Source: Labilithrix sp. (GTDB lineage: Bacteria > Myxococcota_A > Polyangia > Polyangiales > Polyangiaceae). Taken from it: 64,000 bases of DNA. Of this stretch, positions 1-64,000 are shown piece after piece. The position numbers and the translations under genes are program-made. Each line of letters begins with the position of its first letter. The first letter of the stretch is position 1. The notes under the pieces are model-generated. The model was not told where the DNA came from. It made no database searches and saw nothing but the letters and a program-made list of their open reading frames with translations. Location of the stretch: positions 187,730 through 251,729 of the forward strand of contig JAXLYU010000014.1 in NCBI GenBank assembly GCA_046351255.1, written 5' to 3'.

Positions 1-134
1 GAAGGCTGAGCTCGACTCGACGAGCCCGCCGGCCATCCACGCCGGCGGGCTCGCTCGCATTTGGGTCCAGAAATTTCGACGGAAGCGCGTGTCTGGGCTC
101 GCCCGCCGCACCCGCCGAGATTATTATTGGACGT

Positions 135-1112
135 ATGAAAAAGAACTTCCGGGCCGCGCTCGTCGTCCTCCTCGCGCTGGGGTCGGGGTGCGCGCGGAAG
201 CCGGGGGTCCCGCCGGGATATCAGGGGATCGTCGAGCTCGACGAGCGCGTGCTCGCCTTCGAGGTACCGGGCCGCGTCGTCGACGTCACCGTTCGTCGCG
301 GCGACCGCGTGAAGGACGGCCAGGTGATCGCGAAGCTCGATGACGCGCTCGAGCGGCTCACACGCGACGCGCGTGCGAGCGAGGCGCAGTCGGCGTCCGC
401 GGATCTGAAGCTGCTCGAGGCGGGGGCGCGCGTGCAGGACGTGGCGGCGCTCCGCGCGGACGTGAGGGCGGCGGACGCGAACCTCGAGCTCGCTCAGAAG
501 ACGGCGGAGCGGGCGCGCGCGCTCCAGGCGTCGGGCGCGGTCGCGCAGGCGGAGCTCGATCGCGCAGAGGCGGACCTCGGACGCGCGACCGAGCAGAAGA
601 AGTCCGTCGCGGAGCGCCTCTCTTCGCTTCGCTCGGGCGCGCGGCCCGAGGAGCTGGCGCGGGCGCGGGCGCGAGCGGACGCGTCGCGGTCGGCGCTCGA
701 GCTCGAGGACGCGCGACTCGCGCGCCACGAGCTGCGCGTGAAGAGCGAGGGGCTCGTGCTCGACGTCGCCATCGAGCCGGGCGAGCTCGCGGCCGTCGGC
801 GCGCCGGCCGTCACCGTCGCCGACGTCACCCATCCCTTCGTGGACGTCTTCGTGCCGGTGGGCGAGCTCACGGGCCTCGTCGTGGGCACGAAGGCGGACG
901 TGCGCGTCGATGCGTTCGCGGACACGACGCCGGGAGAGATCGAGTTCATCTCCCCGAAGACCGAGTTCACGCCACGCTTCCTCTTCAGCGATCGCGAGCG
1001 CCCGAACCTCGTCACGCGCGTGCGTGTCCGGCTCGCCGATCCGCAGCGACGCCTCCACGCCGGGGTCCCTGCCTTCGCCGTGTTCCAGCGTGGAGCCGTG
1101 CCGGGCTCATGA
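135..1112 (+). CDS. HlyD-family periplasmic adaptor (membrane fusion protein) of an efflux system; lipoprotein signal
   Basis: ATG at 135. N-terminus MKKNFRAALVVLLALGSGC has a lipobox. Long Ala/Glu/Arg coiled-coil middle (AERARALQASGAVAQAELDRAEADL) and C-terminal beta domain are typical of HlyD/MFP proteins. The stop overlaps the next gene's ATG (ATGA). Confidence 0.8.
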   Translation: MKKNFRAALVVLLALGSGCARKPGVPPGYQGIVELDERVLAFEVPGRVVDVTVRRGDRVKDGQVIAKLDDALERLTRDARASEAQSASADLKLLEAGARVQDVAALRADVRAADANLELAQKTAERARALQASGAVAQAELDRAEADLGRATEQKKSVAERLSSLRSGARPEELARARARADASRSALELEDARLARHELRVKSEGLVLDVAIEPGELAAVGAPAVTVADVTHPFVDVFVPVGELTGLVVGTKADVRVDAFADTTPGEIEFISPKTEFTPRFLFSDRERPNLVTRVRVRLADPQRRLHAGVPAFAVFQRGAVPGS

Positions 1113-2041
1113 GCGAAGCCATCATCGTCACCGAGCATCTCTCACGCCGCTTCGGCGACCTCGTCGCGGTGAAGGACGTCTCGCTGCGCGTCACGCCGGG
1201 CGAGATCTTCGGCGTGCTCGGCCCCAACGGTGCCGGCAAGTCGACGACCATCCGGATGCTCTGCGGCATCCTCGATCCCACCGGCGGTCGTGGGACCGTC
1301 GTCGGCTTCGATCTCGCGAAGGACGCGGAGCGCATCAAGCAGCGGATCGGATACATGACCCAGCGCTTCAGCCTCTACGAGGACCTGAGCGTGATCGAGA
1401 ACCTGCGCTTCTACGCAGGAATTTACGGCGTCCCGTGGCGCGAGCAGCGCGCGCGAGTCGACCGCGTCCTCGAGCGGACGGGCCTCACCGGACGCCGGAA
1501 GCAGCTCGCGGGCACGCTCTCCGGCGGCTGGAAGCAGCGCGTCGCGCTCGCGTGCGCGACGATCCACGACCCTCCGCTCCTCTTCCTCGACGAGCCGACC
1601 GCGGGCGTCGATCCCGTGAGCCGGCGCGAGTTCTGGGAGCAGATCCACGAGCTCGCCGCGGGCGGCACGACCGCGCTCCTCACGACGCACTACATGGACG
1701 AGGCGGAGCGCTGCCACCGCATCGCGTTCATCTTCCACGGCGAGCTCCTCGACGTGGGCACGCCGGAGGAGATCATCGCGCGCCGCGGGCTTCGCGTGGC
1801 GGAGCTCGTCGTCGACGAGGCGCGGGTCGCGGCGGCGGCGCTCCGCGCCGAGGCGAACGTGGACGAGGTCGCGCACTACGGTCATGTCCTCCGTGTCGCG
1901 GTGAAGTCCGAGGCGCCGGCCGACTTCGCGCGCCGCGTGCTCGCCGCGCGCAGCATCCCCGTGCGCTCCGCGGTCGAGACGCGCGTGACGGTCGAGGACG
2001 CGTTCGTCTCCATGGTGCGAGCGGAGGGCGCCGCGCAATGA
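1109..2041 (+). CDS. ABC transporter ATP-binding protein
   Basis: Walker A GPNGAGKSTT, Q-loop, ABC signature LSGGWKQRV and Walker B LLFLDEPT are all present. The stop overlaps the permease ATG (ATGA at 2038-2041). Confidence 0.9.
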   Translation: MSEAIIVTEHLSRRFGDLVAVKDVSLRVTPGEIFGVLGPNGAGKSTTIRMLCGILDPTGGRGTVVGFDLAKDAERIKQRIGYMTQRFSLYEDLSVIENLRFYAGIYGVPWREQRARVDRVLERTGLTGRRKQLAGTLSGGWKQRVALACATIHDPPLLFLDEPTAGVDPVSRREFWEQIHELAAGGTTALLTTHYMDEAERCHRIAFIFHGELLDVGTPEEIIARRGLRVAELVVDEARVAAAALRAEANVDEVAHYGHVLRVAVKSEAPADFARRVLAARSIPVRSAVETRVTVEDAFVSMVRAEGAAQ

Positions 2042-3171
2042 GCTTCGGCTTTCGCCCGCTCGTGATCGCGCGGAAGGAGCTCCAGCAGCTTCGTCGCGAT
2101 CGCCTCACTCTCGCGATGATGATCGTGCTGCCGATCGTCCAGCTCCTCCTCTTCGGCTACGCCATCAACACGGACGTCCGCCATATCCCGACCGTCGTCT
2201 GGGACCAGAGCCACAGCGCCGCCTCGCGAGACCTGGCACGGAGCCTCGAGGCCACGCGCTTCTACGATCTCGTCGGCGAGGTGAGCTCGTACGACGAGAT
2301 CGAGCGCGCCTTTCGCCGCGGCGAAGCGCGCGTCGCGCTCGTCGTCCCGCCCTCGTATGCCGTCGATCTCGTGCGCGGTCGCCGCGCCCAGGTCGAGCTC
2401 GTGGTCGACGGCTCCGATCCGCAGGTCGTCGGCAGCGCCACGAACACGGCCGCCTCGCTCGTCGCCGCGCGCTCGGGGGAGCTCCTCGCGCGGCGGCTCT
2501 CGCGGCAGAGCGGCGGCACGGACGCCGTGCCGCTCTCTCTCGAGCCGAGCGTCCTCTACAACCCCGACCTCCGTACCGCGGTGTACATCGTGCCGGGCCT
2601 CGTGGGCGTCATCCTCACCATGACGATGGTCATGCTCACGGCGATGGCGATCGCCCGCGAGCGCGAGCGCGGCACCCTGGAGCAGCTGATCGTCTCGCCG
2701 GTCTTGCCCATCGAGCTCGTGGTCGGGAAGATCGTGCCGTACGTCGGGATCGGCTACGTGCAGATGACGCTGATCCTCGCGCTCGGTCGCTTCGTCTTCG
2801 ACGTGCCCATCATGGGCTCGCTTCCGATGCTCTACGGTCTCGCGTTCGTGTTCATCGCCGCGAACCTCGCCATCGGGCTCTTCTTCTCCACCCTCGCCAA
2901 GACCCAGCAGCAGGCGATGCAGATGTCCTTCTTCTTCCTCCTGCCGAACATCTTGCTCAGCGGGTTCATGTTTCCGTTCGAGGCCATGCCGCGCCCGGCG
3001 CAGTGGCTCTCGAGCATCCTGCCGCTCACGCACTTTCTCCGTGTCGTTCGCGGCATCGTGCTGAAGGGCGCCGCCTTCGAGGATCTGCGCGGCGAGCTCG
3101 CGTGGCTCGTCGCGATCGTCGCCGTGCTCGTGCTCTTCTCCTCCCTCCGCTTTCGAAAGAAGCTCGTCTGA
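2038..3171 (+). CDS. ABC-2 family transporter permease
   Basis: Starts MSFGFRPLVIARKELQQLRRDRLTLAMMIVLPIVQLLLFGYAIN, a typical ABC-2 N-terminus, followed by multiple transmembrane segments. The 5' part of track ORF 910..3171 is a frame artefact overlapping the ATPase gene. Confidence 0.85.
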   Translation: MSFGFRPLVIARKELQQLRRDRLTLAMMIVLPIVQLLLFGYAINTDVRHIPTVVWDQSHSAASRDLARSLEATRFYDLVGEVSSYDEIERAFRRGEARVALVVPPSYAVDLVRGRRAQVELVVDGSDPQVVGSATNTAASLVAARSGELLARRLSRQSGGTDAVPLSLEPSVLYNPDLRTAVYIVPGLVGVILTMTMVMLTAMAIARERERGTLEQLIVSPVLPIELVVGKIVPYVGIGYVQMTLILALGRFVFDVPIMGSLPMLYGLAFVFIAANLAIGLFFSTLAKTQQQAMQMSFFFLLPNILLSGFMFPFEAMPRPAQWLSSILPLTHFLRVVRGIVLKGAAFEDLRGELAWLVAIVAVLVLFSSLRFRKKLV

Positions 3172-3842
3172 TGCCTCGCCCCAGGAGCGACATCGATCTC
3201 CGGATCGTCCACGCCGCGCGCGCCGCCTTCCTCGCAGAGGGGGTCGACGGCGCCTCCCTGCGCGCCATCGCGAAGGGGGCGAAGACGAGCGTGGGGATGG
3301 TCTCGTACTACTTCCCCACGAAGGACGATCTCTTCCTCGCCGTGGTGGAGGAGATCTACGCCGCGCTCCTCCGCGAGCTGGACGCGGTCCTCGCCCAGCC
3401 CCTCTCTCTCGCGAAGCGCCTCGAGAAGGTGTCCGTCCGCATCGGCCGCATGACGGACCACGAGCTCGACGTCGTGCGCATCGTGGTTCGCGAGGCCTTG
3501 CTCTCGCAGCAGCGGCTCCGCCGCGTCTTCGAGCGCTTCAAGCGCGGGCACATCCCGATGCTGGTCGGCGCGCTAGGCGCGGCGATCGCCGCCGGCGAGA
3601 TCGATGACTCGATCCCCATCCCGGTGCTCATCGGCGCCACGTTCGGCGCGATCGGCATTCCGCAGGTCATGCTGCGCGCGGTCGGAAGCGAGCTTCCGTT
3701 CCCGGTGCCCACCCCGGAGGCGACCGCGGCCGCCGCGACCAGGATCCTCTTTCGCGGCGCCCGGAAGCGGCGCAGGCGAGGAGATCACTCGCGACCGCGG
3801 AAACCACGAAGAATTTCCGAGCCCCCGTCTCATCAGCGGTAA
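3171..3842 (+). CDS. TetR-family transcriptional regulator
   Basis: ATG at 3171 overlaps the permease stop (TGATG). The N-terminal HTH RIVHAARAAFLAEGVDGASLRAIAKGAKTSVGMVSYYFPTKDDLF is a TetR_N signature. The C-terminal 40 aa are Arg-rich, so the true end is uncertain. Confidence 0.7.
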   Translation: MPRPRSDIDLRIVHAARAAFLAEGVDGASLRAIAKGAKTSVGMVSYYFPTKDDLFLAVVEEIYAALLRELDAVLAQPLSLAKRLEKVSVRIGRMTDHELDVVRIVVREALLSQQRLRRVFERFKRGHIPMLVGALGAAIAAGEIDDSIPIPVLIGATFGAIGIPQVMLRAVGSELPFPVPTPEATAAAATRILFRGARKRRRRGDHSRPRKPRRISEPPSHQR

Positions 3843-3936
3843 CACGCCTCCACCGCGAGCATCTTGGAGCGGCTGGTCGCTCCGGCGACCACGTGCAATA
3901 CGTGCGCTCGCCGCGCGCGGTCGATACGATCGACGA

Positions 3937-4998
<1,062 letters not shown>

Positions 4999-5047
4999 AC
5001 CGGAACGAAGAGGGGGCGAGGCCAGAGGAGCCCGCACGGCTCGGACG

Positions 5048-6103
5048 TCAGGGTGGGGGCGGGCAGGCCGTCGTGGCGTTGATCCAGCGGTCGACGAGGT
5101 CGGTGCCGATCGGATCGACGATGGCCGTGCCGAGCGCGGGCATTCGCTTGTAGTCGAGCGCGTGCATGCGCTGCGAGATCACCGACGTGGCGCTGGAGCC
5201 CGGCGCGAAGAGCACCGCGTTCGGACCCGTGTGCGATTCCGCGTTGCAGATGCCCATCGCCGCGAACGGGGTCGAGAAGCGGAAGTACGCCGTGCCGTAT
5301 CCGGGACCGCCGGGCCGGTGGCAGTGCGCGCAGTTGCCGTGCAGATACGAGCGCGCGCGATCCTCGAGCGACGCCGCAGGATCGTCGTAGCGCGGGAGGC
5401 GCTGGAGCGAGGTCACGGGCGGGAGGGGCGCGTCGAGGTAGCCGGCCGCGGAGAGCGTCTCGAGCTGGTTCTCGGGCCGCGTGCCGATGGGACCATTCAG
5501 CTGCGCGAGCTCCGGTCCGATCGTGAAGGCCGCGTTCGCGTTGTGGCAGCGGAAGCAGTCGCGCCGCGCGGGGAACGACCAGGTCGTGGTGCCGACCGTC
5601 TTCTGCTTGCTTCCCTCGAGGAGGGTCGCGTCGGTCTGTGCGTCGTTCCATTCGTACGAGTAGCCGCCCCACGTTCCGCTCGCGTAGCGGAAGAAGACGC
5701 GCGTCTCGACGAGGCGACCGTCGAGGATGAACGACTTGAAGAGGACCGTCCCGTTCGGAAACGTGAAGTGACCGTCGGGCTCCACGTGAATGGAGGTGCC
5801 GTCCGGGATCGCGAAGTAGCGCGGCTTGCCCGCGCCGTCGGACCAGAGTGCGGCCGCCGGCTCGTACTCGACGACGCCCTTCGCCATGACGTGGGGGTCG
5901 TTGGTCTCGAAGCAGCCGAGCTGCGAGAGCAGCGCGGGCGCGCCTTCCGCCGGCGCCACGCAGCGCGCGTTCGACGGGCGGGACGTGATGGCCGCGTCCG
6001 TCTGCGGCGGGGTCTCCGTCTCCGAGCACGCCGCGACGAGGGCGAGGGTCAACGACGCCGCAAGGACCAGTCGGGTGTGCTTCACGAGCCGAGCCGGAGG
6101 CAA
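5048..6103 (-). CDS. Lipoprotein with two CxxCH haem-binding motifs (putative c-type cytochrome-like protein)
   Basis: N-terminus PPARLVKHTRLVLAASLTLALVAAC has a lipobox. The apparent start is TTG at 6103; no in-frame ATG lies nearby. Motifs CFRCH and CAHCH are present. I cannot name the family without a search. Confidence 0.55.
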   Translation of the reverse strand: MPPARLVKHTRLVLAASLTLALVAACSETETPPQTDAAITSRPSNARCVAPAEGAPALLSQLGCFETNDPHVMAKGVVEYEPAAALWSDGAGKPRYFAIPDGTSIHVEPDGHFTFPNGTVLFKSFILDGRLVETRVFFRYASGTWGGYSYEWNDAQTDATLLEGSKQKTVGTTTWSFPARRDCFRCHNANAAFTIGPELAQLNGPIGTRPENQLETLSAAGYLDAPLPPVTSLQRLPRYDDPAASLEDRARSYLHGNCAHCHRPGGPGYGTAYFRFSTPFAAMGICNAESHTGPNAVLFAPGSSATSVISQRMHALDYKRMPALGTAIVDPIGTDLVDRWINATTACPPPP

Positions 6104-6181
6104 TGCATGTACCGCCTCGTTAAATCCGAGGTGGTGCGCCCGGCAGAGGCGCAGGCTCTGCGTCGTTCGGCAGGCTTTGCG

Positions 6182-6589
6182 TCAGGCGGCGCCCAGGACT
6201 GTGGGCGAGAGCGAGGTCTCCTCCTGGGCCATGTCTTCCCGGAGGGCGGCGACGATGTCGTTCGCGCGGGCGCGGAGCTCGGCCTCGGTGCCGGCGTCGC
6301 GCTCGGCGTCCTCGATGAGCTCGCGCAGCACGCGTCGCTGCTCGTTGTGCTCGAGGATCATCGCATTCGCGCGCTCGGGCGTCGGCCCGGCACGAAGCAG
6401 CGGCGCGATCCGCATCTCCTCCATGTCGAGATGTCCGTTGAACGTGAGGTAAAGGTCCCAGAGCGCGGCCCGCAGCTCGCGCGCGTCACGTGTGAGGGCG
6501 AGCGCGTCGAAGAGCGTGCGGAGGAGGGCGTGGTCGCGGTGCACGCGCTCGATGAGCGGCGCGGCGGGGGTCTGGCATCCGGTGGTCAT
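6182..6589 (-). CDS. Hemerythrin HHE cation-binding domain protein
   Basis: ATG at 6589 (MTTGCQTPAAPLIERVHRDHALL...) gives 136 aa. The H...HxxxE spacing (HRDH..., HLDMEE, LEHNEQ) is characteristic of hemerythrin-like domains. The rest of track ORF 6182..7690 is upstream extension. Confidence 0.65.
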   Translation of the reverse strand: MTTGCQTPAAPLIERVHRDHALLRTLFDALALTRDARELRAALWDLYLTFNGHLDMEEMRIAPLLRAGPTPERANAMILEHNEQRRVLRELIEDAERDAGTEAELRARANDIVAALREDMAQEETSLSPTVLGAA

Positions 6590-6670
6590 CACGGGGCTCC
6601 GGCGTCCGGCCGAGCAAGAAGCGGCCCAGACGCAAGGCTTGCGCCTTCGTGGGCGAGGGAGCCTCGTGCG

Positions 6671-7741
6671 ATGATGCGGCCGCCGGTGCCCCCGCATTCC
6701 GATCATCTCGACCGCGCGCGCTTCCCGTCCTTCGACGGCCTCCGCGCGCTCGCGATCTTGCCGGTCGTTCTTCATCACTCCACGTCGGGGCCGATGCCGG
6801 GGATCCTCGGGCGCGGGCCGCTCGGGGTGGACCTCTTCTTCGCGCTGAGCGGCTTCCTCATCACGAACCTTCTTCTCCGCGAGAAGGAGACGACAGGCGC
6901 CGTCCGGCTCGGCGCGTTCTGGGCCCGGCGTGCGCTCCGGATCATGCCGCTCTACTACGGCGTCCTCGCCGTCTTCGCGCTGCACGCCGTCTTCCTCCGC
7001 GAGCCCGGGCCGGTGCGTGACCACTTCCTTCACAGCCTGCCGGTCCATCTCACCTACACGTCGAACTTCCTCCTCGATACGAACGTCCCCCACGCGATCG
7101 TCTTCGGCTTCGGGTGGTCGCTCGCGACGGAGGAGCAGTTCTACGCGTTGTGGCCGCTCGTGCTCGGCTTCGCGCGGCGCACGCGCGCGGCGGCGGCGGG
7201 CTTCATGATCGTCCTTCTCGTGGTCGACCAGCTCACGGAGCGCGGCTTCCTCGACGCCTTCGTGAGCGGCGTGCCGTTCCGCGTGCTCCGCAGCATCTCC
7301 ACGCCGATCGTCCTCGGCTCGCTCCTCGCGCTCGCCCTGCGGGTCCGCGCCGGCTACGCGCTCTTCGCGCTCGTCCTCGCGCGCCGCTGCTCCTCGCTCG
7401 TTGCCTTCGCGGTGGTCGCCTATCTCGCGTGGAGCGGCGGCTCTCTCTTGCTCGCCCACGTCGCGATGGTCGGGCTCGTCGGCGCGTGCGCGCTTCGCCC
7501 CGACCACCTGCTCGCGCCGATCCTCGAGCACCCGATCGCGCGCTTCATCGGCGACCGCAGCTATGGCCTGTATCTCCTGAACATCGTCGCCACCGTGCTC
7601 GTGAAGCGGCACCTCGGAGAGGACGCTCCGCTCGCGCTGATCTTCGCGCTCGCGCTGGGGCTGTCGCTCCTCATGGCGCACGTCGCGCACGTGCTCGTGG
7701 AGCGTCCGCTCATGGCCGCGCGCGCGAGGCTCCGGCGATGA
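6671..7741 (+). CDS. Acyltransferase family 3 (OafA/OpgC-like) membrane protein
   Basis: ATGATG at 6671 (MMRPPVPP). The N-terminal motif FDGLRALAILPVVLHH, about 10 transmembrane segments and RSYGLYLLN near the C-terminus match Acyl_transf_3. This is the only real part of the 1026-aa track ORF. Confidence 0.8.
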   Translation: MMRPPVPPHSDHLDRARFPSFDGLRALAILPVVLHHSTSGPMPGILGRGPLGVDLFFALSGFLITNLLLREKETTGAVRLGAFWARRALRIMPLYYGVLAVFALHAVFLREPGPVRDHFLHSLPVHLTYTSNFLLDTNVPHAIVFGFGWSLATEEQFYALWPLVLGFARRTRAAAAGFMIVLLVVDQLTERGFLDAFVSGVPFRVLRSISTPIVLGSLLALALRVRAGYALFALVLARRCSSLVAFAVVAYLAWSGGSLLLAHVAMVGLVGACALRPDHLLAPILEHPIARFIGDRSYGLYLLNIVATVLVKRHLGEDAPLALIFALALGLSLLMAHVAHVLVERPLMAARARLRR

Positions 7742-9291
7742 TGGACCTCGTGATCCGAGGGGGGAGGCTCGTCGACGGCACGGGCTCGCCGCCGCGGCGC
7801 GCCGACGTGGGCGTCCGCGGCGACCGCATCGTGGCGGTCGGGGACCTCGAGGCCTCCACCGCGCATCGCATCATCGATGCGCGCGATCGCGTCGTGACGC
7901 CCGGCTTCATCGACATCCAGAGCCAGTCGGTGTTCACGCTGCTCGCGGACGGGCGCGCCGAGAGCCACGTGAGGCAAGGCGTGACGACGGAGATCGTCGG
8001 GGAGGGAGGCTCGCCCGGTCAGCTCACGCCGAAGATCCTCGCGCAGGATCCGCGCTACCGCGAGTGGCTCGCCGCGCTCGGGCTCGAGCTCGACTGGACG
8101 GGGTTCGACGGATGGTTCGCGCGCCTCGCGGAGCGTGGGACGAGCGTGAACGTCGGCGCGTTCGCCTCCGTCGATCTGCTGCGCGCGGAGGCGGTCGGCC
8201 TCGCCGAGCGTGCGCCCTCCGCCGAGGAGCTCTCGCAGATGCGCGCGCTCCTCGACGCGGCGATGCGCGAGGGCGTCTTCGGCCTCGCGACGGCGCTCGC
8301 GTATCCGCCTGCCTCGTACACGACGACGGACGAGCTGGTGGCCCTCGCGGAGGTCGCGGCCGCGCACGGCGGACGCTACGCCTCGCACGTCCGGAGCGAG
8401 AGCGGGCAGGTGAGGGAGGCGATCGACGAGGCGATCGCGATCGGCGAGCGGGCGAGGTTGCCGGTCCTCGTCTACCACCTCAAGATCGCGGGGCGCGAGA
8501 GCTGGGGCGGCATGACCGAGCTCGGGGCGCAGATCGAACGCGCTCGCGCGCGGGGCGTCGCGATCTCCGCATGTCAGTATCCCTATGCCGCCGCGGGGGC
8601 CGGGGTGCTCGCGCCGATCCCGTCGTGGGCGCACGACGGCGGGCCGTCCGCGCTGATCGATCGGCTGCGCGACCCGCCGCTGCGCGCCCGCATTCGCGCG
8701 GAGATGGAGTCACGCGACATCTTCCTCGGTCGCGTCGACTTCGAAGGCCTCCGTGCCGGCGAGCACACCATCGCGGAGCGGGCGCGCGCGCGCGGCGAGG
8801 ATCCGTTCGACACGTACTTCGATCTCGTGATCGAGCACCGCACGAACCTGTTCGTCATCTACCACGCGATGAGCGAGGACGACGTGCGCACCGCGATGCG
8901 GTTTCCCTGGGTGAGCGTGGCATCGGACGCGGAGGCCACGTCTCCTGCGCAGGGGCTGACGGTGCATCCGCGGGCCTATGGCACCTTCCCGCGCGTGCTC
9001 GGCCGCTACGTGCGCGAAGACCACGTACTCTCGCTGGAGGAAGCGGTACGCAAGATGACCTCGCTGCCGGCGTCGCAGCTCGGCCTCACGGATCGCGGGA
9101 TCGTGCGAGAAGAGTCCTTCGCGGATCTGGTGGTCTTCGATCCCGCGCGCGTGATCGATCGCGCGACGTTCGACGCGCCGCACGCCTATCCACTAGGGAT
9201 CGAGCACGTGGTCGTGAACGGCGTCGTCACCGTCGAGAGCGGCGAGCACACGGGCGCTCGCGCGGGTCGTGCGGTCTTGCGTTCGAGCTGA
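7738..9291 (+). CDS. N-acyl-D-amino-acid deacylase (D-aminoacylase) family amidohydrolase
   Basis: ATG at 7738 overlaps the previous stop. MMDLVIRGGRLVDGTG...RGDRIVAVGDL...VTPGFIDIQSQS is the D-aminoacylase N-terminal signature, and length and metal-binding residues are consistent. Confidence 0.8.
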   Translation: MMDLVIRGGRLVDGTGSPPRRADVGVRGDRIVAVGDLEASTAHRIIDARDRVVTPGFIDIQSQSVFTLLADGRAESHVRQGVTTEIVGEGGSPGQLTPKILAQDPRYREWLAALGLELDWTGFDGWFARLAERGTSVNVGAFASVDLLRAEAVGLAERAPSAEELSQMRALLDAAMREGVFGLATALAYPPASYTTTDELVALAEVAAAHGGRYASHVRSESGQVREAIDEAIAIGERARLPVLVYHLKIAGRESWGGMTELGAQIERARARGVAISACQYPYAAAGAGVLAPIPSWAHDGGPSALIDRLRDPPLRARIRAEMESRDIFLGRVDFEGLRAGEHTIAERARARGEDPFDTYFDLVIEHRTNLFVIYHAMSEDDVRTAMRFPWVSVASDAEATSPAQGLTVHPRAYGTFPRVLGRYVREDHVLSLEEAVRKMTSLPASQLGLTDRGIVREESFADLVVFDPARVIDRATFDAPHAYPLGIEHVVVNGVVTVESGEHTGARAGRAVLRSS

Positions 9292-9298
9292 ACGCCGC

Positions 9299-9958
9299 TC
9301 AGTCGCCTTTACCGCCGCACGTGGCGAAGGTCCGAGGGAGGCGCCACTCGCGAATGTTCTCGCTCGAGCAGGGCTGGGCCGCGCTGCAACCCGTCGTCGC
9401 CGCGCTGGGATCGCAGAGCTGCGCCTGCTCGCCGGTGCACGACGCCGCGCATTGCGCCACCACGCCGGTGTCCGTCTTGTTCACGCAGCACACGGTCCCC
9501 GGTCCGCAGTTCGCCTGGGCGGTGCACTTCAGGGTGACGCCGTTCTCGTTCTGCTGTCCGCCGCCGGGTGTGGGGCAGGTCGTTCCCGTGACACACGAGG
9601 AGGTCGCGGCCTGGCCGCCGCCCGCGCCGTTGCCACCCGCGTTGGTCACACAACAAACCTGGGTGGCGAGAGAGCACGAGGCGGTCCCGCAGGGGATGGC
9701 CGTCGTGTCGCCGCCCGGCCCGGTTCCGCCGTCCCCGCTGCTCGTCGTCCCGCCACCGTCGGTAGACGAGCCACTCGATCCGCTCGAGCTGGAGGTGCTC
9801 CCGCCGTCGTTCCCGCCCTGATTTGCCGTGCCCCCATCCCCTCCGCCGTCGGCGTTGGTGAAGAGATCGATCCCGGACGAGCCGCCACATGCAGTGGCGG
9901 AGAGGAGGGTGGCAACGGCACAAGCCAGGGCAAGGCGAGAGGCGCTCATCGACTTCAT
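9299..9958 (-). CDS. Cysteine-rich secreted lipoprotein
   Basis: ATG at 9958 (MKSMSASRLALACAVATLLSATACGG) has a lipobox, then a Gly/Ser-rich linker. The C-terminal 110 aa carry about 16 Cys, including two VCCV motifs. The upstream 66 aa of the track ORF are extension. Confidence 0.6.
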   Translation of the reverse strand: MKSMSASRLALACAVATLLSATACGGSSGIDLFTNADGGGDGGTANQGGNDGGSTSSSSGSSGSSTDGGGTTSSGDGGTGPGGDTTAIPCGTASCSLATQVCCVTNAGGNGAGGGQAATSSCVTGTTCPTPGGGQQNENGVTLKCTAQANCGPGTVCCVNKTDTGVVAQCAASCTGEQAQLCDPSAATTGCSAAQPCSSENIREWRLPRTFATCGGKGD

Positions 9959-10021
9959 GCTCGCGTATAGTGCCGGCGGCATTCGCGCCCCAGGCACGCG
10001 GCGCGTCGATTTCTCCCACCT

Positions 10022-10957
10022 ATGGCCTCTCCGCTCATCGTCGTCGTCGTCGTGGCCCTCGCGGACTCGAGCGATGAAGCGAGCCGCGCCATGACGCGCA
10101 CGGTACAGGACGCCCTCGCGGAGACGGCGCTGGTCGTGGTGCGCGAAGAGGCGCATCCCGACGACAACGCGCTACTCACCAAGCTCGGTGATACCATGCA
10201 CGCCAGTGCCGTGGTGGCCGTGCATTGGAGCGACGACGGCCACGCGCAGGTACGGGTTTACCGCATGGCGCTGCATGCGTGGGCGGCGCGGGACGTCGCG
10301 TTCGGGGCCGACGATCCGCCGGCCGAGCGAGGGCGCTCCCTCGGCTACGGAATCGCGAGCATGGTCCGCGCCGGGGTCGAGGAAGACCATCCGGCGGAGC
10401 CGAAGCCGACGCCTGCGCCCCCGGCGGAGCCGTCCGCGCCGCCGCCGCCGTCCCTTCCGCGCTGGGACGTCGAGCTTGCAGGGCAGGGCGCGGCCGCCTC
10501 CTCGACGACGAGCGCGGGCGCGTCGCTCGGGGCTGGATTCCGCGTCGTGGATCCGCTCCTCGGCCGCGACCGACTCGTCGTTCGCGCCAGCTTCGCCGGG
10601 CGAGGCGGGTCGATCGACTCCGCGGCCGCCTCCTCTCTCTATCTCCGCGCCACCGTCGGCGCGGCGTGGGCGTTCGCGTTCCAGCGGTTCACCGTCGGAC
10701 CGCGCATCGAGGCCGGCACGATCCGGCAGGGCGCGTCTCGCTCCGACACCGACGCCACCGGCGCTCGCTGGTCGGGCGTCTTCGACGTCCGCGCCGAGGC
10801 CACGGCGGCGCTCATCCCGCGCCTCTCGGTCGTCCTCGGCGTGGGCGCGGAGGTCGCGCTGGAGCGTGTTCCGATCCGGGTCGATCGAACCCAGGTGACC
10901 ACCCTCGCGCCGGTGCGCGGCCTCGGAATGGCTGGTCTGCGCCTCTTTCTCGACTGA
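10022..10957 (+). CDS. Hypothetical protein (possibly first gene of the ECF sigma operon)
   Basis: Codon usage is GC3-rich and the composition is protein-like with a Pro-rich linker. No recognisable motifs. The competing frame 10188..10898 is Arg-rich and rejected. Confidence 0.4.
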   Translation: MASPLIVVVVVALADSSDEASRAMTRTVQDALAETALVVVREEAHPDDNALLTKLGDTMHASAVVAVHWSDDGHAQVRVYRMALHAWAARDVAFGADDPPAERGRSLGYGIASMVRAGVEEDHPAEPKPTPAPPAEPSAPPPPSLPRWDVELAGQGAAASSTTSAGASLGAGFRVVDPLLGRDRLVVRASFAGRGGSIDSAAASSLYLRATVGAAWAFAFQRFTVGPRIEAGTIRQGASRSDTDATGARWSGVFDVRAEATAALIPRLSVVLGVGAEVALERVPIRVDRTQVTTLAPVRGLGMAGLRLFLD

Positions 10958-11109
10958 ACCTGCCTGCTAGGCGACCCGGAGAGATACTGTTCTGCATGGC
11001 GCGACTTCTGCCCGACCCCGAGCTGGACCGCGTCCATGCCGGCGGCACGGCGCAGCCGCCGGCCTCGAGACTCGAAGCCGAGCGACCGATCGATAGCTCG
11101 ACCGGGACG

Positions 11110-11688
11110 ATGCCGCTCCTCGACGACGCCGAGATGATCGCGAAGGTGCGTCGGGGCGATTCACGTGCCGCGACCGCTCTCTACGAGCGCGCGCGACCGA
11201 CGGTGCGGCGGATGGTGTGCCGGCTCCTGGGGCGATCGGATGCGGAGCATGACGATGTGGTCCAGACCGCGATGATTGCGATCGTCGATTCCATCCACCG
11301 CTTCCGCGGAGAGTCTTCGCTGGATACATGGTTTGCGCGGATCACCGCCAACACGGTGTGGCGGGTGTTCCGCCGCCGGACGAGCGAGCGTCGTCTGCTC
11401 GATACGAGAAGGGAGCCCAGCATGGTCGAGTCGGCGCAGGAGGGCTACGAAGCACGCGAGCTCCTCGCTCGCGTCCGCGACGTGCTGAACTCGATGGATC
11501 CGATCAAGGCGTATCCCGTCTTGCTCTTCGACGTGTGCGGCTACGATCTGAAGGAGGTCGCCGAGATCACACAGTCGAGCATCGCGGCGGCGCAGACACG
11601 CCTCGTACGCGGACGCGCCGAGCTTCACGAGCGCATCGAACGAGACCCGGAGCTGGCCGAGCTCCTCGCGCGGAGGGAACGACGTTGA
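11110..11688 (+). CDS. RNA polymerase sigma-70 factor, ECF subfamily
   Basis: Region 2 (DDVVQTAMIAIVDSIHRFRGESSLDTWFARITAN) and region 4 (DLKEVAEITQSSIAAAQTRLVRGRAEL) are present. ATG at 11110 (MPLLDDAEMIAKV) gives a canonical 192 aa. An in-frame ATG at 10996 would add a 38-aa low-complexity extension. Confidence 0.8.
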   Translation: MPLLDDAEMIAKVRRGDSRAATALYERARPTVRRMVCRLLGRSDAEHDDVVQTAMIAIVDSIHRFRGESSLDTWFARITANTVWRVFRRRTSERRLLDTRREPSMVESAQEGYEARELLARVRDVLNSMDPIKAYPVLLFDVCGYDLKEVAEITQSSIAAAQTRLVRGRAELHERIERDPELAELLARRERR

Positions 11689-12989
11689 GCACACCTCGCT
11701 TCGCGAAGCTCGCAACCGATCTCATCGCCGAGGAGGGGGAGCCCCGCGCCCCGTCGAGCGAGGCCGAGATCAAGGCCGTCGCCGCGATCGAGGACGCGCT
11801 CGCGCGCCGTCGTCGTGCGCGTCGCACATCGCAGATCGTCGGTGTGATGGCGGCCGCGGCCATGATCGCGGCCGTGTTCGGCGGGTGGCTGTCGCGACGT
11901 GAGCCGCACGCGCATGTCGCGCCGGGCCCCTCGTCCGCGCCTGCCCCCACGCCCTCGCCCTCCTCCTCGCCCACGCCCGCGTCGACACCGGAGACCGTGA
12001 TCGCGGCCCAGGCGATCGAGCCCGCGGAGGGCGCCGTCGTGGCGCGCGATGGTCGCACCGCGAGCCTCGCACCGTCGATGAGCCTCGCGAGCGGTGACCG
12101 CATCGAGTCCTCGCCGAAGGGGGGCACGGGCATCGCGCTCGCCGACGGGTCGCTCGTCCGGATCGATCCGGGCTCCGAGATCTCGGTGAAGGCGCTCTCG
12201 GACACGCGTCGCTTCCTCTTGAGCCGGGGCTCGCTCCGCGCCGACGTGGCGAAGCTCGGGCCCGCGCAGCGCTTCATCGTCGAGACGGAGGACGCGGAGG
12301 TCGAGGTGCACGGCACGTCCTTCCGCGTCGCGATCCGCGAGGGCTCGAGCGCGTGCCCGGCGCGAACGCAGGTCGAGGTGACCGAGGGTGTCGTGAGCGT
12401 GCGCTCGGCCGGCGTCGACGTGCGGCTCGGCCCGGGCTCGAGCTGGCCGGCGTGCGCGGCCCCCGCACCCCGACCGGACCTCACCACGATGCGCGCCTCG
12501 GAGCGCGCTCCGGACTCGTCGCCCCGCGTCTCCGACACGGGCGCCCGCCGGGGATCGTTGCCCCCGTCGTCGCCGCTCCCGGCGGCCGGTCCGGTTGCCG
12601 GCCCGGCAAGCGGGAGTGCCACCGGCTCGCACGCTCTCGCCGAACAGAACGAGCTCTTTGCGAAGGCGTCCGCCGCGCGTCGCGCCGGGGATGGCCCGGC
12701 CGCCGTCGCGGCCTACGATCGACTCATCGCGACCCACCCGGACGGCTTCCTCGCGGAGAGCGCCGCGGTCGAGCGGATGCGCGTGCTCGAAGGGATGAGC
12801 CACGCGCGCGGGCGCGAGGCGGCCGCGGCGTATCTCGCGCGCTATCGAACGGATTCGCGCGCGTCGAGGCCCAGCGCCTGGCCCAGTGACGCCACGCCCT
12901 CATGGGCTCCGACCAAATCGACCTTCGGTCTGCCTGATCTCCGCGGCGAGAGGGCACAGCGGACGAGAACTTCCGCGAGGTGCTCATGA
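11685..12989 (+). CDS. FecR-family anti-sigma factor (single transmembrane segment)
   Basis: TTG at 11685 overlaps the sigma stop (TTGA). A transmembrane helix IVGVMAAAAMIAAVFGGWL is present. The FecR domain reads GSEISVKALSDTRRFLLSRGSLRADV...VEVHGTSFRVAI. Confidence 0.7.
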   Translation: MSTPRFAKLATDLIAEEGEPRAPSSEAEIKAVAAIEDALARRRRARRTSQIVGVMAAAAMIAAVFGGWLSRREPHAHVAPGPSSAPAPTPSPSSSPTPASTPETVIAAQAIEPAEGAVVARDGRTASLAPSMSLASGDRIESSPKGGTGIALADGSLVRIDPGSEISVKALSDTRRFLLSRGSLRADVAKLGPAQRFIVETEDAEVEVHGTSFRVAIREGSSACPARTQVEVTEGVVSVRSAGVDVRLGPGSSWPACAAPAPRPDLTTMRASERAPDSSPRVSDTGARRGSLPPSSPLPAAGPVAGPASGSATGSHALAEQNELFAKASAARRAGDGPAAVAAYDRLIATHPDGFLAESAAVERMRVLEGMSHARGREAAAAYLARYRTDSRASRPSAWPSDATPSWAPTKSTFGLPDLRGERAQRTRTSARCS

Positions 12990-14827
12990 GCCGCTTCCGT
13001 CTGTCTGCATGGATCTCGATCTCGGCTTCGATGGCCCTCGTGGCCCTCGCGGCCATCGGCGCCCCCGCCTGCGGTAGCTCCGATGCTGGCGACATACCGC
13101 CCGTGACTACGGCGGACGGAGGCGGCGGGACGTCGACCTCGTCCGGCGCGGCCTCGAGCTCGGGAGCCTCGAGCTCGGGAGCCTCGAGCTCGGGAGCCTC
13201 GAGCTCTGGTGCCTCGAGCTCCTCCTCCTCGAGCTCCGGCTCGCTCGACGCGTCGTCTGACGCGCCGAACGACGCAGCGCTGGCCTGCGGTGACCTCGGC
13301 CAGACGTGCTGCGCGACGGGTACGGCGTGTACCAACGGCGCGTGCGTCGGCGGTCTCTGCCAGCCATGCGGCGGACCGGGTCAGACGTGCTGCGCCGGTC
13401 GCTCGTGCGTCGACGGACAGGCGTGCACCGGAAACGGACGAGGCCTCTGCACCGCCTGTGGTGGCAACGCGCAGACGTGCTGCGCTGGGAACTCGTGCGG
13501 CGCCGGCGGCTGTTGCGTCGGCAACTTCTGCACGTCCTCGGGCAACACCTGTCCGACGGTGGGCGGCACGTGCGGCGCGGGCAGCTGCGGGACCTGCGGC
13601 GCTCTCACGCAACCGTGCTGCGCTGGAAACACGTGCACCGCGGCCGGCGCGACGTGCAACCCAGGCACGAATACCTGCGTCGCTTGTGGTGGCGCCGGGC
13701 AGGCCTGCTGCGGTGGAAATACGTGTACCGCGGCCGGCACGACGTGCGCGGGCAACCAGTGCGTCGCGTGCGGCGGCCCTGGTCAGCCTTGCTGCGCGGG
13801 CAACGCCTGCGGCGCGGGCAACGCCTGCAACGCGGCTCGTCTCTGCGAGGCTTGCGGCGGCAGCGGCGAGATCTGCTGCGCCGGCGCGACGTGCGGCGGG
13901 GGCGGCTGCTGCGACCCGGCCAACGATCACTGCGTGACCGCTGCCTCCACGTGCTCCTTCGGCGGCGCGTGCACGGGCGGCAAGTGCTCCGTCTGCGGCG
14001 CGGCCCACGAGGCGTGCTGTCCGGGCGACACGTGCGGCGGCGGCGGCTGCTGCAGCGGCGGTGTCTGCTACGCGTCGGGCGAATCGATCCCCGGCACGGC
14101 GAACGTCTGCAATGCGGGCACGGCCACCGCGTGTGGTGTCGATGGTCAGGCGTGCTGTGGAGGCGGCGCGTGTACGACGGCCACGTCCTGTTGCGTGGCG
14201 GGCAAGTGCGTGGGCACCGGCACGACCTGCGGCGGTGCGCTCGGCACCTGCTCGAGCGGCAGCTGCTCCACGGGCGGCGGCGCGGGCAACCAGTGTGGCG
14301 CGGCAGGTCAGAACTGCTGCCCCGGCGGCGCGAACAACGCGGCCGACTTCTGCACGGGTCCGGGCCTGACCTGCGGCGACAACGGAAAGTGCGCGTCCTG
14401 CGGCGCTCCGGGCGAACCGTGCTGCGGCGGGTCCGCCTGCAACGGCGGCGGCTGCTGCAACCAGGACACGAACCGCTGCATCGCCTCGGGCGCCGCGTGC
14501 CCCGGCGCCCTCGGCACCTGCTCGAACGGCGGCTGCGGCGCGTGCGGCGGCTTCGGCGAGCCGTGCTGCGGGGGCGACGTCGAGTGCACGGCGCCGTTCA
14601 CGCGCTGCGGTAACAACAACGTCTGCCTCGCGTGTGGCGGCAGCGGCCAGCGCTGCTGCCCGTCGCAAGGCGATGGTGACTTCTGCGGCGCAGGCTTCGT
14701 CTGCCGCGGCGGCGGAGGCAATCCCTCCTCGTGCGTCGCGTGCGGAGGCCCGGGCCAGGCGTGCTGCGCGGGCAACCTCTGCAAGACTGGTAGCTGCACT
14801 GGGGGCACCGGCCTCTGCCCGCCGTGA
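12986..14827 (+). CDS. Secreted cysteine-rich tandem-repeat protein, family A (~20 repeats)
   Basis: ATG at 12986 (GTG at 12980) overlaps the FecR gene end. Signal peptide MSRFRLSAWISISASMALVALAAIGAPAC, then a Ser-rich linker and about 20 copies of CGGxGQxCCxGNxCxxxGxxC. It is a paralogue of 3937..4998. Confidence 0.75.
   Translation: MSRFRLSAWISISASMALVALAAIGAPACGSSDAGDIPPVTTADGGGGTSTSSGAASSSGASSSGASSSGASSSGASSSSSSSSGSLDASSDAPNDAALACGDLGQTCCATGTACTNGACVGGLCQPCGGPGQTCCAGRSCVDGQACTGNGRGLCTACGGNAQTCCAGNSCGAGGCCVGNFCTSSGNTCPTVGGTCGAGSCGTCGALTQPCCAGNTCTAAGATCNPGTNTCVACGGAGQACCGGNTCTAAGTTCAGNQCVACGGPGQPCCAGNACGAGNACNAARLCEACGGSGEICCAGATCGGGGCCDPANDHCVTAASTCSFGGACTGGKCSVCGAAHEACCPGDTCGGGGCCSGGVCYASGESIPGTANVCNAGTATACGVDGQACCGGGACTTATSCCVAGKCVGTGTTCGGALGTCSSGSCSTGGGAGNQCGAAGQNCCPGGANNAADFCTGPGLTCGDNGKCASCGAPGEPCCGGSACNGGGCCNQDTNRCIASGAACPGALGTCSNGGCGACGGFGEPCCGGDVECTAPFTRCGNNNVCLACGGSGQRCCPSQGDGDFCGAGFVCRGGGGNPSSCVACGGPGQACCAGNLCKTGSCTGGTGLCPP
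13151..13225. repeat. 15-bp tandem repeat (gcctcgagctcggga) x3 perfect plus 2 variants, encoding (ASSSG)n linker
   Basis: Read directly from the sequence. Lies inside the Cys-rich gene 12986..14827. Confidence 0.8.
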
Positions 14828-14878
14828 TGTGACGACCGCGCCCCGACCACGAGCCGCCGAGCCCGGGGCGCGGCTGGG

Positions 14879-15622
14879 TCAGTCACACCCTGACATGACG
14901 GACGTGCTGGTGCCCGTGGTCGAGTTGGGGATGGACACCCAGCTGCAGCCCGGGCCGCTCCCCCCGCTCGCGCCGCTCTTCGTCTGCCACGTGTTCACGG
15001 ACTGCGATTGCGCGGCCTTTGCGCGCTGCACGACGTTTCCGAGCGGAGCGCCGTTCTTGCTCAGGTTCCCCTTCGCGTCGAGGTCGTAGGCGCCGACGTA
15101 CTGATAGACGTTGCCCGGATCGCCGCCGAAGATGCGGATCAGGTAGTCACGCTCCACGCGCGTGATCTCGCGCCCGTTGACGAGGATCGACGTGTCACCG
15201 TTCGAGGCATCGCGCGCGAGCGGCGCGGCGTTGAGGCCGGCCTTGGCCACGCCACCGGCGCCATGGCCGACGAGGCCGTAGAGGCCGGAGCGCGCGTCGT
15301 ACCAGTAATTCCCGGGCACCGGACGTGTGCCGAGCATCGCGGCGAGCTCCTTCATCTCCGCGTCGTCGAGCGTCTTGCCGTTGATGACGACGGCGGTCGG
15401 CGCAGGCGCGGGGGCCGGCGCAGGCGCGGACGCGGACGTCGACACGGACGCGCTCGCCGGCGCGGCCGACCCGGACGCGCTCTCCGCCGGCGCGCTGGAC
15501 GTCGGATTCGAGCTGTTCGGCGGAGAGCCGGGCGTTTGCATTGGCTTGTTCAGGCTCTGCGCCGCCTCGTTCATCGCCGCGCAACCCGTCATGACCAGGA
15601 CGATCGCTATTCGACCTCTCAT
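14879..15622 (-). CDS. Lipoprotein, hypothetical
   Basis: ATG at 15622 (MRGRIAIVLVMTGCAAM) has a lipobox, then a Pro/Ser/Ala-rich linker and a C-terminal globular domain. It lies downstream of the SMI1/KNR4-like gene. The first 55 aa of the track ORF are extension. Confidence 0.55.
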   Translation of the reverse strand: MRGRIAIVLVMTGCAAMNEAAQSLNKPMQTPGSPPNSSNPTSSAPAESASGSAAPASASVSTSASAPAPAPAPAPTAVVINGKTLDDAEMKELAAMLGTRPVPGNYWYDARSGLYGLVGHGAGGVAKAGLNAAPLARDASNGDTSILVNGREITRVERDYLIRIFGGDPGNVYQYVGAYDLDAKGNLSKNGAPLGNVVQRAKAAQSQSVNTWQTKSGASGGSGPGCSWVSIPNSTTGTSTSVMSGCD

Positions 15623-15806
15623 CGTTACCCCGCGCGCCGAGCATACGCCCATTCGTGGCCCCACGGACCAGCTCGACCGCCTTGGTTGGTGCCCTCCTTG
15701 GCGGAACGTGCTCGCGCTGCAGCGCATCGACGAGCCTCTCGACCCACGCCGAGAAGCACGGGGCTTCCACCGCGCGGCGGTTGTCATCGTGAGGCCAGTC
15801 GATCAC

Positions 15807-16283
15807 CTAACCCTTCACGCCCGCCTTCGTCGGCGCGAGATCGAGGCACTTGTAGTCACCGCCGCCGCTGTCCGAGGAGGGGAACCAGCCCTTGTCCCAG
15901 AAGACCGGACGCACGCGCTCGTCGTCGTCCTCGACGCGGTAGCCCTTCATCATCTTCGCGAGGTCCTTCTGACGATGCATCGCCTGCGCCGACCTTGCGA
16001 GTGAGAGCACACCCCACGGAAACGGCCCGCCGCCGAGATCGCCTTCGCCCCCGTCATGCAGCGCGCGCCAGGCCAGGTAGTCGTCCGGCAGCTTCCGCTC
16101 CAAGGCCGCCTTCAGGTCGTCCTTCGACGCGATCGTGTCGACGTAAGCGGCCCAGCCAAGACGAAGCCTCTCCACGGGCTCGGCGCTCGGCTTCACGCCG
16201 AGCGCTCGGCCGATCGCAGCCAGGCGTGCTTCATCCAGCTTCGAACCGGTGCTCCGCGTGACGCGATAGATCTTCGTCGCCAT
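15807..16283 (-). CDS. SMI1/KNR4 (SUKH-1) family protein
   Basis: LPDDYLAWRALHDGGEGDLGGGPFPWGV and FPSSDSGGGDYKCLDLAP match the conserved SMI1/KNR4 blocks (...GGG.Y.CLD). Confidence 0.55.
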   Translation of the reverse strand: MATKIYRVTRSTGSKLDEARLAAIGRALGVKPSAEPVERLRLGWAAYVDTIASKDDLKAALERKLPDDYLAWRALHDGGEGDLGGGPFPWGVLSLARSAQAMHRQKDLAKMMKGYRVEDDDERVRPVFWDKGWFPSSDSGGGDYKCLDLAPTKAGVKG

Positions 16284-16303
16284 GAGCCGGGTGTATCACG
16301 AGG

Positions 16304-17839
16304 CTAAGACGCGATGTAGGCCGCCACCGCGTCGTGATCGAGGTGAACGAGCAGGATCACGAAGTCGCCCGGCTCCGCCTCGGACAGCGCGACGCGTAGA
16401 GAGTCGACCTCGGAGTCGGCCGCGCGTAGCTCCGTGAAGCCTCGGCGGGCGAACGCGCCGCGAAAGAACGCGGTGACGTCGCCGAGGGCGCGGCCGCGGA
16501 GATAGTCCGGCATCTCGCGCAGGATCACGCTCCTGGGCTGCGCCTCGACGACATGGCGCGCCATCTCGTCGAGCTCGTGGTCCGTGCGATCTCCCGCGCT
16601 GCCGAGGCAGACGAAGAGGCGTCCTGCGCCGCGGAGCTGGCGTACGAGCCCCATCACGGCGCGAATGCCGTCGGGGTTGTGCCCGAAATCGAGGAGCACG
16701 CGGACGCCGTTCTTCTCCGCGAGCGCGGTGCGGCGCGGGTTCTCCGCCGTCGTGAAGCCGGTGAGCGCGCGACGGATGGCGTCGTCCGGTAGGCCGAGCG
16801 CGGTCGCCGCCGCCGCGACGCCGAGCGCGTTCGCGACGTTGAAGCGCGCCGCGCCGCGAAAGGTGAGGGGGATCTCGTCGACCTGACCGAGCTCGATCTC
16901 ACCGCGCCGGATGCGGCCGTTCTCGGCCACCACGGACTCGCCGCGGTGTCCGCGGTGGCCCTCGACGACGGCGCGCGCCTCGGGGGCGGTGTCGAGATCG
17001 GCATAGAGGAGCACGCGTCGATCCGCGAAGCGCTTCGCGAGCGCGGCGAGGCGCGGATCCGCCGCGTTCAGCACGACCGCCTTCGCCGCCTCCGCGATCA
17101 CGGCCTTCACGTTCGTCATCGCGTCGAGATCGTCGATGCCGTAGGAGCCGAGGTGGTCGTCGCTGATGTTCGTCATGAGCGCGACGTCGCAGCGATCGAT
17201 CGCGAGCCCGCGCCGGAGGATCCCGCCACGCGCCGTCTCGAGCACGGCGAGGTCCACGTCGGTCCGGCGCAGGACGACGCGCGCCGCCTGCGGTCCCGTC
17301 CAGTCGCCGGCGGAGATGACCTGGCCGCCGATCGCGATCGCGTCGCTCGACGTCACGCCGACGGTCCGGCCGGCCTCCATCGCCACGCGCGCGAGCCAGC
17401 GCGTCGAGGTCGTCTTCCCGTTCGTGCCCGTGACGAGGGCGATCGGGACGCGACCGAGTCGATCCCACGGCACCTCGGCGACGTCCGGCACGGCGTGGCG
17501 CGGCCACGTCGCGGAGGAGCCGGTCCCATAGCCGACGCTGACCTCCTCGTCGTCCCACAAGAAGGGCAGATCGCGCGCGCGCGCCTCCGCCTCGAGGCGC
17601 CGCAGGCCTGGGCTGCGATCGCGCGCGAGGATCGCGTCGATCTCGGTCCGCTTCGGCTCGAGCTCGAGCGGCGCCGCGCCGGACATGCGCGCGCAGGCGC
17701 TCATCGCCGCCCACTCCGTCATCTCCGTGCACGCGAGCATCACGTCGATCGGCTCGACGTACGCGATCACGATCCCGCCGTGATGCGGGCGCTGGAGGAG
17801 GCCGGAGACGGCGGGCGGAAACCCGAAGGCCTCCCGCAT
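16304..17839 (-). CDS. Stand-alone Mur-ligase-type protein, paralogue of the cyanophycin synthetase M domain
   Basis: IPIALVTGTNGKTTSTRWLA (P-loop), AVLETARGG and DHLG align residue-by-residue with the M-domain of the adjacent CphA (IPIAAITGTNGKTTTARMLA...AVLETARGG...ADHLG). No ATP-grasp domain is present. Confidence 0.8.
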   Translation of the reverse strand: MREAFGFPPAVSGLLQRPHHGGIVIAYVEPIDVMLACTEMTEWAAMSACARMSGAAPLELEPKRTEIDAILARDRSPGLRRLEAEARARDLPFLWDDEEVSVGYGTGSSATWPRHAVPDVAEVPWDRLGRVPIALVTGTNGKTTSTRWLARVAMEAGRTVGVTSSDAIAIGGQVISAGDWTGPQAARVVLRRTDVDLAVLETARGGILRRGLAIDRCDVALMTNISDDHLGSYGIDDLDAMTNVKAVIAEAAKAVVLNAADPRLAALAKRFADRRVLLYADLDTAPEARAVVEGHRGHRGESVVAENGRIRRGEIELGQVDEIPLTFRGAARFNVANALGVAAAATALGLPDDAIRRALTGFTTAENPRRTALAEKNGVRVLLDFGHNPDGIRAVMGLVRQLRGAGRLFVCLGSAGDRTDHELDEMARHVVEAQPRSVILREMPDYLRGRALGDVTAFFRGAFARRGFTELRAADSEVDSLRVALSEAEPGDFVILLVHLDHDAVAAYIAS

Positions 17840-17976
17840 CCGTGCCAGCTCGGCGAGGTACAGCTCGCGCGCGCGCGCGGGCTCTTCTCCCGGATCGAGC
17901 TCGAGCTCGACTTGAACGAGCGGATGCCCCGCGAGGAAGTTCGGCCCCGTGAGCCGGCGCGCGGTCTCCAGATACC

Positions 17977-20787
17977 TCAGTCGTCGCTCTCCCTCGCGAT
18001 GCGCACGCCGCGCTCGTCCTGGATGACGGTGGCGCCGTCGAGCATGACCTCACCGACCGCGACCGAGGAGCCGCGCGCCGCCGGCACCGCCGCGTGTGAG
18101 GGCGCGGGCGGAGGCGTGGAGCCCTCGTGACTGTCGGGCTTGAAGTAGATGACCTGCTTCCAGGAGCGAGAGACCTTGTCCGCGAAGAGGAGGAGGAGGT
18201 CGCCGCGGCGGGCCATGCGGAGCGCGGCGTCGATCGCGGCCGGCTCCTCCACCACCATCTGGATCTTCTCCTTCGGGAAGCCGCTCGCGACGAGCTCGTC
18301 GTGGAGCATCTTCGGCACCTCGTCGGGCTGGCGCCCGCGCGGATCGTCGTCGCGGCGCACGATGACGTGATCGAAGGGACCACGAGCCACCGCGCGCGCG
18401 ATGTTGCGGATGTCCTCGTCGCGGCGATCGCCAGGGCCGGCGACGACGCAGATGCGCCGGCCGCTGCACTCGAGGCGCTGCACGAGGTCGACCATGGCCT
18501 GCACCGCGGGCGCGTTGTGTCCGTAATCGAGGACCACCTTGAACGGGTGATCGTTGAACACGTTCGTGCGCCCCGGCACCTGGAAATACGAGTTGTCGAA
18601 GGTGCGGAGGCCCTGGCGGATGTTCTCGATGCGAACGCCCATCGCGTAGGCCATGGCCGCCGCGAAGAGTGCATTCTGCACGTTGTGCATCGCCTTGCCC
18701 TCGATGGTGGCCGGGATGAGGTGCGTCCAGAGCAGGGGCGTGAGCGCGCCCTTGTCGTAGAGCGTGATCATGTGCCCGTTGATGCCCTCCTCGAGGACGA
18801 CGGCGAGGCCGCCCGCGCGGATGTGCTTGCGCACGAGGTCGTGCCGCGGGTTCATGGTGACGTACGCGATGCGCTCCGCCTCCGTGTGGTCTGCCATGCG
18901 GAGGCACTGGATGTCGTCCGCGTTGAGCACGGCGCAGTCGGTGGCGACCTCCACCACGATGCGCTTCACCTCCGCGAGCTGCTCGATCGTCTCGACGCCG
19001 CGATCGCCGAGGTGATCGGCCTGGACGTTGAGGACCGCGCCGACATCGCACTTGCGATAGCCCATGCCCGCGCGGAGCAGGCCGCCGCGCGCGGTCTCGA
19101 GGACGGCGAGGCTGACGGACGGATCGCGAAGGACGATCTGTGCGGACGCGGGGCCGGTCATGTCACCGGTCACGGTGCGCTCGCCGTCGATGTAGACGCC
19201 GTCGGTCGTGGTGAGGCCGACGGTGTGGCCGTTCATCTTCTGGATGTGCGCGAGCATGCGCGCGGTCGTCGTCTTGCCGTTCGTGCCCGTGATGGCGGCG
19301 ATCGGGATGCGTGACGGCGTCCCTGGCGGGAACAGCATGTCCATGACGGGCGCGGCCACGTCACGCGGCTTTCCTTCGGTGGGCGCCACGTGCATGCGGA
19401 AGCCGGGGGCCGCGTTCACCTCGCAGATGCCACCGCCGACCTCGCGATAGCTCTGCGTGATGTCGGAGGTGATGAAGTCGACGCCGCACACGTCGAGGCC
19501 AATCGCCTTCGCGGCGCGGATCGCCATCTCGCGGTTGTCGGGGTGGACGGAGTCGGTGAGGTCGATCGCGGTGCCGCCCGTCGAGAGGTTACCGGTGCCG
19601 CGCAGGAAGAGGCGCTCGCCGTCGGGGAGCACGGTCTCCTTCGTGACGCCCGCCTTCGCCATGAGGCGCGCCGCCTGCTCGTCGAGCTCGAGGCGCGTGA
19701 GGACCTTCTCGTGCCCGATGCCGCGACGCGGATCCTGGTTCACGATGTCGACCAGCTCCGCGATCGTGTGCTTGCCGTCGCCGACGACGTGGCCCGGCAC
19801 GCGCTTCGCGACCGCGACGAGATCGCCGCCGATGACGAGCATGCGGTGATCGAAGCCGGCGAGGAAGTTCTCCACGACCACGCTGCGCGCGTGCTCTCGG
19901 GCCTTCTCGAACGCGACCTTCACCTCGTCCTCGGTCTTCAGATCGAGCGAGACGCCCCGGCCGTGGTTCGCGTCGAGCGGCTTCACCACGACGGGGAAGC
20001 CGAGGCGCTTCGCGGCGGCGACCGCGCCCTCGGGCGAGCGCACGAGGCGCTGGCGCGGCACGGGCAGGCCGAGGTCGCCGAGGATGTGGTTCGTCTCTTC
20101 CTTGTCGGAGGCGATCGACACTGCGATGTGGCGCGTCTCGGACGTGACCGTGGCCTGGATGCGCTTCTGGTACTTGCCGTGTCCGAACTGGACGAGGCTG
20201 TAGTCGTTGAGGCGGAGCCACGGGATGCCGCGGGCCTCTGCGGCGCGGACGAGCGAGCCCGTGGACGGGCCGAGCTGACGCCGCTGCGCGTAGTCGATGA
20301 GCTCGACGAGCTCGGTCTTGAAATCGAAGGGCTCTTCCTTCTCCGTCGCCTCCGCGTTCACGGCGGGCCGGAGATCGGCGGGGAGCAGGTGGTGCAGCAG
20401 CTTCAGCGCGAGATCGGCCGCCGCCTCTCCGACGCGCTCTTCCTCGTACTCGTAGACCACGTGGTAGCGGCCCTTGGTGCCCTCGCTCCGCGTCTTGCCG
20501 AAGGTGACCTGCGCGCCCGTGAGCTGCTGGAGCTCGATCGCGACGTGCTCGAGGACGTGCCCGAGCCAGGTGCCTTCCTCGAGGCGCTGGAGGAAGCCGC
20601 CCTCGACGCCGACGCTGCACGTGTGCGACTTCAGGCTCGGAAGCGCGGTGGTGAGCGCGGCGTTGAAGCCGGGGATCTTCGCGCTCGGCCAGTCCTCGAG
20701 CTTTCCAAGGTCGACCGTGAGGCGCATGACGGGGAAGTGCGCGTAGAGGCTGGGACCTCGGTAGACGCGGCGTTCGAGCAGCTCCAT
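17977..20787 (-). CDS. cphA: Cyanophycin synthetase CphA
   Basis: 936 aa with an N-domain (MELLERRVYRGPSLYAHFPV), an ATP-grasp G-domain and a Mur-ligase M-domain (ITGTNGKTTT, VLETARGG). An AGGAGA-like RBS lies upstream. Confidence 0.9.
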   Translation of the reverse strand: MELLERRVYRGPSLYAHFPVMRLTVDLGKLEDWPSAKIPGFNAALTTALPSLKSHTCSVGVEGGFLQRLEEGTWLGHVLEHVAIELQQLTGAQVTFGKTRSEGTKGRYHVVYEYEEERVGEAAADLALKLLHHLLPADLRPAVNAEATEKEEPFDFKTELVELIDYAQRRQLGPSTGSLVRAAEARGIPWLRLNDYSLVQFGHGKYQKRIQATVTSETRHIAVSIASDKEETNHILGDLGLPVPRQRLVRSPEGAVAAAKRLGFPVVVKPLDANHGRGVSLDLKTEDEVKVAFEKAREHARSVVVENFLAGFDHRMLVIGGDLVAVAKRVPGHVVGDGKHTIAELVDIVNQDPRRGIGHEKVLTRLELDEQAARLMAKAGVTKETVLPDGERLFLRGTGNLSTGGTAIDLTDSVHPDNREMAIRAAKAIGLDVCGVDFITSDITQSYREVGGGICEVNAAPGFRMHVAPTEGKPRDVAAPVMDMLFPPGTPSRIPIAAITGTNGKTTTARMLAHIQKMNGHTVGLTTTDGVYIDGERTVTGDMTGPASAQIVLRDPSVSLAVLETARGGLLRAGMGYRKCDVGAVLNVQADHLGDRGVETIEQLAEVKRIVVEVATDCAVLNADDIQCLRMADHTEAERIAYVTMNPRHDLVRKHIRAGGLAVVLEEGINGHMITLYDKGALTPLLWTHLIPATIEGKAMHNVQNALFAAAMAYAMGVRIENIRQGLRTFDNSYFQVPGRTNVFNDHPFKVVLDYGHNAPAVQAMVDLVQRLECSGRRICVVAGPGDRRDEDIRNIARAVARGPFDHVIVRRDDDPRGRQPDEVPKMLHDELVASGFPKEKIQMVVEEPAAIDAALRMARRGDLLLLFADKVSRSWKQVIYFKPDSHEGSTPPPAPSHAAVPAARGSSVAVGEVMLDGATVIQDERGVRIARESDD

Positions 20788-20794
20788 CTCTCTC

Positions 20795-21622
20795 CTAGCT
20801 TTCGGAAGGTGCGCTTGCGCGGCGCGTCTCGAGGTCGAAGGTGCCGCCTGCGGTGAGGACGTGCAGGCGAATGTTGGTGAGGCTCACGGGGCGCCCCTCT
20901 TTCGTCTCGGCGATCGACGAGTGCGTCAGCTCCGATGCGTCGACGATGGTGAGCGCGCCGGTGCCGACGACGGTGAGCTTGCGCGCGTGATCGATGAAGG
21001 CGGCGGTGTCCTCGTCGAGCCCGACGCCGACCGCGAACGGGTTGTACGCGAGCGCGGTGAGCAGGCGGCCGAGGCGATCGCGCTGGCGGAAGTGCTGGTC
21101 GATCATGATGCGGTTGGTGAGCCCGAACCCGGGCGCGAGCGACACCTTGCCCGCCTTCGGCGTGTGCCCCTCCTCGCCGTACGCGATCATGTGCTCGCTG
21201 AGGATGGCGGCACCGGCGCTCGTACCGCCGACGGTCGCGCCGCGCGCGTTCGCGCGCCGGATCGCCTTGGCCATGGGCGTCCCGCCGATGATGGTGGAGA
21301 GGCGGAGCTGGTTGCCGCCGGTGACGAAGATGCCGTCCGCCTCGCTGATGTACGTCAGCCACTCGTCGCGCGTGCAGTCGTCGCGCTTGAAGAGCGGGAG
21401 CGCCTTCGCCTCGTCGGCGCCGAGCTTGCGAAAGAGCTTCTCGTAGCGGCGCCCGGTGTCCTCGAGCTTGGAGGCGGTGGGGATCACGACGATGCGCGAG
21501 CCCTTGCCGCCGGAGACCTCGAGGAAGCGACGCAGAATATCGGACGGCCCGTCCTTGTCCTCGGCGCCGCCGATGGGGACGATGAATCCGCGCTTCTTGT
21601 CCGGCTCTACCTTTGCTGGCAT
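20795..21622 (-). CDS. cphB: Cyanophycinase CphB (peptidase S51)
   Basis: 275 aa. Carries the GGTSAGAAI serine motif and VIPTAS... blocks typical of cyanophycinase. It is immediately upstream of cphA on the same strand. Confidence 0.85.
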   Translation of the reverse strand: MPAKVEPDKKRGFIVPIGGAEDKDGPSDILRRFLEVSGGKGSRIVVIPTASKLEDTGRRYEKLFRKLGADEAKALPLFKRDDCTRDEWLTYISEADGIFVTGGNQLRLSTIIGGTPMAKAIRRANARGATVGGTSAGAAILSEHMIAYGEEGHTPKAGKVSLAPGFGLTNRIMIDQHFRQRDRLGRLLTALAYNPFAVGVGLDEDTAAFIDHARKLTVVGTGALTIVDASELTHSSIAETKEGRPVSLTNIRLHVLTAGGTFDLETRRASAPSES

Positions 21623-21847
21623 TCGATTGCTCTCGTCTCGTGATCTAGCGGTTACGGCTCGTTGCGAACACCGAAACGCGCTTCGCTAACACGTCTCCCG
21701 GGTCGCTGTCCTCGTCAAGGCCCAGTGACGGTTTCGAGCCAGAAACATGGGGCGAACGGCCCGGGGAGCGCCCGCGGAACGCCCACTTTCCCTGGCGACG
21801 CCGGGGCGGGGCTGTTCTATACCGGCGGTCAACCAGGGGGGCTCGAT

Positions 21848-22627
21848 ATGAAGCGCATCGGACTCGCGATCGTAGGCCTGCTCGCGGCCGGCTGTGCGGC
21901 GCTGAACGGCTCATCCGGCCCGGCCGTCGCGTCCCCGGTGGAGAAGACCTCTCCGTCGAGCGCGGCCGCGACGGGGGAGGAGGCCACGGCCACGGCCACG
22001 GCCACCGCCGCCGCAGAAGCGGCGGAGCCCGAGCCGATCCCCACCTCCTGTGGCGGCGAGCAGCCGATCAATGACGTGAAGGCCTGCCTCGTGCCGGAGG
22101 ACTTCGTGAAGAAGCTCTGCACCGGCTCGTACCCCGACGTCACGCTGTGGCTCTTCGCGAAGGGCACCCCGTGGACGCGAGTGTGGCTCTCCGGCGACGT
22201 CGAGGCGTGGAGCGCGAGCGGAGGCTTCACGAGCCGCACGAAGCTCGCGTTCGACGAGGAGGTGCTCGTGCTCACGCGCCACGCGGCGCCGAGCGGCGCG
22301 AACGGCATCGTGGTCACGAGCGCGGGCGCTAGCTTCGACGTCCTCCGCTGGGACGGCACGTGCGTCTCGGTGCAGGAGGGTGAGGTGACGGCCAAGCGCC
22401 CGCCGGCCCCCAAGCAAGCGCTCATGCGGTGGGCGAAGCTCGAGGAGGCCACGCGCGGCGCGCTCCTCGCGTCGGCGGCGGTGAAGACGAGCCAGGGCGC
22501 GCTCGAGAAGGCGTGCAGCGGTGACAAGACCTCGTGCGAGCGCGCGGAGAAGGACCTCTCGCTCGCCATCGCGAACGCGGTCCGCGCGGGCGGCACGGAG
22601 CTCCCGGCTCCCACGCGCCGTCCCTGA
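21848..22627 (+). CDS. Lipoprotein, hypothetical
   Basis: ATG at 21848 (MKRIGLAIVGLLAAGCAAL) has a lipobox. It is divergent from cphB. The 62-aa upstream part of the track ORF is extension. Confidence 0.55.
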   Translation: MKRIGLAIVGLLAAGCAALNGSSGPAVASPVEKTSPSSAAATGEEATATATATAAAEAAEPEPIPTSCGGEQPINDVKACLVPEDFVKKLCTGSYPDVTLWLFAKGTPWTRVWLSGDVEAWSASGGFTSRTKLAFDEEVLVLTRHAAPSGANGIVVTSAGASFDVLRWDGTCVSVQEGEVTAKRPPAPKQALMRWAKLEEATRGALLASAAVKTSQGALEKACSGDKTSCERAEKDLSLAIANAVRAGGTELPAPTRRP

Positions 22628-22708
22628 AAATCGAGGGCGCGGCCGCTCCTGGCGGGCGCTTCAGGGTGTCGTCTTCGGAGGGCCGATGCGCTAGAGGGGC
22701 GTTCACGC

Positions 22709-23917
22709 ATGGCCGACCCTCTTCTTCTTTTGCGGAATGCCGATGTCCATGCGCCGGAGCCGCTCGGACGGCGCGACGTGCTCGTCGGCGGCGGGCGCGT
22801 GCTCGCCATCGAGGAGCGCATCGGGGAGCTGCCGAGCGTCGGCGTCGCGGGCATGGCCACGCTCGATGTGGCGGGACAGCGGCTCGTGCCGGGGTTCGTC
22901 GACGCGCACGTCCACCTCACCGGCGGCGGCGGCGAGTCCGGACCGGCCTCGCGCGTGCCACGGCTCCCCTTTCGCGTGCTCGCGGAGGCGGGCGTCACCA
23001 CCGCCATCGGCGTGCTCGGCACCGACGGGACCACGCGGACCGTCGCCGCGCTCGTGTCCGCCGTCCAGGCGCTGCGCGAGGAAGGGCTCTCGGCCTGGTG
23101 CTGGACCGGGAGCTACGAGGTGCCGCCGATCACGCTCACCGGCGATGTGCGACGGGACATCGTCTATGTCGATCCCATCATCGGGGTAGGGGAGCTCGCC
23201 ATCAGCGACCACCGCTCTTCGCAGCCCACGTTCGACGAGATCGCGCGGCTCGCCGCGGACTGCCACGTCGCCGGCATGATGAGCGGCAAGGCCGGGCTCC
23301 TGCATCTGCACCTCGGCGATGGGCCGCGCGGGCTCTCGCTCGTGCGCCGTGCGCTCGACGAGACCGAGCTCCCCGCCGCCACGTTCTATCCCACGCACGT
23401 GAACCGCAAGACCGCGCTCTTCGCGGAGGCGCTCGAGCTCGCGCGGCGGGGGATGCCCATCGACGTGACCGCGTTTCCCGTCGAGGACGGCGAGGACGCG
23501 TACGACGCCGCCGACGCCATCACGCGCTACCTCGCGAGCGACGCGCCCCGCCACCTGCTCACGTGCAGCTCCGATGGCGGCGGCTGCTTGCCCAGGTTCG
23601 ATGCGAGCGGTCGGCTCTCGGCGATGGATATCGGCCGCCCGGCGGCGCTCTTCGACACGTTCGCCACGCTCCTCGCCCGCGGCGCCGCGCTCGGCGACGT
23701 CCTGCCCGTGTTCACGCGCAACGCGGCCGAGGTCTTGAGGCTCGGACGCAAAGGCCGGATCGCGGTGGGCGCCGACGCCGATCTGGTCGTGCTCGATGAC
23801 GGCGGCCGTCCGAGAGAGGTGCTCGCGCTCGGCCGACCGATCCTGCGTGACGGCGCCGTCGTCGTCACCGGGACCTTCGAGACGGCGTTCTCGCGGATCT
23901 CGAAGAGTCGGGGGTGA
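22709..23917 (+). CDS. iadA: Isoaspartyl dipeptidase (beta-aspartyl dipeptidase) IadA
   Basis: GFVDAHVHLTGGGGESG and the amidohydrolase fold over about 400 aa match IadA. It would hydrolyse the beta-Asp-Arg dipeptides released by cyanophycinase. Confidence 0.8.
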   Translation: MADPLLLLRNADVHAPEPLGRRDVLVGGGRVLAIEERIGELPSVGVAGMATLDVAGQRLVPGFVDAHVHLTGGGGESGPASRVPRLPFRVLAEAGVTTAIGVLGTDGTTRTVAALVSAVQALREEGLSAWCWTGSYEVPPITLTGDVRRDIVYVDPIIGVGELAISDHRSSQPTFDEIARLAADCHVAGMMSGKAGLLHLHLGDGPRGLSLVRRALDETELPAATFYPTHVNRKTALFAEALELARRGMPIDVTAFPVEDGEDAYDAADAITRYLASDAPRHLLTCSSDGGGCLPRFDASGRLSAMDIGRPAALFDTFATLLARGAALGDVLPVFTRNAAEVLRLGRKGRIAVGADADLVVLDDGGRPREVLALGRPILRDGAVVVTGTFETAFSRISKSRG

Positions 23918-24029
23918 AGGGGGCTTGGTGCCGCGGGGTGGTGGCGCGGGCGGCTGACGAGAAGGAGAAACTCGCCGACCGGTGCGCTACACCTCCGGGG
24001 TGGGAACGGGGCAACGCCGGGCGTGGGGG

Positions 24030-25478
24030 ATGGTCGTGGCGCTCGTCGCGGGGGGAACCTTCGGCGGTTGCGGGTCCGGGGACGATGACGCGAGCACGGG
24101 AGGACAGAAGGCGCCGCCCAACGTGCCCGCATGGAGCCCGCTGACACCGGCGGAGCTCCCCGCCACGTGCGGCGCGCTCCTCGCGACGGCGATCGCGCCG
24201 CCGCGGGCTTCGTCGCTGCGTCGCGGGAGCTGCGACTTCGGCGAGATCGCCGACAGCGTGCGCTACGATCTCCTCTGCGCTCCCGGCGCGCCATGCGCCG
24301 GGCAAGAGTCCGGAGATCAGCTCTGCCATCGCCTCTGTGACGATGGGCAATGCAGCGACGGCGAGGTCTGTCAGGACCGGACGGTGTACGTCAGCGACAC
24401 TCCCTCGAAGTCGGCCATGCTCTGCATGTGCAAGGGCGGCGCTTGCGTGGAGAAGCCGCCTGCGCCATCGGCGGCGGCGGGCGGGCTCGACGCGTGGCGA
24501 GAGGAGTCTCCGATGCCGTCGGATCTCTACTATCACGCGGCCGCGGCGGACGACCGACACCTCTTCATCTCCGGCGGACTCAAGGCGATTGAGCGGGGTC
24601 CCAACGGTTCGGCGACGCTCGAAAAGATGGACGTCGTCTCCGTCGCCGATCTCGACCCCGTGACGGGCGCGGTCTCGGGCTTTCGTCAGGCGGGAACGCT
24701 CGCCGGCCCGACCGTTCATCACGCGATGGCCGTGCTCGGCGATCGTCTCTACGTGGCGGGCGGCGAGGCGCGCGAGGGTCGGGCGTTCGCCGCCGACGTG
24801 GTCTCGTATCCGATCAACGCCGACGGCACGCTCGGCGCCCTCCGCGCGGAGCCCAAGCTTCCGTTGCCGCGCGGCTATCATGGGCTCTTCGTGGACGCCG
24901 CGCGGCGCCGCCTCATCGTGGCGGGCGGATCGAGCGACGCTCTCTACTTCACGCAAGGGTCGCGCGCGGTCGTCTTCGCCGATGTGGACGCGGCGGGGGG
25001 CGGCGTGGTCGGACCATGGGCCTCCATCGATGCGCCCTTCGGCGAGTCTTACTCGGGTGACGTGGGCGTCGCGGGCGGGACGCTCTTCTTCTTCGATACG
25101 GGCACCTACAACGATCGGTCGTCTCGCGCGCTCTACGGCATCCGGCTCTCGAGCGTCGAGGCCGGCGCCCCCGCCTCGGCGTTCGTCCGCAACACGGCGT
25201 GGCCGTTCGATCCGTCGGCGCTCTCGGCGAGCGAGACCGTCGGGCTGGCGGGGACGTGCGACGCTTTCGTCCTCGTCGGCGACCACGGGAGGGTCGCGAC
25301 GGCGCCGGTCGACGGGCGCGGCCACGTCGGCGCCTTCGCCGCGGCCGCGCGCTTCGAAGGCAGCCAGGGCGGCTGGGCCATCGCGTCCTCGCCGTCCGGC
25401 CGCGTCTACGTCACGGGCGGCTTCGCGAGCTCGAGCGCGGAGGGCGCGCGCGTCGTCTCCACGCGGCGCGCTCCTTGA
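24030..25478 (+). CDS. Kelch-repeat beta-propeller lipoprotein with Cys-rich N-terminal module
   Basis: ATG at 24030 (MVVALVAGGTFGGCG) has a lipobox. Repeated Kelch-like motifs (LYVAGG, LIVAGG, VYVTGG) and a Cys-rich segment CDFGE...CAPGAPCAG...CHRLCDDGQCSDGEVC are present. Confidence 0.6.
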   Translation: MVVALVAGGTFGGCGSGDDDASTGGQKAPPNVPAWSPLTPAELPATCGALLATAIAPPRASSLRRGSCDFGEIADSVRYDLLCAPGAPCAGQESGDQLCHRLCDDGQCSDGEVCQDRTVYVSDTPSKSAMLCMCKGGACVEKPPAPSAAAGGLDAWREESPMPSDLYYHAAAADDRHLFISGGLKAIERGPNGSATLEKMDVVSVADLDPVTGAVSGFRQAGTLAGPTVHHAMAVLGDRLYVAGGEAREGRAFAADVVSYPINADGTLGALRAEPKLPLPRGYHGLFVDAARRRLIVAGGSSDALYFTQGSRAVVFADVDAAGGGVVGPWASIDAPFGESYSGDVGVAGGTLFFFDTGTYNDRSSRALYGIRLSSVEAGAPASAFVRNTAWPFDPSALSASETVGLAGTCDAFVLVGDHGRVATAPVDGRGHVGAFAAAARFEGSQGGWAIASSPSGRVYVTGGFASSSAEGARVVSTRRAP

Positions 25479-25738
25479 TCGCGCCCGGCATGGCGGTTGC
25501 TCGACGGCGGGCACCATGTCGACCAAATCACGCGCTCGCGCTCTCCGCCGTCATCCCGAGCTCACGCAGGAGAGAGAGGCGCTCGGAGCCATCGGCGCTT
25601 CGCTCATCGACCTCGTCACGCTCGGAATGCTCTCGTCGGACCCGGACGTTCCCCCGAGCAGCCGCGCACCGGCGACCGCCCGACCGGAGTGACGCGCCGA
25701 GGCAAAGCGTCACGGGCGTCTCGTGGCGGATCGTCGCG

Positions 25739-26167
25739 CTACTTGCACGCGCTCGCGAGATCGAAGAGGTTCTTCGCGAGCGCGGTATTCGCGGCTTCCG
25801 ACGTATCCTTGCATGCCTGGTACGCCGTCTCGTAGGCGTAGATCGCCTTGCGGCAGTCGCAGCTCGCGCACGCCTTGGCCTTGGCGTCCGCCTTGAGCGT
25901 CGGGCTGTCGGCGTTCGTGACGTCGAGATCGCCGTCGAGGATCGCGCACGTCGACTGCACCTTGTTGAACGCGCTCTCGGCGTCTTCCGATGCTGGACAA
26001 CCGGCTGGTGCCGCGCCGAGCGCGGGCGCGCACGCCGTCGACCCGGAGGAGCTCGACGCGCCGCCGGAGGAGCTCGAGGAGCTCGACGACGTCGAATCGG
26101 TCGAGTCGCTGGAGCAGGCCATGAGGAGCGAGATCCCGAGGACGAGCGCGCTTCGAAGCATGAGCAC
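25739..26167 (-). CDS. Small Cys-containing lipoprotein, hypothetical
   Basis: GTG at 26167 or ATG at 26161 (MLRSALVLGISLLMACSS) gives a lipobox, then a poly-Ser linker and an 80-aa domain with 8 Cys. The overlapping 25710..26177 frame is Arg-rich and rejected. Confidence 0.45.
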   Translation of the reverse strand: MLMLRSALVLGISLLMACSSDSTDSTSSSSSSSSGGASSSSGSTACAPALGAAPAGCPASEDAESAFNKVQSTCAILDGDLDVTNADSPTLKADAKAKACASCDCRKAIYAYETAYQACKDTSEAANTALAKNLFDLASACK

Positions 26168-26231
26168 AGTCTGCCACGGTTCTGTGCTCCGTTCGGAGAA
26201 TCCGAGAGGCAGGCGACGAGGGCCGAGTCGA

Positions 26232-27443
26232 TCAGCGCGAGACCCCCGCGAGGAGGGCGACCGCCGCCAGCGTCGTCTGCGCGGCGTTCAGGCCGAGGCG
26301 GAAGTCCCGATCGGAGAAGGCTTCGAAGACGTCCGTCGGTTGATGCCAGTGCGGGTCCCACCCTGCGCCGATCTGCGTGCCGCGCTCGTTCTCCCGCAAG
26401 CTGATGGACGGCGTGACGTCCATGAAGGGCGTCGAGTCGGTATTCGTCATGTGATTACCGACTTGCGCCGGATAATCGGTCGCGAATTTCTCGTTCGCGC
26501 GATGGAAATGCCACGCGAGCTTCGCGGACTCGGCCGCTAGCCGGGAGTCGGCCTGGAATTCGATATTCACGTCCGCCTCGCGCCGCTGGTCGGGATCGAG
26601 AGTGCCGTCGGGGCGGGGCATTCCGTGATCGAAGAGCATCATGTCGTGCTGGATCATCCCGAGCCAGCGCGGCTCCGGATATCGCCTCGAGCCTGGCGGA
26701 TCCTCCTTGCCCTGGAGCGGGGCGCGCTGCTCGACGTAGGCGCGACTCCCATCGAGGCCGGTCTCCTCGTTGTTCCACAGAATGAACCGGATCGAGCGCT
26801 CCGTCTTCACGTCCGGCGCGCTGAAGATGCGCGCGAGCTCCATCACGATCGCCGTGCCGGAGCCGTCGTCGTTCGCCGCCTCGCCGAAGCCGTGACCGTC
26901 CATGTGCGCGCCGACGATGTACATCTCGTCCGGGTGTGTCGCGCCGATCTTGGTGCAGTAGACCTCCTGACGCGGGCCGGGCGCGGAGGGCTCGAGGTCG
27001 AGCGCCCGGACGGCGGGGTCGGGCTGGCGCTCCGGATCGGTGTTCACCCCGGTGGGCGCGACGACCCCGCGGAGCGTGCCTCCGCCGGCCGCCGTCGACC
27101 GCGCGGGCGTCCTGGCGCGCGGCGCGTCCCGGAAGACGTAGTCGAGGCGGCGGACCTCCGCGCATCCATGGTCTCGGAGCTGGGCCTCGATCCAGTCGAT
27201 CGCGCGGCGGTTGCGCTCCGTTCCCTGGCGCCGATCTCCGAATCGGGTGAGCCCTTTGATCGTCGCCTTGTAGGCCTCCAGATCGAGGCGCGCGACGAGC
27301 TGCCGGACGCGCGCGTCGTCGACGGCTGGTGGCGGGCTCGCGCTCGGCGTCGCGCTCGCCGGTGCCACCGCCGCCGGCACGTGCGGTCTCTGACAGGCCG
27401 CGACCACGAGGAGGAAGATCGAAGACACGTACGGCGCTCGCAC
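26232..27443 (-). CDS. M28-family aminopeptidase, lipoprotein
   Basis: HMDGHGFGEAANDDGSGTAIVMELARIF and NNEETGLDGSRAYV are M28 zinc-ligand blocks. The start is uncertain. GTG at 27443 gives MRAPYVSSIFLLVVAAC (lipobox) and avoids overlapping the divergent gene. ATG at 27494 is the alternative. Confidence 0.7.
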   Translation of the reverse strand: MRAPYVSSIFLLVVAACQRPHVPAAVAPASATPSASPPPAVDDARVRQLVARLDLEAYKATIKGLTRFGDRRQGTERNRRAIDWIEAQLRDHGCAEVRRLDYVFRDAPRARTPARSTAAGGGTLRGVVAPTGVNTDPERQPDPAVRALDLEPSAPGPRQEVYCTKIGATHPDEMYIVGAHMDGHGFGEAANDDGSGTAIVMELARIFSAPDVKTERSIRFILWNNEETGLDGSRAYVEQRAPLQGKEDPPGSRRYPEPRWLGMIQHDMMLFDHGMPRPDGTLDPDQRREADVNIEFQADSRLAAESAKLAWHFHRANEKFATDYPAQVGNHMTNTDSTPFMDVTPSISLRENERGTQIGAGWDPHWHQPTDVFEAFSDRDFRLGLNAAQTTLAAVALLAGVSR

Positions 27444-27492
27444 GGCGCCGGGATACCTCGGTCCGCTCCTTCCGGCTAGGCTCTGGTCGAAC

Positions 27493-28020
27493 ATGCGTCG
27501 TCTTGCGCTCCGGGGAGCACTCGTCCTGATGGTCGCCTGCTCCGACGACTCCACCTCCAGCTCGAGCTCCGGCAATCCGACGTCCGGCTCGTCCGGCTCG
27601 TCCGGCTCGGACACCTGCTCCGGCGGTCAGAACATGACGAGCCCGGTCATCTCCGGGCCGGTCGCGCCCGACGGCGACGGGACCCGGGTTCGCATCACCT
27701 GGGAGCGCGGCACGGGGCGCGGGGCCGACCTCCCGGCGAAGTACTTCGACGCGCCCGTCGCGAGCCCCGCCGCCCAGGTGGATCGCGTCGAGCACGTCAG
27801 CGAGCGCGAGCTCGACGTCGTGCTGAAGGGCGCGCCCGCCGCGCAGGCCGGGAAGACGCTCGCGATCGCGCTCGACTTCGGCGACCGCCGGACGGTCCTC
27901 GACTGCAAGCATCCGGGGATGCAGGACCACTACGTCCTCGAGCTCACGCTCACGTTCGGAAGCGATGGCTCGCTCGCCGCCAGCAAGCTCGAAGAGAAGT
28001 TCAGCCCGGGCGACATCTGA
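27493..28020 (+). CDS. Lipoprotein, hypothetical
   Basis: MRRLALRGALVLMVACSDD has a lipobox, followed by a Ser/Gly linker and a 120-aa domain. It is divergent from the M28 peptidase gene. Confidence 0.55.
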   Translation: MRRLALRGALVLMVACSDDSTSSSSSGNPTSGSSGSSGSDTCSGGQNMTSPVISGPVAPDGDGTRVRITWERGTGRGADLPAKYFDAPVASPAAQVDRVEHVSERELDVVLKGAPAAQAGKTLAIALDFGDRRTVLDCKHPGMQDHYVLELTLTFGSDGSLAASKLEEKFSPGDI

Positions 28021-28260
28021 GCCACCTCGCAAGGGGCTCTGGGGCATGTGTGCTCTCGTACTCCGCTGTCGGTATCGGCCTGATCATGGGGTGGTGAGGT
28101 CACGCCGCGCGACGATCGAGCGCGCGCCCTTCCCGACGTGAAGTCGCCCACTTGCACGGGCGCGGAGCTGCCATTTGGCGACACGCCTGGAATCTGGAAC
28201 GAGCAGGCACCCCGAAGGAGGCTCGCCGGCGGTGGTCCGGCGGTTGCTGCATCGTGATGC

Positions 28261-29277
28261 ATGCATTCATCACGAATCGCACTCGCCCTCTTCGTCGCGA
28301 CCTCTCTCTCTCTCGTCGCGTGCTCCGAGGCGTCGCCCTCGTCGCTGTCACGCGCGGGGGATGACGAGTCGGTCAGCGACAAGACCACGACGAAGCGCGC
28401 GCCCATGAAGAAGGCGACGGACGGTGACGAGGCGGTCGGGCCGAGCGCGGTCGGCGGCACGCACCGGCGCGTATACCGCGCGTCGCACGAGGCTCCGAAG
28501 AAGAAGTATCCCACCGGTCTCCTCACGTCGCCGCCGGGCAAGGCCAAGGCCGCGAAGCGCTCCAGCCTGCGCGTGCAGGCAGACGCGAACGAGCTCCCGC
28601 CGTCGGTCGACCTGACCGGCAACGCGCCGGCCGCCGCCAACCAGGGGAACACCTCGGCCTGCGGGACCTTCGCCACGGGCTATGCCCTCATGGGGTGGTG
28701 GGCGAAGACGGTGGGCATGCCGGGCGCGCCGTACGCGCCGATGTTCCTCTATTCGCTTCAAGCGGAGGGCGACTGCGCCAACCACGGGACGTTCATCGAG
28801 GACAACATGGATATCCTGCGCAACTTCGGTATCCCGTCCGACACGGCTTATCAGCCCATGCAGTCTCGGCTCGACTGCGTGACCCAGCCCACCCAGGCCG
28901 CGGCCAACGACGCCGCCGCGCACCGCGTCGCGTCGTATGACGTCCTCGACCTCTCGGGCAGCAAGGCGCTCGCGATCGCGCAATACCTCGCGGCCGGTGT
29001 CCCGGTCGTGATCGGCATGCAGACGTACAACGCGATCTTCAACGCGAGCCAGGAGAACTGGCTCGTCGATCAGCCGATGCCGGGTGAGCAGTCCACGGGC
29101 GGGCACGCGGTCACCGTCTTCGCCTATGACCAGAACGGCCTCTGGTTCCTCAACTCCTGGGGCGAGGAGTGGGGCTGGCAGGGCTGGGCCCAGCTCTCGT
29201 GGGACTTCGTCGACGGAGCCCAGGGCGGCATCGACAACATCAACTCCGCCGCCGCCGCCACCGACGTCCAGCGCTGA
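28261..29277 (+). CDS. Papain-like cysteine peptidase (C1 family), lipoprotein
   Basis: Lipobox MHSSRIALALFVATSLSLVAC. QGNTSACGTFATG (Gln/Cys), GGHAVTVFAYD (His) and NSWGEEWG (Asn-Ser-Trp) reproduce the C1 catalytic blocks. Confidence 0.75.
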   Translation: MHSSRIALALFVATSLSLVACSEASPSSLSRAGDDESVSDKTTTKRAPMKKATDGDEAVGPSAVGGTHRRVYRASHEAPKKKYPTGLLTSPPGKAKAAKRSSLRVQADANELPPSVDLTGNAPAAANQGNTSACGTFATGYALMGWWAKTVGMPGAPYAPMFLYSLQAEGDCANHGTFIEDNMDILRNFGIPSDTAYQPMQSRLDCVTQPTQAAANDAAAHRVASYDVLDLSGSKALAIAQYLAAGVPVVIGMQTYNAIFNASQENWLVDQPMPGEQSTGGHAVTVFAYDQNGLWFLNSWGEEWGWQGWAQLSWDFVDGAQGGIDNINSAAAATDVQR

Positions 29278-29340
29278 GCCGGCTCCGCGCTGGTGTCGGA
29301 CAGCGCCGTCTGGCGCGATACCGGATGGTATCGTCTCCTC

Positions 29341-30738
29341 ATGCGATTCACGAAGGTCGTGGTCCTGCCGGTGCTGATGATGGGCGGGGTTGCCTCTGCC
29401 TGTGGCGGCGACGACAAGGCGGGCTCGAGCGCGTCGGGCGGCTCGAGCACGGGCGGCGCGTCGAACGGGTCGACGTCGTCCGGCGGGAGCAGCGGGTCGA
29501 CGTCGTCGGGGGGGACCTCGAGCTCGGGAGGGCCGGATGACGCGGGGGCGGCGGACGACGGCGGGCTCGCCGTGTCCTTCAAGGCCTACGACATCAATTA
29601 CATCCTCTCCACCGGCCAGAGCCTCTCCGTCGGAGCGCAGGGGTCGCCCGTCCTCTCGACGGCGCAGCCGGACGGTAACCTGATGTGGAACACCGGTGTC
29701 ATCGCCGGTAACGCCAACCTCACGAGCTTCGTGCCCCTCGTCGAGAAGGGCAACGAGACGATGTCTTCCGCGCTCGTCAATCACATTAGCGACGACGCGA
29801 GGACGAGCTTCGGCCTATCGCACGTGCTGCTCCTGAGCGCCCACGGCGTCGGCGGGCAGCCCTACGCCAAGCTGAAGAAGGGCGAGCCGCCGTACGCGAA
29901 CGGCATGGCGCAGGCGAAAGCGGCGGTCGAGCTCGCGAAGGCACAGGGCAAGACGATCGTCGTGCGCATGGTGACCAACGTCCACGGCGAGACGGACCAC
30001 GTTCAGCAGAACAAGAACTACCGCGCGAATATCGCCGAATGGCAGGCCAACTACGAAGCCGACGTCAAGGCCATGACCGGGCAGACGGAGCCGATTCCCA
30101 TGTTGCATACGCAGATGCATAGCTGGACTCGGTATCAGCCCGGCGGGGCGCCGGCGCCATTCTCGTCGACGTCGCGGATTCCGATCGACCAGCTCGCCGA
30201 GCACGTTGCCAGCAACGGGAAGACGGTCCTGGTCGGTCCGAAGTATCAGGTCGAGTACGTCGCCGACGGCGTTCACCTCACGAACCGAGGCTACCGGCAC
30301 ATGGGCGAGTACTACGCGAAGGCGTATCGCCAGATCGTGCTCCGCGGGAAGAAGTGGGAGCCCCTGCGTCCTATCTCGGTGACGCGGAATGGCGCGACCA
30401 TCACCGTGAAGTTCCTCGTCCCCGTGCCGCCACTGAAGCTCGATACGGAGCTCGTGACGAATCCCGCCGACTTTGGCTTCGAGCTCGCCGGTGATGGTCC
30501 GGTACCGAACATCGAGAGCGTCGACGTCGCGGGGCCGGACACGGTGACGATCAGGCTCGACAAGGCGCCCACCGGGAACAACCTGCGCCTCCGTTATGCG
30601 TTTACCGGCACGCCCGGCGCGGACGGTGGACCAAAGACGGGAGCGCGCGGCAACCTGCGCGACTCCGACGAGACCAGGTCGCTCTACGACTTCAAGCTCT
30701 ACAACTGGTGCGTCACCTTCGACGAGGCGCTTCCTTGA
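29341..30738 (+). CDS. SGNH-hydrolase esterase, sialate O-acetylesterase-like (DUF303-type), lipoprotein
   Basis: ATG at 29341 (MRFTKVVVLPVLMMGGVASAC, lipobox). Block I STGQSLSVG (GQSN-like), NVHGETD (compare HQGESD) and DGVHLT (DxxH) are present. Confidence 0.6.
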   Translation: MRFTKVVVLPVLMMGGVASACGGDDKAGSSASGGSSTGGASNGSTSSGGSSGSTSSGGTSSSGGPDDAGAADDGGLAVSFKAYDINYILSTGQSLSVGAQGSPVLSTAQPDGNLMWNTGVIAGNANLTSFVPLVEKGNETMSSALVNHISDDARTSFGLSHVLLLSAHGVGGQPYAKLKKGEPPYANGMAQAKAAVELAKAQGKTIVVRMVTNVHGETDHVQQNKNYRANIAEWQANYEADVKAMTGQTEPIPMLHTQMHSWTRYQPGGAPAPFSSTSRIPIDQLAEHVASNGKTVLVGPKYQVEYVADGVHLTNRGYRHMGEYYAKAYRQIVLRGKKWEPLRPISVTRNGATITVKFLVPVPPLKLDTELVTNPADFGFELAGDGPVPNIESVDVAGPDTVTIRLDKAPTGNNLRLRYAFTGTPGADGGPKTGARGNLRDSDETRSLYDFKLYNWCVTFDEALP

Positions 30739-30791
30739 AGTCGCTCTTGGCATTGGCCGCGGGTGGCGGATGACGCGCTGAGCCGCTCTCG

Positions 30792-33209
30792 TCAGGTGTC
30801 ACGAGCATGCTCGGCGGCGCCGTTGCTCTTGAGGACCGCGGCGACCTTCGTGCCCGCGAGGAGGCGCGCGAGGACGTCGCGGACGCTCTCGCCGCCGAGG
30901 ATCGCGAGCGGCGCCATGCTCTCCGCCATGCGCTCCGCGAGCGCGCGATCTCCGAAGGCCTGGAGGGCCGCGATGAGGTCAGGCGATACCGCCTTGGCCT
31001 TCTCGGAGACGGCCTGCACCTGCGCCGCGATCTCCTGCAGGTCGAGGGAGAGCTCCGCCTGCTTGCCCTCGATCTCCACCGCCTTGGAGGCGCGCTGGCG
31101 CTCGCGCTCCGCCTGGGCGACGGCGTCGATGCCCTGCTGCTCCGCCTGCTTTGCCGAGAGGCGCGCCTTCTCGACCGCGTGCTCGCCCTCGATGGCCGCG
31201 ATGGCGAGCTCGCTGCGCTGCTTCGCGGTCCGTGCCTGCACCTCCGCGATCTCGCGCTCGATCGCCTCGCGCTCGCGCACGAGCTCGAGGCGGCGCTTCT
31301 CGCCGTCGAGGGTCAAGGTCTGGCCGACCACGGCGTGCTGCGCCTCGACCAGGAGGGCGTCGATCTTCGCGTCGCCGATCGCGACATCGAGGACCTCGAC
31401 GTCGTAGACGCGCATGCCGTTCTCCTCGAACGCTCGGCCGGGGCGCTTGCCGCCTTCACCGGGAACGCCGAGCACCACGTCCCGCACGAGCGGCGCGACG
31501 CGCGGATGCAGCTCCTGCACGCGGTGGGACTTCACGGCGGCGCGCACGAGCGAGCGCAGGTGCTCGGTGAGGAACTTGACGTAGTTCTCGACGGAGAACC
31601 ACCGGCTCGGGTCGCCCTCGAAATTCACGCGGTACGACAGGCGAATGCGGATCGAGACGAGGTCCGCCGTCTCCGCCTCGATGAGGTCGGAGACCTTGTT
31701 GTAAAGTACACGCAGGTAGACGGTGCGTTCGACCTTGGCGTCGCTCTTCGGCGTGCCGGTGGAGAGCTCCATCGCCTGGAGGACCTCGTCGTACTCGAGG
31801 AGGTGGGTGGCGGGCGAGACGATGACCTTGCGCATGCCCGTCTTGCTCACGACCTCGACCGCGTAGCCCGTGTGGGGCGCGATGGAGACCGCGCCGTCGT
31901 AGCGGGTGTCGAGGACGATCGTGCGTGGTTGCGTGAAGCTCTGCTTGCGGTCGAAGTCGTCGCCGACGAAGGCCGGGGGCTTGGCGGCGGCCGGCTCCGC
32001 GGGCGGCGGCACCGGAATATTCTGTTTCGTCTCGGGGACGAGATCGCGATGTCCGTTCTCGCGCAGCGCGGCGAGGCTCTCGTTGTGCTTCAGCGCGACG
32101 GGATTGCCCGGAAACCACAGCTCGACCTGCCGGCGATCGAGGATGCGGCGCACGATGACCTCGCGGCGCGGGTCCGGGAGGAAGATCTGCGGCCCGCGCT
32201 CGAGGCGGACGTGTCCGGCCTGACGGTCGAGCACGTAGCGCGCCTCGCCCGCGGGGATCGCCACCGCGTGGTGAATCGTCTGCTCGCCATATCGAACGAT
32301 CGCGTGCTCGGGCCGCGGGAAATAGATCATCTGCTCGCGGCCGGTGATGAAGACCTCATCGCCGACCTTTCGCGGAGCGCCGTCTTCCTCGATGTAGGGC
32401 GCGATGACCTTGACGTAGATGCCGCTGTTCTCGTTCAGCTCGATGGCGCGGAACTTGTGGACCCCGCCGCGCTCCACGAAGGTCTCCGTGGGGCTCGGAA
32501 AGACGACCGCCGGCCCGCGGAGGAATTTCTTGTCGCCGTTCTCGTCGAGCAAGATGGCATATTCCAGGCGCTCGAGCGTCACCGCGTCACGGACGTAATT
32601 GCCTTTCTCGTCCGGGACCACCTCGATGCCCGTCGGCGGGATGTAGAAGGAGACGACGGTGCCGCGAATGACGAGGAGATTCCCCATCGTCAGGTCCGGG
32701 AGCGGCGGCGGCTGGGGGTCGCCGTCGGCGCTCGCGGTCTTGATGACGGCGTTCCCCCAGTTCGCGCGCGCCGCGTCCTCGTCGTAGACGCGCACGACGA
32801 GGTACTGATTCGAGCGCAGGTGGTGGCCCTGGATGACACGGACGAGCTGGCCGGGCCACAGCGCGAAGGAGACGGGGCCCGCGATGGTGCGCTTCCGCCC
32901 GACCTCGAGCTCGACGAGGTTGTTGATGGCGCCGGTCTTCGGGTGCGTGCCGTCGCGCGCGGGGTTCTTGAGGAGCACGTACCAGCCGACCGGCGCCACG
33001 GCAAAGGCGTTGATCGCCTCCTCCAGCGTCACGCGGTCGAAGCGCTTCGTGTTCTCCGTGAAGACGACGGGCTGGTCCGTGTTGGCCAGGCTCGTCTTGT
33101 GTGGTCCGACGTAGACATTGATGTTTCCCTTCGTCTCGTCGGAAATGAAGGCAAATTCGTTCGGAGCCAGGACCAAGTCCCGCTCGCGCGCCCGCTCCCT
33201 CTCGCTCAT
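30792..33209 (-). CDS. Major vault protein (MVP) homologue
   Basis: ATG at 33209 ([50 protein letters not shown]) aligns with the eukaryotic MVP N-terminus ([38 protein letters not shown]). Successive ~55-aa vault repeats follow. The shoulder region [21 protein letters not shown]...[31 protein letters not shown] matches MVP [20 protein letters not shown]...[31 protein letters not shown]. A long C-terminal cap-helix coiled coil is present. The 94-aa N-terminal extension of track ORF 30792..33491 is rejected. Confidence 0.8.
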   Translation of the reverse strand: [805 protein letters not shown]

Positions 33210-33357
33210 GGATGCGACGTAGAGTCGGAGTTGCCTCCGGTCCAGTAGTGGCCGGAGCAGCGGTTGGCGCTCCGACTTCGCGTCGCTGGGACGCAAGCAC
33301 CCGGCGCCCGCGATGGTGCGGATGTTGCGTCGGGCGGCGCACCCATGGAGGGGACTC
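33210..33357. promoter_or_regulatory. Divergent intergenic region (MVP gene versus BON-domain gene) with nested inverted repeats
   Basis: The sequence agtcggag-ttgcctccgg-(14 nt)-ccggagcagcggttggcg-ctccgact contains an outer 8-bp and an inner 6-bp inverted repeat. This is a candidate operator or hairpin. Confidence 0.3.
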
Positions 33358-33759
33358 ATGAACACTCGATTTGCCATCCTTTCGCTCGCGCTCGCGCTCG
33401 CGCTCGTGGGCGCTGGCGCCTGCAACAAGGACAAAGACACTCCGCACGCCAGCGACACGACCACCACGAACGCCGACAACACGCAGGTCAACGAGCGTGA
33501 TCGTCAGCCCACCGTCACGCCCGTCGATCAGGGCAACAGCAAAGACGAGCTCGCGATCTCGTCCGCGATCCGTCAGTCGATCATGTCGAAGGACGGTCTC
33601 TCGTTCGATGCCAAGAACGCGAAGGTCGTGACCATCGGCACGAAGGTGACCTTGCGCGGCCCGGTGAAGTCGGAAGAAGAGCGCATGACGCTCGAGAACA
33701 TTGCCAAGACCACGAAGGGTGTGACCTTCGTCGACGATCAGCTCGAAGTGAAAAAGTAA
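33358..33759 (+). CDS. BON-domain lipoprotein (OsmY-like)
   Basis: ATG at 33358 (MNTRFAILSLALALALVGAGAC, lipobox). The BON-like C-terminus reads AKNAKVVTIGTKVTLRGPVKSEEERMTLENIAKTTKGVTFVDDQLEVK. Confidence 0.7.
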   Translation: MNTRFAILSLALALALVGAGACNKDKDTPHASDTTTTNADNTQVNERDRQPTVTPVDQGNSKDELAISSAIRQSIMSKDGLSFDAKNAKVVTIGTKVTLRGPVKSEEERMTLENIAKTTKGVTFVDDQLEVKK

Positions 33760-33771
33760 GAGGAACAGACC

Positions 33772-34299
33772 ATGAAAAAAGCAGTCATGTGCATCGTGTC
33801 GACGCGTCCGCAGGCCGAGACGATCGTCGCCCAGCTCCAGCAAAGCGGCTTCTCGGACAACGACATCTCCGTTCTCTTCCCCGATCAGAAGGGGACGAAG
33901 GACTTCGCGCACGAGCACAACACCAAGGCGCCCGAAGGCGCGGTCGCAGGCGCGAGCGCCGGCGGCGTCCTTGGCGGCACGGTCGGGTTGCTCGCCGGTA
34001 TCGGCGCGCTCGCGATCCCCGGGCTTGGCCCCTTCATTGCGGCCGGTCCGCTCCTCGCGGCCCTCAGCGGCGCCGCAGCGGGCGCCACCCTCGGCGGCGT
34101 GACCGGGGCGATGGTCGGCATGGGCATTCCCGAGATCGAAGCGAAGCGCTACGAAGGCAAGCTTCGTCAGGGCAATCTCCTCATCGCCGTTCACACGGAG
34201 AACGCCGAGGAGCAGAAGCGCGCGGAGCAGATCTACAAGGCCGCCTCCGCGAACGACGTCTTCTCGCAGACGGAAGCCGCCGTCCCGTCGAGCGCCTGA
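33772..34299 (+). CDS. General stress protein 17M-like (YflT-type) protein with Gly-zipper
   Basis: An AGGAA RBS lies 8 nt upstream. The N-terminus CIVSTRPQAETIVAQLQQSGFSDNDISV matches the GSP17M N-domain. The central GxxxG glycine-zipper segment is typical. Confidence 0.6.
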   Translation: MKKAVMCIVSTRPQAETIVAQLQQSGFSDNDISVLFPDQKGTKDFAHEHNTKAPEGAVAGASAGGVLGGTVGLLAGIGALAIPGLGPFIAAGPLLAALSGAAAGATLGGVTGAMVGMGIPEIEAKRYEGKLRQGNLLIAVHTENAEEQKRAEQIYKAASANDVFSQTEAAVPSSA

Positions 34300-34323
34300 A
34301 CACGGACCGTCGCTCGATCGCAC

Positions 34324-34362
34324 GAACGCCCGGGACCACGGACTCGGGCGTTCTGCGTTTGT
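34324..34362 (+). terminator. Putative rho-independent terminator
   Basis: gaacgcccgg-gaccacggac-tcgggcgttc has an 8-9 bp GC stem and is followed by tgcgtttgtgg (T-rich for this genome). It lies 25 nt after the stop at 34299. Confidence 0.4.
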
Positions 34363-34987
34363 GGGGCGGTCGCGTGGGGTGTGGCAGAAGGATGCGAGCT
34401 CGCGCATCGCGGGACCGGAGGCGATGTCGCTGCGTCACGGAGCGCGAAACACGAGCAGCGTCGCGCTCATTGCCGGGGCGCGGTAGGCATACGCATGGTT
34501 CTTCGTCAGCGCCGACGTGGCGGCGTGGGACGGATCCGCGTGCGCAGCGATGAAGGGACCTTCTCCGGATGCTCGACCCGCACCGCCGTGTCGGCAAAGC
34601 GGAGCCCGTTGCCGTCCGCGTTTCGCACGAGCCGGAAGCCACCGAACGTCGTGGGAGCGGCATCGACGAGGTAGCGGAACGGCGCCGTGCGCGCCGCGCG
34701 TCCGCTGGTATCGACCGCTCGGAGCACGACGCTCGTTCCGGTCGCGATCTTGGGCGTCGAGCCCGCCCATTTGCCCCACTGGGTCGAGAGCGAGATCGTG
34801 CCCCCGCCGACGACCTCGAGCGAGGCGGACGCGACGCTGCCGGAGATGCTGAACTCGACCCACCAGTTGTTCGCGCCCGCGGGCCGAGCGCGAGCATGGC
34901 ACTCACGACGATCGTGCTGCGCATTGCGAAGCTCCCTTCGACGGGGAAGTTGCACTCCGTATGCCGCGCAGGCGTCCTCCGCGCGGG

Positions 34988-35864
34988 TCACGGATCGAAC
35001 AGCACGATCGGAAGCCGAGGTTCGGACGCCGGACGCAGCTTCGTCCGCCGCACGTGCAGCGCACGTCGCGAGCGCGCGCCCTCGAGCCACTCCGCGAGAT
35101 CGTCGGGCCAGCCCCCCTCTCGGAGAACGAGCAGCTCGGTGGCGTGTCGCTGCGTCACCTCGCGAAGGACGTGCACGTCCCAGGGCCGGACATCGGCACT
35201 CGCGATCACGAGGTCGACATCCCCGCGCCGGAGGAGATCGCAGGCCTTGTGGACGTATCGCGCCGGCGTCACGCGCCAGGCGGCCGGCGTGAGAGCCTGG
35301 CAGGCGTCAATCGCCGCTTCGCCGATGCGAATCGCAACGACGTTCAGGGGCGGAATGGCAGGGCGACTCGTGCGGGGCTCCGGACTCACGGGGCCGCGTG
35401 TGCAACCCGCGCGCCGCTGCGACCAGCGCGAATTGCGCCCATTTCCGGTCGTGGTCTCGCAGATCGCCAGGCGCGATTCGCACGATGCGCATTTCGCGCG
35501 TTCAGCTGTCCGAGCGCACGAACATCGCGCCGGCGCCGTAGCCGTTGCTGGCGCCGTAGTGGAGGTGACCGTGAACGTGATGCACCGCGTGTCGCGCGCA
35601 CCAGAGCTGCGCGCCTCCGGTCGCAAATCGGATATCCGTGCACGCGGGACAGGCGGGCTCGATCTCGGGCACCGCTTCGCTGCGTGGCCGCGCCAGGAGC
35701 ACCGCGCACGGCGCGCGTCGCACGAGCTTCCGCGAGAGAGAGCCGCTCAGCCACGCGATGCCGCCCGACGCCGGCGCTCCGACGACGAGATAATCGGCTC
35801 GGAGCTCGGCCGCGCTCTGCAAGATGCACCTCAACGGGCTTCCGGTCTCGAGGTGTCCGGCCAC
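34988..35864 (-). pseudogene. Disrupted tandem universal-stress-protein (UspE-like) gene
   Basis: Two Usp C-terminal halves sit in different frames: ADYLVVGAPASGGIAWLSGSLSRKLVRRAPCAVLLARP at 35864..35700 and DVDLVIASADVRPWDVHVLREVTQRHATELLVLRE at about 35300..35060. No intact N-terminal halves or single ORF exist. Confidence 0.4.
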
Positions 35865-36096
35865 GCGGGCTGTCGTGAGATCCCTGGCTCTGGCGACGAG
35901 CGTTCATGGCGGTCTCCCATCCGGGGGAGTGCACCGCGCGTGCCTATCCGCGGCAGTACTCGATTGAGGATGGCAGCAAGCACGACGGTGTGAGCGGCGA
36001 CATGAGCGCTCTTCTGCTATTTGCGATTTGCGAGAGCGTGCCTCCTGCGAAGGCCCGGCGGTGGACGGGAGCGGGAGCTCGGGATAGTCGTCGCCG

Positions 36097-36492
36097 ATGG
36101 GTGGTTCATCGAAACGAGCCGCGCGCGTGCGGCGCCTCGTGGTGATCGGGGCGTCGGCGGGCGGGTTCGACGCGATCGGAAGGCTCTTCGAGCAGCTACC
36201 GTCGCGCTTTCGCGCGGCGGTGTTCGTCGTCCTGCATTCGGCGCCGAGCTTCGATGCCGCCTCGTGGGTGAGCCGGCTCCGCAAGCGGTGTCCCCTCGAC
36301 TGCAAGCTCGCCAGCGACGGGGAGCGCTTCCATTCGGGGGTCATCTACATCGCGCGACCCGACGCGCATCTGCTCGTGAAAGGGAGCTCCGATCGCGGGA
36401 GCCCAGGGGACGCACGGCCGAGCGGGGCACGGGCTCCTCGCACGGGTTCGCTCGATTTTCCCCGACCTCGGGCTCCGGCAGCCTGGGCGTGA
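36097..36492 (+). pseudogene. CheB-type methylesterase fragment (N-terminal ~100 aa of catalytic domain only)
   Basis: LVVIGASAGGFDAIGRLFEQLPSRFRAAVFVVLH...CPLDCKLASDGERFHSGVIYIARPDAHLLV matches the CheB_methylest N-terminal half. The ORF then runs into Arg/Pro-rich sequence with no second half. Confidence 0.45.
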
Positions 36493-36531
36493 GCACGATG
36501 GCCGCTCGCCGCTCCTCACTCGCGCGTGGGG

Positions 36532-37937
36532 TCAGCGGGGCTTTCGCCTCTTCGGTCCGCGATGGAGCCAGCGATAGAGCGTCGAGACGTCGACCTCGAG
36601 GATGGTGGCGGCGGCGACCTTGTCGCCGCCCGTGTGCTGGAGGACGCGCGCGACGTGGCGCATCGTCATTTCGCGGATCGAGGTGTTCAGGGCGTCGGGC
36701 GGGAGAGGGTGGACCGCGGGGTCGCCCGTGACGGACGGCTGGGCGTCGCGGCCTCCGCTCGCCTGCATCGCGGCCACGTCTGCCTCCTCGACGCGCGTCG
36801 TCTTGCCGAGCACCACGAGGCGCTCGATGGTCGCCTGGAGCTCGCGGATGTTGCCGTGCCACGGTAGGCGCAGGAAGAGCTCGTGGGCCTCGGGCGCGAT
36901 CGACTCGACCTGCGAGCGCGGATTGCGTGCGCGCGCGTCGTCGAAGAAGTATTGAATCAGCGAGGGGAGGTCGTCTCTCCTTTGGCGGAGCGCCGGGACC
37001 TCGATCGCGAGGACGTTGAGGCGGAAATAGAGTCCTCGCGGAACTTGCCGGCGCGCACCGCGACGGAGAGATCGCGGTGCGTCGCGGCGACGAACCGGAC
37101 GTCGACCGGGCGCTCGTGATCGCCGCCGACGGGACGGATGCCTTTTCCTTCGAGGACGCGGAGCATGCGGCCCTGGAGCTCGATTGGCAGATCCGCGATC
37201 TCGTCGAGGAAGAGCGTGCCGCCCTCGGCCTCCGCGATGAGGCCGCGGCGGGCGCGGGTCGCGCCCGTGAAGGCGCCGGCGACGTGGCCGAAGAGCTCGC
37301 TGTCGAGGAGCGTGGAAGGGATCGCGCCGGCGTTGACGACGACGTAAGGACGATGACGGCGCGGGCCGCGCGCGTGGATGCGCGCCGCGAGGAGGTCCTT
37401 GCCCGTGCCGGTCTCACCGATGAGCAGCACCGGCGCCGTCGAGTGCGCGACGCGGTCGGCGGACTCGAGGGCGAGCGCGAGGGCGGGGGACGAGCCCACG
37501 ATGGTCCCGGGCGAGAACGGGCGCGGCGGGACCACGCTGCGGCCGCCTTCGAGACGGATGCCCTCGGTTTCGGACACCGCTCGCTCGACGCTCGACTGGA
37601 GCAGCCCGCCGTCGATCGGCCAGAGGAGGTAATCAGAGGCGCCCCGGCGACCGGCTTCGAGGAGGTTCGTCGCGCTGGCATCGCTGCCGACGAGGATGAC
37701 CTTGGTCGCGGGGCTCTGCTCGCGCGTCGAGCTCAGGAGGTCGAAGCCCGCTGGATCTGCGAGCTCGTGGCGGGCCACGACCACGTCGACGGGCTGCTGC
37801 GCAAGAGCGGCCATGGCCGCATCGCCGGTCGAGGCCACCTCGCATGCAAAATGCGGCGCGAGCGCGGTCTGCAGGTGAGCAGCCGCGTGGTCGTCCTCGT
37901 CGACGATCAAGACACGGAACCGGCGTCGCGTGACCAT
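36532..37937 (-). pseudogene. Sigma-54-dependent response regulator (NtrC/Fis family) interrupted by a 1-nt frameshift
   Basis: Receiver domain (VLIVDED...), AAA+ sigma-54 domain (VLLIGETGTGKDLLARAIH, ESELFGH, GGTLFLDEI) and C-terminal Fis HTH (MRHVARVLQHTGGDKVAAATILEVDVSTLYRWL) are all present. The frame breaks in FRED|LYFRLNV (observed GAGGACTCTATTTCC, expected GAGGACCTCTATTTCC) near 37032. Confidence 0.65.
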
Positions 37938-37968
37938 GAGGCTCCTTCGTTCTACTCCTGAAGCGTGG

Positions 37969-38576
37969 CTACGGCGGCTTTCTCTTTCCCGCTCGTTCCT
38001 CTTTCGACTTTCGTCGCGACTTCAGCGCAGAGGAGAACGCTTGTCGCAGCGTCGCTGCCGTGAATGGCTTCGTCACGAAGCCATCCGCGAGCGCGAGCAA
38101 CTCCGGCGGGACCCCCTCGGGCGCATCGCCGCTCATCAGCACCACGGGCACCTTCGAGTGCTCTCGAATCCGCTGGAGCGTGGCGAGGCCATCGAGCCGC
38201 GGCATCGTCAGATCGAGCAGGACGGCGGAGATCTCTGCGTGCCGGTCTTGCAGGACGGCCAGTCGAGATCGAGCCGCGCGAATCGAATCGGGCTCTGCCC
38301 CGCATACGACAGCATCTGCTGCGAGAGCGTACCGAGGCTCTGGATCCGATCCGCCTCCGCCACGCGAGCCTGGCTCTGCATGCGCTTGGCCTCCACCTCG
38401 CGGCGCTGGCTCTCGTCGGTGACGCAGAGGATGCACTCACCGCCCGCGAGACGCCCACCCAAAAGAGATGCGGCCTCGATGCGAACGGGGCGCAGGCCAC
38501 GCACCGTGACGAGCACGCTGTCGTGCCCAGCAGCGCGGCGCCGGATTTTCTTTGTCCAGGGCAGCGGCATCGGCAT
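37969..38576 (-). pseudogene. Remnant of a PAS/hybrid histidine kinase (PAS end plus HisKA stub, then receiver C-terminal half in another frame)
   Basis: Frame B (38576..38208) reads ...VLVTVRGLRPVRIEAASLLGGRLAGGECILCVTDESQRREVEAKRMQSQARVAEADRIQSLG (PAS C-terminus plus HisKA start). Frame A (38436..37969) reads ISAVLLDLTMPRLDGLATLQRIREHSKVPVVLMSGDAPEGVPPELLALADGFVTKPFTAATLRQA (receiver C-terminus). The catalytic core is missing. Confidence 0.4.
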
Positions 38577-38790
38577 CGCGCCCGACGAGATCGCGCACGT
38601 CTTCGAGCGGCACTACCAGGCGCCTTCGAGCGGCCCCGTCCGCAAGCTGGGCTCGGGCCTGGGGCTCTCCATCTGCAAGTCGATCGTCGAGCTCTCCCGC
38701 GGGCGGATCTGGGCGACGAGCCGGCGCGGGAGGGGCACCACGATGATGTTCTCTCTTCCGGTCGCGACGGGGGATGGTCTGCCGGAGTAG
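38540..38790 (+). pseudogene. Histidine-kinase HATPase_c C-terminal fragment
   Basis: VQGSGIGIAPDEIAHVFERHYQAPSSGPVRKLGSGLGLSICKSIVELSRGRIWATSRRGRGTTMMFSLP covers the G1/G2 boxes. No upstream N-box or HisKA lies in frame. Confidence 0.4.
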
Positions 38791-38842
38791 CGAGCTTCGA
38801 TGCGTCGCCGGCGGCTTCGTCTGGTGGTATTCCAAGCGCGCC

Positions 38843-40438
38843 ATGGTCCCCCGTCGCCAGCCGCCCCGGGGGACACCATGGGCGCTCTTGCTCGCGGCGC
38901 TCCTCGCTTGCGCGCCGCCGCGGATGGCGCCGAGCTCCGCGCCGGGCCACGCGCGCACCCTCGTCCTCTACGACGACACGGGGCCGTACGCGTGGCTCGG
39001 AGAGCTCTACGCCGCCGGCGCGGGCGTGCTCGCGAGCCATTTCGGGTCGTGGCGTCCGACGGCGATCTCGGCCTACCAGCGCGGCGCGATGAGCGGCTTC
39101 GACGCCGCCGTATACATCGGGTCGAGCTACGGTCAGCCGCTTCCGCAGGGGTTCATCGACGATGTCATGGCCGGGAAGACGCGCGTCGTCTGGGTGGCGC
39201 AGAACCTGTGGCAGCTCGCGCAGCGAACGCCGGACTTCGACGCGCGTTACGGCTTCCGGCCCGGGCCGGTCGATCGCGGGCCGTTTCACGCCGTGACCTA
39301 CAAGGGCGTCCGTCTCGCGCGTGCGGCGGACGCGGCCGAGGGGCTGACCGCCATCGACGCGATCGCGCCCGACACGGTGAAGGTCCTCGCGCGTGCGGAG
39401 CGGGACGACGGCTCCTCCGTGCCGTGGGCGGTGCGGAGCGGCCATCTCACGTACGTGGCGGAGAACCCGATGGCGTACGTGACGCCCGGCGATCGGTTCC
39501 TGGCGTTCTCCGATCTCCTCTTCGACGCGCTCGCGCCGAGCACGCCGCCGCGGCATCGAGCGGTGGTGAGGATCGAGGACGTCACGGCTCGCTCCTCACC
39601 GGCGGCGCTCCGTGCGGTCGCGGATGCGCTCTCCGCGCGCCGGGTCCCATTCGCGATCGCGCTCATACCCGTTTACGTGAATCCGAGGAGCGGCGAGCGA
39701 CTCTCCATCGCGGACGCGCCGGAGGTGCTGGAGGCGCTCCATTACATGCTCGATCACGGGGGCACGCTCGTGCTTCATGGGTATACGCACCAATACGAAA
39801 TAGAGAAGAATCCGTTCTCGGGCGTGACCGGGGACGACTTCGAGTTTTATCGTGCCCACGTCGACGCGAGCGGCGTCGTGCTGGACGGACCGGTGCCGGG
39901 CGATTCGGCGGCGTGGGCAGAGGATCGCGTCTCGCGCGGGCTCGAAGAGGTGACTCGTGCCGGACTGCCACGGCCGGGGGTCTTCGAGTATCCCCATTAC
40001 GCAGGCTCGCCGGTGGACTCCCGCGCCATCGCGCGGAAGATCGATATCGCATTTCAGCGCGAGACGATCTTCGCCGGCGCGCTCCGCGGCAAGGACGAGG
40101 ACACTTCGCGCTCGCTCGGGCTGCCGCTGCCGTACGTGGTCGACGATCTCTACGGCTGGAGCGTGGTGCCCGAGAACCTCGGGAATTACGCGCCGACGTC
40201 CATTCTCGGCCGCGCCCCCGAGACGCCCGAGCTCATCGTCGAGCGCGCCCGCTCGCTCCTCGTCGTCCGCGACGGCGTGGCGGGGTTCTTCTTTCACCCG
40301 ATCTACGACCGTTCGATCCTCGAGCGCATCGTCGACGACATCACGGCCGTGGGATACACGTTCGTGTCGGTGGAGTCCTTGAGCGCCTCGTCCGCCACCG
40401 CCGCGCGAGCGAGCCGCGGGCCACACGCCGCTCGCTGA
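38843..40438 (+). CDS. DUF2334-type protein (polysaccharide deacetylase superfamily), secreted
   Basis: ATG at 38843 (MVPRRQPPRGTPWALLLAALLACAPP) gives a signal peptide. TLVLHGYTHQYE is the characteristic DUF2334 motif. Total length is 531 aa. Confidence 0.6.
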   Translation: MVPRRQPPRGTPWALLLAALLACAPPRMAPSSAPGHARTLVLYDDTGPYAWLGELYAAGAGVLASHFGSWRPTAISAYQRGAMSGFDAAVYIGSSYGQPLPQGFIDDVMAGKTRVVWVAQNLWQLAQRTPDFDARYGFRPGPVDRGPFHAVTYKGVRLARAADAAEGLTAIDAIAPDTVKVLARAERDDGSSVPWAVRSGHLTYVAENPMAYVTPGDRFLAFSDLLFDALAPSTPPRHRAVVRIEDVTARSSPAALRAVADALSARRVPFAIALIPVYVNPRSGERLSIADAPEVLEALHYMLDHGGTLVLHGYTHQYEIEKNPFSGVTGDDFEFYRAHVDASGVVLDGPVPGDSAAWAEDRVSRGLEEVTRAGLPRPGVFEYPHYAGSPVDSRAIARKIDIAFQRETIFAGALRGKDEDTSRSLGLPLPYVVDDLYGWSVVPENLGNYAPTSILGRAPETPELIVERARSLLVVRDGVAGFFFHPIYDRSILERIVDDITAVGYTFVSVESLSASSATAARASRGPHAAR

Positions 40439-40474
40439 GAGACGCGATCAACGCGATCTGCGCGCGCCTGTCCC

Positions 40475-40972
40475 TCAGGGCGGGCAGGGGCCGCAGTCGC
40501 GGACGCCGCCACAGCCGTCGTTCATGAGGCCGCACGTGACGCCGGCCTGCGCGCACGTCATCGGTGTGCACGTCGGAGGCGAGCCGCACTGGCTCGGGAC
40601 GCCGCCTCCGCCGCAGGTCTGGCCCGCCGGGCACGTGCCGCAGCTCATGAGGCCGCCACAGCCATTCGACTGCGGGCCGCAGCCGGCCCCGAGCTGGGCG
40701 CATGTCATGGGCGTGCACGAGGACTGACGCACGCATCGCCCCGCCACGCACGTGAGGCTGCGCGAGCACGTGCCGCACAGGAGGAGCCCGCCGCAGCCGT
40801 CCGCGGACGTACCGCACTGGACGCCGAGGCCTGCACACGTGCGCGGGACGCAAGCGGAGAGTCCGAGGTCGGTCTCGACCTCGACGCTCGGCGTGGTCGA
40901 CTCGCTGGGTGCGGTCGCGCACGCGCCGACCGCCAGCATCGCCGCGATGATCGAGATGGATGAACGGATCAT
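40475..40972 (-). CDS. Cys-rich repeat lipoprotein, family B
   Basis: ATG at 40972 (MIRSSISIIAAMLAVGAC, lipobox). Three repeats of T-C-A-x-x-G-x-x-C-G-x-x-x-D/N-G-C-G-G-x-x-x-C-G-x-C. The upstream 43 aa of the track ORF are extension. Confidence 0.6.
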   Translation of the reverse strand: MIRSSISIIAAMLAVGACATAPSESTTPSVEVETDLGLSACVPRTCAGLGVQCGTSADGCGGLLLCGTCSRSLTCVAGRCVRQSSCTPMTCAQLGAGCGPQSNGCGGLMSCGTCPAGQTCGGGGVPSQCGSPPTCTPMTCAQAGVTCGLMNDGCGGVRDCGPCPP

Positions 40973-40988
40973 GTCGTCGTCTCCTTCT

Positions 40989-41393
40989 TCAGGCGCCGCA
41001 CTGAAGGTTGCCGCCGCAGCCGTCCGGCACGAGGCCGACCCGCCCGGCGCACGTGTTCTTGACGCACGTGCACGTCCCCTCGTCGCGAAGCGAGTCGCCA
41101 TTGCACCGGTTGTTCGTCTTTCCGCCCGCCTGGCTGCACGGACAGGCGAAGCGCGTCCCGTTGCCCGCCGGATACACGGCGTTGTCGTTGCATGGGCTGC
41201 CGATCGCGCCGGTCCTTCCCAGGCTGCGGCACGTGTTCAGCGCCTGCTCCTCGAGCGGCGCCGCCGCGGGCGCGACGAGGACGGGCTCGCTCGGCGCCGG
41301 CTCGTCGTCCGCGATGGCGCAGCCCGCCGCCGGCGCCAGCGCCGTCAGAGCAATCACCAGACCGAGGGGCCTCACGCGCGTCCGCTTCGTCAT
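40989..41393 (-). CDS. Cys-rich lipoprotein, family B (one repeat unit)
   Basis: MTKRTRVRPLGLVIALTALAPAAGC has a lipobox. The C-terminus TCAGRVGLVPDGCGGNLQCGA carries the same unit as the downstream gene. The two genes are tandem with a 17-nt gap. Confidence 0.55.
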   Translation of the reverse strand: MTKRTRVRPLGLVIALTALAPAAGCAIADDEPAPSEPVLVAPAAAPLEEQALNTCRSLGRTGAIGSPCNDNAVYPAGNGTRFACPCSQAGGKTNNRCNGDSLRDEGTCTCVKNTCAGRVGLVPDGCGGNLQCGA

Positions 41394-41431
41394 GCTCGAG
41401 CGCTAGCAGCCGACGCTGCGGGCGCCGATGG

Positions 41432-42427
41432 TCATTTTTCTAGAGCCGCGTCTCCCGGGGCCGCCTGAAGGCCCCCCGCGAGGAGCCGGATCAGCTCGCC
41501 GCGCGAGCAGAGGCCCAGCTTTCGCAGCGCGGACTTCAGGCGGACCGCCACCGTCGCGAGCGGGACGCCGAGCTCGTACGCGATGTACTTGAAGGAGTGG
41601 CCGAGCGCAGCGTAGGTGGCGATCGCCTGCTCGTGGGGGGAGAGGAGGCGAACGGGGCTCACGCGCGGATCGTTGCGATGAGCGAGCAGCATGCGCTTCC
41701 CGTCGGCGTCGACGCGCTCCAGGATCGACCAGCGACCCTCGACGAGCGCGGTCCAGATCTCGACGCGCTCCTCCGAGGTCGCGCGCCGGAGCTTCGCGCC
41801 CTCGAGCCGCCGCACGGCGTCGATGAGCGGCGCGCGCACGGCCTCCTCCTTCGTGTCGCCCCGTGCATCGAGGACGCGCCCGTCCGGCGCGAGCACCGCG
41901 TCGACGGAAGGATGCTCCGCCGTCGGCTCGGTCCGGAGCAGCGCGCGCAGCCGCAGGGCGGAGCCGAGATGAGCGCCGATCGCGTCGAGGTGCGCGCGAT
42001 CCCGGGGCGTGGGCGCCTGACCGCGCTGGCAGTGGAAGACGAGCGTCGTCGTCTCGAGGCCGACATCGCCGCCAACGACCGCCCAGGCGTCTGGGGGCTC
42101 GGGAATCGCGCCGGCGTAGGAGCTTCCAAGCTCGCGATGGAGGCGCGGAAAGAAGTCCTGCGCCGACGAGAGCGGCATCGGCGCGTGGATGCGCCCGAAG
42201 TACGGGGCGGGCAGGAGCTCGGCCATCGCGTAGACCGCTCGTGTGGGTAAGCGCGTCCGGTTCGCGACCGCCTGGATCGCCGGCTTCGCGCCCACGTCCG
42301 CCGTGTACGCGGCGATGCCGTCGCCGAAGTCGTAGCCCTGCACCGCATCGACGATGCCCTCGAGCCATGGCTCGTGGTCCTTCGAGAACGCGTAGATCGC
42401 GTCGAGGGCGAGCAGCGGATCCTTCAT
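41432..42427 (-). CDS. LuxR-family transcriptional regulator with a 250-aa uncharacterised N-terminal domain
   Basis: The C-terminal HTH reads LSPHEQAIATYAALGHSFKYIAYELGVPLATVAVRLKSALRKLG. Confidence 0.7.
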   Translation of the reverse strand: MKDPLLALDAIYAFSKDHEPWLEGIVDAVQGYDFGDGIAAYTADVGAKPAIQAVANRTRLPTRAVYAMAELLPAPYFGRIHAPMPLSSAQDFFPRLHRELGSSYAGAIPEPPDAWAVVGGDVGLETTTLVFHCQRGQAPTPRDRAHLDAIGAHLGSALRLRALLRTEPTAEHPSVDAVLAPDGRVLDARGDTKEEAVRAPLIDAVRRLEGAKLRRATSEERVEIWTALVEGRWSILERVDADGKRMLLAHRNDPRVSPVRLLSPHEQAIATYAALGHSFKYIAYELGVPLATVAVRLKSALRKLGLCSRGELIRLLAGGLQAAPGDAALEK

Positions 42428-42431
42428 CCGA

Positions 42432-42731
42432 TCACGACCGGGCCGGGCGACGCGACATCGCGAGCACGAGCTCGTGGCGCGACCCGACGCCGAACTTCTC
42501 GAGGAGCGCCGCGACCTGATTCGCGACCGTGCGCGGCGACGTGCCGCGCTTCTTTGCGATCTCCGCGTTGGTCTTTCCGAGCGCGATTCCCCGAAGGATT
42601 TCCTCCTCCGACGCGCTCAGCGACGGCGGGGGCACGACGGGCCACGTGAGGATGGCGAGCCGTTCTCCTGCGACATCGGCGACCTCGATCTCGACGTCGT
42701 CTGGAACGACGATCTGCGGGGAGCGCTTCAC
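42432..42731 (-). CDS. Small LuxR-type HTH protein
   Basis: LSASEEEILRGIALGKTNAEIAKKRGTSPRTVANQVAALLEKFG is a classic LuxR/GerE HTH. The stop overlaps the start of the downstream LuxR gene. Confidence 0.55.
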   Translation of the reverse strand: MKRSPQIVVPDDVEIEVADVAGERLAILTWPVVPPPSLSASEEEILRGIALGKTNAEIAKKRGTSPRTVANQVAALLEKFGVGSRHELVLAMSRRPARS

Positions 42732-42828
42732 AGCAAGGTCAAGTGTTCACGTGGTCCCCACGAGCGCAATAGTCATTTTTCCAGCGGCACTTTGAAGCCG
42801 ATCGTCCCATCGCCGTAGGATCGGAGCC

Positions 42829-43863
42829 GTGGGGACACGCATCGAGCGGATCGTGGAGGCAGTGTACTCGTTCGGTGCGAGCGAGGAAGCATGGCTCGAA
42901 GGGGTGGTCGACGCGCTCGAGCCGTATCGACTGAGCGGCGGAGTCGTCGCGTACACCTCCTCGCTCGGCGAGGCGACGTCGCTTCGGACGCTCGTCAATC
43001 GTAGCGACGTGTCGTCGGCCGACGTGCGCGCGAACGCGCATAGCCAGCCACCGCCGCTCTACCGGCGCTTCCATTCGCCCATGCCGGTCAATTACAGCCC
43101 GCGCTTCTTTCCCCAGGTCGCCGACGAGTTCGGTATCGACTACGAGCGGGTCGTGCGGGAGCTGCCGTACGAGCTGCCCATCATGTGGGGCGTCTGCGGA
43201 GGCGACGCCGGGATCGAGAGCGCGCTCGTCACCTTCTCGTGCAAGGCGGGCGAAGAGCTCGCCGCGCGCGACCGCCGCACGCTCGACGCGGTCGGCGCGC
43301 ATCTCGGGTCGGCGCTCCGGCTGCGATCCGTCTTCTCGGGTTCGATCGCTCCTGCACGGTCCCCCTCCGGCGACCATCCCGCGGTCGAGGCCGTCCTCGC
43401 GCCCGACGGCAAGGTGCTCGAGGCGCGAGACGAGCTCCGTGACGCCGACGCGCGCGCGCCGCTCATCGACGCGCTCCGGCGGAGCGAGCGGGCGAGCCTG
43501 CGTCGCGCGACGCCCGAGGAGCGCCTCGACGTGTGGACGGCGCTCATCCAGTGCCGCTGGTCGATCGTGGAGACGGTCGAGCGCGACGGCAAGCGCATGC
43601 ACCTCGTCTGCCGCAACGATCCGCGCGGCGGCTCCCTTCGTGCGCTCACCGAACGCGAGCGCCTCGTCGTGAGCCTCGCCGCGCTCGGGCATCCGTACAA
43701 GTACGTCGCGTACGAGCTCGGGATCCCGCTCTCGAGCGTGGCCGCCACGCTGAAGACCGCGCTCGCGAAGCTCGGCCTCGCCTCGCGCGCGGAGCTGATT
43801 CGCCTCTACGCACGGGTCGTCGCGCAGGGGCCGGTGGGCGGACCTACCGAGCCGCCAGGCTGA
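42829..43863 (+). CDS. LuxR-family transcriptional regulator, paralogue of 41432..42427
   Basis: GTG start at 42829. The N-terminal blocks (AWLEGVVDALEPY..., DAVGAHLGSALRLR, APLIDALRRSE...RRATPEERLDVWTALIQCRWSIVE) are shared with the divergent paralogue. The C-terminal HTH reads LTERERLVVSLAALGHPYKYVAYELGIPLSSVAATLKTALAKLG. Confidence 0.7.
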   Translation: MGTRIERIVEAVYSFGASEEAWLEGVVDALEPYRLSGGVVAYTSSLGEATSLRTLVNRSDVSSADVRANAHSQPPPLYRRFHSPMPVNYSPRFFPQVADEFGIDYERVVRELPYELPIMWGVCGGDAGIESALVTFSCKAGEELAARDRRTLDAVGAHLGSALRLRSVFSGSIAPARSPSGDHPAVEAVLAPDGKVLEARDELRDADARAPLIDALRRSERASLRRATPEERLDVWTALIQCRWSIVETVERDGKRMHLVCRNDPRGGSLRALTERERLVVSLAALGHPYKYVAYELGIPLSSVAATLKTALAKLGLASRAELIRLYARVVAQGPVGGPTEPPG

Positions 43864-43884
43864 ACGCGTCTCGGTCGCGCGCGG

Positions 43885-44235
43885 TCAGTTCGAGCACGTG
43901 TGCGACTTGCACCCGTCGCTGCAACACTCGTCGTTGTCGTCGCAGGTCTCGCCGTTCGCCTTGCACGTCGGGCTCGGCGTCTTGGCGTCCTCCGGATCGT
44001 GCCGCGCATCCGTGGCGGACGCCTCCGTCGAGGCTTCGACCGGCGGCGGTCCCCCCGACGACACGTCGACCTCGTCCCCGCGAAGGGTCGCGCCGGACGA
44101 GCTGGCGCCGTCGGCTCGTCCTCCGTCGTCGGTCGCGGGAGAAGACGTGCCCGCGAGGTCGCCGGTGTCGACGAGCAGCGTGCATCCAGCGAGGAGGGCA
44201 CAGACGCACCATCCCGCGAGCAACGCTCTCCGCAT
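43885..44235 (-). CDS. Small lipoprotein with C-terminal knottin-like (inhibitor cystine knot) motif
   Basis: Lipobox MRRALLAGWCVCALLAGC, acidic and Ser-rich linker. The C-terminus CKANGETCDDNDECCSDGCKSHTC has C-x6-C-x5-CC-x3-C-x4-C spacing. Confidence 0.55.
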   Translation of the reverse strand: MRRALLAGWCVCALLAGCTLLVDTGDLAGTSSPATDDGGRADGASSSGATLRGDEVDVSSGGPPPVEASTEASATDARHDPEDAKTPSPTCKANGETCDDNDECCSDGCKSHTCSN

Positions 44236-44370
44236 TCGAACAGCGTATCCGTGTAACGACGATGAGCAACGAATGCGTGGATGGCGATCCAGATCGCCCT
44301 CGGCGCGTCTCGAAATGGCGGCCTACCGCGGTCGTGTGCGAAATGGTGCGGGCATTGCTGCATGCCGGGA

Positions 44371-44776
44371 ATGAAGCTCTCGCTCGCTACGCTGTCGGCA
44401 GCAATTTCGGTAATGACGCTAGGGGCTTGCGCCACCGCCGCCGCCGAGGACAGCGGCTCGACCGAGGAGCGTCACCGTCACGCAGCGCGCCTCGCCGCCG
44501 TCGGCGGGCGTCTCCGTCATTCACGTCTGCGTCGATGACGACCTCGACGCGTGCGCGACCAACACGGGCGCGCCCCCGATGCCCTTCACCGTCGACGTGC
44601 CCGCCGATGGGCGCGAGTCGGTCTACGAGATGAACCTGCGCGCTTCACGGAGCAGCGCGCCCGTGCGCGTGCATCGGTTCGTGCTCGGCGACGGCGCGCC
44701 TCGCATCGAGACCGATCTCGACTCCGCTCACGCGACGCCGTTCGTGGCGCGCGCGTCGTGGTCGCCGCCGAAGTAG
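44371..44776 (+). pseudogene. Possible frameshifted small secreted lipoprotein
   Basis: ATG at 44371 gives MKLSLATLSAAISVMTLGACATAAAEDSGSTEE, then Arg-rich nonsense to a stop at 44538. The +1 frame from about 44470 reads ...VTVTQRASPPSAGVSVIHVCVDDDLDACATNTGAPPMPFTVDVPADGRESVYEMNLRASRSSAPVRVHRFVLGDGAPRIETDLDSAHATPFVARASW to 44776. Alternatively only the 65-aa ORF 44579..44776 is real. Confidence 0.3.
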
Positions 44777-45633
44777 ATCCGCTTCATCAACCTCCGGTTG
44801 TGCACGAGCGGAGCGTCGAACTTGCCGAGGCGCATGCCCGTGAGCTCGAACGGTGTCTCCGCCACGTGGTGGATGAAGCGCTGATCGTCCATGACCTCGC
44901 TCGCGCCGATGCGCGGCACCACGGCGTGGACCACCGGCGCGAGGAAGCCGAAGGGCGCCTCGATCTTCGCATAGGCGATGACGTGGAGCACCGTCGTCCG
45001 CTCGTCGAGCGGGACGAAGTAGATCGCGAAGCGGCTCGTGACGGGGCGCCGGCGTCCGTCCGGGCTCTCCCAGTGCAGCGTGTACACCGTGCGCACCGGA
45101 TCGAGCGTCGTGACCCAGGCGTTGTGAAACGTGTCGCCCCATCGCACGAGGATGAGCGGCGTGAGCACGTGCGGGCGCTGGATGCCGCGGTAGCGCACCT
45201 TCGTGCGGTCCTCGAGCTTCTCGTACTCGAAGTCGACCTTCGCTGCGGCCGACTCCTGCCAGCCGAGGAAGGAGTGCACCCAGGGCGTGTGCTCGTCCTC
45301 GCTGAAGTTGTCGAAGGCCACGTGCTGCGGCGCCGGGAAGACGACGCGATCCGTGCCCGCGCGCTCGAAGCCCTCCGCGCGAAAGTCGACCGCGGGGCGC
45401 TCGGGCTCGGGGAAGCGCGCGTCCGCGAGCCAGATCGTCCCTTCGTGCTCGAGCACGCGGGGCCTTCGGTGCGCGGCCTCGCACTCCGCGCGCACCGCGG
45501 TCCCCGCGCGGCGGACACGATAGGTCTCGCCCGCGAGCTTCGTCGTGAGCTCGTCGCGCAGCTCCGTCGAGGTCGCGACCGGGTGATAGAAGCGCAGCAC
45601 GCTCTCCGGCGTCTTCGTCGTCGCGGTCATCAT
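44728..45633 (-). CDS. Hypothetical 301-aa protein, probable catalytic or partner subunit of the upstream Rieske-reductase fusion
   Basis: ATGATG at 45633 lies 33 nt after the upstream stop, so the genes are translationally coupled. Conserved His are present (HTPWVHSFLGW, HNAWVTTLDP, HWESPDG). No family could be named from memory. Confidence 0.55.
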   Translation of the reverse strand: MMTATTKTPESVLRFYHPVATSTELRDELTTKLAGETYRVRRAGTAVRAECEAAHRRPRVLEHEGTIWLADARFPEPERPAVDFRAEGFERAGTDRVVFPAPQHVAFDNFSEDEHTPWVHSFLGWQESAAAKVDFEYEKLEDRTKVRYRGIQRPHVLTPLILVRWGDTFHNAWVTTLDPVRTVYTLHWESPDGRRRPVTSRFAIYFVPLDERTTVLHVIAYAKIEAPFGFLAPVVHAVVPRIGASEVMDDQRFIHHVAETPFELTGMRLGKFDAPLVHNRRLMKRIYFGGDHDARATNGVA

Positions 45634-45666
45634 CGCATCACCTCAGGCATCACCTCACCCATCACG

Positions 45667-47052
45667 TCACGCATCGAGCACCACGTCTCCTCGCGGGACC
45701 GACACGCAGACGAGGCAGCCCGGCTCACGCGTGCGCGAGGTGCCGCTCTCCATCGTCTCCCCGCGCGTGACCGGGACGCGGCACGTCCCGCAGCTCCCGA
45801 CGCGACAGCCGTGCTCGAGGTCGATGCCGTGACGGTCGGCGAGCTCGAGGAGCGAGCCTTCGTTGGGGCTCCAACGAACCGTGCGCTGCGTGCGCGCGAA
45901 GGTGACGTCGCACTCGGGGAGGGCGGCCACCTCCGGGCCGAGCGTCGCGCGAAAGCGCTCGTAGTGGATGCGCTCGCGCGGGACCCCGCAGCGGACGGCG
46001 GCCCCGGTGAGGTCGTCGATCATGGCGCCGGGGCCGCAGAGGAGGAGGTGCGCCTCGGGCGAGGTCTCGAGCGCGCTCCGGAGCGCGGCCTCGTCGATCC
46101 GACGGCCGACGAAGAGGTGCGCGCCCTCGAGCTCCGCGCGCCGAAAGAGCTCGCGCTCGTGGCGGACGCCGTAGAGCAGCGTGACCGGTCGCTTCGCCGC
46201 CTTGCGCATGGCGAAGAGCGGCGTGATGCCGACGCCGCCCGCGACCAGCACGAGCGGATGGTCGCCCTTCGGGAGCACGAAGTCGCCGGCAGGATCGCCG
46301 AGCATGACCTGGTCACCGACCGCGAGCGCGTGCACGTGCGTCGAGACGAGCCCGGCGCGCTTCACGCTGATGCGTAGGCTCTCGCCGTTCGGCGTGTCGG
46401 ACAGCGAGTACGAACGTACGAGCATGCGGCCGTCGCGCTCGAGGCGGAGCGACACGTGCTGTCCGGCGCGAAAGGGCGGCACGTCGTGCGCGTTCGGATC
46501 GACGGGGACGAAGGTGAAGGACGCGATCGCGTCCGTCTCCGGCTCCACGCGCGCGACGCGATAGGGCCGATAGCGGGTCAGGCCGGGGAGCGCCGGCGAC
46601 ATGCGCGCGAGCTGCATCTCGCCCGCGCGCTGGCTCGTGAGGAAGCGGCGCTCGGCCGGGCGCACGTTCCACACCGCCTCGGGCGGCGCTCGCGTCGGCT
46701 CCGACTCGTGGTCGCCCGGCGGCGCGACGTGCACCACGCCGTGCTCCTCGCGCGCGACGAACGCGATCGTATCGCAGTCCGTGCGCTCCGGCTCGGACGG
46801 GCTCCGGCCGCGGCCTTCGCCGTCGAAGTTCCAGCCGTGATACGGACACGCCAGGCGTCCGTCCTCCCGCACGCGCCCCGCGCTGAGGGGCGCGAGGCGG
46901 TGCGGGCAGCGGTCGAGGAGCGCGGCCGCGCGGCCGCCCCTGTCGCGGAAGAGCACGAGCGCCGTGTCGTCGAACGAGACGCGCACGGGGATCGTCCCGA
47001 GCTCGCGCGACGCGACCACCGGGACGAAGCCCACCCACGCCCGTCGCTTCAT
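45667..47052 (-). CDS. Rieske [2Fe-2S] / FNR-type reductase / plant-type ferredoxin fusion oxidoreductase
   Basis: N-terminal Rieske motifs CPHRLAPLS...CPYHGWNF. Central FAD/NAD-binding region RSYSLSD, GGVGITP. C-terminal 2Fe-2S motif CRVGSCGTCRV. Confidence 0.8.
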   Translation of the reverse strand: MKRRAWVGFVPVVASRELGTIPVRVSFDDTALVLFRDRGGRAAALLDRCPHRLAPLSAGRVREDGRLACPYHGWNFDGEGRGRSPSEPERTDCDTIAFVAREEHGVVHVAPPGDHESEPTRAPPEAVWNVRPAERRFLTSQRAGEMQLARMSPALPGLTRYRPYRVARVEPETDAIASFTFVPVDPNAHDVPPFRAGQHVSLRLERDGRMLVRSYSLSDTPNGESLRISVKRAGLVSTHVHALAVGDQVMLGDPAGDFVLPKGDHPLVLVAGGVGITPLFAMRKAAKRPVTLLYGVRHERELFRRAELEGAHLFVGRRIDEAALRSALETSPEAHLLLCGPGAMIDDLTGAAVRCGVPRERIHYERFRATLGPEVAALPECDVTFARTQRTVRWSPNEGSLLELADRHGIDLEHGCRVGSCGTCRVPVTRGETMESGTSRTREPGCLVCVSVPRGDVVLDA

Positions 47053-47111
47053 GCGTTCCAGTCTCGCACGAGTCGGTGCGGGTCAGGGAGCGGCCGCACG
47101 CCGAAATCGCC

Positions 47112-49658
47112 TCAGTTCGGGCAGAGGTCGAAGCCGCTGGGGAGGGCGATCTCCGGCGTCGTCGCGTCGATCGACTCGATGAACGCGATGAGGTCGGCGC
47201 GATTCGTTTCCTTGCTCGGGTCGAAGTTCGGGGCGCCGGCCTTCCAGTGGCTGCCGAAGCTCGACGTCGAGAAGAGCGCCTCGAGCGTCGCCGCCTGGCC
47301 GTGGTGGAGGAACGGACCGCCGAGCGTCATGCCGTACAGCGAGGGCACGTTGTAGCCGCGGAAGCCCTGCGCGCGCGTCGGGGCGCCCGGACGCGCCTCG
47401 AGCGGCAGCGTCGCCGTCGCGTCGAGCGCGCCGTTCGCCTGGCGGATGCCGAACGTGCCGACGTTGCGGATGACGCACGAGAGCTGCAGCGGACGCTGCG
47501 CGACGTTGTCGGGATCGCCCTCCGCGCCGGGCTGCTGGAGCTGGATCCACGTCGTGTTCTTCGAGACGACGTCACCGGAGCTGAACTCCGGCGGCACCGG
47601 GTTCGCCGGGTTCGGGAAGATCGTCGTCGCGAGCGCGGTGTTGGTCGTCTCCGACGGCGTGAAGCCGCGGCGCGAGACGGTCCAGCCGGAGCCGCCGTGA
47701 CACTTGTCGCAGCGCGCGGTGGTCTTGAAGAGCTCGAGGCCGCGGGCGATGGCGGCCGCGTCACCGAAGCGCTTGCCAAGCGGCGGGCGCACCGTCTTCG
47801 CGTACTCGTTGATGTCGTCCCAGTCGGTGCGGAGGCAGTGCGCGCCGGTGGTGACGCCCTTCAGGCCGTCTGCGATCTCCTTGACCGCGGGAGCGCCGAG
47901 CGCGCCGGGGAGCGCGCCCGCCGCGTCGGTGCCGCGCCGCGTCTCCTTCGAGGGATCGGTGCAGTCTCCCGTCGCGGGCGCGTTCGTCACCGCGCCGAGG
48001 CCGCCGGACACACCGCGCGTGTTCGCCTCGAAGTCGTGCATCTCGTCGATGATGCCGGTCCAGTTGAAGAGGCGCTGCTTCTGCGTGCCGGGGCCGTGCG
48101 AGAACGACCCGTCCACGGAGGTGCTCTGGCGCGGGCCGGCCGCGAAGATCCAGGTCATGTTGTCACTGAATGCGTCGGGGTGACACGAGCCGCAGCTCGA
48201 CCACGCCTGACCGTTCGCGGTCGGTGCGGTGGTCGCGTTGCCGTTGCCCGACCAGCGGCCGCGACCGGTGAAGAAGAAGTGACGGCCGCGATCGATGTTG
48301 GTGGTGGCCGGCGCGGTGGACTCGACGACCGCGGCCACGTTCTGGCTGGTGAGGTCGAGGACAGCGAGGCGGTGCGAGCCCCAGCAGTTGACGTACGCCT
48401 TCTGCAGCTTGCTCGCGAGCGCGATGCCGTTCGGGTTGTGACACGCCTTCACGTCGCTCGCGACCGGCGCGCCCTGCACGTCGATCTGCTTCGCCTGCGG
48501 CGCGCCGATCGCGACCGCCGCGCCGCCGTAATCGACGCGCTCGATGACGTCCGCCGCGCGCGAGACGGTGTACGCGATCTTGGTCCCGGGGACGAAATCG
48601 ATGTCGACCGTGTCACCGAGGAAGAGCTTCGGGCCGGCGGGCAGCGCCTGGACGAGCTGCGTGAGGTTCGCGGAGCCGAGCGCGCCCGTGACCTCGGTCT
48701 TCGCCGTGAGGTCGCCGACGTACACGACGGCGTAGAGGTTCTTGTCGAAGCCGAGCGGCAACGCGGGGGACGACGAGATCGACGTGACGAAGACCTGGCT
48801 GCCGGAGACCGCGACGGAGAAGAGCTGGTTCGGCGAGGTCTTCTGCTCGAACGACGGCTCCGTGTTGGTGAACGGATTGAAGTCGATGGCGCCCTTCGCG
48901 GTGCCGTCCACGCCGAAGAGGCGCACGTGACCGATGCGTCCGTCGTTCTGGGCCTCCTTGCCGGCGACGGGCGAGCCGTAGAACTCGGTCACGACGACGG
49001 TCTCGTCGCTCTCGCTCGTGTCGCCGTTGTTCGTGACGAGCACCGCGCGGGGGTTGCGTACCGCGCCGCCCGACGTGCGGGTGAAGGTCGCGACGTCGAT
49101 CACGCCGAGGGTGCTCTCCGCGAACTCGGCCACGAAGAGCTTCGTGCCGCCGGGAGAGATCGCGATGCCGGTGGGCTCGGAGCCGACGGCCACCGTCTTC
49201 GTGATGCTTGGCGTGGCGGTGTCGATGCCGCTGATCTGGACGACGGTGGCGTCGCCGCGGTTCGCGACGAACGCGGTCTTGCCGTCGGCCGCGATCACGA
49301 TCGACGAGGGCTCCTTGCCGGTCTTGAACGCGGAGAGCCGCGTGTTGTCGGACGTCTTGAAGAAGGAGACCGAGCCGTCCTCCGGGTTGACCATGCCGAC
49401 GATGGCGTCGTCCTCGCTGATCGCGATGGTGCCGGACTTCGACGACCGCTTCGCGAAAGGCAGCGTGGTCGTGGCGTCCGTGCCGGCGTCCACGGGCGGG
49501 GACGTGCTGTCCTGGTTCCCGTTCGCGTCGGTGCCTCCCGCATCGACGCCAGGGGTGACGGGTGCGGTGTCGTCATCACCGCAGCTCGCGGTCGAGGCGG
49601 TGACCGCGCCGGCCATGGCGGCGGCGAGGAGGAGGGAACGATTAAGGATTCGACTCAT
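47112..49658 (-). CDS. Beta-propeller (YVTN-type) fused to di-haem cytochrome c peroxidase/MauG-like domain, lipoprotein
   Basis: Lipobox MSRILNRSLLLAAAMAGAVTASTASC. Repeated blades (TAFVANRGDATVV, KLFVAEFAESTLGV, KAYVNCWGSHRLAV). Two haem sites, CGSCH and CDKCH, are followed by a peroxidase-like C-terminus. Confidence 0.75.
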   Translation of the reverse strand: MSRILNRSLLLAAAMAGAVTASTASCGDDDTAPVTPGVDAGGTDANGNQDSTSPPVDAGTDATTTLPFAKRSSKSGTIAISEDDAIVGMVNPEDGSVSFFKTSDNTRLSAFKTGKEPSSIVIAADGKTAFVANRGDATVVQISGIDTATPSITKTVAVGSEPTGIAISPGGTKLFVAEFAESTLGVIDVATFTRTSGGAVRNPRAVLVTNNGDTSESDETVVVTEFYGSPVAGKEAQNDGRIGHVRLFGVDGTAKGAIDFNPFTNTEPSFEQKTSPNQLFSVAVSGSQVFVTSISSSPALPLGFDKNLYAVVYVGDLTAKTEVTGALGSANLTQLVQALPAGPKLFLGDTVDIDFVPGTKIAYTVSRAADVIERVDYGGAAVAIGAPQAKQIDVQGAPVASDVKACHNPNGIALASKLQKAYVNCWGSHRLAVLDLTSQNVAAVVESTAPATTNIDRGRHFFFTGRGRWSGNGNATTAPTANGQAWSSCGSCHPDAFSDNMTWIFAAGPRQSTSVDGSFSHGPGTQKQRLFNWTGIIDEMHDFEANTRGVSGGLGAVTNAPATGDCTDPSKETRRGTDAAGALPGALGAPAVKEIADGLKGVTTGAHCLRTDWDDINEYAKTVRPPLGKRFGDAAAIARGLELFKTTARCDKCHGGSGWTVSRRGFTPSETTNTALATTIFPNPANPVPPEFSSGDVVSKNTTWIQLQQPGAEGDPDNVAQRPLQLSCVIRNVGTFGIRQANGALDATATLPLEARPGAPTRAQGFRGYNVPSLYGMTLGGPFLHHGQAATLEALFSTSSFGSHWKAGAPNFDPSKETNRADLIAFIESIDATTPEIALPSGFDLCPN

Positions 49659-49763
49659 GGCCGCCCGACGGCAACGTCCGTGCCCGCGATCCCCCCCGCT
49701 AGACGCGCGAAATGCTGGGCTTGGCCGGTGGTCGACCGGTGGTCGGCCAGTGGTCGACCAGGC

Positions 49764-52700
49764 TCACCCGCGCGGGGCGAGGCCTGGCGCGAGGACGCGC
49801 GCGAGCGGGGCGTCGAGGTCGTCGCCGAGGCGCGCGACCCCGCCCTCGACGGACGCGGCGAGCTTCGCGTAGCCGAGGAGGCCTCGCTCCGTGAGCGCCG
49901 GCGTGGCGGCCCGCGCGATGCGATCGGCGAGGGCCGGCGCGCCAGCGGCGGAGGCGAGTCCGGCGAGCGCGAGGCGCGCGAGGGGTGAAGCGAGCGGCGA
50001 GGGATCGAGCGCGAAGAGCGCGATGATGCCGAGCGCGGTGCTGAACGCGGCCGGCGAAGGTCGATCCGCAGCGCGCGCCACCGCGGCGCGGGCGAGCGTG
50101 TGCAGCATGTCCGCGCGCAGGCCCTCTGCGACGAGCAGCGGCGCGCCCGTGAACACGCGCGGATCGTCGGCGATGGTGCGCCAGGCGCCCGCGTAGTCGT
50201 CCTCCCACAGCGAGACCGCGATCTCGGAGACCGCCGCGTAATACCGCTGGACGTTAGGGCCTACGGAGCTCCAGAAATGGAGCGCGGCGCGCGCACGCTC
50301 GCGCGCGACGGCGGGTCCGTGGGAAAGGAGCCACCCCGTGGTGGCGTGGTTCAGGCTGACGTCGCTCATGCGATGCCGGTTCCGTCGCACGCTCGCGTCG
50401 CGGTACTCCCCCTCGACGTGCAGCGTGAGCTCGCGGAAGCTGCCGAGATAGTAGAGCGCGTACATGTAGAAATGCCGGATCGACATGAGCTCCCAGCCCA
50501 CCGTCTGCGAGGCGGCGAAGAGGCGCTCGAGCGCGACGGGCGCGAGCGCGACGCCTTCGCGGAGATTGCCGCGCTGGAGCTCGATGATGGCGCGCGTACC
50601 CATCGCCATCGCGCGATGATGGTCGTCGAGCTCCGTGGCGAGCGCGTCGACCTGCGCGAGCAGGCGATCGGTACGACGGCGTGACCAGCCGCCGTAGAGG
50701 CCCGAGTAGGTCGCCTCCGCCAGGAGCGCACGGAGCGCACGCACGTCGTCGCCGATGCCGAGCGCCTGCGTGAGGCCGAGCGCGTGCACCGCGCCCGCGC
50801 GAAACGGGTCGATGAGGAGGAAGCACCCCGCGATCGTCCAGGCTAGATCCACGCGATTGCGCGTCGAGGTGGGGGCCGGCTCGCGCGTGTCCTTCTCGCG
50901 CACGAGCTTCGTCCCACGGAGCCGCAGGCGAAGGCGACCGCCGATGAAGTCGAGGACGCCGTGGCGATCGACGCGATAACCATCGAGCTTCCCGGCGGTG
51001 GAGAGCTCGCGGAGCATCGCGAGGCCGCGCTCGAGCTCGCCCGCGGTGAGCCACTGCTCCGCCGCGCGGCGACGGGTGTCGATCGCCGTCGCCGCGTCGT
51101 CGAGCGAGGCCGCGCGCTCGAGCTCCTCCGCTGCGGCGACGTGATCCTCGGCCCGGCGATGGCACTCGGCGAGCCGCTCGCGGAGGGCACGCTCCTCCGT
51201 CGGTCCCGCGAGCGCGAGCAGATGGCGGAGCCAGCCGGCCGCACGATCGAACGCGAGCACGAGCTCGGCCTCGCTCGCGGCGGCCTCCACGTAGGCGCGC
51301 GCACGTGGGTCGCGGGCGCCGAGCAGGTGCCGCGCGACGTCGTCGTCCGGCATCTTCGTCTGGAGCATCGCGTCCGCGAGCGCGGCGTGCGTCGCCCGGC
51401 GCTCCTCCTCGCCGAGCCGCTCGAGCAGATGCTGGCGAAGGACGTCGTGGTAGACGTCGAAGCGCTCGATGCCGGGGCCGACCTCGCGATCGATGCGGCA
51501 CAGGCGCTCCGCCACGAGCGCGTGGAACGCGGAGCGACCGGTGCCGCGCGCGACGTGCACGAGGACGCGCGTATCGAGCGGCGCCTCGTTGACGGCGAGC
51601 AGATCGAGCACGCGCCGCGCGGCGGGCGCGATCGCATCGAGGCGCGCTCCGAGGAGCTGCGTGGGATCCGCGCTGGGGTTGGTCCCCGCGGACCAGGCGA
51701 GCGTCTCGATGAGGAACGGAACGCCGTGGGTCGAGCCGAGCGCGCGCGTGTCGACGTCGAGCGACTGTGCGAGCGCGAGCACCTCGTCGTCGCGAAGCGG
51801 GCCGAGCTCGATCTCCTCGATACGCCGGCCCGCGGCGCCGAGGCGGCCGATGAGGCGCTGGCTTCGCGCGTCGGGACCGCGCATGGCGACGACGAGCGAG
51901 ACCTCCGGATCCTGCGCGAGGAGCTGCGTGAGGAATCCGAGCGAGTCCGCGTCGGCCCACTGCAGATCGTCGACGACGAGTAGCGTTCGCCCGCACCGGC
52001 GCAGCACCGCGCCGAGCTCACGCGCGGCGCGGCGCACCTGCTCGAGCGCGGTCAGGAGCGTCGGCGTCGCGCTCTGGCCCGGCGCGCGGAGAGCGGGGAA
52101 GAGCAGCCCCAGCGCCTCGTGCGTCTCGTCGGTCGCGATCGCGTCGGTCGCGACGAGCTCGTCGATGACGGCATCGATCGCGTTCCACCGGATCGACTCG
52201 CTGACGTAGCAGCGCGATCGTACGACCCGCGCTCCTTCCTCGCCGCAGAAGCGATCGAGGACGGAGGTCTTGCCGAGGCCCGGCGCGCCCACGAGCACGG
52301 CGATGGACCGCGCCGCGCCGCGCAGCCGACGGAGCTCCTCTTCGCGCCCGACGAAGGTGCCGCGCTTGCGACGTCCCGCCTCGATCGCGATCGGATCGGG
52401 CGTGGCGCGTTCTTCCTGGAGGATCCGGCGAACGTGCTCGAGGTCGGGTCGTCCGTCGGGGGACGGCGCGAGGAGCTCGACGGCGAGCCGGGCGAGCGGC
52501 TCCCCCGCCGGCTCGTGCGGCGCGAGCCCCAGCCGCTTCGCGCGGCGCACCTGCTCCGGCGTGCCGACGAACGGGAGGTAGCCGTGGAGCGCCTGGAAGA
52601 GCAGCACCCCGAGCGCGTAACGGTCGGCGGCGGCGCCGATCGTGCCCCCGAGCTCGAGCTGCTCCGGCGCCATGTACGCGAGCGTGCCGATCGGCCGGGC

Positions 52701-53345
52701 GTTTCGGCCCCCCGTGATGCGCGCGATGCCGAAGTCGAGGATGACGACGCGGCCGCTCCCGTCGACCATGACGTTCTCCGGCTTGAGGTCGCCGTGGACG
52801 AGGCCTTCGCGCTCGAGGAAGGCGAGCGCGTCGACGATCTGGAGCGCGGCCTCGACGAGGCGGCGGCGATCGCACCCGAGAGACGGATCGCACCCGAGAG
52901 ACGGATCGCACCCGAGAGACGGATCGCGCTCGGGCGCTTCGGTCGGCTCGTCGGAGCGCTCGTCGTTCGACACGTCGAGGTTCGTTGGGCTCACCGTGCG
53001 CGTGTGCGTGATGGTGGCGTGCGCCTCGTCCGCCACGCCGACCCAGCGGAGGACGTTCACGCCATCGACGTGCTCGAGGAGGATGCACTCGAGCTCTGGC
53101 GCGAGCACCAGCTCCAGCATCGTGACGAGGTTCGGATGCGAGAGGTCGCGGATGACGCGGAACTCGCGCTTCAGATCGTTCGGGTTCTTCCGCGCCCCCA
53201 CGAGGAGCTTGAGGGCGACGCGCACATCCCGCATGCGGTCGTGCACGAGCTCGACCCGGCCGTGACCGCCGCGACCGAGATGGCGGATCCACTCGAAGCG
53301 AGCCCCGAGGTCCGGCGCGAGGTCGTCGTCGCGCTTCGGATGCAT
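49764..53345 (-). CDS. Ser/Thr protein kinase fused to AAA+ NTPase and helical repeat domains
   Basis: Kinase motifs: HLGRGGHGRV (G-loop), VALK, HGDLKPENV, DFG, TLAYMAPE. The kinase insert carries ERDPSLGCDPSLGCDPSLGCD. The Walker A motif is VLVGAPGLGKTS, the Walker B motif is LLVVDDLQWAD, and a long helical C-terminus follows. The start is either ATG 53345 (MHPKRDDD) or ATG 53411 (MQAVG...). The further 5' part of the track ORF is rejected. Confidence 0.8.
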   Translation of the reverse strand: MHPKRDDDLAPDLGARFEWIRHLGRGGHGRVELVHDRMRDVRVALKLLVGARKNPNDLKREFRVIRDLSHPNLVTMLELVLAPELECILLEHVDGVNVLRWVGVADEAHATITHTRTVSPTNLDVSNDERSDEPTEAPERDPSLGCDPSLGCDPSLGCDRRRLVEAALQIVDALAFLEREGLVHGDLKPENVMVDGSGRVVILDFGIARITGGRNARPIGTLAYMAPEQLELGGTIGAAADRYALGVLLFQALHGYLPFVGTPEQVRRAKRLGLAPHEPAGEPLARLAVELLAPSPDGRPDLEHVRRILQEERATPDPIAIEAGRRKRGTFVGREEELRRLRGAARSIAVLVGAPGLGKTSVLDRFCGEEGARVVRSRCYVSESIRWNAIDAVIDELVATDAIATDETHEALGLLFPALRAPGQSATPTLLTALEQVRRAARELGAVLRRCGRTLLVVDDLQWADADSLGFLTQLLAQDPEVSLVVAMRGPDARSQRLIGRLGAAGRRIEEIELGPLRDDEVLALAQSLDVDTRALGSTHGVPFLIETLAWSAGTNPSADPTQLLGARLDAIAPAARRVLDLLAVNEAPLDTRVLVHVARGTGRSAFHALVAERLCRIDREVGPGIERFDVYHDVLRQHLLERLGEEERRATHAALADAMLQTKMPDDDVARHLLGARDPRARAYVEAAASEAELVLAFDRAAGWLRHLLALAGPTEERALRERLAECHRRAEDHVAAAEELERAASLDDAATAIDTRRRAAEQWLTAGELERGLAMLRELSTAGKLDGYRVDRHGVLDFIGGRLRLRLRGTKLVREKDTREPAPTSTRNRVDLAWTIAGCFLLIDPFRAGAVHALGLTQALGIGDDVRALRALLAEATYSGLYGGWSRRRTDRLLAQVDALATELDDHHRAMAMGTRAIIELQRGNLREGVALAPVALERLFAASQTVGWELMSIRHFYMYALYYLGSFRELTLHVEGEYRDASVRRNRHRMSDVSLNHATTGWLLSHGPAVARERARAALHFWSSVGPNVQRYYAAVSEIAVSLWEDDYAGAWRTIADDPRVFTGAPLLVAEGLRADMLHTLARAAVARAADRPSPAAFSTALGIIALFALDPSPLASPLARLALAGLASAAGAPALADRIARAATPALTERGLLGYAKLAASVEGGVARLGDDLDAPLARVLAPGLAPRG
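52868..52927. repeat. 18-bp tandem repeat x3.3 (gatcgcacccgagagacg) inside the kinase gene
   Basis: Three perfect copies plus a partial fourth. Encodes DPSLGC x3 on the minus strand. A near-identical 26-nt copy, gatcgaacccgagagacggatcgcgc, occurs at 60379..60404. Confidence 0.8.
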
Positions 53346-53489
53346 GAAGCGGCGATCATAAACCGAGCGTTCTCCGATCCCCAGTGCGTGATACGTTCCC
53401 ACCGCTTGCATTCGGGGACCCGCACGGCCCCTCTCTCGGAGGGCGCGGAGGAAGACAGCTTCGACGACGCCGCTCCGCCGGAGCCGGGG

Positions 53490-54710
53490 GTGGTCGCTGT
53501 GTTTTCCGGGCGCGCGATCGGGGTGCCGTTCGTGCATGGTCGTCCGGTCGGACGCGAGGCGCTCGCGGAGCTGGGCGTCAAGGACGACCAGATGAGCCGC
53601 GAGCATTTCGAGTTACGCGCGGACAAACGCGGGCTCACCCTCGACGACCTGAAGAGCCGCAACGGGACGTTCTTCGGAGGCGCTCGGATCTCGAGCCCGG
53701 TCCCGGTGACCGCAGGCGACGTGGTAAGGGCCGGTCGCACCCTCTTCGTGGTGGTGGACGACGCCCGCTCGTTCGAGCGCGCGCCCCCGCGGCTCGATGG
53801 GGACGAGGTTCGGGGGCCCGAGCTCACCAAGGTGCTTGCGCGCGCGCAGGCGATGAGTCAGCTCGAGCAGCTCCTCGTGGTGGGGGAGAGCGGAAGCGGC
53901 AAGGAGCACGTGGCGCGCGCGTTCCACGGCGGGGACGCCAAGGCGCCCTTCGTCGCCCTCAACTGCGCGTCGCTCCAGGGCGGCATCGTCGAGCGCCTAC
54001 TCTTCGGCGCGCGAAAGGGCGTGTACACGGGCGCAGAGGCGGACGCCGAGGGCTACGTACGGGCGGCGGAGGGCGGGACGCTCTTCCTCGACGAGATCGC
54101 GGAGCTCGACGCCGCGGTGCAAGCGAAGCTCCTTCGCTTCGTCGAGACGCGCGAGTACTTCCCCCTCGGCGATACGCGCCCGCGCACGGCGAAGGTGCGC
54201 ATCTGCTTCGCGACGCTGAAGGGCCTCGAGGTCGAGGTCGAGGCGCATCGTTTTCGCGAGGACCTCTTCCACCGCATCGCGACGCCGATCGTGCACGTGC
54301 CGCCGCTCCGCGAGCGCCGGGCGGAGATCCCCTTGCTCATCGAGCTCGAGGTGCGCCGTCACGGCGGCCGCGTGAAGCCCACGATCGGCTTCGTCGAGAG
54401 CGCGCTTCGCTCACCGTGGCCGGGGAACGTCCGCCAGCTCCGGCGCACCGTCGTGGCGGCGCTCGTGGCAGCGGAGCTCGAAGGACGCGCGACCGTCGGC
54501 GCGAGCGATCTCCCGCTGGTGTCCGCCAACCCCGCGCCCGCACCCGCGCCCGAGCCCGCGCCCGAGGCCGAGGCCGCGATCCGTGCTCAGCCGACCGACG
54601 AGGAGATCGAGCGCGCGGTCGAGGCCGCGGCCGGCAACGTCTCGGTGGCGGCGCGCGCGCTCGGCATCCATCGCAGCAAGCTCCGTCGCTGGCTCGAGCG
54701 GAAGCGGTAA
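53490..54710 (+). CDS. Sigma-54-dependent transcriptional regulator with N-terminal FHA domain
   Basis: FHA (VVAVFSGRAIGVPFVHGRPVGRE...SREHFELRADKRGLTLDDLKSRNGTFFGG), sigma-54 AAA+ (LVVGESGSGKEHVARAFH, GAFTGA-like, GGTLFLDEIAEL) and C-terminal HTH (AAAGNVSVAARALGIHRSKLRRWLER). The start is uncertain. GTG at 53490 is preferred because ATG 53340 would overlap the divergent kinase start. Confidence 0.75.
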   Translation: MVAVFSGRAIGVPFVHGRPVGREALAELGVKDDQMSREHFELRADKRGLTLDDLKSRNGTFFGGARISSPVPVTAGDVVRAGRTLFVVVDDARSFERAPPRLDGDEVRGPELTKVLARAQAMSQLEQLLVVGESGSGKEHVARAFHGGDAKAPFVALNCASLQGGIVERLLFGARKGVYTGAEADAEGYVRAAEGGTLFLDEIAELDAAVQAKLLRFVETREYFPLGDTRPRTAKVRICFATLKGLEVEVEAHRFREDLFHRIATPIVHVPPLRERRAEIPLLIELEVRRHGGRVKPTIGFVESALRSPWPGNVRQLRRTVVAALVAAELEGRATVGASDLPLVSANPAPAPAPEPAPEAEAAIRAQPTDEEIERAVEAAAGNVSVAARALGIHRSKLRRWLERKR

Positions 54711-54721
54711 CCGTGGCGGGC

Positions 54722-55552
54722 TCAGAGCCTCTCGTGGAGGTAGTCGTCGACGAAGATCTTCGCCGCGGTCGTGCTGGCGCCGGCGAAGGTGAGCCCGGCG
54801 AGGAGCTCCGGGATGCCCGCCCTGATCACGGTGAGCGGCGCGTTGCGTGCGTTCCCGTCCACGATGAACGTGACCTGCTTGGCGTCGAAGTCGACCTCGA
54901 TCGACACCTCGATCCAGCGCTGGAGCGGGACCTCGATCGGGGCGAGGAGGAGCCTCGTGTCGGCCGTCGCCATGACGAACTGCTCGTAGAGGGCGAAGCC
55001 GTCCGGTGAGAGGTGGGCGTAGAGATCACTGGCGGTGTCGCCAGCGCGGAACCGCCACATGTTGATCTCGATGGCGCCCGCGGTCGGGGCTCGATCGACG
55101 TAGAGCGAATAGGAGAGCCGCGCGTGGTGCACCAGCTCGGAGCCGATGGGGCCGTTCCGCCAGTATGCAGCCCGTACGCTGCCCTTTCCCGTGATCTCGC
55201 CCGAGAGCGATCGCGGCGTGGAGCGCGCGACCGCCGAGGAGAGGGTGACGACCGAGCCCTCTCCCGCGACCTCCGTGGCCCACGTGCTCCCTTCACGGTC
55301 GAAGTCCTCGCACACGCTCGCGGTGGTCGTCGGATGGGCGGCGCAGAACGTCAGCGGCCCTGCGTCGGCGGCGTCGCTCGTGCTCGACGCCGGCGCGTCG
55401 GCCGCGGCGTCGACGCCTCCTTCGCCGGCGACCGAAGACGTCGGCCCGCCGTCCGCCGTGAGCGGCCCACCCGAGAGATCGTCGAGCGACGTGACGAGGC
55501 TGCACCCGGCGAGCAGCGGCCCCACGAAGACGGCGACCCGGCGTAGCAGCAC
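54722..55552 (-). CDS. Lipoprotein, hypothetical
   Basis: MLLRRVAVFVGPLLAGCSL has a lipobox, then an acidic/Ala-rich linker and a 200-aa beta-rich domain. Confidence 0.5.
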   Translation of the reverse strand: MLLRRVAVFVGPLLAGCSLVTSLDDLSGGPLTADGGPTSSVAGEGGVDAAADAPASSTSDAADAGPLTFCAAHPTTTASVCEDFDREGSTWATEVAGEGSVVTLSSAVARSTPRSLSGEITGKGSVRAAYWRNGPIGSELVHHARLSYSLYVDRAPTAGAIEINMWRFRAGDTASDLYAHLSPDGFALYEQFVMATADTRLLLAPIEVPLQRWIEVSIEVDFDAKQVTFIVDGNARNAPLTVIRAGIPELLAGLTFAGASTTAAKIFVDDYLHERL

Positions 55553-55604
55553 GACGGGAAGGATAGACGTCCGGGCGCGGGAGGAGGTGATCAGGATGGG
55601 ATGC

Positions 55605-56096
55605 TCACGGTCCGACCTGGAATCGCACGGTGTTGCTCTCGATCTCCGCGGCGCGCACCGTGGTGGAGTAGGCGCCCGGAGGGAGCGGCGGCGAGAACAC
55701 GTCGAGCCGGAGCCTGCGCGCGAGGCGCTGGCCCGGCGCGATGGTGGTCGTCTCGGGGCGTGGTGTCGGAGGCGGCCCGCTCGCGACGTCCTTCCCGTCG
55801 CCGTCGCGCACGCGCAAGAACAGCGGCGCCGACTCGAGCACCTGAACCGGCAGGTCGACCGCCGCCGCGCCCCGATTCACGAGGACGACCTCGACCTCGA
55901 CGCTCGCGGGGTCGACGTACCGCTCACGCGCGACCGAGAGGGTGGCGACGAGGGCCGTCGCGCGCGGGCTCGGGGTCGAGGTCGGGGTCGGGGTTGGGGT
56001 CGGGCTTGGCGCGGGGGTGGGGGCCAACGAGGAGGGGCTGCACGCCATGGCCGACATCAAGACCGTCATGGCGAGCGCCTTCATCCCGATGCGCAT
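55605..56096 (-). CDS. Lipoprotein with Pro/Thr linker, hypothetical
   Basis: MKALAMTVLMSAMACSPSS has a lipobox. The PTPAPSPTPTPTPTSTPSP linker is encoded by a ggggtc hexamer-like repeat. Confidence 0.5.
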   Translation of the reverse strand: MRIGMKALAMTVLMSAMACSPSSLAPTPAPSPTPTPTPTSTPSPRATALVATLSVARERYVDPASVEVEVVLVNRGAAAVDLPVQVLESAPLFLRVRDGDGKDVASGPPPTPRPETTTIAPGQRLARRLRLDVFSPPLPPGAYSTTVRAAEIESNTVRFQVGP

Positions 56097-56227
56097 CGTA
56101 GCCCGAGCGGGCGGGCGCCCGGAGCCTCGGCGCCCGTCGCCCCGGCCCCGGCCCAGCCCCAGCCCCCCTTGACAACGGCGGGCGCGGATTTATCGGTCGA
56201 TGAGAGGTACCAAGCAAGGGGATAACG

Positions 56228-56536
56228 ATGGCGTGTTCGTCGACCGATCCGGCCGCAATTTGGATCGATCAGGCGGAGCGGAGCTTGTTCGCCCTCGCGA
56301 GCGAGCTCAGGCGTGTTCCGCTCGGGGAGAGCACCAGGCAGCTGCACGTGCGCGCGCTCGAATTGAAGCGAGAGATGGTCCGCTGGCGCGAGCACCCGCC
56401 GGACCAGGACGTCCTCACCCGAGCGCTCGAGGAGATCGAGCGTCTCGCGCGCGAGGCGCGGCGCCATCAGACCCCGGTCGATCGGAGCCGTTCGGCGGCC
56501 CTCGCCGTCGTCAGCCGCGCGCGCTTCGGCGCGTGA
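56228..56536 (+). CDS. Hypothetical small helical protein
   Basis: An AAGGGGA Shine-Dalgarno sequence lies 6 nt before ATG 56228. Coding is GC3-rich and the ORF is 102 aa. Confidence 0.4.
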   Translation: MACSSTDPAAIWIDQAERSLFALASELRRVPLGESTRQLHVRALELKREMVRWREHPPDQDVLTRALEEIERLAREARRHQTPVDRSRSAALAVVSRARFGA

Positions 56537-56828
56537 AGGGCGACCGCGATCACGCGAAGCTGAAGCTCGGCCCGACGCTCGAGACCCGGTCCGCGTTCGC
56601 GGTCGCGCGAAGCTCGGCGTGGTGTGGCGCGGCGCGGACGCATCGAGGCGTCGAGGCGCCGAAGCGTCGCGGCCGGGGCACGCATGGGACCGTCCGGGCG
56701 AGCGCCCCGCACATGACCGCCACCGATCGCGGCCAGCGCACGCTCGACACGGCAGCGCGCGGCTCTCTTCAGCCTCGAGCGCTCGAACAGACCTGGCCGA
56801 TGACATCGACCAGGACGCTCCCGTGTAG

Positions 56829-57320
56829 CTAGTTCGCTTGGTTCTTCTTGCCGGTGCCGTCGGCGCGGATGGTGACGGTCAGGTCGCCGAGCGAGGTGCC
56901 GCTCTGGTTGTGATCGTGCCAGCGGACGCCGGCGATGATCTGCTCGTTCGCCGCCTCCGTCGTGCCGGCGTTGACCGGCGTACCGATGAGGCCCATCGAT
57001 TCGAGCGTGATGCCCGGCGCTGGCGTCTCGACCTCCCACTGCATCGACACGATGTACTTGTGAGGTCCTTCCTCGAACGTGCGCCACGCCAGCTTCGCCT
57101 TCACGCCGTGCACGTCGACGGGGAGCTCGGCGCGCTTCGCCTTGTCGTCGGGCGGCGCGTGGGCGCGGGCGCCTGGCTCGACGTGGGAGCGCAGGTCGGT
57201 CGGGGTCCCGACGGGGCCCGCGGGCGTCGTCTCCTTGCTGCAGGCCGCGAGCAGCAGCGCGAGCGCGAGCGTGAGCGCGGGCGCGACCGAGGGGGTGAGA
57301 GGGCGTCGGGGAGTGGTCAC
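56829..57320 (-). CDS. Lipoprotein, hypothetical
   Basis: MTTPRRPLTPSVAPALTLALALLLAACSKE has a lipobox. Confidence 0.5.
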   Translation of the reverse strand: MTTPRRPLTPSVAPALTLALALLLAACSKETTPAGPVGTPTDLRSHVEPGARAHAPPDDKAKRAELPVDVHGVKAKLAWRTFEEGPHKYIVSMQWEVETPAPGITLESMGLIGTPVNAGTTEAANEQIIAGVRWHDHNQSGTSLGDLTVTIRADGTGKKNQAN

Positions 57321-57329
57321 GACGGAAGC

Positions 57330-57743
57330 TTACTCGAGGCGCGCCTCCCACGTGATGGCGACCTCGTCCGCGAGCGTCTCGCTGACGGAGCAGTACTTCT
57401 CCACCGCGAGGGAGACCGCGCGCGTCAGCTTGTTCGTGTCGACGGCGCCGCGCGCGATGAAGACGAGGTGCATCTTCGTGAATGGCGCAGGGACCGCGTC
57501 CCTTCGCGTGCCCTCGATCTCGATGCGGAGGCCCTCGAGCGGCTCCTTCTGCTTGTTGACCAGGATGTGCACCACGTCCATCGCGCTGCAGCTCGCGACG
57601 GCGGAGAGGAGGAGCTCCATCGGGCGCATGCCGCGGTCCGTACCGCCGATGTCCGGCGCGCCATCGACGACGAGCTTTCCGCCCGAGCCGGTCGCCGTCG
57701 CCTCGAAGGCCGCATGACCGACACGCTCGAGGACGACCTTCAC
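57330..57743 (-). CDS. OsmC/Ohr-family protein
   Basis: GTG at 57743 overlaps the cysK stop (GTGA). VKVVLERVGHAAFEA...MRPMELLLSAVASCSAMDVV...HLVFIARGAVD...LAVEKYCSVSETL carries both conserved Cys. The 5' Arg-rich part of the track ORF is rejected. Confidence 0.7.
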   Translation of the reverse strand: MKVVLERVGHAAFEATATGSGGKLVVDGAPDIGGTDRGMRPMELLLSAVASCSAMDVVHILVNKQKEPLEGLRIEIEGTRRDAVPAPFTKMHLVFIARGAVDTNKLTRAVSLAVEKYCSVSETLADEVAITWEARLE

Positions 57744-58645
57744 GGCTTCGCTCCGGTCGAGAACAGCGGAGACGAGAGATACCGGTCTCCGCGGTCGCAG
57801 ATGATGCACACGATCGTCGCGTCGCGGCTCTCGGCGGCGAGCTCGCGCGCGAGCTTCCTTGCCGCCCAGACCGCCCCGCCGGAGCTGACGCCGCCGAAGA
57901 CGCCTTCCTTGCGGGCGAGGTCGCGCGTGGTCGCCTCCGCGTCGGTCTGCGCGATGTCGATGATGCGATCGACGCGCGCCGGCTCGTAGATCTTCGGCAG
58001 ATACGCCTCCGGCCACCGGCGAATGCCGGGGATGCTCGCGCCCTCGGTGGGCTGGCAGCCGATGATCTGGATGGAGCGGTCCTTCTCCTTCAGGAAGCGC
58101 GATGTCCCCATGATCGTGCCGGTGGTCCCCATCGCGCTGACGAAATGGGTGATCTCGCCGCTGGTCTGGCGGACGATCTCGGGGGCGGTGGTCTCGTAGT
58201 GGGCGCGCCAGTTGTCGGGGTTCGCGAACTGGTCGAGCATCACGTAGCCGCCGCGCGCGACCTTCTCACGGGCGTGATCGATGGTCGCCTCCATGCTGCC
58301 CGCGGCAGGGGTGAGGACGACGTGCGCGCCGAACGCCCGCATCACCTGCACGCGCTCCGCGGTCGCGTTCTCGGGCATGACGAGCTCGATCTCGTAGCCG
58401 CGCGCGGCCGCGATCATCGCGAGCGCGATGCCCGTGTTGCCGCTCGTCGGCTCGATCAGCTTCATGCCGGGGCGGAGATCGCCTCGCTCCTCGGCGCGCA
58501 GGATCATGGAGCGGGCGGGGCGGTCCTTCACGCTCCCACCGGGGTTGTTCCCCTCGAGCTTGCCAAAGAGGCGAATTCCCGGGCGATCCGTGCCCGGATC
58601 CAGCTCCACGAGGGGGGTCTCACCTACGAGATCGGCGATCTTCAC
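57740..58645 (-). CDS. cysK: Cysteine synthase (O-acetylserine sulfhydrylase, CysK/CysM family)
   Basis: PLP motifs GGSVKDRPA, TSGNTGIALA and GTTGTIMG. The ORF is 301 aa. Confidence 0.9.
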   Translation of the reverse strand: MKIADLVGETPLVELDPGTDRPGIRLFGKLEGNNPGGSVKDRPARSMILRAEERGDLRPGMKLIEPTSGNTGIALAMIAAARGYEIELVMPENATAERVQVMRAFGAHVVLTPAAGSMEATIDHAREKVARGGYVMLDQFANPDNWRAHYETTAPEIVRQTSGEITHFVSAMGTTGTIMGTSRFLKEKDRSIQIIGCQPTEGASIPGIRRWPEAYLPKIYEPARVDRIIDIAQTDAEATTRDLARKEGVFGGVSSGGAVWAARKLARELAAESRDATIVCIICDRGDRYLSSPLFSTGAKP

Positions 58646-58668
58646 GATGTCGCAGTACGGTAGCGGTC

Positions 58669-59562
58669 ATGGCAACGGAGCCGAAACGTTTTCGCGAGCT
58701 GGAGTCCGCCATCGATGCGGTGGTGGCCAGCTATACGGGCTCGCTCGAGATCGACAACCTCGAGAGCGCGGCGCTTCCCAGCAAGCGGCGCGTGATCGAG
58801 GCGCTCGAGCATCTGAAGTCGGCGCTCTTCGTCGGGTTCTATTCCACGCACGCGCTTCATCGCGACAATCTCCGCCAGGTCATCGCGGAGCACCTCTACG
58901 CGGCGCATCACATCCTCGTCGATCAGATCGAGCGAGCGCTCTCCTACGACCACTGGATGGGCCGGGCGGAGAAGCCGCTTCCTCCAGGATCGGGGGAGGG
59001 CGTGGTGCTCGCGCTCTTCGAGGCGATCCCGGAGCTCCGGCGCCTCCTGAACGAGGACGTACGCGCGGCCTACACGGGGGATCCCGCGGCGAAGAACGTC
59101 GAGGAGATCGTCTTCGCGTATCCGTCGCTCGAGGCGATCGTCGCCTATCGGCTCGCGAACCGCCTCTGTCGCGCCGGCGTGCCGATGATCCCTCGCATCA
59201 TCACGGAGCACGCGCACTCGCGCACGGGCGTCGACATCAGTCCCGGCGCGAGCATCGGTGAGCGGTTCTTCATCGACCACGGCACCGGCGTGGTGGTGGG
59301 AGAGACCACCGTCATCGGGAACGGCGTGAAGCTCTATCAGGGCGTCACGCTCGGTGCGCTCAGCGTCCCGCGTCGCGACGATCAGAAGAAGCGCCATCCC
59401 ACGCTGGAAGACGACGTCACCATCTACGCGGGCGCCACCATCCTCGGGGGCGACACCGTCATCGGCAAGGGCTCGACGATCGGCGGAAACGTCTGGCTCA
59501 CGCATTCCGTTCCGCCAAACTCGAAGGTCTTCGGCCGGCCGCGCGAGGAGGAGATGCCTTAG
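58669..59562 (+). CDS. cysE: Serine O-acetyltransferase
   Basis: SATase N-domain plus left-handed beta-helix hexapeptide repeats (IDHGTGVVVGETTVIGNGVKLYQGVTLGA...IYAGATILGGDTVIGKGSTIGGNVWL). It is divergent from cysK. Confidence 0.85.
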   Translation: MATEPKRFRELESAIDAVVASYTGSLEIDNLESAALPSKRRVIEALEHLKSALFVGFYSTHALHRDNLRQVIAEHLYAAHHILVDQIERALSYDHWMGRAEKPLPPGSGEGVVLALFEAIPELRRLLNEDVRAAYTGDPAAKNVEEIVFAYPSLEAIVAYRLANRLCRAGVPMIPRIITEHAHSRTGVDISPGASIGERFFIDHGTGVVVGETTVIGNGVKLYQGVTLGALSVPRRDDQKKRHPTLEDDVTIYAGATILGGDTVIGKGSTIGGNVWLTHSVPPNSKVFGRPREEEMP

Positions 59563-59596
59563 ACGGCGGCGCCGTCGCTGGTGATACGCTGCAGCG

Positions 59597-60496
59597 GTGG
59601 GGACGAACGAGCGCCCAGCGAGAGGACCGCTCGAGAGCGAGTCCGACGAGATCCCGACCCGGATCCTCGACGGGGCGCCGGATCTCGAGGACGACGGCCC
59701 TACCATCATGCACCGCGACGAGCCCACGATCCGCACCGAGGTGGACACCGAGGACCTCCGCGCGAAGCTTCCTCCGTCGATGCGCGCGCTCGAGGCCGCT
59801 CCCAGGCTGATGCCGAAGCCGCCCGCGCCGGCGGTGCCGGCGGTGCCGGTGGTACCGGTAGAGCCGCCCGCGCCCGACCTCGATCCGGAGCCGCCATCGA
59901 TCATCACCGAGATCGGCGCGGTGCCGCGCATGGTCACGGTGCCGAACATGGTCACGACGCCCAAGAGGGCGCCGCTCGCTCCCCTCATGGAGCGTGAGAC
60001 CGAGAACACGAAGAAGATGGCGGCCGTGTACGTCGCGCCGACGCCGGCGTCGGCCCCGGCCCCGGCGCTCGTCCCCTCCGCGCCGCCGTCGGACGATCTG
60101 CCCTACGAGGTGCCCGGTCTCGAGAAGAGCGGGCGAGGGAAGTGGCTCGCGATCGCGCTCACCGCGATCGTCTGCGTGGGCGCCGGCGGCGTCGCCGTGG
60201 GCCGGGTGAGCGCGCTCAACACGCCCGCCCCGTCCAGGGCACCCAGCGCGACGACGGCGCCCGCCGCCACGCCGCCGCCACCACCGCCCGAGCCCGTGGC
60301 CTCCGCGGTCGAGCCAGCACCGTCGTCGCCGTCGCCATCGCCATCGCCCCCGGAGAGCGTCGCTCCGGCGCCGCGTCCGATCGAACCCGAGAGACGGATC
60401 GCGCCGGCGCCGCGACCGTCGCCGCCGCCTTTCGTCGCGCGGCCTCCTGCGCAAAAGCCGCCGAGCGGGACGATCGTCCGCGACAACCCGTTCTGA
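59597..60496 (+). CDS. Pro/Ala-rich single-pass membrane protein, hypothetical
   Basis: GTG start. A transmembrane helix WLAIALTAIVCVGAGGVAVG sits between Pro-rich segments. Contains the 26-nt copy of the kinase repeat motif at 60379..60404. Confidence 0.45.
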   Translation: MGTNERPARGPLESESDEIPTRILDGAPDLEDDGPTIMHRDEPTIRTEVDTEDLRAKLPPSMRALEAAPRLMPKPPAPAVPAVPVVPVEPPAPDLDPEPPSIITEIGAVPRMVTVPNMVTTPKRAPLAPLMERETENTKKMAAVYVAPTPASAPAPALVPSAPPSDDLPYEVPGLEKSGRGKWLAIALTAIVCVGAGGVAVGRVSALNTPAPSRAPSATTAPAATPPPPPPEPVASAVEPAPSSPSPSPSPPESVAPAPRPIEPERRIAPAPRPSPPPFVARPPAQKPPSGTIVRDNPF

Positions 60497-60527
60497 GCGC
60501 GCGCGAGCGAGGCGCGCGATCGAAAGA

Positions 60528-60824
60528 TCACCCGATCCAGGCGCGGCCGCGACCGAGGCGGTGCCGCGTGAACTGAGCGCAGTCGATCGCGAGCTCCTCG
60601 CTCACGAGGCAATCGGGATGCTCCGCGTCCCGGCAGCGCTCGGGAAGGACGAGCCGCTGGCGCTTCACCGCGACCGTCACGTTCGGGAAGGCGACGGACT
60701 GCACCACCGGACGTGTGCCTTCGAAGCCGACGATCTTGCCGACGCCAGGGAGGAGCACGCAGTCGGGCACGAGCACGTAGTGCCCCAGCTCTGGCGTGAA
60801 GTCGGCGCCCATGACGCGCGACAA
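60528..60824 (-). CDS. Hypothetical small protein
   Basis: 98-aa ORF with ordinary composition (MGADFTPELGHYVLVPDCVLLPGVGKIVGF...). No motifs were recognised. Confidence 0.3.
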   Translation of the reverse strand: MSRVMGADFTPELGHYVLVPDCVLLPGVGKIVGFEGTRPVVQSVAFPNVTVAVKRQRLVLPERCRDAEHPDCLVSEELAIDCAQFTRHRLGRGRAWIG

Positions 60825-60863
60825 CCTGCGTCGCGCGCCGCCCGCGTCAAGCCCATCGGCGCG

Positions 60864-61850
60864 TCAGCGCGCCCAGCGATCCTTCGACACGAAGAGGCCC
60901 TTCTCTCCGACCACCACGACGTGGCTCGGGGCGAGCGCGATGGCGTGGAGCCAGTCGGGGATCTCGATGCGTTCGACCGTCTTGCCGGCGAGGTTCGTGA
61001 TGATGAGGCCGTTGCTGTTGTCGACGGCGTAGATGTGGTCGCCGCGCTGGGCGAGATCGACGAGGTGCTCTCGGTCTTCGTCGCGAAGGCTCTTGGCACG
61101 CGCAGCGCCCGGCGCCTGCTGGCGAAGGCCCCAGCCGCCTGCGGCGTACGTGATGCCGGCCTCGCTCATGATCGCGGCCTTCATCGTCGCCTCGCCGCCG
61201 GCATCGATCTTCGTGCGCTCGGCGCGGGGGATCGACTTCCACTCGTGCGTCGTGCCAGACGCGGGCAGCGGGAACGTCACGACCTCGCGTCCGAGCTCCC
61301 TCTGCGCGAAGGTGACCGTCATCTTCGAGGTGGTCGCGTCGAAGCGGCACGAGAGATCGGGGAGGTCGACGAAGCCGATCGAACCCGAAGAACGGAGCGA
61401 CGGGTTCGACGCGAGGAAGGCCTCGATGTGCAGCTTGATCTCGCCGGTGGCCTTGCGGCTCGCGCCGTCGATCACGGTGAGCACGTAGCTCCGGTCGGGC
61501 GGCGTGTGTCCGTACGGATCGAGCGGCGAGTCATCGCGGAGACCGCACGCGATGACGCGATCGCCCGCGGTCGTGAGCGAGTCGTTCGGAATGCGTCCGG
61601 CCACGGTGGCGGTCTTCCGCATCGTGTCGAGGTCGACCACGTCGATGCGGTTCTGGTTGTCGCCCACGAACGCGACACGGCCGGCGACCGCGACCGACTG
61701 GTAAACGGCGCCTCCCGCCGGCGCCAGGGTGCGGTAGCCGTCCGTCGCCGTGATGTCTGCACCAGTCTCGGACGCCGGGGCGGGGTCCTCCGCGCACCCG
61801 ACCGCCAGCATGATCGCTGAAAATCCAAGCATATAGGCGTTATGCGACAT
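60864..61850 (-). CDS. Lipoprotein, beta-propeller-like, hypothetical
   Basis: ATG at 61850 (MSHNAYMLGFSAIMLAVGCAEDP, lipobox). The signal-peptide codons are unusually AT-rich for this genome. The 915-aa track ORF upstream of this point is a frame artefact. Confidence 0.55.
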   Translation of the reverse strand: MSHNAYMLGFSAIMLAVGCAEDPAPASETGADITATDGYRTLAPAGGAVYQSVAVAGRVAFVGDNQNRIDVVDLDTMRKTATVAGRIPNDSLTTAGDRVIACGLRDDSPLDPYGHTPPDRSYVLTVIDGASRKATGEIKLHIEAFLASNPSLRSSGSIGFVDLPDLSCRFDATTSKMTVTFAQRELGREVVTFPLPASGTTHEWKSIPRAERTKIDAGGEATMKAAIMSEAGITYAAGGWGLRQQAPGAARAKSLRDEDREHLVDLAQRGDHIYAVDNSNGLIITNLAGKTVERIEIPDWLHAIALAPSHVVVVGEKGLFVSKDRWAR

Positions 61851-61979
61851 ATCCCTACGTGTAGCACCGAGGCGCGCGCCGTCGAGCAAGTACGCGCGCA
61901 ATCCGCGCAAAATCAGGGAAGCCACGAGGGCGGCCTCGCCGCGTCGTGTCGCCGGTCGACCTGCAGTTATCATCCATGG

Positions 61980-63377
61980 ATGCGCGTCGCGGCATCGCTT
62001 GCGTTGGGCGCGTTCGTGCTCGTCGCATGCGCCTCCGACTACGGTTCGGACGACCCGAGCGCGTCCGATCCGGGTGCGGACGGCGGCGCGAGCTCGAGCG
62101 GCAACGGCAAGGGTGATGGCGGCAGCAGCGGCAATGGCGAAGGCGGGGTCATCCCCGGCAAGCCCATCACCGTGAGCGGCAAGATCGTCAGCTACGGCGT
62201 CGGCATGCCGAACGTGCCCGTCGTCGTGGGCGGCAAGACCGCCGTCAACACGAGCGCTCTCGGCACCTTCAGCGTGCCCGATGTCACGCCGCCGTATGAC
62301 GTCTCCTTCGCGCTGAAGACGAACGACTCCCAGCCTCGCGTGACCGTCTACAAGGGGCTCACGCGTCCCGATCCGACGCTCATCGCGCTCGGCGCGACCG
62401 CCGAGCTTCGTCCCACGCCGACCCAGGCCACGTCCCTGTCGGGCACCATCACCGGCGCGAGCGGCCCGGGCTGGGCGCGGGCCCCGGTGGTCGGGTTCGC
62501 GGGCCCGAACCGGGCCACCGGCTCCGTGGTCGTCGACATGGCGACGGGCGCGTACACGATGAAGGGGACGGACGGGCCTCTCTGGTTCGGCGCGACCTCC
62601 ATCACGGGAACGCTCCACGCAGGGCTCGTGCTCGACAACGCGAGCCCGGTGACCGCGTTCTACGGCAAGCTCCCCAACGTGAACGTGAGCGGCGGAGCGA
62701 CGATCACGGACAAGACGATCGCGCTTCAGTCCGTCCCCGTCGGGGTGATCAACGCGAAGGTCACTGCGCCGGCGCGCTACACCGACGCGACGAAGATGAT
62801 CCTGCTCGCGGCCATCCGCTACGAGGAGTCGGCGGGATACTTCCTCCGCAGCACGAACCTGCCGTTCCCGGTCGACGTGAAGCGCTTCGTCCCGCTCGTC
62901 AACGGCGGCGTCTTCCAGATGGTCGCCGGCTATCAGGCGGGCGGAGACGGCGAGTCGAGCTTCGCGCGCGCCGCCACGGAGCCGGCGGCGACGGCGGAGC
63001 TTTCGGTCGCGCTCGCGGACCCGCCCCAGCACACCGAGCCGGCCGACGGCGCGAAAGGCGTGGCGCGCTCCACCCCGTTTACCTTCACCGCGTTCGCGAA
63101 CGGCATTCACCGCTTCGTCTTCATCGCCAACAATCAGCCGAGCATCACCATCATCACCGCCAGCACGTCGGTCACGCTGCCCGATCTCGCGCCCTTCGCC
63201 ATCACCATTCCTTCGGATGTAGAATACACGTGGCGCGTCGCGGGCTACCGCCCCATCACCTCGATGGACGCCGACGAGCTCGCGCAGTTCATGTCCCCTC
63301 CGGACGGCGTGCTTCCGAACATCGAGCGCGGCGAGTACGCGCTCTCGGCAGCGCGCAAGGTCACGCTCGCGCCGTAG
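61980..63377 (+). CDS. Lipoprotein, hypothetical (beta-rich, Gly/Ser-rich linker)
   Basis: ATG at 61980 (MRVAASLALGAFVLVACASD, lipobox). It is divergent from 60864..61850. Confidence 0.55.
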   Translation: MRVAASLALGAFVLVACASDYGSDDPSASDPGADGGASSSGNGKGDGGSSGNGEGGVIPGKPITVSGKIVSYGVGMPNVPVVVGGKTAVNTSALGTFSVPDVTPPYDVSFALKTNDSQPRVTVYKGLTRPDPTLIALGATAELRPTPTQATSLSGTITGASGPGWARAPVVGFAGPNRATGSVVVDMATGAYTMKGTDGPLWFGATSITGTLHAGLVLDNASPVTAFYGKLPNVNVSGGATITDKTIALQSVPVGVINAKVTAPARYTDATKMILLAAIRYEESAGYFLRSTNLPFPVDVKRFVPLVNGGVFQMVAGYQAGGDGESSFARAATEPAATAELSVALADPPQHTEPADGAKGVARSTPFTFTAFANGIHRFVFIANNQPSITIITASTSVTLPDLAPFAITIPSDVEYTWRVAGYRPITSMDADELAQFMSPPDGVLPNIERGEYALSAARKVTLAP

Positions 63378-64000
63378 GCACGCGCGCGGCGCCGAGGAGC
63401 GCGGCGAGCTCCTCGTCGTCGGCGACGGCGCTCTGCGCCTCCTGGAAGATGCGGGCGACCGTCTCGCGCGACACCTTCGTCGCTCGTCCCGTCTCCACTT
63501 CGTGCAGGGTCGCGAGGGCGAGCGCCAGCGGCACGGCGCAGAAGAACCGCACGTCGGGCGCGGGCCAGAGGAGCGTGTACTCGCGCGCGCGATCGAGGTG
63601 CTCTCGCGCACGAGCGCAGACGGCGCGAACGACGGCGAGGCTCGCGGTGCGGTGCTCCGGCGCGCGCAGGTCCTCGACCGCGATGCCGTTCGCGTCGAGG
63701 AGATCGAGCGGGAGGAAGCAATCGCCGCGCTCGAGATCGTCTCGCACGTCCTTCACGATGTTCACGAGCTGCAGGCCGAGACCGAAGCTGACCGCGCGCG
63801 CGCGCGCCTCGGCCCGTGCCTCTGGAGCCATCGAGGGGACCGTGACCTCGAAGAGCCCGGTCAGGAGCTCTCCGACCGTGCCCGCGACGAAGTAGCAATA
63901 GCGCTCGAGGTCGGCGAGGTCGCGCAGGCGGAGGCGATCGCCACGGCGGCGGTACTCGCGCATGCCGCGCGCCATCTCGAGGATGTGCGGCCGGCACAGG
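63361..64000 (-). CDS. Squalene/phytoene synthase family protein (partial; N-terminus lies beyond the window)
   Basis: The C-terminal region reads YCYFVAGTVGELLTGLF...GLGLQLVNIVKDVRDDLERGDCFLPLD, matching the Asp-rich motif II region of trans-isoprenyl diphosphate synthases (HpnD/CrtB-like). Confidence 0.7.
   Translation of the reverse strand, partial: LCRPHILEMARGMREYRRRGDRLRLRDLADLERYCYFVAGTVGELLTGLFEVTVPSMAPEARAEARARAVSFGLGLQLVNIVKDVRDDLERGDCFLPLDLLDANGIAVEDLRAPEHRTASLAVVRAVCARAREHLDRAREYTLLWPAPDVRFFCAVPLALALATLHEVETGRATKVSRETVARIFQEAQSAVADDEELAALLGAARVPTARA

Follow-up and report, generated by a model that had tools for sequence, protein, structure and literature searches.

The window, the 64,000-nt stretch of Labilithrix sp. 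contig JAXLYU010000014.1 that was analysed as a whole, holds a gene for an ECF-type sigma factor, a gene for a FecR-domain anti-sigma factor and a gene for a Cys-rich repeat lipoprotein in that order, so that both the ORFs and the domain matches bear out the gene order proposed in the initial annotation. The flanking genes and promoter-like motifs are collected in Table 1.

Table 1. Features of the cassette and related elements, in window coordinates.
Feature	Position	Strand	Basis or remark
Paralogous lipoprotein, same repeat family, 353 aa	3937..4998	+	59 Cys, 9 units
Divergent lipoprotein gene (219 aa)	9299..9958	-	ORF and translation; conserved beside cassette
Promoter-like motif GCCTG-N16-GGCAC	9970..9995	-	Core match, 11 nt from ATG 9958
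orf311, first gene of conserved cassette	10022..10957	+	C-terminal 8-stranded barrel
Promoter-like motif TGCCTG-N16-GATAC	10961..10987	+	PWM 15.6, 8 nt before sigma ATG
ECF-type sigma-70 factor, 230 aa	10996..11688	+	Pfam and TIGR02937 matches
Single-pass anti-sigma factor, FecR domain	11685..12989	+	Frameshifted at ~12845; ancestral stop TGA 12887-12889
Promoter-like motif TGCCTG-N16-GGCAC	12931..12957	+	PWM 18.5, within 96-nt spacer
Repeat lipoprotein gene, 613 aa	12986..14827	+	ATG 12986 to TGA 14827; orthologs, dN/dS
Repeat lipoprotein, signal peptide and Cys29	12986-13072	+	Sequence anatomy
Repeat lipoprotein, Ser-rich linker	13073-13285	+	Sequence anatomy
Repeat lipoprotein, 14-unit Cys array	13286-14824	+	Sequence anatomy

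The sigma factor matched Sigma70_r2 (5.9e-13), Sigma70 r4_2 (3.4e-07) and Sigma70_ECF (9.3e-07) in Pfam and TIGR02937 in NCBIfam (1.9e-18; 66.6 bits vs. a cutoff of 42.9). Its only domains are sigma-2 (PF04542) and sigma-4 (PF08281), which is the make-up of an ECF (group 4) factor. The start at 10996 is supported by the GC3 of the N-terminal extension (0.82) and by indels that are net in-frame relative to the related locus L004. As originally noted, the sigma stop (TGA 11686-11688) overlaps the anti-sigma start (TTG 11685) in a TTGA; this overlap is kept in L004, L007 and L008, as for a membrane anti-sigma factor co-transcribed with its sigma factor, and GGAGGG lies 8 nt 5' of the TTG. The anti-sigma factor is built from a short cytoplasmic N-terminus, one transmembrane helix (IVGVMAAAAMIAAVFGGWL, read straight from the sequence), a Pro/Ser linker, the FecR domain (PF04773; residues 138-237, 1.1e-14) and a TPR-like end. 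For the latter, Pfam returned a weak TPR_14 match (TPR_6 or YfiO-like matches in homologs) and no FecR_C-type C-terminal domain.

Upstream of the sigma gene, orf311 encodes a protein in which a Pro-rich linker joins an alpha/beta domain at the N-terminus to an 8-stranded outer-membrane beta-barrel of OmpA/NspA/OmpW-like fold at the C-terminus. Its N-terminus (MASPLIVVVVVALADSS) is hydrophobic, has no basic n-region and forms a strand of the N-domain in the AF2 model; this apparent lack of a classical signal peptide weakens the reading of orf311 as an outer-membrane partner. The divergently transcribed lipoprotein (18 Cys, with a Gly/Ser-rich linker) had no Pfam or NCBIfam match and is kept beside the cassette in L004 (92%), L007 (60%) and L008 (42%). 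Other neighbours within ~10 kb encode an ABC-2 transporter, an HlyD-family protein, an amidohydrolase, a SUKH-1 protein, a cyanophycin synthetase and a peptidase S51.

At its 3' end the anti-sigma gene had also been taken to overlap the start of the repeat gene. An ATGA overlap is indeed present in the window, but it is not conserved and is the product of a 1-nt deletion at ~12845 (CTACCCGAAC to CTA-TCGAAC). The nearest relative lacks this deletion in three independent assemblies, and the deletion is the sole isolated coding indel of a length other than a multiple of three in the 10 kb compared with L004. Since all aligned anti-sigma homologs (26/26) share the ending ...YLARYPxGFARxEA... where the window has TGA 12887-12889, the conserved arrangement is a spacer: the two genes lie 74-96 nt apart in relatives, and 96 nt apart in the window when counted from the ancestral stop. 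Thus the step from overlap to tight coupling fails, because a window-specific frameshift made the overlap. The window anti-sigma factor is left without the conserved last helix, and in this strain the system may be defective or no longer properly regulated. As a caution on method, a stop/start overlap seen in a single sequence can be a frameshift product.

The repeat gene, whose likely ribosome-binding site is GAGG at 12977-12980, encodes a protein rich in Cys (103) and Gly (142). The N-terminus (MSRFRLSAWISISASMALVALAAIGAPAC, followed by GSS) places Cys29 in a lipobox-like APAC, an atypical one; the paralog carries a canonical LVAC. The linker is coded by a 15-nt tandem repeat (13151-13221). 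While a secreted protein with a Ser-rich linker and a Cys array was thereby recovered as proposed, and has a signal peptide, the number and uniformity of its units were not: instead of about 20 (or 30) six-Cys copies, the array consists of 14 units initiated by CGxxG(Q/E)xCC, of which nine are short, with 6 Cys in 27-36 aa, four are long, with 10 Cys in 46-54 aa, and one has 8 Cys. The array contains 102 Cys, to which the lipobox adds one; without the lipobox Cys the count is likewise even in the paralog (58) and in the canonical small proteins of related cassettes (28). The odd total fits one lipidated Cys, and we infer that the repeat protein is lipidated and disulfide-bonded.

Several features mark the ORF as a gene: i) GC3 of the repeat frame is 0.86, vs. 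0.57 in the antisense ORF; ii) dN/dS against a 96%-identical contig is 0.10, indicating purifying selection; iii) orthologs are present in L004 (98.8% identity) and L007 (77.5%), and every window unit is closer to its L007 counterpart than to the other units of its own protein; iv) the protein has 171 homologs at E<=1e-3, and a profile of the unit matches ~712 representative proteins; v) the AF2 model is confident across much of the array (mean pLDDT 74.5; many array blocks >90).

The CGxxGQxCC repeat family is uncatalogued, a compact 6-Cys module. Searched with the whole protein, Pfam gave no match at E<=0.1, and with one or two units it gave none at E<=10; NCBIfam gave no family at E<=0.1, PDB sequences gave no match at E<=10, and Foldseek against PDB gave no fold match (best E=1.6). 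The initial annotation had allowed for a known family such as EGF or antifreeze-like repeats; neither these nor granulin, Stig1, Dickkopf, hevein/CBM18 or knottin were matched by Pfam, PDB sequences or Foldseek. TraA-type TIGR04201 identity was also rejected (no NCBIfam match; hhalign probability 1.5% for the unit profile against the canonical slot-4 family of related cassettes). The unit is sometimes fused to proteases, esterases or carbohydrate-binding domains. The paralog in the window has no adjoining sigma gene and no PWM match of at least 13 nearby, and the homologs outside cassettes have neither sigma gene nor motif. The unit may warrant a new domain entry as well as structural work.

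A Cys-rich ORF directly follows the anti-sigma gene in 69 of 81 related Polyangia loci, with a 4-nt overlap in 51, and relatives of orf311 lie upstream of sigma in most. The usual product of this fourth slot is a ~200-aa, 29-Cys TraA-type repeat protein: the TraA model (NF033759) matches 58, and TIGR04201 matches 37, of the 66 small slot-4 proteins. A CGxxGQxCC protein occupies the slot in the window clade only (window, L004-L006, L007), where the order of sigma, anti-sigma and repeat genes is kept in orthologs at 96% and at ~64-69% anti-sigma identity.

In related cassettes a family motif, TGCCTG-N16-GGYAC, stands before the sigma genes. Its form GCCTG-N16-G[GA]TAC, with a spacer of invariably 16 nt, was found in the orf311-sigma intergenic regions of 28 of 48 other loci (the window being the 29th of 49), with near variants in most of the remaining loci, while in shuffles any dyad was present in at most 8 loci. 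Over the related loci, core motif matches numbered 117 vs. ~18 in shuffles; 41 of them immediately precede a sigma start, at 9-22 nt in most cases, a spacing which further supports the start at 10996. Within the window, the core motif occurred three times in 64 kb vs. 0.38 expected, and PWM scores of at least 13 were reached at two sites only, before sigma and before the repeat gene. The site before the repeat gene is the best in the window, ends 28 nt before the ATG and exceeds the maximum of 17.0 in 20 simulated 64-kb sequences, which yielded 0.1 PWM matches of at least 15 per 64 kb; the L007 spacer keeps TGCCTG-N16-GGCAC though its upstream part has diverged. The site before sigma is second-best, and its distance from the ATG would make the sigma mRNA leaderless or nearly so. 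The third, minus-strand match precedes the divergent lipoprotein gene, which may belong to the local sigma regulon, and has a counterpart at the equivalent place in L007 (5054, minus strand). The large Cys-rich genes in the related cassettes L057 (Stig1-type) and L028, whose repeats are of other types, likewise each have a motif copy to themselves. We infer that the motif is the promoter of the window sigma, an assignment made by position and conservation; it could instead serve a paralogous sigma factor or another regulator. The DNA between the anti-sigma and repeat genes showed no terminator, thus co-transcription of the repeat gene by read-through is also possible.

The reading that we favor, with moderate confidence, is a Polyangia-specific envelope-signalling cassette of outer-membrane barrel protein, ECF sigma factor, FecR/TPR-like anti-sigma factor and Cys-rich lipoprotein, in which the repeat lipoprotein is a sigma-dependent output. 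The alpha/beta N-domain of orf311 is here taken as periplasmic. The anti-sigma factor would keep sigma at the inner membrane until an extracytoplasmic cue freed it, and the freed sigma would then read TGCCTG-N16-GGYAC promoters. Its predicted targets at this locus are the sigma/anti-sigma operon (autoregulation, via a leaderless mRNA), the repeat gene and the divergent gene for the 18-Cys lipoprotein. The repeat protein itself would be a lipid-anchored chain of 14 small, disulfide-stapled beta-hairpin modules, held off the membrane by the Ser-rich linker, and in this lineage would fill the slot of the small TraA-type 29-Cys lipoprotein that is elsewhere translationally coupled to the anti-sigma gene. 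Output rather than sensor is thus the role that the data suggest for it; the original proposal of a regulated cargo gains from synteny, the Cys-rich slot in 69 of 81 loci and the spacer motif, and loses its overlap argument.

The other role first proposed, that of signal-sensing partner, appears unlikely for the repeat lipoprotein. On this view it would bind the anti-sigma factor at its periplasmic FecR/TPR part and control sigma release, perhaps as an RseB-RseA-like regulator or an RcsF/NlpE-like sentinel reporting oxidative folding or surface contact. Recurrence of a Cys-rich ORF in the slot, with the 4-nt translational-coupling overlap in 51 loci, speaks for such a partner, as does the sharing of the slot by unrelated families (TraA-type, Stig1-type and CGxxGQxCC), which points to selection for some general feature; it is also common for autoregulated ECF operons to encode their own regulators. 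But in the window clade the gene is uncoupled, lying 74-96 nt from the anti-sigma gene and behind a promoter motif of its own, and the repeat family also occurs away from sigma genes and fused to enzymes or binding domains. Sensing fits the small, translationally coupled TraA-type proteins better than this large protein with its separate motif. A broader proposal, to which we give a similarly small chance, is that the cassette family is a TonB-independent, Polyangia-specific signalling system in which barrel and disulfide-rich lipoprotein jointly sense for the FecR/TPR anti-sigma factor and Cys-richness itself is selected, e.g., as a readout of oxidative folding in the periplasm or a rigid surface probe. 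If true, this would explain why unrelated Cys-repeat families appear repeatedly in or beside the slot on the same promoter type.

Less probable still is an incidental adjacency, in which the usual slot-4 gene was lost and an unrelated Cys-rich lipoprotein gene landed beside the cassette, expressed independently of sigma. Most occurrences of the repeat family lie outside ECF cassettes, its unit profile is not detectably homologous to the canonical slot-4 family (the hhalign comparison above) and the arrangement is confined to the window clade; yet the order is kept across lineages at only ~64-69% anti-sigma identity, the spacer carries the best PWM match of the 64 kb, conserved in L007, and the divergent lipoprotein gene shares the core motif. 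Finally, the chance that this long reading frame, rich in Cys, Gly and Ala, is no gene and reflects the 72% G+C composition of the DNA, as the 608-aa ORF open on the opposite strand (12842-14668) might suggest, is practically negligible in view of the GC3, dN/dS, homologs, ortholog-specific units and largely confident model of the repeat frame.

In Polyangia each genome encodes dozens of ECF sigma factors, and for almost all of these, to our knowledge, signals and targets are not known. With a recurrent four-gene cassette and a candidate motif, the regulons of this sigma family become predictable from sequence and testable, and its sigma factors are linked to the unexplained abundance of disulfide-rich lipoproteins in myxobacterial envelopes.

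Among known systems, the TraA-type repeats (TIGR04201 Myxo_Cys_RPT; NF033759) are likewise extracytoplasmic and disulfide-rich and occur in Myxococcota, but their pattern is CxxDxDC-x6-C-x6-CxxC, vs. C-x6-CC-x4-C-x5/6-C-x4-7-C in the window. In the envelope stress systems RpoE-RseA-RseB, RcsF and NlpE, an accessory factor, either a periplasmic protein or a lipoprotein, adjusts the activity of a membrane regulator; the window protein has no sequence or fold relation to these, and its action as a modulator is hypothetical. ECF267 of ECF classification 2.0, compared by description only, is also described as protein-kinase-associated (PMC7826278), whereas no protein kinase adjoins the window locus. 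Dma likewise ties ECF signalling to an 8-stranded outer-membrane barrel and has lipoproteins such as NigD1 in its regulon; there, in a different phylum, the barrel is fused to the anti-sigma factor via a disordered linker, while here it is a separate, upstream-encoded protein and the anti-sigma factor ends in FecR and TPR-like domains. Like FecI-FecR-FecA (E. coli; CSS of Pseudomonas), the cassette has an ECF sigma factor co-transcribed with a single-pass FecR-domain (PF04773) anti-sigma factor, an outer-membrane protein encoded alongside and a sigma factor that appears autoregulated. On the other hand, it lacks a TonB-dependent transducer over ~10 kb to each side (nor was one found in L004, L007 or L008), its anti-sigma factor ends TPR-like with no FecR C-terminal domain detected, its outer-membrane protein consists of an 8-stranded barrel and an alpha/beta N-domain, its motif is TGCCTG-N16-GGYAC, and its proposed outputs are Cys-rich lipoproteins rather than an iron transporter.

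The cassette comprises four co-directional genes on the plus strand (orf311, an ECF sigma factor, an anti-sigma factor and a 613-aa ORF), in a region of ~72% G+C. The sigma factor fits the definition of an ECF sigma factor, and its stop codon overlaps the anti-sigma start as initially annotated: TTGA is common to both genes, with GGAGGG 8 nt upstream. The N-terminus of orf311 (10022-10072) is an invariant hydrophobic MxSPLIVVVVVAL without basic residues, which may serve as a signal peptide of atypical kind or instead form a strand of the structure. Scans of 9800-15100 for sigma-70 promoters and intrinsic terminators found nothing.

Coordinates of the cassette genes, related genes and promoter-like motifs (window positions unless a related locus is named)
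Feature	Coordinates	Strand	Remarks
orf311	10022-10957	+	outer-membrane-barrel protein gene
ECF sigma factor	10996-11688	+	Sigma70_r2 and r4_2 domains; TIGR02937 match
Single-pass membrane anti-sigma	from TTG 11685	+	FecR domain, residues 138-237 (E = 1.1e-14); weak TPR-like C-terminus
Repeat lipoprotein gene	ATG 12986 to TGA 14827	+	613 aa; signal peptide, Ser-rich linker, Cys-rich array
Paralogous repeat lipoprotein	3937-4998	+	353 aa, 59 Cys, 9 units; canonical LVAC lipobox, poly-Gly insertion
Divergent lipoprotein gene	9299-9958	-	219 aa, 18 Cys, Gly/Ser-rich linker; GCCTG-N16-GGCAC upstream
Papain-family gene	28261-29277	+	Peptidase_C1 (2.7e-08); lipoprotein-like N-terminus; core motif 28185-28210
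PWM match, score 18.5	12928-12963	+	TGCCTG-N16-GGCAC, ends 28 nt before repeat-gene ATG
PWM match, score 15.6	10958-10993	+	TGCCTG-N16-GATAC, ends 8 nt before sigma ATG
Further core match	9970-9995	-	11 nt before divergent 18-Cys lipoprotein gene
Further core match	28185-28210	+	50 nt before papain-family (Peptidase_C1) gene
Large Cys-rich lipoproteins behind own motif copies	L028 5980-7383; L057 5961-6995, 8827-10671	+; -, +	one CC-containing knottin-like, two Stig1-type

On the other hand, the second overlap initially annotated, between the anti-sigma and the repeat gene, is present in the window sequence but is not the conserved arrangement, being produced by a 1-nt deletion at ~12845. A search with the window anti-sigma returned 78 homologs of ~360-400 aa, and the C-terminus ...YLARYPxGFARxEAxRLAx is common to the 26 aligned, among them all six whose full sequence was read. 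At this site the window has CTA-TCGAAC, whereas a relative at 96% identity has CTACCCGAAC in each of three independent assemblies (L004, L005 and L006); the deletion eliminates the invariant residues G388, F389 and A394 and exchanges the final 14 residues of the anti-sigma for 49 out-of-frame ones, the frameshifted ORF running through the ancestral TGA (12887-12889) as far as 12989. A conserved C-terminal helix of the anti-sigma is truncated by it. Across 10 kb aligned against L004, no other isolated indel within a coding region has a length indivisible by three. The deletion may be genuine allelic variation, possibly with deregulation of the system as its effect, or else a one-off error of assembly. 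What is conserved before the repeat gene is a spacer, 96 nt long in L004 and 74 nt long in the more distant ortholog L007; RNA folding of the spacer gave nothing remarkable (z = -0.87).

The order orf311, sigma, anti-sigma and repeat gene is conserved in L004 and L007, with identities of 96.9% and 69% respectively for the anti-sigma and 98.8% and 77.5% for the repeat protein. Moreover, species-representative genomes were scanned with an anti-sigma alignment, which confirmed 224 relatives, and the 80 retrieved were all from Polyangia, Polyangiaceae, Labilithrix or unclassified myxobacterial MAGs. A tblastn match to orf311 was found near the sigma gene in most related loci (beginning ≤1.8 kb upstream of sigma in 48 of them), and a Cys-rich ORF lay immediately 3' of the anti-sigma in 69 of the 81 evaluable ones. 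These fourth-position ORFs were mostly small (66/69; 125-284 aa, mode 29 Cys), 58 of the 66 matching NF033759, the TraA model, in its Cys-repeat part, and 37 matching TIGR04201, while three were large: those of L004 and L007 are of the CGxxGQxCC type, and that of L057 is a 631-aa Stig1-repeat protein. Kinship of the repeat unit with the canonical, TraA-type fourth-position family was rejected, as hhalign of the two profiles gave a probability of 1.5%. No account of this cassette came up in the literature searched.

A promoter-like motif, GCCTG-N16-G[GA]TAC, was present in the orf311-sigma intergenic region of 28 of 48 other loci (the window being the 29th of 49), with a spacer of invariably 16 nt, while the best dyad in shuffled sequences reached eight loci; near variants (GGCAC, TGCAC, GTTAC) occurred in most of the remaining regions. 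The core GCCTG-N16-GG[TC]AC occurred 117 times across the related loci, versus ~18 in shuffles: 41 immediately precede the start codon of the long-form sigma, in most cases by 9-22 nt, eight precede Cys-rich genes, and ~50 precede further flanking genes, of which many seem to encode lipoproteins. We scanned both strands of the 64-kb window with a PWM trained on the sigma-upstream instances, the window excluded, and obtained exactly two matches scoring ≥13, one before the sigma gene and the other before the repeat gene; first-order Markov simulations yielded 0.1 matches ≥15 per 64 kb, with a highest score of 17.0. At threshold 13 no match was found in L001-L003 (contigs of repeat-protein relatives) or near the paralog at 3937-4998, and at threshold 9 none in the contigs L090 and L091. 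The large Cys-rich genes of L057 and L028 carry their own motif copies. A sigma-54 reading of GGCAC/GGTAC was rejected, since this second block lies only ~9-22 nt before start codons, its partner block is invariably 16 nt further upstream and it is not followed by TTGC.

The reading that we favour, and hold to be probable, is that a sigma factor held by the anti-sigma drives, once released, the repeat lipoprotein as its output. The anti-sigma would sequester sigma until a periplasmic or outer-membrane cue freed it, a cue perhaps detected by the FecR/TPR domain with the orf311 barrel protein as helper; from TGCCTG-N16-GGYAC promoters the freed sigma would then transcribe the genes of both lipoproteins, repeat and divergent, as well as its own operon, the mRNA of which would be leaderless. 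The regulated repeat protein of the initial annotation is thereby partly supported, but on grounds other than its overlap argument. The main rival, which makes the Cys-rich lipoproteins of the fourth position modulators of the anti-sigma or sensors alongside it, draws on translational coupling in the canonical loci (a 4-nt overlap with the anti-sigma in 51/69), yet it fits the window clade less well, the gene there being uncoupled and having its own predicted promoter, and we regard it as unlikely. Incidental adjacency of repeat gene and cassette is quite improbable, being disfavoured by the conserved spacer motif: the spacer of L007 retains TGCCTG-N16-GGCAC despite divergence on the upstream side of the motif. 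An artefactual, non-genic origin of the repeat ORF can in practice be dismissed, its reading frame being genuine because its GC3 is 0.86 (versus 0.57 for a 608-aa antisense ORF) and its dN/dS against the 96%-identical contig is 0.10. The cassette is an ECF/anti-sigma system that has a conserved set of genes of unusual make-up and a predicted promoter, and its likely target is a disulfide-rich repeat lipoprotein of uncatalogued type.

The signal peptide of the 613-aa product ends APAC (Cys29) and is followed by the Ser-rich linker and then the Cys-rich array; the whole protein contains 142 Gly and 103 Cys (102 in the array plus the lipobox Cys). The linker is encoded by a 15-nt tandem repeat (13151-13221) of GASSS units. 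The window (13151-13236) and L004 (7547-7560) do not have equal numbers of copies, in-frame indels accounting for 18 nt between them. The initial annotation, whose observation is partly confirmed, had counted ~20, elsewhere 30, copies of a 28-aa six-Cys unit, which was not borne out: the array consists of 14 units initiated by CGxxG(Q/E)xCC, namely nine short ones (27-36 aa, 6 Cys, spacing C-x6-CC-x4-C-x5/6-C-x4-7-C), four long ones (46-54 aa, 10 Cys) and one with 8 Cys. The Cys count is even in every unit, so that each could form a closed disulfide module. Each unit was 71-93% identical to the same-position unit of the L007 ortholog and ≤68% identical to any other unit within the protein, so that the array is old and under positional constraint; TRF found no DNA-level tandem repeat within it. 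In the AF2 model, whose mean pLDDT is 74.5 and in which many array blocks reach 90-95, short beta-hairpins follow one another in chains.

A match of the repeats to a known family was what the initial annotation had named as counting against it, and none was found: even with the threshold relaxed to E≤10, no Pfam or NCBIfam model matched the paralog or the repeat protein, taken whole or as single and double units, and no PDB sequence matched the repeat protein at E≤10. A word-indexed search with the repeat protein found 171 proteins at E≤1e-3, with a best local identity of ≤54% (the 54% alignment covers only 28% of the query), and a 27-position unit profile matched 712 representative clusters among 1.84 billion proteins, with 3-18 units per protein in the best 150. 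The CGxxGQxCC repeat family is thus real and modest in size. Elsewhere the units co-occur with CBM9-like, FG-GAP/VCBS, PA14 plus DUF4215, esterase, fibrinogen-C and S8 peptidase domains; in the sequences read, they come after a lipoprotein-like signal (CBM9, esterase and fibrinogen-C proteins) or after the catalytic domain (S8 peptidase). Such varied partners suggest that the repeat is a general extracytoplasmic module, one member of which was recruited to this cassette. No sigma/anti-sigma genes were found near the homologs P0001, P0002, P0003, P0005 and P0006 or the window paralog. The best database match to the repeat protein, P0001 (L003 21-1715; 564 aa, at a scaffold end), joins a dihydroorotase/amidohydrolase-like N-terminus to a repeat array; a chimera, either of assembly or of gene calling, is the probable explanation.

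In L004, L007 and the related locus L008, the divergent 18-Cys lipoprotein gene has kept its place next to the cassette, and the papain-family gene may belong, at a distance, to the regulon of the cassette sigma. Disulfide-rich lipoprotein genes are unusually abundant in the window, where Cys-rich lipoprotein-like ORFs with other repeat types lie at 40475-41236, 40989-41402 and 43885-44322 (all minus strand; one example, CTPMTCAQxGxxCGxxxDGCGGxxxCGxC, in three copies). Convergent with the repeat gene is that of an uncharacterised 302-aa lipoprotein (14879-15787, minus), which adjoins a SUKH-1 (SMI1/KNR4) gene (15807-16283, minus; PF09346, 1.1e-09); SUKH-1 proteins are often annotated as toxin immunity proteins. 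A cyanophycin cluster (16304-21622, minus) encodes a Mur-ligase-like protein, a 936-aa cyanophycin synthetase and a cyanophycinase-like peptidase S51.

Among known systems, group ECF267 of the ECF classification 2.0, proteobacterial and linked to kinases, has FecR-like anti-sigma factors with TPRs (PMC7826278) and is only a lead as the group of the window sigma. The Dma anti-sigma factors of Bacteroides, which have lipoproteins in their regulon (PMC10927553), share an 8-stranded barrel with the cassette, but the Dma barrel is fused to the anti-sigma while that of the window is a separate protein. With FecR-type cell-surface-signalling regulators the window anti-sigma shares only the central FecR domain, having no detectable FecR C-terminal domain, and, unlike in FecIRA, no TonB-dependent transducer is found near the cassette. 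The window anti-sigma, predicted to act in the manner of FecR, falls outside the FecIRA type.

Follow-up and report, generated by a model that had tools for sequence, protein, structure and literature searches.

A cyanophycin synthetase paralogue without the ATP-grasp core, encoded beside cphA1 in at least eight non-cyanobacterial phyla

Cyanophycin synthetase 1 (CphA1) consists of an N domain, an ATP-grasp G domain that adds Asp to the backbone, and a Mur-ligase-like M domain, which in the solved structures (PDB 7LG5, 7LGM, 7WAC) is part of the CphA1 polypeptide. A Cx19HxxEH motif, associated with a zinc endo-cyanophycinase, is found in the N domain of 83% of CphA1s, and the paired substitution D585A/H586A in the M domain inactivates SuCphA1 (PMC9262961). 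In the solved CphA1, the M-site substrate is flanked by the N domain and the M core (PMC9427784). In CphA2 (PDB 7TA5, 8FXH), which is cyanobacterial, the active G domain is retained and the M domain is truncated and inactive (PMC10273328). Two further arrangements are relevant here: the tandem cphA–cphA′ genes of Betaproteobacteria, as in Ralstonia wenshanensis p56D2 (locus L087), and the derivatives of CphA1 without a G domain in Legionella adelaidensis (WP_058462805.1, 622 aa) and Deinococcus deserti (WP_012695043.1, 724 aa).

A cyanophycin locus was analyzed in a window of 64,000 nucleotides from Labilithrix sp. (contig JAXLYU010000014.1). The first-pass annotation had listed cphB, cphA, a gene resembling the CphA M domain (here gene X), a SUKH-1 gene, two lipoprotein genes, and iadA, and matches to Pfam and NCBIfam models supported this content (Table 1). 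Both CphB and IadA passed the curated equivalog cut-offs. The end of cphB lies 7 bp upstream of cphA. In the window iadA and cphB are divergent, whereas most related loci have iadA upstream on the same strand, giving the order iadA–cphB–cphA–X. The SUKH-1 gene begins 20 bp downstream of X and was not found downstream of X in loci L001–L004 and L085, which places it outside the conserved unit. The two lipoprotein genes show a signal peptide and lipobox if internal ATGs are used as starts, and neither matched a Pfam family. One of them sits between the divergent cphB and iadA; the conservation of the cluster does not extend to the other.

Table 1. Features of the cyanophycin locus, in coordinates of the window
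Feature	Position	Strand	Evidence or remark
Probable lipoprotein gene, read from ATG 15622 (MRGRIAIVLVMTGC...)	14879..15622	−	Signal peptide and lipobox in translation
SMI1/KNR4 (SUKH-1) gene, 158 aa	15807..16283	−	PF09346, 39.5 bits
Gene X, CphA paralogue without ATP-grasp core, 558 aa + stop	16304..17980	−	Open frame, family alignment, L085 junction
X, Mur-ligase-type M domain, core and lid, residues 176–558	16307..17455	−	Catalytic motifs present
X, G-domain remnant (first ~55 CphA G residues), residues 104–175	17456..17671	−	BLAST, phmmer, hhalign
X, N-like domain (predicted fold), residues 1–103	17672..17980	−	Beta-beta-alpha-beta-beta-alpha topology
cphA1, cyanophycin synthetase 1, 936 aa, N + G + M	17977..20787	−	TIGR02068, 1163 bits (cut-off 850)
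CphA C-terminal extension past the M domain, residues 885–936	17980..18135	−	Pro/Ala/Ser-rich linker, then conserved motif
cphB, cyanophycinase, 275 aa	20795..21622	−	TIGR02069, 268 bits (cut-off 126.6); Pfam Peptidase_S51
Probable lipoprotein gene, read from ATG 21848 (MKRIGLAIVGLLAAGC...)	21848..22627	+	Signal peptide and lipobox in translation
iadA, isoaspartyl dipeptidase, 402 aa	22709..23917	+	TIGR01975, 381 bits (cut-off 331.25)

The 936-aa protein is a CphA1 of full N–G–M architecture, as had been proposed: it exceeds the curated cut-off, contains the Pfam domains Cyanophycin_syn N (PF18921), ATP-grasp, Mur_ligase_M, and Mur_ligase_C, and carries the N-domain motif C57-x19-HxxEH. Its C-terminal extension ends in the motif VIQDERGVRIARESDD (18027–17980), of which the final residue is Asp. 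The consensus of this tail in partner CphA1s is ...RDERGVRLARE..D, again with Asp as the last residue, and the motif with its terminal Asp is present in 62 of 63 CphA1s that have X downstream, compared to 2 of 9 that do not. Since every synonymous codon is in use in the motif, selection acts on the tail as a peptide. The partner CphA1 is a subtype marked by this conserved tail, which may serve to recruit X.

Gene X had been described as a 511-aa gene separated from cphA by a 137-bp gap, and the public annotation, in which RefSeq names the product "Mur ligase family protein", likewise starts it at ATG 17839. The supposed gap is coding: the frame is open to the cphA stop, and the region upstream of 17839 encodes LRYLETARRLTGPNFLAGHPLVQVEL..., the conserved N-terminus of the X family, whose members align from query residue 4–7. 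No ATG, GTG, or TTG is present in this frame upstream of 17839 (M48). The probable start, judged from the sequence, is the CTG at 17980–17978, which overlaps the TGA of cphA as CTGA, and the earlier model missed 47 N-terminal codons. The same CTGA junction was found in an independent relative (locus L085, protein P0002), which is 78% identical to X. Between the two, 48 junction codons differ by 16 synonymous and 9 non-synonymous changes, and the first 26 codons of X by 8 and 0, respectively. In the predicted structure, the annotated start would split helix 34–51 and drop two strands from a domain that is modelled with confidence. Expression of X may be low, because neither the window nor its nearest relative offers a canonical start codon.

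Contrary to the earlier description, X comprises more than a Mur-ligase module; according to the structural model, its residues 1–175 are a CphA-type N domain followed by the start of the G domain. Residues 1–178 have no Pfam match, and sequence profiles support homology of the N domain only weakly (hhalign probability 21%, P about 1e-3 to 2e-4), so the assignment rests on the predicted fold. The motif R8-R9-L10-T11-G12 is invariant in this domain; none of 68 X N-termini has the HxxEH zinc motif, while C-x19/21-HxxEH is present in 69 of 69 partner CphAs. For the G remnant, BLAST and phmmer gave weak matches of X 57–106 to CphA 145–204, and hhalign placed X 107–157 collinear with CphA 156–208, with RSPGLRRLEAEARARDLPFLWDDEEVSVGYG in X at the site of GPSTGSLVRAAEARGIPWLRLNDYSLVQFGHG in CphA. 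X lacks the ATP-grasp core, lid, and omega, about 280 residues in all, and has no ATP-grasp Pfam match, in agreement with what had been noted for the 511-aa frame.

The M domain of X belongs to the Mur ligase superfamily (Mur_ligase_M 68.2 bits, gathering score 24; Mur_ligase_C 56.9 bits, gathering score 28.4). X scores below the curated cut-offs for whole CphA1 proteins, with 325 bits on TIGR02068 (cut-off 850), of which only model positions 476 to about 851 are matched, and 292 bits on NF010623 (cut-off 877). It also falls below those of the NCBIfam MurE models (60–95 bits; cut-offs 257–1023), of FolC (43 bits; cut-off 163), and of the other MurC–F and Mpl equivalogs. The first-pass annotation had placed X with CphA M domains rather than with MurE or FolC, and the best score on each side, 325 compared to at most 95 bits, agrees. 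The block-for-block alignment that it reported was also reproduced: BLASTP of X with the M domain of the neighboring CphA gave 35% identity (E 3e-53), with GTNGKTT, LETARGG, and DHLG all present.

The M domain of X has the P-loop (G185–T191), the Mg-binding E248, the D275–H276 pair, K292, N305, and N381/N384, as well as P415–R417, D431/H434/N435, G463–R465, and R495-G-R497, and all these elements are invariant or nearly so in 73 CphA and 77 X M domains. D275/H276 is the counterpart of the inactivating pair of SuCphA1 (PMC9262961). One deviation is R416: at this position of the NPGR motif Gly is nearly invariant, but the window's X has Arg, as do the members of its clade as far as about 55% identity. 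With the catalytic positions of Mur ligases all kept, the M domain of X looks catalytically competent. In a neighbor-joining tree of M domains, CphA and X split cleanly (bootstrap 27/30). Median identity in the same genomes is 0.43 within X compared to 0.64 within CphA; X is thus evolving faster, which could mean a different or a more relaxed function.

The arrangement had been thought nonstandard, but cphA followed by X recurs in dozens of genomes. The best 150 cluster representatives (50% identity) are almost all 555–600 aa long and align to about query residue 556. Of 80 X loci, 66 have a full-length cphA upstream in the same orientation, usually with a gap of −4 to about +100 bp. X directly follows full-length cphA1 in at least eight phyla, all non-cyanobacterial, and the hosts include Myxococcota, Acidobacteriota, Gemmatimonadota, Gamma- and Alphaproteobacteria, Rhodothermales, Flavobacteriales, and Planctomycetota. 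X is a separate ancient clade in tight synteny with cphA across phyla. No description of the family or of the pairing was found in the literature searched.

Compared to known cyanophycin systems, X has several distinguishing features. First, it is a polypeptide separate from CphA1; without the ATP-grasp core, lid, and omega, X cannot lengthen the Asp backbone. Cx19HxxEH is absent from its N-like domain, and its M domain forms a distinct clade. Second, X is the mirror image of CphA2: CphA2 keeps G, while X has lost the G core and keeps a complete M domain in which the catalytic residues are present. CphA2 is cyanobacterial, whereas X stands beside cphA1 in other phyla. Third, the Ralstonia tandem likewise consists of two head-to-tail CphA-related genes, and the N domain of the second copy is without HxxEH. 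However, both of its products, of 886 and 855 aa, are full-length proteins that include the G region, cphB is missing, and an ABC transporter gene adjoins. Neither Ralstonia M domain sides clearly with X (the second copy scores 364 bits on the X and 353 bits on the CphA M-domain model), neither N-terminus matches the X N-terminal HMM, and neither protein has the RDERGVR tail.

The Legionella and Deinococcus proteins share the layout of X (N, G remnant, M, with the ATP-grasp core excised), but they keep a canonical CphA1 N domain (164 and 202 bits, respectively, on the CphA N-terminal HMM) and match the X N-terminal HMM no further than the G remnant. The Legionella protein retains Cx19HxxEH, which X does not. 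Neither gene has an annotated cphA within 6 kb, and the Legionella gene adjoins cphB and an isoaspartyl peptidase gene. These derivatives appear to have arisen independently of X.

The score on the CphA model, the invariant catalytic positions, and the linkage to cphA make action on the polymer in trans the most reasonable reading. The variants in which X would act on poly-Asp or prime the polymer, as raised in the first-pass annotation, are speculative. X is probably, on sequence grounds, an ATP-dependent side-chain ligase that works on cyanophycin as an accessory to CphA1. Both the activity and the substrate are suggested by residue conservation and synteny, as is the identity of the amino acid, most probably Arg, that would be joined to the Asp beta-carboxylate. 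Counting against an accessory ligase, the M domain of the partner CphA1 is intact, which leaves the need for a second one unexplained.

The same redundancy speaks for a second explanation, which is unlikely but deserves consideration: X would perform M-type chemistry with a specificity unlike that of the CphA M domain, tuning the composition or solubility of the polymer. X might add Lys, Orn, citrulline, or Glu, or fill internal Asp residues left bare by CphA, and natural cyanophycins do carry Lys and Glu side chains (PMC8560796). The age and divergence of the X clade are consistent with this, as are a few positions at which each family has fixed a residue of its own: L586/T270, V643/F326, and P785/A462 (CphA/X), GDMTGP compared to GDysGP, and LRxG compared to LRRGL. 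The RRLTG of the X N-like domain is absent from CphA. However, the C-terminal-lobe motifs PGR, DxxHN, GDR, and RGRxxGE are common to X and the CphA M domain, and in Mur ligases these motifs sit at the site of the incoming amino acid.

A third explanation, which we consider improbable, gives the tail of CphA1 a role in priming. X would dock on the tail, a flexible linker followed by RDERGVRLARE..D-COOH, and arginylate the side chain of CphA's own C-terminal Asp, which would mimic the bare C-terminal Asp required at M-type sites. This would leave a beta-Asp-Arg-like end, linked to the protein, for the G domain to extend. Cyanophycin synthesis would then begin on CphA itself, as glycogen does on glycogenin, with later release of the chain by the N-domain endo-cyanophycinase. 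In a milder variant, the tail may be a mere tether that keeps X on CphA.

Somewhat less probable again is a structural or regulatory role without catalysis, in which X would be a subunit that binds to CphA1 or to cyanophycin and changes oligomer state, granule formation, or activity. The stop–start overlap suggests stoichiometric co-production, the co-varying CphA tail resembles a docking peptide, and CphA2 is a precedent for CphA domains that are retained as scaffolds (PMC10273328). But the ATP-, Mg-, and phosphate-binding Mur positions are invariant across the 77 X sequences at a median identity of only 43%, which is unexpected for a scaffold, and the inactive M domain of CphA2 is truncated whereas that of X is full length.

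There is very little likelihood that the window's X is a decaying gene, a truncated remnant of a cphA duplication whose start codon is gone and which yields no full product. The missing canonical start upstream of M48, the 511-aa form in the public annotation, and G416R within a conserved motif could be read in this way. However, the 47 upstream codons show the substitution pattern of purifying selection, the CTGA junction is conserved between two species, the remaining frame is intact with all catalytic residues kept, and G416R is clade-wide. Finally, a cell-wall, folate, poly-gamma-glutamate, or other ligase of Mur or FolC type standing beside cphA by chance is effectively refuted by synteny in many phyla and by the predicted N-domain fold: X is 18–21% identical to MurE and other Mur ligases, no Mur UDP-binding N-terminal domain was found, scores favor the CphA model by 230 bits, and X lies among cyanophycin genes rather than dcw genes.

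X is a cyanophycin synthetase paralogue that has lost the ATP-grasp catalytic core, and in the proposed role as an accessory ligase the retained start of G would act as a structural spacer. It would be co-transcribed and translationally coupled with full-length CphA1, in the window through the CTG/stop overlap. The position of the M-site substrate in CphA1 (PMC9427784) would explain why an N-like domain is kept: the cyanophycin chain would be bound in the cleft between this domain and the M core. X would then phosphorylate a free Asp beta-carboxylate with ATP as donor and ligate a basic amino acid to it. Rather than the extra local copy it was first taken for, X is a widespread and ancient partner gene of cphA1, and its product would carry out the M-domain half-reaction in trans.

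The gene that lies 3′ of cphA, here termed X, falls within the Mur ligase superfamily and, by its fold, within the CphA lineage. The match of its ORF to the CphA model is confined to positions 476–849, the M domain, with a score of 325 bits. No Mur ligase model gives it more than 95 bits, and FolC gives 43, scores that fall short in both the MurE and FolC equivalog tests, and no NCBIfam model reaches its cut-off on X. The kinship with the CphA M domain put forward in the first-pass annotation therefore stood when it was tried against MurE and FolC; identity to the M domain of the neighboring CphA is 35%. Sequence profiles cannot place the N-terminus of X, because residues 1–178 of five family members gave no Pfam match at E values up to 10, and structure was therefore used. 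The AlphaFold model has a pLDDT of 93.4 and a pTM of 0.91. With residues 1–175 as a Foldseek query against the PDB, the best 14 matches are all CphA1 or CphA2 (E 6.5e-6 to 5e-3, TM ~0.5–0.56), and hhalign gives a collinear but weak alignment of X and CphA N-termini, which serves as supporting evidence only. Residues ~104–175 (RSPGLRRLEAEARARDLPFLWDDEEVSVGYG) match the strands and helices with which the G domain opens (GPSTGSLVRAAEARGIPWLRLNDYSLVQFGHG in CphA), and ~280 residues of the ATP-grasp core, lid, and omega are absent. X is an N-like domain followed by a G remnant and an M domain, the homology and fold of the first being those suggested by structural modeling. The earlier description of X as a Mur-ligase module without ATP-grasp was right about the missing core and overlooked the N-like domain and the G remnant. 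In CphA1, the Cx19HxxEH zinc site of the N domain makes primers (PMC9262961). HxxEH is found in none of 68 X sequences, whereas C-x19/21-HxxEH is present in all 69 partner CphAs; in X, the zinc site gives way to a RRLTG motif that is invariant and lies close to the N-terminus.

X is also longer than it had been drawn. Its 511-aa form, which is identical to a "Mur ligase family protein" from a Labilithrix sp. MAG (Myxococcota), is shorter than its homologues (560–600 aa), and the conserved N-terminus with which these open (M-x-L-x-D-x-RRLTGPN) has its counterpart in the window 5′ of the annotated ATG. The 137 bp taken for a gap between cphA and X are an open frame throughout, encoding LRYLETARRLTGPNFLAGHPLVQVELELD..., and the stretch 5′ of the 511-aa ORF up to the cphA stop holds no ATG, GTG, or TTG. 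Where relatives have ATG, the window has CTG at 17980–17978 (-), overlapping the cphA stop (GAC GA[C TG]A); the metagenomic relative L004 reads ATG AGG CTC GTC GAC at the homologous start. The same CTGA junction (CTG at ~3938–3940) is found in L085, an activated-sludge metagenome locus whose X protein is 78% identical. Comparing the window and L085 across the 48 codons that run from the CTG up to the annotated ATG gives 23 identical codons and 16 synonymous and 9 non-synonymous changes, with 8 synonymous and no protein-altering changes in the first 26. When extended X was searched with phmmer against 1.84 billion representatives, most of the top 150 matches aligned from query residue 4–7, and in the AlphaFold model residues 1–47 contribute two strands and half a helix to a confidently folded domain. 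Collectively, the open frame, the L085 junction and codons, the phmmer alignments, and the modeled N-terminus place X at a predicted length of 558 aa, with a non-canonical start that would be coupled to cphA termination. CTG start codons are unusual, and translation of X from this one may be inefficient. An assembly error was rejected, as the same base occurs in the independent L085 metagenome. X lies in the -1 frame relative to cphA, and in L085 the CTG follows the in-frame upstream stop by only some four sense codons. Fusion of CphA and X through a programmed -1 frameshift was nonetheless rejected as unlikely, since there is no slippery heptamer and relatives have ATG or GTG starts and gaps of 3–100 bp. 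Gene callers set the start 21–47 codons too far 3′ in the window and L085, giving 511 and 544 aa. X is currently mis-annotated: RefSeq names it only "Mur ligase family protein," and in the clade of the window it is also truncated owing to the CTG start.

Features of the cyanophycin locus and a nearby ORF (window positions)
Feature	Position	Strand	Length	Remarks
615-aa ORF	12980-14827	(+)	615 aa	signal peptide
SUKH-1 (SMI1/KNR4) gene	15807-16283	(-)		starts 20 bp after X
X	16304-17980	(-)	558 aa	predicted extent, from CTG
CphA tail	17980-18135	(-)		ends ...VIQDERGVRIARESDD
cphA	17977-20787		936 aa	TIGR02068 1163 bits; Pfam N, ATP-grasp, Mur_ligase_M, Mur_ligase_C
cphB	20795-21622			TIGR02069 268 bits
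iadA	22709-23917	opposite cphA		TIGR01975 381 bits

Curated models agree with the first-pass naming of cphB, cphA, the SUKH-1 gene, and iadA. Two further ORFs called "lipoprotein" have no family match, and each has a signal peptide and lipobox if read from an internal ATG. The window is ~70% G+C. A promoter and terminator scan of 14.5–24.2 kb gave nothing above shuffled expectation, which leaves spacing as the sole guide to operon limits; no tRNA gene or Rfam family at gathering threshold was found in the whole 64 kb (1–64000). SUKH-1 genes usually belong to polymorphic toxin systems, where they encode the immunity proteins. No SUKH-1 gene was found 3′ of X in the metagenomic relatives L001–L004 or in L085, and because the genes 3′ of X vary, the SUKH and lipoprotein genes of the window fall outside the conserved unit. 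The 615-aa ORF, with a Ser/Gly-rich stretch and many Cys/Gly-rich repeat units (...CCxGxxC...CxxCGGxGQxCC...), resembles a secreted protein built of cysteine-rich repeats.

A scan with the full-length X alignment, taking one genome per species, recovered 80 loci in Myxococcota, Acidobacteriota, Gemmatimonadota, Rhodothermales, Flavobacteriales, Planctomycetota, Gammaproteobacteria (Lysobacter, Luteimonas, Colwellia, Woeseia, and Steroidobacteraceae), and Alphaproteobacteria (Ruegeria, Roseovarius, Sulfitobacter, and Gemmobacter). A full-length cphA lies upstream of X on the same strand in 66 of the 80, mostly with a gap of -4 to ~+100 bp, and what the first-pass annotation regarded as a local extra copy in a non-standard configuration is a pairing that recurs across many phyla. 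The usual order has cphB before cphA, often with iadA before cphB, and L001–L004 and L085 follow it. Exceptions to the cphA–X order are mostly contig ends; X is divergent from cphA in L061, L067, L073, and L082. In L002 (7181–9989 of a 1.3-Mb contig), the cphA upstream of X is broken by a frameshift near residue 347, leaving a called fragment of 593 aa; a pseudogene and an assembly error are the two explanations. In a neighbor-joining tree, all X M domains separate from all CphA M domains (bootstrap 27/30); one seeming CphA inside the X clade (A_L002_7172) proved spurious, being a cphA ORF that a frameshift carries into X. X resembles the CphA beside it (0.35) no more closely than it does other CphAs. 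This finding and the clean separation in the tree point to one old split of the two M domains, not to repeated local duplication. A full-text literature search found no description of the X partner, and an earlier mention in subscription papers is possible.

The partner CphAs themselves carry a mark of the pairing. CphAs with X 3′ extend ~55–60 residues beyond the M domain, with a linker of variable sequence, rich in Pro/Ala/Ser/Glu, that leads into (L/V)(I/V)RDERGVR(L/I)ARE..(D/E)D and always closes on Asp. Comparison of the window CphA and the CphA C-termini in L001–L083 showed the motif and terminal Asp in 62 of 63 CphAs with X no more than 1.5 kb downstream and in 2 of 9 without X there, both of which have X ~2 kb away. 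RDERGVR was not found in CphAs of Caulobacter, Ralstonia, or the X-divergent loci, although the CphAs of two of the latter (L067 and L073) have an acidic ...ED end even so, and no alignment to the motif was obtained for the tails of the enzymes solved from A. baylyi and T. morbirosei. All synonymous codons are in use at conserved tail positions, which places the constraint on the peptide rather than on an RNA signal for X. Since a conserved peptide on a flexible linker co-occurs with a neighboring gene, the tail is most simply read as a putative docking element for X.

Conservation within the M domain suggests that X is catalytic. The M domains of 73 CphAs and 77 X proteins drawn from shared loci were aligned, and both groups show full or near-full invariance at the P-loop (G-x-N-G-K-x-T), at E248, which binds Mg, and at D275/H276, K292, N305, N381/N384, P415-G-R417, D431/H434/N435, G463-x-R465, and R495-x-R497. 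D275/H276 of X is the counterpart of the D585/H586 pair in Synechocystis CphA1, where D585A/H586A inactivates the M domain (PMC9262961). Because median identity is just 0.43 within X, compared with 0.64 within CphA, conservation at catalytic positions reflects selection and not recent ancestry. The near-invariant G of NPGR is replaced by R in the X of the window and its clade. Overall, X has the marks of an active enzyme.

In solved CphA1, the M site takes a chain with a C-terminal Asp of free side chain, and that chain is flanked by the N domain and the M core (PMC9427784). X retains the N-type domain, the packing G piece, the M core, and the lid, while the backbone-extending part is gone. 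The best-supported reading, to which we give fair though far from full credence, is that X would act in trans on the cyanophycin of its partner CphA1, catalyzing the M half-reaction there with the CphA tail as its probable tether. It is less probable, though worth keeping in view, that X differs from the CphA M domain in amino-acid or position specificity. A rather doubtful proposal has X arginylating the last Asp of the CphA tail, which would render CphA self-priming. A scaffold role is improbable, as the catalytic positions of X are conserved, and decay of the gene in the window is highly improbable given the substitution pattern between the window and L085. An unrelated Mur-type function can scarcely be credited.

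X was also compared to known systems. First, it does not qualify as a CphA1: it has no G domain and no HxxEH, and its score of 325 bits lies below the CphA1 cut-off of 850 bits. Second, it does not qualify as a CphA2, in which G was retained and M lost (PMC10273328); X would be the mirror image, with the opposite domain loss. Third, the betaproteobacterial cphA-cphA′ pair consists of two full-length proteins, unlike X, and the identification of X with CphA′ was rejected because the Ralstonia pair is full-length and the X N-terminal HMM matches neither member. In Ralstonia wenshanensis p56D2 (L087, 1886–7167), the tandem copies (886 and 855 aa) lie beside an ABC transporter gene without cphB; the first has Cx19HxxEH and a divergent M domain and the second lacks HxxEH, which may represent division of labour by another route. 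Fourth, proteins of Legionella and Deinococcus lost the G core independently and join a canonical CphA1 N domain to M. In Legionella adelaidensis plasmid 19 (L090, 5440–9084), a 622-aa "Mur ligase family protein" has Cx19HxxEH intact and no ATP-grasp core; cyanophycinase and isoaspartyl peptidase genes follow it, and no cphA is annotated within 6 kb. In Deinococcus deserti plasmid 3 (L089, 5467–7641), a 724-aa protein of the same name opens with a CphA1-type N domain, which the CphA N-terminal HMM scores at 202 bits; a G stub and M follow, and no cyanophycin genes adjoin it. Francisella tularensis LVS cannot fully express its MglA/SspA virulence regulon without a gene that is annotated as cphA ("putative cyanophycin synthetase"; PMC2763202). 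The independent G-core deletions in Legionella and Deinococcus suggest that N plus a G stub plus M is a viable stand-alone module.

Accounts of cyanophycin synthesis assign it to a single enzyme, CphA1, and treat CphA2 as a recycling variant of cyanobacteria. From the sequence comparisons, CphA1 in many non-cyanobacterial phyla is paired with a conserved, seemingly active "M-only" partner and carries a matching tail. If X alters polymer yield, chain length, side-chain composition, or priming, the textbook picture of non-cyanobacterial synthesis would need revision; such an effect could also explain the poor performance of some CphA1s heterologously expressed alone and would offer biotechnology a new handle on polymer composition. 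If this is true, X would be the missing counterpart of CphA2 in the evolutionary dismantling of the CphA scaffold.

Follow-up and report, generated by a model that had tools for sequence, protein, structure and literature searches.

We found that a bacterial chromosome encodes a full-length homologue of the eukaryotic major vault protein (MVP), with its domains in the eukaryotic order. The gene lies in the window, by which we mean the whole 64-kb stretch of Labilithrix DNA that was analysed, and is an ordinary member of a bacterial family first described in 2013. As an explanation of the evidence as a whole, we lean slightly towards a soluble, seven-repeat protein of the MVP type that would assemble alone into a vault-like cage.

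The gene and its product

The original prediction had given the limits 30792–33209 without a strand. An open reading frame with exactly these limits exists, and the ORF list and translation place it on the minus strand (Table 1). Its 805-aa product is identical over the full length (100%) to P0001, 'MAG: hypothetical protein U0270_30120 [Labilithrix sp.]'. The ATG at 33209 is supported as the start by the family alignment, in which M1 does not vary among 52 homologues; a longer stop-to-stop frame, which reaches 33503 and overlaps the divergent BON gene, was set aside. GC3 is 0.92, and the CAI, referenced to the window, is 0.72, inside the range of 17 other window genes (0.60–0.80), in line with the native GC and codon usage that had been claimed for it. 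Scanning of the 805-aa sequence revealed no signal peptide, transmembrane segment, lipidation motif or cysteine. Furthermore, the N-terminus is charged and the 19-residue Kyte–Doolittle mean never exceeds 1.25 along the chain. The protein is thus predicted to be soluble and cytoplasmic.

Table 1. Coordinates of the MVP-family gene, its predicted domains and the adjacent intergenic region in the window
Feature	Residues	Position	Strand	Remarks
Complete CDS, MVP-family protein	1–805	30792..33209	-	805 aa plus stop codon (30792–30794); ATG at 33209
Beta-repeat 1	10–65	33015..33182	-	MVP R1; hhalign pairing with human; pLDDT >90
Beta-repeat 2	66–125	32835..33014	-	MVP R2; hhalign human 47–107; model strand group E66–115
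Beta-repeat 3	126–208	32586..32834	-	Replaces human R3–R5; strand group E122–197
Beta-repeat 4	209–253	32451..32585	-	MVP R6; BLASTP and hhalign to human 273–323
Beta-repeat 5	254–313	32271..32450	-	MVP R7; hhalign human 324–379
Beta-repeat 6	314–440	31890..32270	-	MVP R8; hhalign human 380–457
Beta-repeat 7	441–500	31710..31889	-	MVP R9; Vault_3 at aa 456–493, E = 7e-5
Shoulder domain, SPFH-like alpha/beta	501–613	31371..31709	-	
Cap-helix domain	614–738	30996..31370	-	One continuous predicted helix of 125 residues; DSSP H614–738 in both models
C-terminal segment	739–805	30795..30995	-	MVP cap-ring region
Intergenic region, 148 bp		33210..33357	.	Between the MVP-like gene and the divergent BON-lipoprotein gene

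Homology to eukaryotic MVP

The claim that the product is a full-length MVP homologue was borne out, since family profile and human MVP align colinearly from the first residue as far as the cap-ring. In an hhalign comparison, a profile of 98 family sequences paired residues 1–784 of the query with human 1–846 (probability 99.9%, E = 7.4e-32, 23% identity); pairwise BLASTP covered only query 210–753 and human 274–814 (25% identity, E = 2e-13). The human reference sequence used was 100% identical to PDB 11dr_A. The motif pairs quoted in the original prediction are real and are aligned by BLASTP with human MVP, as exemplified by the pair FSVENYVKF/FSVPDFVGD. When the family profile was searched against PDB sequences, all six matches with E ≤1 were MVP chains (best E = 2.6e-22). 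Single-sequence phmmer returned no MVP chain from the same source even at E ≤10. Since a search with human MVP confirmed that the set contains many MVP chains, and the profile finds them, this miss reflects divergence.

The check with vault-repeat and shoulder models that had been suggested gave a clear answer for the shoulder, where Pfam MVP_shoulder (PF11978) matched aa 503–613 with 90.1 bits (E = 1.3e-25, curated cut-off 25) over profile positions 2–118 of 118. The repeat models scored weakly: Vault_3 reached E = 7e-5, and Vault (PF01505) matched aa 258–299 in beta-repeat 5 with 18.2 bits, under its cut-off of 27. MVP_shoulder and Vault_3 were both matched by 52 of 52 close homologues, the best Vault_3 E-value being 7e-10. 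Pfam Band_7 remained below threshold (E = 0.33, 11.4 bits, cut-off 23.6). The resemblance is not confined to SPFH or coiled-coil segments: by profile and by predicted fold, the N-terminal array corresponds to MVP R1–R7.

Predicted structure and conservation

An AlphaFold model built from the diverse 98-sequence alignment had a mean pLDDT of 83.9; an earlier model from 52 close homologues (62–92% identity) was discarded (pLDDT 53.5, with the N-terminal half <50). The cap helix was modelled with only moderate confidence and the C-terminal part with low confidence (pLDDT 45–60). The top 16 Foldseek matches of the retained model in the PDB were all MVP (E = 3.6e-33 to 5.8e-14) and included a mouse R1–R7 fragment. 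SPFH cages came next, with E = 1e-6 or weaker, leaving MVP ahead by 26 orders of magnitude. The relationship between the shoulder and SPFH domains is nonetheless real at fold level, as already known for MVP.

Conservation analysis showed that repeats, shoulder and C-terminus are strongly conserved, whereas the lumen-type loop is variable. Within the family, conservation is highest in beta-repeat 4, and one 13-residue motif of beta-repeat 1 is invariant in the 52 close homologues. R1 forms the waist contact in eukaryotic vaults; in the hhalign alignment, the human waist-interface residues F6, R9, D39 and N40 are not conserved in the window protein. Opposite beta-repeat 3, which carries a P-rich insertion at aa 159–177, human residues ∼108–158 and 213–236 are unpaired, and a 12-residue query segment is matched to human IRQNQALRLRAR. 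Beta-repeat 6 contains a helical insertion at aa 359–385 (model helices H359–365 and H370–385), followed by a Pro/Ala-rich, disordered and poorly conserved loop (aa 386–440; pLDDT <50 at 394–422). In beta-repeat 7, LSTGTPK (aa 482–488) aligns with the human 'keyhole loop' LSAGRPK, and S483 and K488 are invariant across the 98 sequences. The cap helix is aligned by hhalign to its human counterpart with ∼33 residues missing, and its hydrophobic periodicity of 3.5 residues is heptad-like, a value reached by 2.9% of shuffles. In the cap-ring region, aa 739–784 pair with human 797–846, including a segment ending LAILGGESV opposite human AIGPSTIRDLAVA...TLITDGSTP; the C-terminal segment is nearly invariant among close homologues.

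A resident, stand-alone gene of a large bacterial family

The view that bacterial MVP genes are at most sporadic did not survive: HMMER searches yielded a family of 1,327 clusters at 50% identity, with a relative in at least 525 species-representative genomes from many phyla. Members, including myxobacterial ones, had already been published in 2013 and 2019 as bacterial 'putative MVP homologues' identified in silico (Daly et al. 2013, Genome Biol Evol, PMC3762200; Sokolskyi 2019, bioRxiv 10.1101/872010). The published list comprises ∼10 sequences, among them Plesiocystis pacifica A6FXM1 and A6FXE2, Corallococcus coralloides H8MNI3 and Enhygromyxa salina A0A0C2D5V5, with further examples from Saprospira, Microscilla, Flexibacter and Herpetosiphon (PMC3762200; 10.1101/872010). 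A 2026 paper still states 'only a few Bacteria' for MVP, and JGI already names many family members 'major vault protein'. The similarity to TolA reported in the 2019 preprint (10.1101/872010) concerns the low-complexity Ala/Glu/Lys-rich helix; nothing TolA-like appeared in our Pfam or PDB results. In the literature searched, we found no experimental paper on the bacterial homologues or on native bacterial particles.

As MVP is best known from eukaryotes, one could suspect a foreign gene here, whether because eukaryotic DNA contaminated the MAG, because the gene was recently acquired from a eukaryote or because it is phage or prophage cargo. Relatives in viral contigs (see below) would fit the last of these, and 55–61% identity across bacterial phyla does imply horizontal spread at some time. 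However, the ORF is uninterrupted and native in GC3 and codon usage, and identity to human MVP is 23–25%, compared with 62–91% to other Polyangia proteins. Indeed, identity to the window protein is 88–100% in Labilithrix, 66–69% in Nannocystaceae, 62–65% in Polyangiaceae and 55–61% in other phyla. Because GC3 and CAI are native and identity drops with taxonomic distance, we regard the gene as resident, as the original prediction had proposed. Orthologues are also present in complete genomes of cultured Nannocystis, and phage copies are just 42–52% identical to the window protein. On its flanks lie genes that are ordinary for myxobacteria, namely those for a sigma-54 activator and lipoproteins and a cyanophycin cluster, and no phage genes. 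Similarly, a reading of the locus as a defence island or prophage was rejected, as PADLOC and PHROGs gave no matches for the protein or its neighbours and no plasmid copies of the family were found. Altogether, a foreign origin of this gene appears extremely improbable.

The neighbourhood matched its earlier description as rich in lipoproteins: across the 64-kb window, roughly a dozen N-termini are lipobox-like. It had also been described as free of linked TEP1 or PARP genes, and we likewise detected no TEP1/TROVE, PARP or NACHT-WD40 protein among the ORFs of the window, nor any Rfam match in the 64 kb. Within this window, the complete vault ribonucleoprotein association (TEP1, PARP4, vault RNA) is thus not present as linked genes. 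The 148-bp intergenic region presumably holds both promoters; it lacks a sigma-70 consensus site, and a sigma-54-like TGGTGCGGATGTTGC at 33314–33328 faces the BON gene, such matches being not above chance in the window. Neither the sigma-70 nor the sigma-54 scan yielded a usable result for the MVP gene. The divergent BON-lipoprotein/YflT pair had suggested a conserved operon or stress link, which we rejected because the neighbours differ at orthologue loci, including one in Labilithrix at 89% identity. All-against-all clustering of flanking ORFs from 84 loci showed no conserved neighbour, the commonest family being shared by no more than 15 of the 84 loci, at variable positions. The bacterial MVP-family gene therefore stands alone, without a conserved partner.

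Relatives in phages

Relatives of the family were detected in 284 IMG/VR viral contigs and in the huge-phage records LR756500, LR756501 and LR756503. tRNA genes lay within 5 kb of the homologue in 31 of 80 viral-contig loci, compared with 2 of 83 bacterial loci. The viral loci are partly interrelated, forming 44 clusters at 70% identity, 15 of which have tRNAs. In one phage clade, the genes flanking the homologue encode a DUF2828/DUF7788 (vWA-like) protein, a protein with a cREC domain, a nucleotidyltransferase weakly resembling RlaP, and a phosphoesterase; in another, a PTH2 peptidyl-tRNA hydrolase is encoded directly downstream. No such RNA-related partners were found beside the bacterial genes or in the 64-kb window.

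This phage context would suit a protein that forms no closed cage and serves instead as an elongated scaffold or adaptor, for example in the repair or protection of RNA or tRNA. The partners that speak for such a role are, however, the very ones missing from the bacterial loci, and tRNA regions of large phages gather many unrelated accessory genes; the relatedness of the viral loci weakens the tRNA association further. Moreover, scaffolding is compatible with a cage, and the conserved cap helix and C-terminus would be hard to explain without oligomerisation. We therefore consider a cage-less scaffold quite unlikely.

In sequence and profile searches against the PDB, the sole match of the phage DUF2828 protein was a marginal one of vWA type, around DTSGSM. 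This DUF2828/vWA protein may be TROVE/Ro-like, a link that Burroughs and Aravind are said to have drawn in 2016. A bolder possibility is that MVP belongs chiefly to prokaryotes and phages and forms cages that handle small RNAs: the family is very large in bacteria and is found in many large phages, where the gene recurs within tRNA arrays and, in one clade, directly adjoins the DUF2828/vWA gene and genes for RNA-end-processing enzymes. If bacterial and phage cages were to hold or protect tRNA-like RNAs alongside a TROVE-type partner, the vault triad of MVP, TROVE protein and small RNA would predate eukaryotes, having arisen from RNA repair or protection in phage–host conflict. We regard this scenario as speculative and very doubtful; if true, it would make the myxobacterial gene a tractable entry to vault function.

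Proposed assembly and its meaning

The eukaryotic vault is a hollow barrel of two halves with 39-fold dihedral symmetry in rat and human, that is, a 78-mer. By analogy, self-assembly of the window protein into a smaller vault-like cage is plausible. Many copies would pack side by side, as they do in MVP and in all structurally studied SPFH proteins; the cap helices would close into a helical dome, the shoulders and repeats would form the wall, and two half-shells might pair through repeat 1, yielding a hollow cage that needs no other gene. The heptad-like periodicity of the cap helix and the conservation of repeats, shoulder and C-terminus are sequence features that support competence for such assembly. 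Since each chain has two repeats fewer and its cap helix is ∼20% shorter, the predicted cage should fall short of the 78-mer vault of eukaryotes in length and probably also in width, and for the same reasons its geometry cannot simply be assumed. We predict under 39 subunits in each half and a length ∼100 Å below the ∼670 Å of the rat vault. MVP alone is reported to form vault shells (10.64898/2026.05.01.722283), and SPFH proteins are reported to form closed rings or domes (10.1101/2025.04.21.649849).

An alternative is a single SPFH-type dome or ring on the cytoplasmic membrane, like those of HflK/C, flotillin, stomatin or prohibitin, that would organise microdomains or a membrane protease. 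Canonical SPFH proteins carry an N-terminal membrane anchor, whereas the window protein has neither a transmembrane or hydrophobic anchor nor a signal peptide or lipidation motif. In addition, residues 10–500 form a vault-type repeat array that is matched by MVP alone and occurs in no SPFH protein, and the gene has no NfeD, FtsH or other SPFH partner next to it. A membrane-bound dome is thus unlikely, and we continue to favour the soluble cage.

In human MVP, K506 contacts the diphosphate of NAD+/ADP (PMC12280208). The window protein aligns K488 with this lysine, and N504 stands for human D521. These are the only ones kept of ∼12 human NAD+-site residues, and nucleotide binding was rejected as a claim from pocket conservation because this is too little. 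Our best, if weak, guess is that the cage might sequester or scaffold nucleotides or small RNAs, since the invariant K488 aligns with the NAD+/ADP-contacting human lysine and phage relatives occur in a tRNA/RNA-repair context; such RNA-related neighbours are confined to some phage clades.

The function and origin of vaults are questions dating from 1986, and bacterial homologues could provide a system of simple genetics, with a single gene that has no obligatory partner and with orthologues in strains of Enhygromyxa and Nannocystis that can be cultured. Such a system could address the role of the MVP cage and the control of its size by repeat number and cap-helix length. This opportunity is already in the literature, and the window gene itself adds little. 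New in our analysis are the scale and taxonomic breadth of the family, beyond the 'few bacteria' quoted in 2026, its consistent seven-repeat architecture, its stand-alone occurrence in bacteria and its frequency in large phages near tRNA/RNA-repair-type genes.

Comparison with known systems

We compared the window protein with eukaryotic MVP from rat, human, mouse and rabbit (PDB 4V60, 4HL8, 9BW5, 11DR and 3GF5). From the first residue onwards, beta-repeats, shoulder, cap helix and cap-ring follow in the same order, the R8-type repeat has its disordered loop at the corresponding position and the S-x-G-x-P-K motif of the keyhole loop is kept. Identity is 23–25%, and the window protein is known from its sequence and a model rather than as a particle. 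It has seven repeats, one of them replacing R3–R5, compared with nine in rat and human MVP, and a cap helix of ∼125 instead of ∼156 residues. Furthermore, it lacks the long C-terminal tail of eukaryotic MVP, and the waist-interface residues and most of the NAD+-pocket residues are not conserved.

Compared with the SPFH/Band-7 cages (HflK/C, QmcA, flotillin, prohibitin, stomatin and erlin), the window protein has no membrane anchor, and SPFH proteins in turn lack its 500-residue N-terminal vault-repeat array. For Asgard archaeal MVP, ten homologues and a representative with five repeats have been reported (Nat Microbiol 2026, PMC12962969), whereas the much larger bacterial family shows seven. 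Two gut phages carry MVP homologues that group with bacterial MVPs and are full-length relatives of similar length (bioRxiv 10.1101/2023.11.10.566534). The window gene lies in a chromosome and has no phage genes nearby, and phage copies, unlike bacterial ones, often lie in tRNA arrays.

The closest agreement is with the bacterial MVP homologues, which belong to the same family. Over 99% of its length, the window protein shares 69% identity with the Enhygromyxa salina protein P0011, which is presumably entry A0A0C2D5V5. Length (∼800–850 aa) and Pfam signature (shoulder plus weak repeats) agree as well. Its ∼25% identity to eukaryotic MVP is as Daly et al. reported for the bacterial homologues (PMC3762200). 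The window protein is thus a new species-level member of the bacterial MVP family, from a Labilithrix MAG.

Homology to the major vault protein

The 805-aa product is a homologue of eukaryotic major vault protein (MVP), as the original prediction had it. Pfam MVP_shoulder matched aa 503-613 over its entire profile (E = 1.3e-25; 90 bits, cutoff 25), Vault_3 (aa 456-493) and Vault (aa 258-299) were sub-threshold, and Band_7 reached only E = 0.33. Both MVP_shoulder and Vault_3 were found in 52 out of 52 close homologues (best E = 7e-10). By BLASTP, residues 210-753 aligned with residues 274-814 of human MVP (reference sequence 100% identical to PDB chain 11dr_A) at 25% identity over 606 columns (E = 2e-13), and both motif pairs initially quoted as evidence were aligned. 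Searching 177,635 PDB sequences with a profile of the 52 homologues returned MVP chains as the only matches (E = 2.6e-22). The predicted full-length homology was recovered by hhalign with a 98-sequence family profile, in which residues 1-784 ran colinear with human 1-846 from the N-terminal start onwards (probability 99.9%, E = 7.4e-32, 23% identity).

An AlphaFold2 model built from the 98-sequence alignment had a mean pLDDT of 83.9, with aa 10-385 and 440-620 above 90. The first 16 Foldseek matches of this model in the PDB were all MVP, comprising whole chains from rabbit, human and rat (E = 3.6e-33 to 3e-26) and a mouse R1-R7 fragment (E = 4.7e-15); SPFH cage proteins ranked after them, at 1e-6 or weaker. 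Since both halves of the model were matched by MVP alone, the similarity, checked for this point, is limited neither to SPFH domains nor to the coiled coil.

The gene and its neighbourhood

The predicted ORF limits were exact, with the gene on the minus strand. M1 is invariant in the 52 homologues, which supports the start codon; the stop-to-stop frame is longer than the ATG ORF and overlaps the divergent neighbour. The product is 100% identical, full length, to 'MAG: hypothetical protein U0270_30120 [Labilithrix sp.]', which places the window in a Labilithrix (Myxococcota, Polyangia) metagenome-assembled genome, and no second MVP-like copy lies in the 64-kb window. GC3 (0.92) and window-referenced CAI (0.72, compared with 0.60-0.80 for 17 other window genes) agree with the native usage claimed for the gene. 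This composition, the neighbours, the identity patterns and a lack of PHROG, PADLOC or plasmid matches contradict a foreign source, be it a contaminant, a recent transfer from a eukaryote or a prophage, and uphold a resident chromosomal gene.

The surroundings are indeed rich in lipoproteins, with about a dozen lipobox N-termini across the window. Genes downstream encode lipobox-bearing secreted hydrolases, and a stretch of predicted secreted or lipobox-bearing proteins (25739-30738) adjoins the gene. No TROVE-, PARP- or NACHT/WD40-like protein is encoded in the 64 kb, consistent with the reported absence of linked TEP1 or PARP genes, and an Rfam scan of the window found no RNA family. The window also contains a cyanophycin metabolism cluster (16307-23914). 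A sigma-54-like TGGTGCGGATGTTGC at 33314-33328 (+) precedes the BON start by 30 nt; such motifs are no more frequent in the window than chance predicts.

The BON/YflT pairing is missing at orthologue loci, so the MVP-like gene has no conserved link to these stress genes. Neighbours of orthologues vary even among Labilithrix loci, and when the flanking ORFs of 84 loci were clustered, no family occurred in more than 15 loci, and those at variable positions. The MVP-like gene is therefore a stand-alone unit. Among single loci, a MoxR-type AAA_5 ATPase and a DUF2201 (vWA-associated) gene directly precede the orthologue in a 12.8-Mb myxobacterial genome (L002:4360-6923), and an ADP-ribosylglycohydrolase lies 2.4 kb downstream of the orthologue in a Labilithrix relative (L003:11878-12828); neither is kept across loci.

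Coordinates of the MVP-like gene, its predicted segments, window neighbours and phage loci (window positions unless a locus is named; aa, residues of the MVP-like protein; L108-L163, IMG/VR viral loci)
Feature	Position	Strand	Remarks
MVP-like CDS	30792-33209	-	ATG 33209, stop 30794-30792, 805 aa
Beta-repeat 1	aa 10-65		model strands + human MVP alignment
Beta-repeat 2	aa 66-125		as repeat 1
Beta-repeat 3	aa 126-208		as repeat 1
Beta-repeat 4	aa 209-253		as repeat 1
Beta-repeat 5	aa 254-313		as repeat 1
Beta-repeat 6	aa 314-440		helical insertion 359-385, disordered Pro/Ala-rich loop 386-440
Beta-repeat 7	aa 441-500		as repeat 1
Shoulder	aa 501-613		after beta-repeat 7
Cap helix	aa 614-738		single helix, 125 residues
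Conserved C-terminal segment	aa 739-795		
BON-domain lipoprotein (MNTRFAILSLALALALVGAGAC...) + YflT-type heat/stress protein	33358-34299	+	divergent from MVP-like gene; BON ATG 33358
Sigma-54 activator gene	36960-37937	-	3.7 kb from MVP-like gene
SASA-like esterase	29293-30735	+	convergent, downstream of MVP-like gene
Papain-like C1 peptidase	28261-29274	+	convergent, downstream of MVP-like gene
M28 peptidase	26235-27614	-	downstream of MVP-like gene
Ser-rich lipoprotein	25739-26167	-	
Second Mur-ligase-type protein	16307-17839	-	cyanophycin cluster
Cyanophycin synthetase	17980-20787	-	
S51 cyanophycinase-type peptidase	20798-21622	-	
Amidohydrolase, possibly isoaspartyl dipeptidase	22709-23914	+	cyanophycin cluster
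848-aa beta-propeller lipoprotein	47115-49658	-	adjoins kinase/AAA_16 gene
1,280-aa protein	49767-53606	-	Ser/Thr kinase domain, then AAA_16 (STAND-type) ATPase
Huge-phage MVP loci	L164 = LR756501.1 9320-27599; L165 = LR756500.1 13054-31363		
Loci of the phage clade with the DUF2828+DUF7788 protein	L160:446-11477; L139, L145, L148, L151, L153, L156, L159, L161-L163		partly L141, L142, L152, L157
CUA tRNA	L114, L115, L116 at 8744-8816; L132:8486-8561; L108:9068-9141; L120:5991-6064; L143:8551-8624		

Relatives in bacteria

A HMMER search of 1.84 billion 50%-identity representatives yielded 1,327 clusters with E <= 1e-3, of which 633 also passed E <= 1e-30; the top 150 were 41-54% identical and nearly all ~800-950 aa long. 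At 90% identity, a word-indexed search gave >6,600 clusters, and JGI calls many of these 'major vault protein'. When each species was represented by a single genome, at least 525 loci carried a relative, the best 80 at 55-71% identity. Hosts include Myxococcota (Labilithrix, Enhygromyxa, Polyangiaceae and Nannocystis, the last with complete genomes among them), Desulfonema (Desulfobacterota), Sericytochromatia, Cytophagales/Microscillaceae, Riflebacteria, Chloroflexota, Planctomycetota and others. Within Polyangia, identity drops as taxonomic distance grows, which fits vertical inheritance there. Between phyla, the 55-60% identity implies horizontal spread at an older date.

Proteins ~25% identical to eukaryotic MVP were described in Plesiocystis, Corallococcus, Microscilla, Saprospira, Flexibacter and Herpetosiphon by Daly et al. 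2013 (PMC3762200), who predicted that they fold and dock as MVP does, and an Enhygromyxa salina protein was analysed by Sokolskyi 2019 (10.1101/872010). Our literature search found no experimental work on bacterial members. Given this distribution and these papers, the initial view of bacterial MVP as 'at most sporadic' is wrong; the window gene is one more member of an already known family.

Relatives in phages

Huge-phage records without annotation, LR756501/LR756503 (735 kb) and LR756500 (462 kb), gave tblastn matches to full-length relatives at 42-45% identity. IMG/VR held 284 contigs with relatives at 41-52% identity, many of 100-500 kb, some of which may be misassigned; 72,556 plasmids held none. 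Two phage copies, from gut phages, appear in a 2023 preprint (10.1101/2023.11.10.566534), the only paper on phage MVPs that our literature search found.

At 31 of 80 viral loci (L084-L163), compared with 2 of 83 bacterial loci (L001-L083), the MVP homologue had tRNA genes no more than 5 kb away; 16 of the 31 have three or more, up to 11. Grouping the viral loci by lineage at 70% identity gave 44 clusters, of which 15 had nearby tRNAs and 7 had arrays. The tRNA regions of big phages collect many accessory genes. One clade (15 loci, three sub-lineages) shares a gene order that begins with a tRNA array and a DUF2828+DUF7788 protein bearing a DTSGSM motif of the vWA type, followed by the MVP homologue, cREC-REC, a weakly RlaP-like nucleotidyltransferase and a calcineurin-like phosphoesterase. 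RlaP and cREC reportedly belong to RNA-repair systems, as Burroughs and Aravind are said to have described in 2016, and the set looks like an RNA-repair module beside MVP. If DUF2828 is TROVE/Ro-like, as we presume, this clade would echo MVP+TEP1+small RNA. A second clade has a PTH2 peptidyl-tRNA hydrolase directly downstream of the MVP homologue and, ~1.2 kb downstream, a CUA-anticodon tRNA (tRNA-Pyl by ARAGORN), that is, an amber suppressor; the combination suggests TAG-recoding phages. None of these partners occurs beside bacterial MVP genes or in the window, and we regard the RNA-repair/tRNA association as a lead rather than a result.

Predicted architecture and assembly

Based on model strand groups, alignment to human MVP and weak internal self-similarity, the protein is predicted to comprise seven beta-repeats, shoulder, cap helix and C-terminal segment. 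Family conservation is highest in repeats and shoulder and lowest in the loop and helix sequence. The cap helix has a hydrophobic periodicity of 3.5 residues, reached by 2.9% of shuffles, and the N-terminal motif and C-terminus are nearly invariant. As a sequence scan found no hydrophobic segment, the N-terminus is highly charged and cysteine is absent, we infer a soluble, cytoplasmic protein.

Eukaryotic MVP by itself builds the vault shell (10.64898/2026.05.01.722283), and SPFH proteins are reported to form closed rings or domes via the helix after the SPFH domain (10.1101/2025.04.21.649849). With all segments in order, a periodic cap helix and near-invariant termini, homo-oligomerisation into a closed half-shell would be the most likely behaviour. 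Half-shells may pair through repeat 1, and a vault-like cage, shorter and probably narrower, is plausible. A membrane-bound SPFH-type dome instead of a free vault is disfavoured by the vault-type repeat array and the lack of any sort of anchor. That the chains form a scaffold rather than a cage seems improbable.

LSTGTPK (aa 482-488; 31746-31766, -) aligns with LSAGRPK, the human 'keyhole loop', in which K506 touches the diphosphate group when NAD+/ADP is bound (PMC12280208). S483 and K488 are two of only 26 columns invariant among 98 diverse family members; the remaining human pocket residues are mostly different. The keyhole-loop alignment and the phage context are the only, weak hints at function.

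Compared with human MVP, a single repeat takes the place of R3-R5, human residues ~108-158 and 213-236 have no counterpart, the disordered loop aligns at R8, and the cap helix is ~33 residues shorter. The Asgard homologues of a 2026 paper have five repeats (PMC12962969), whereas the Labilithrix model has seven.
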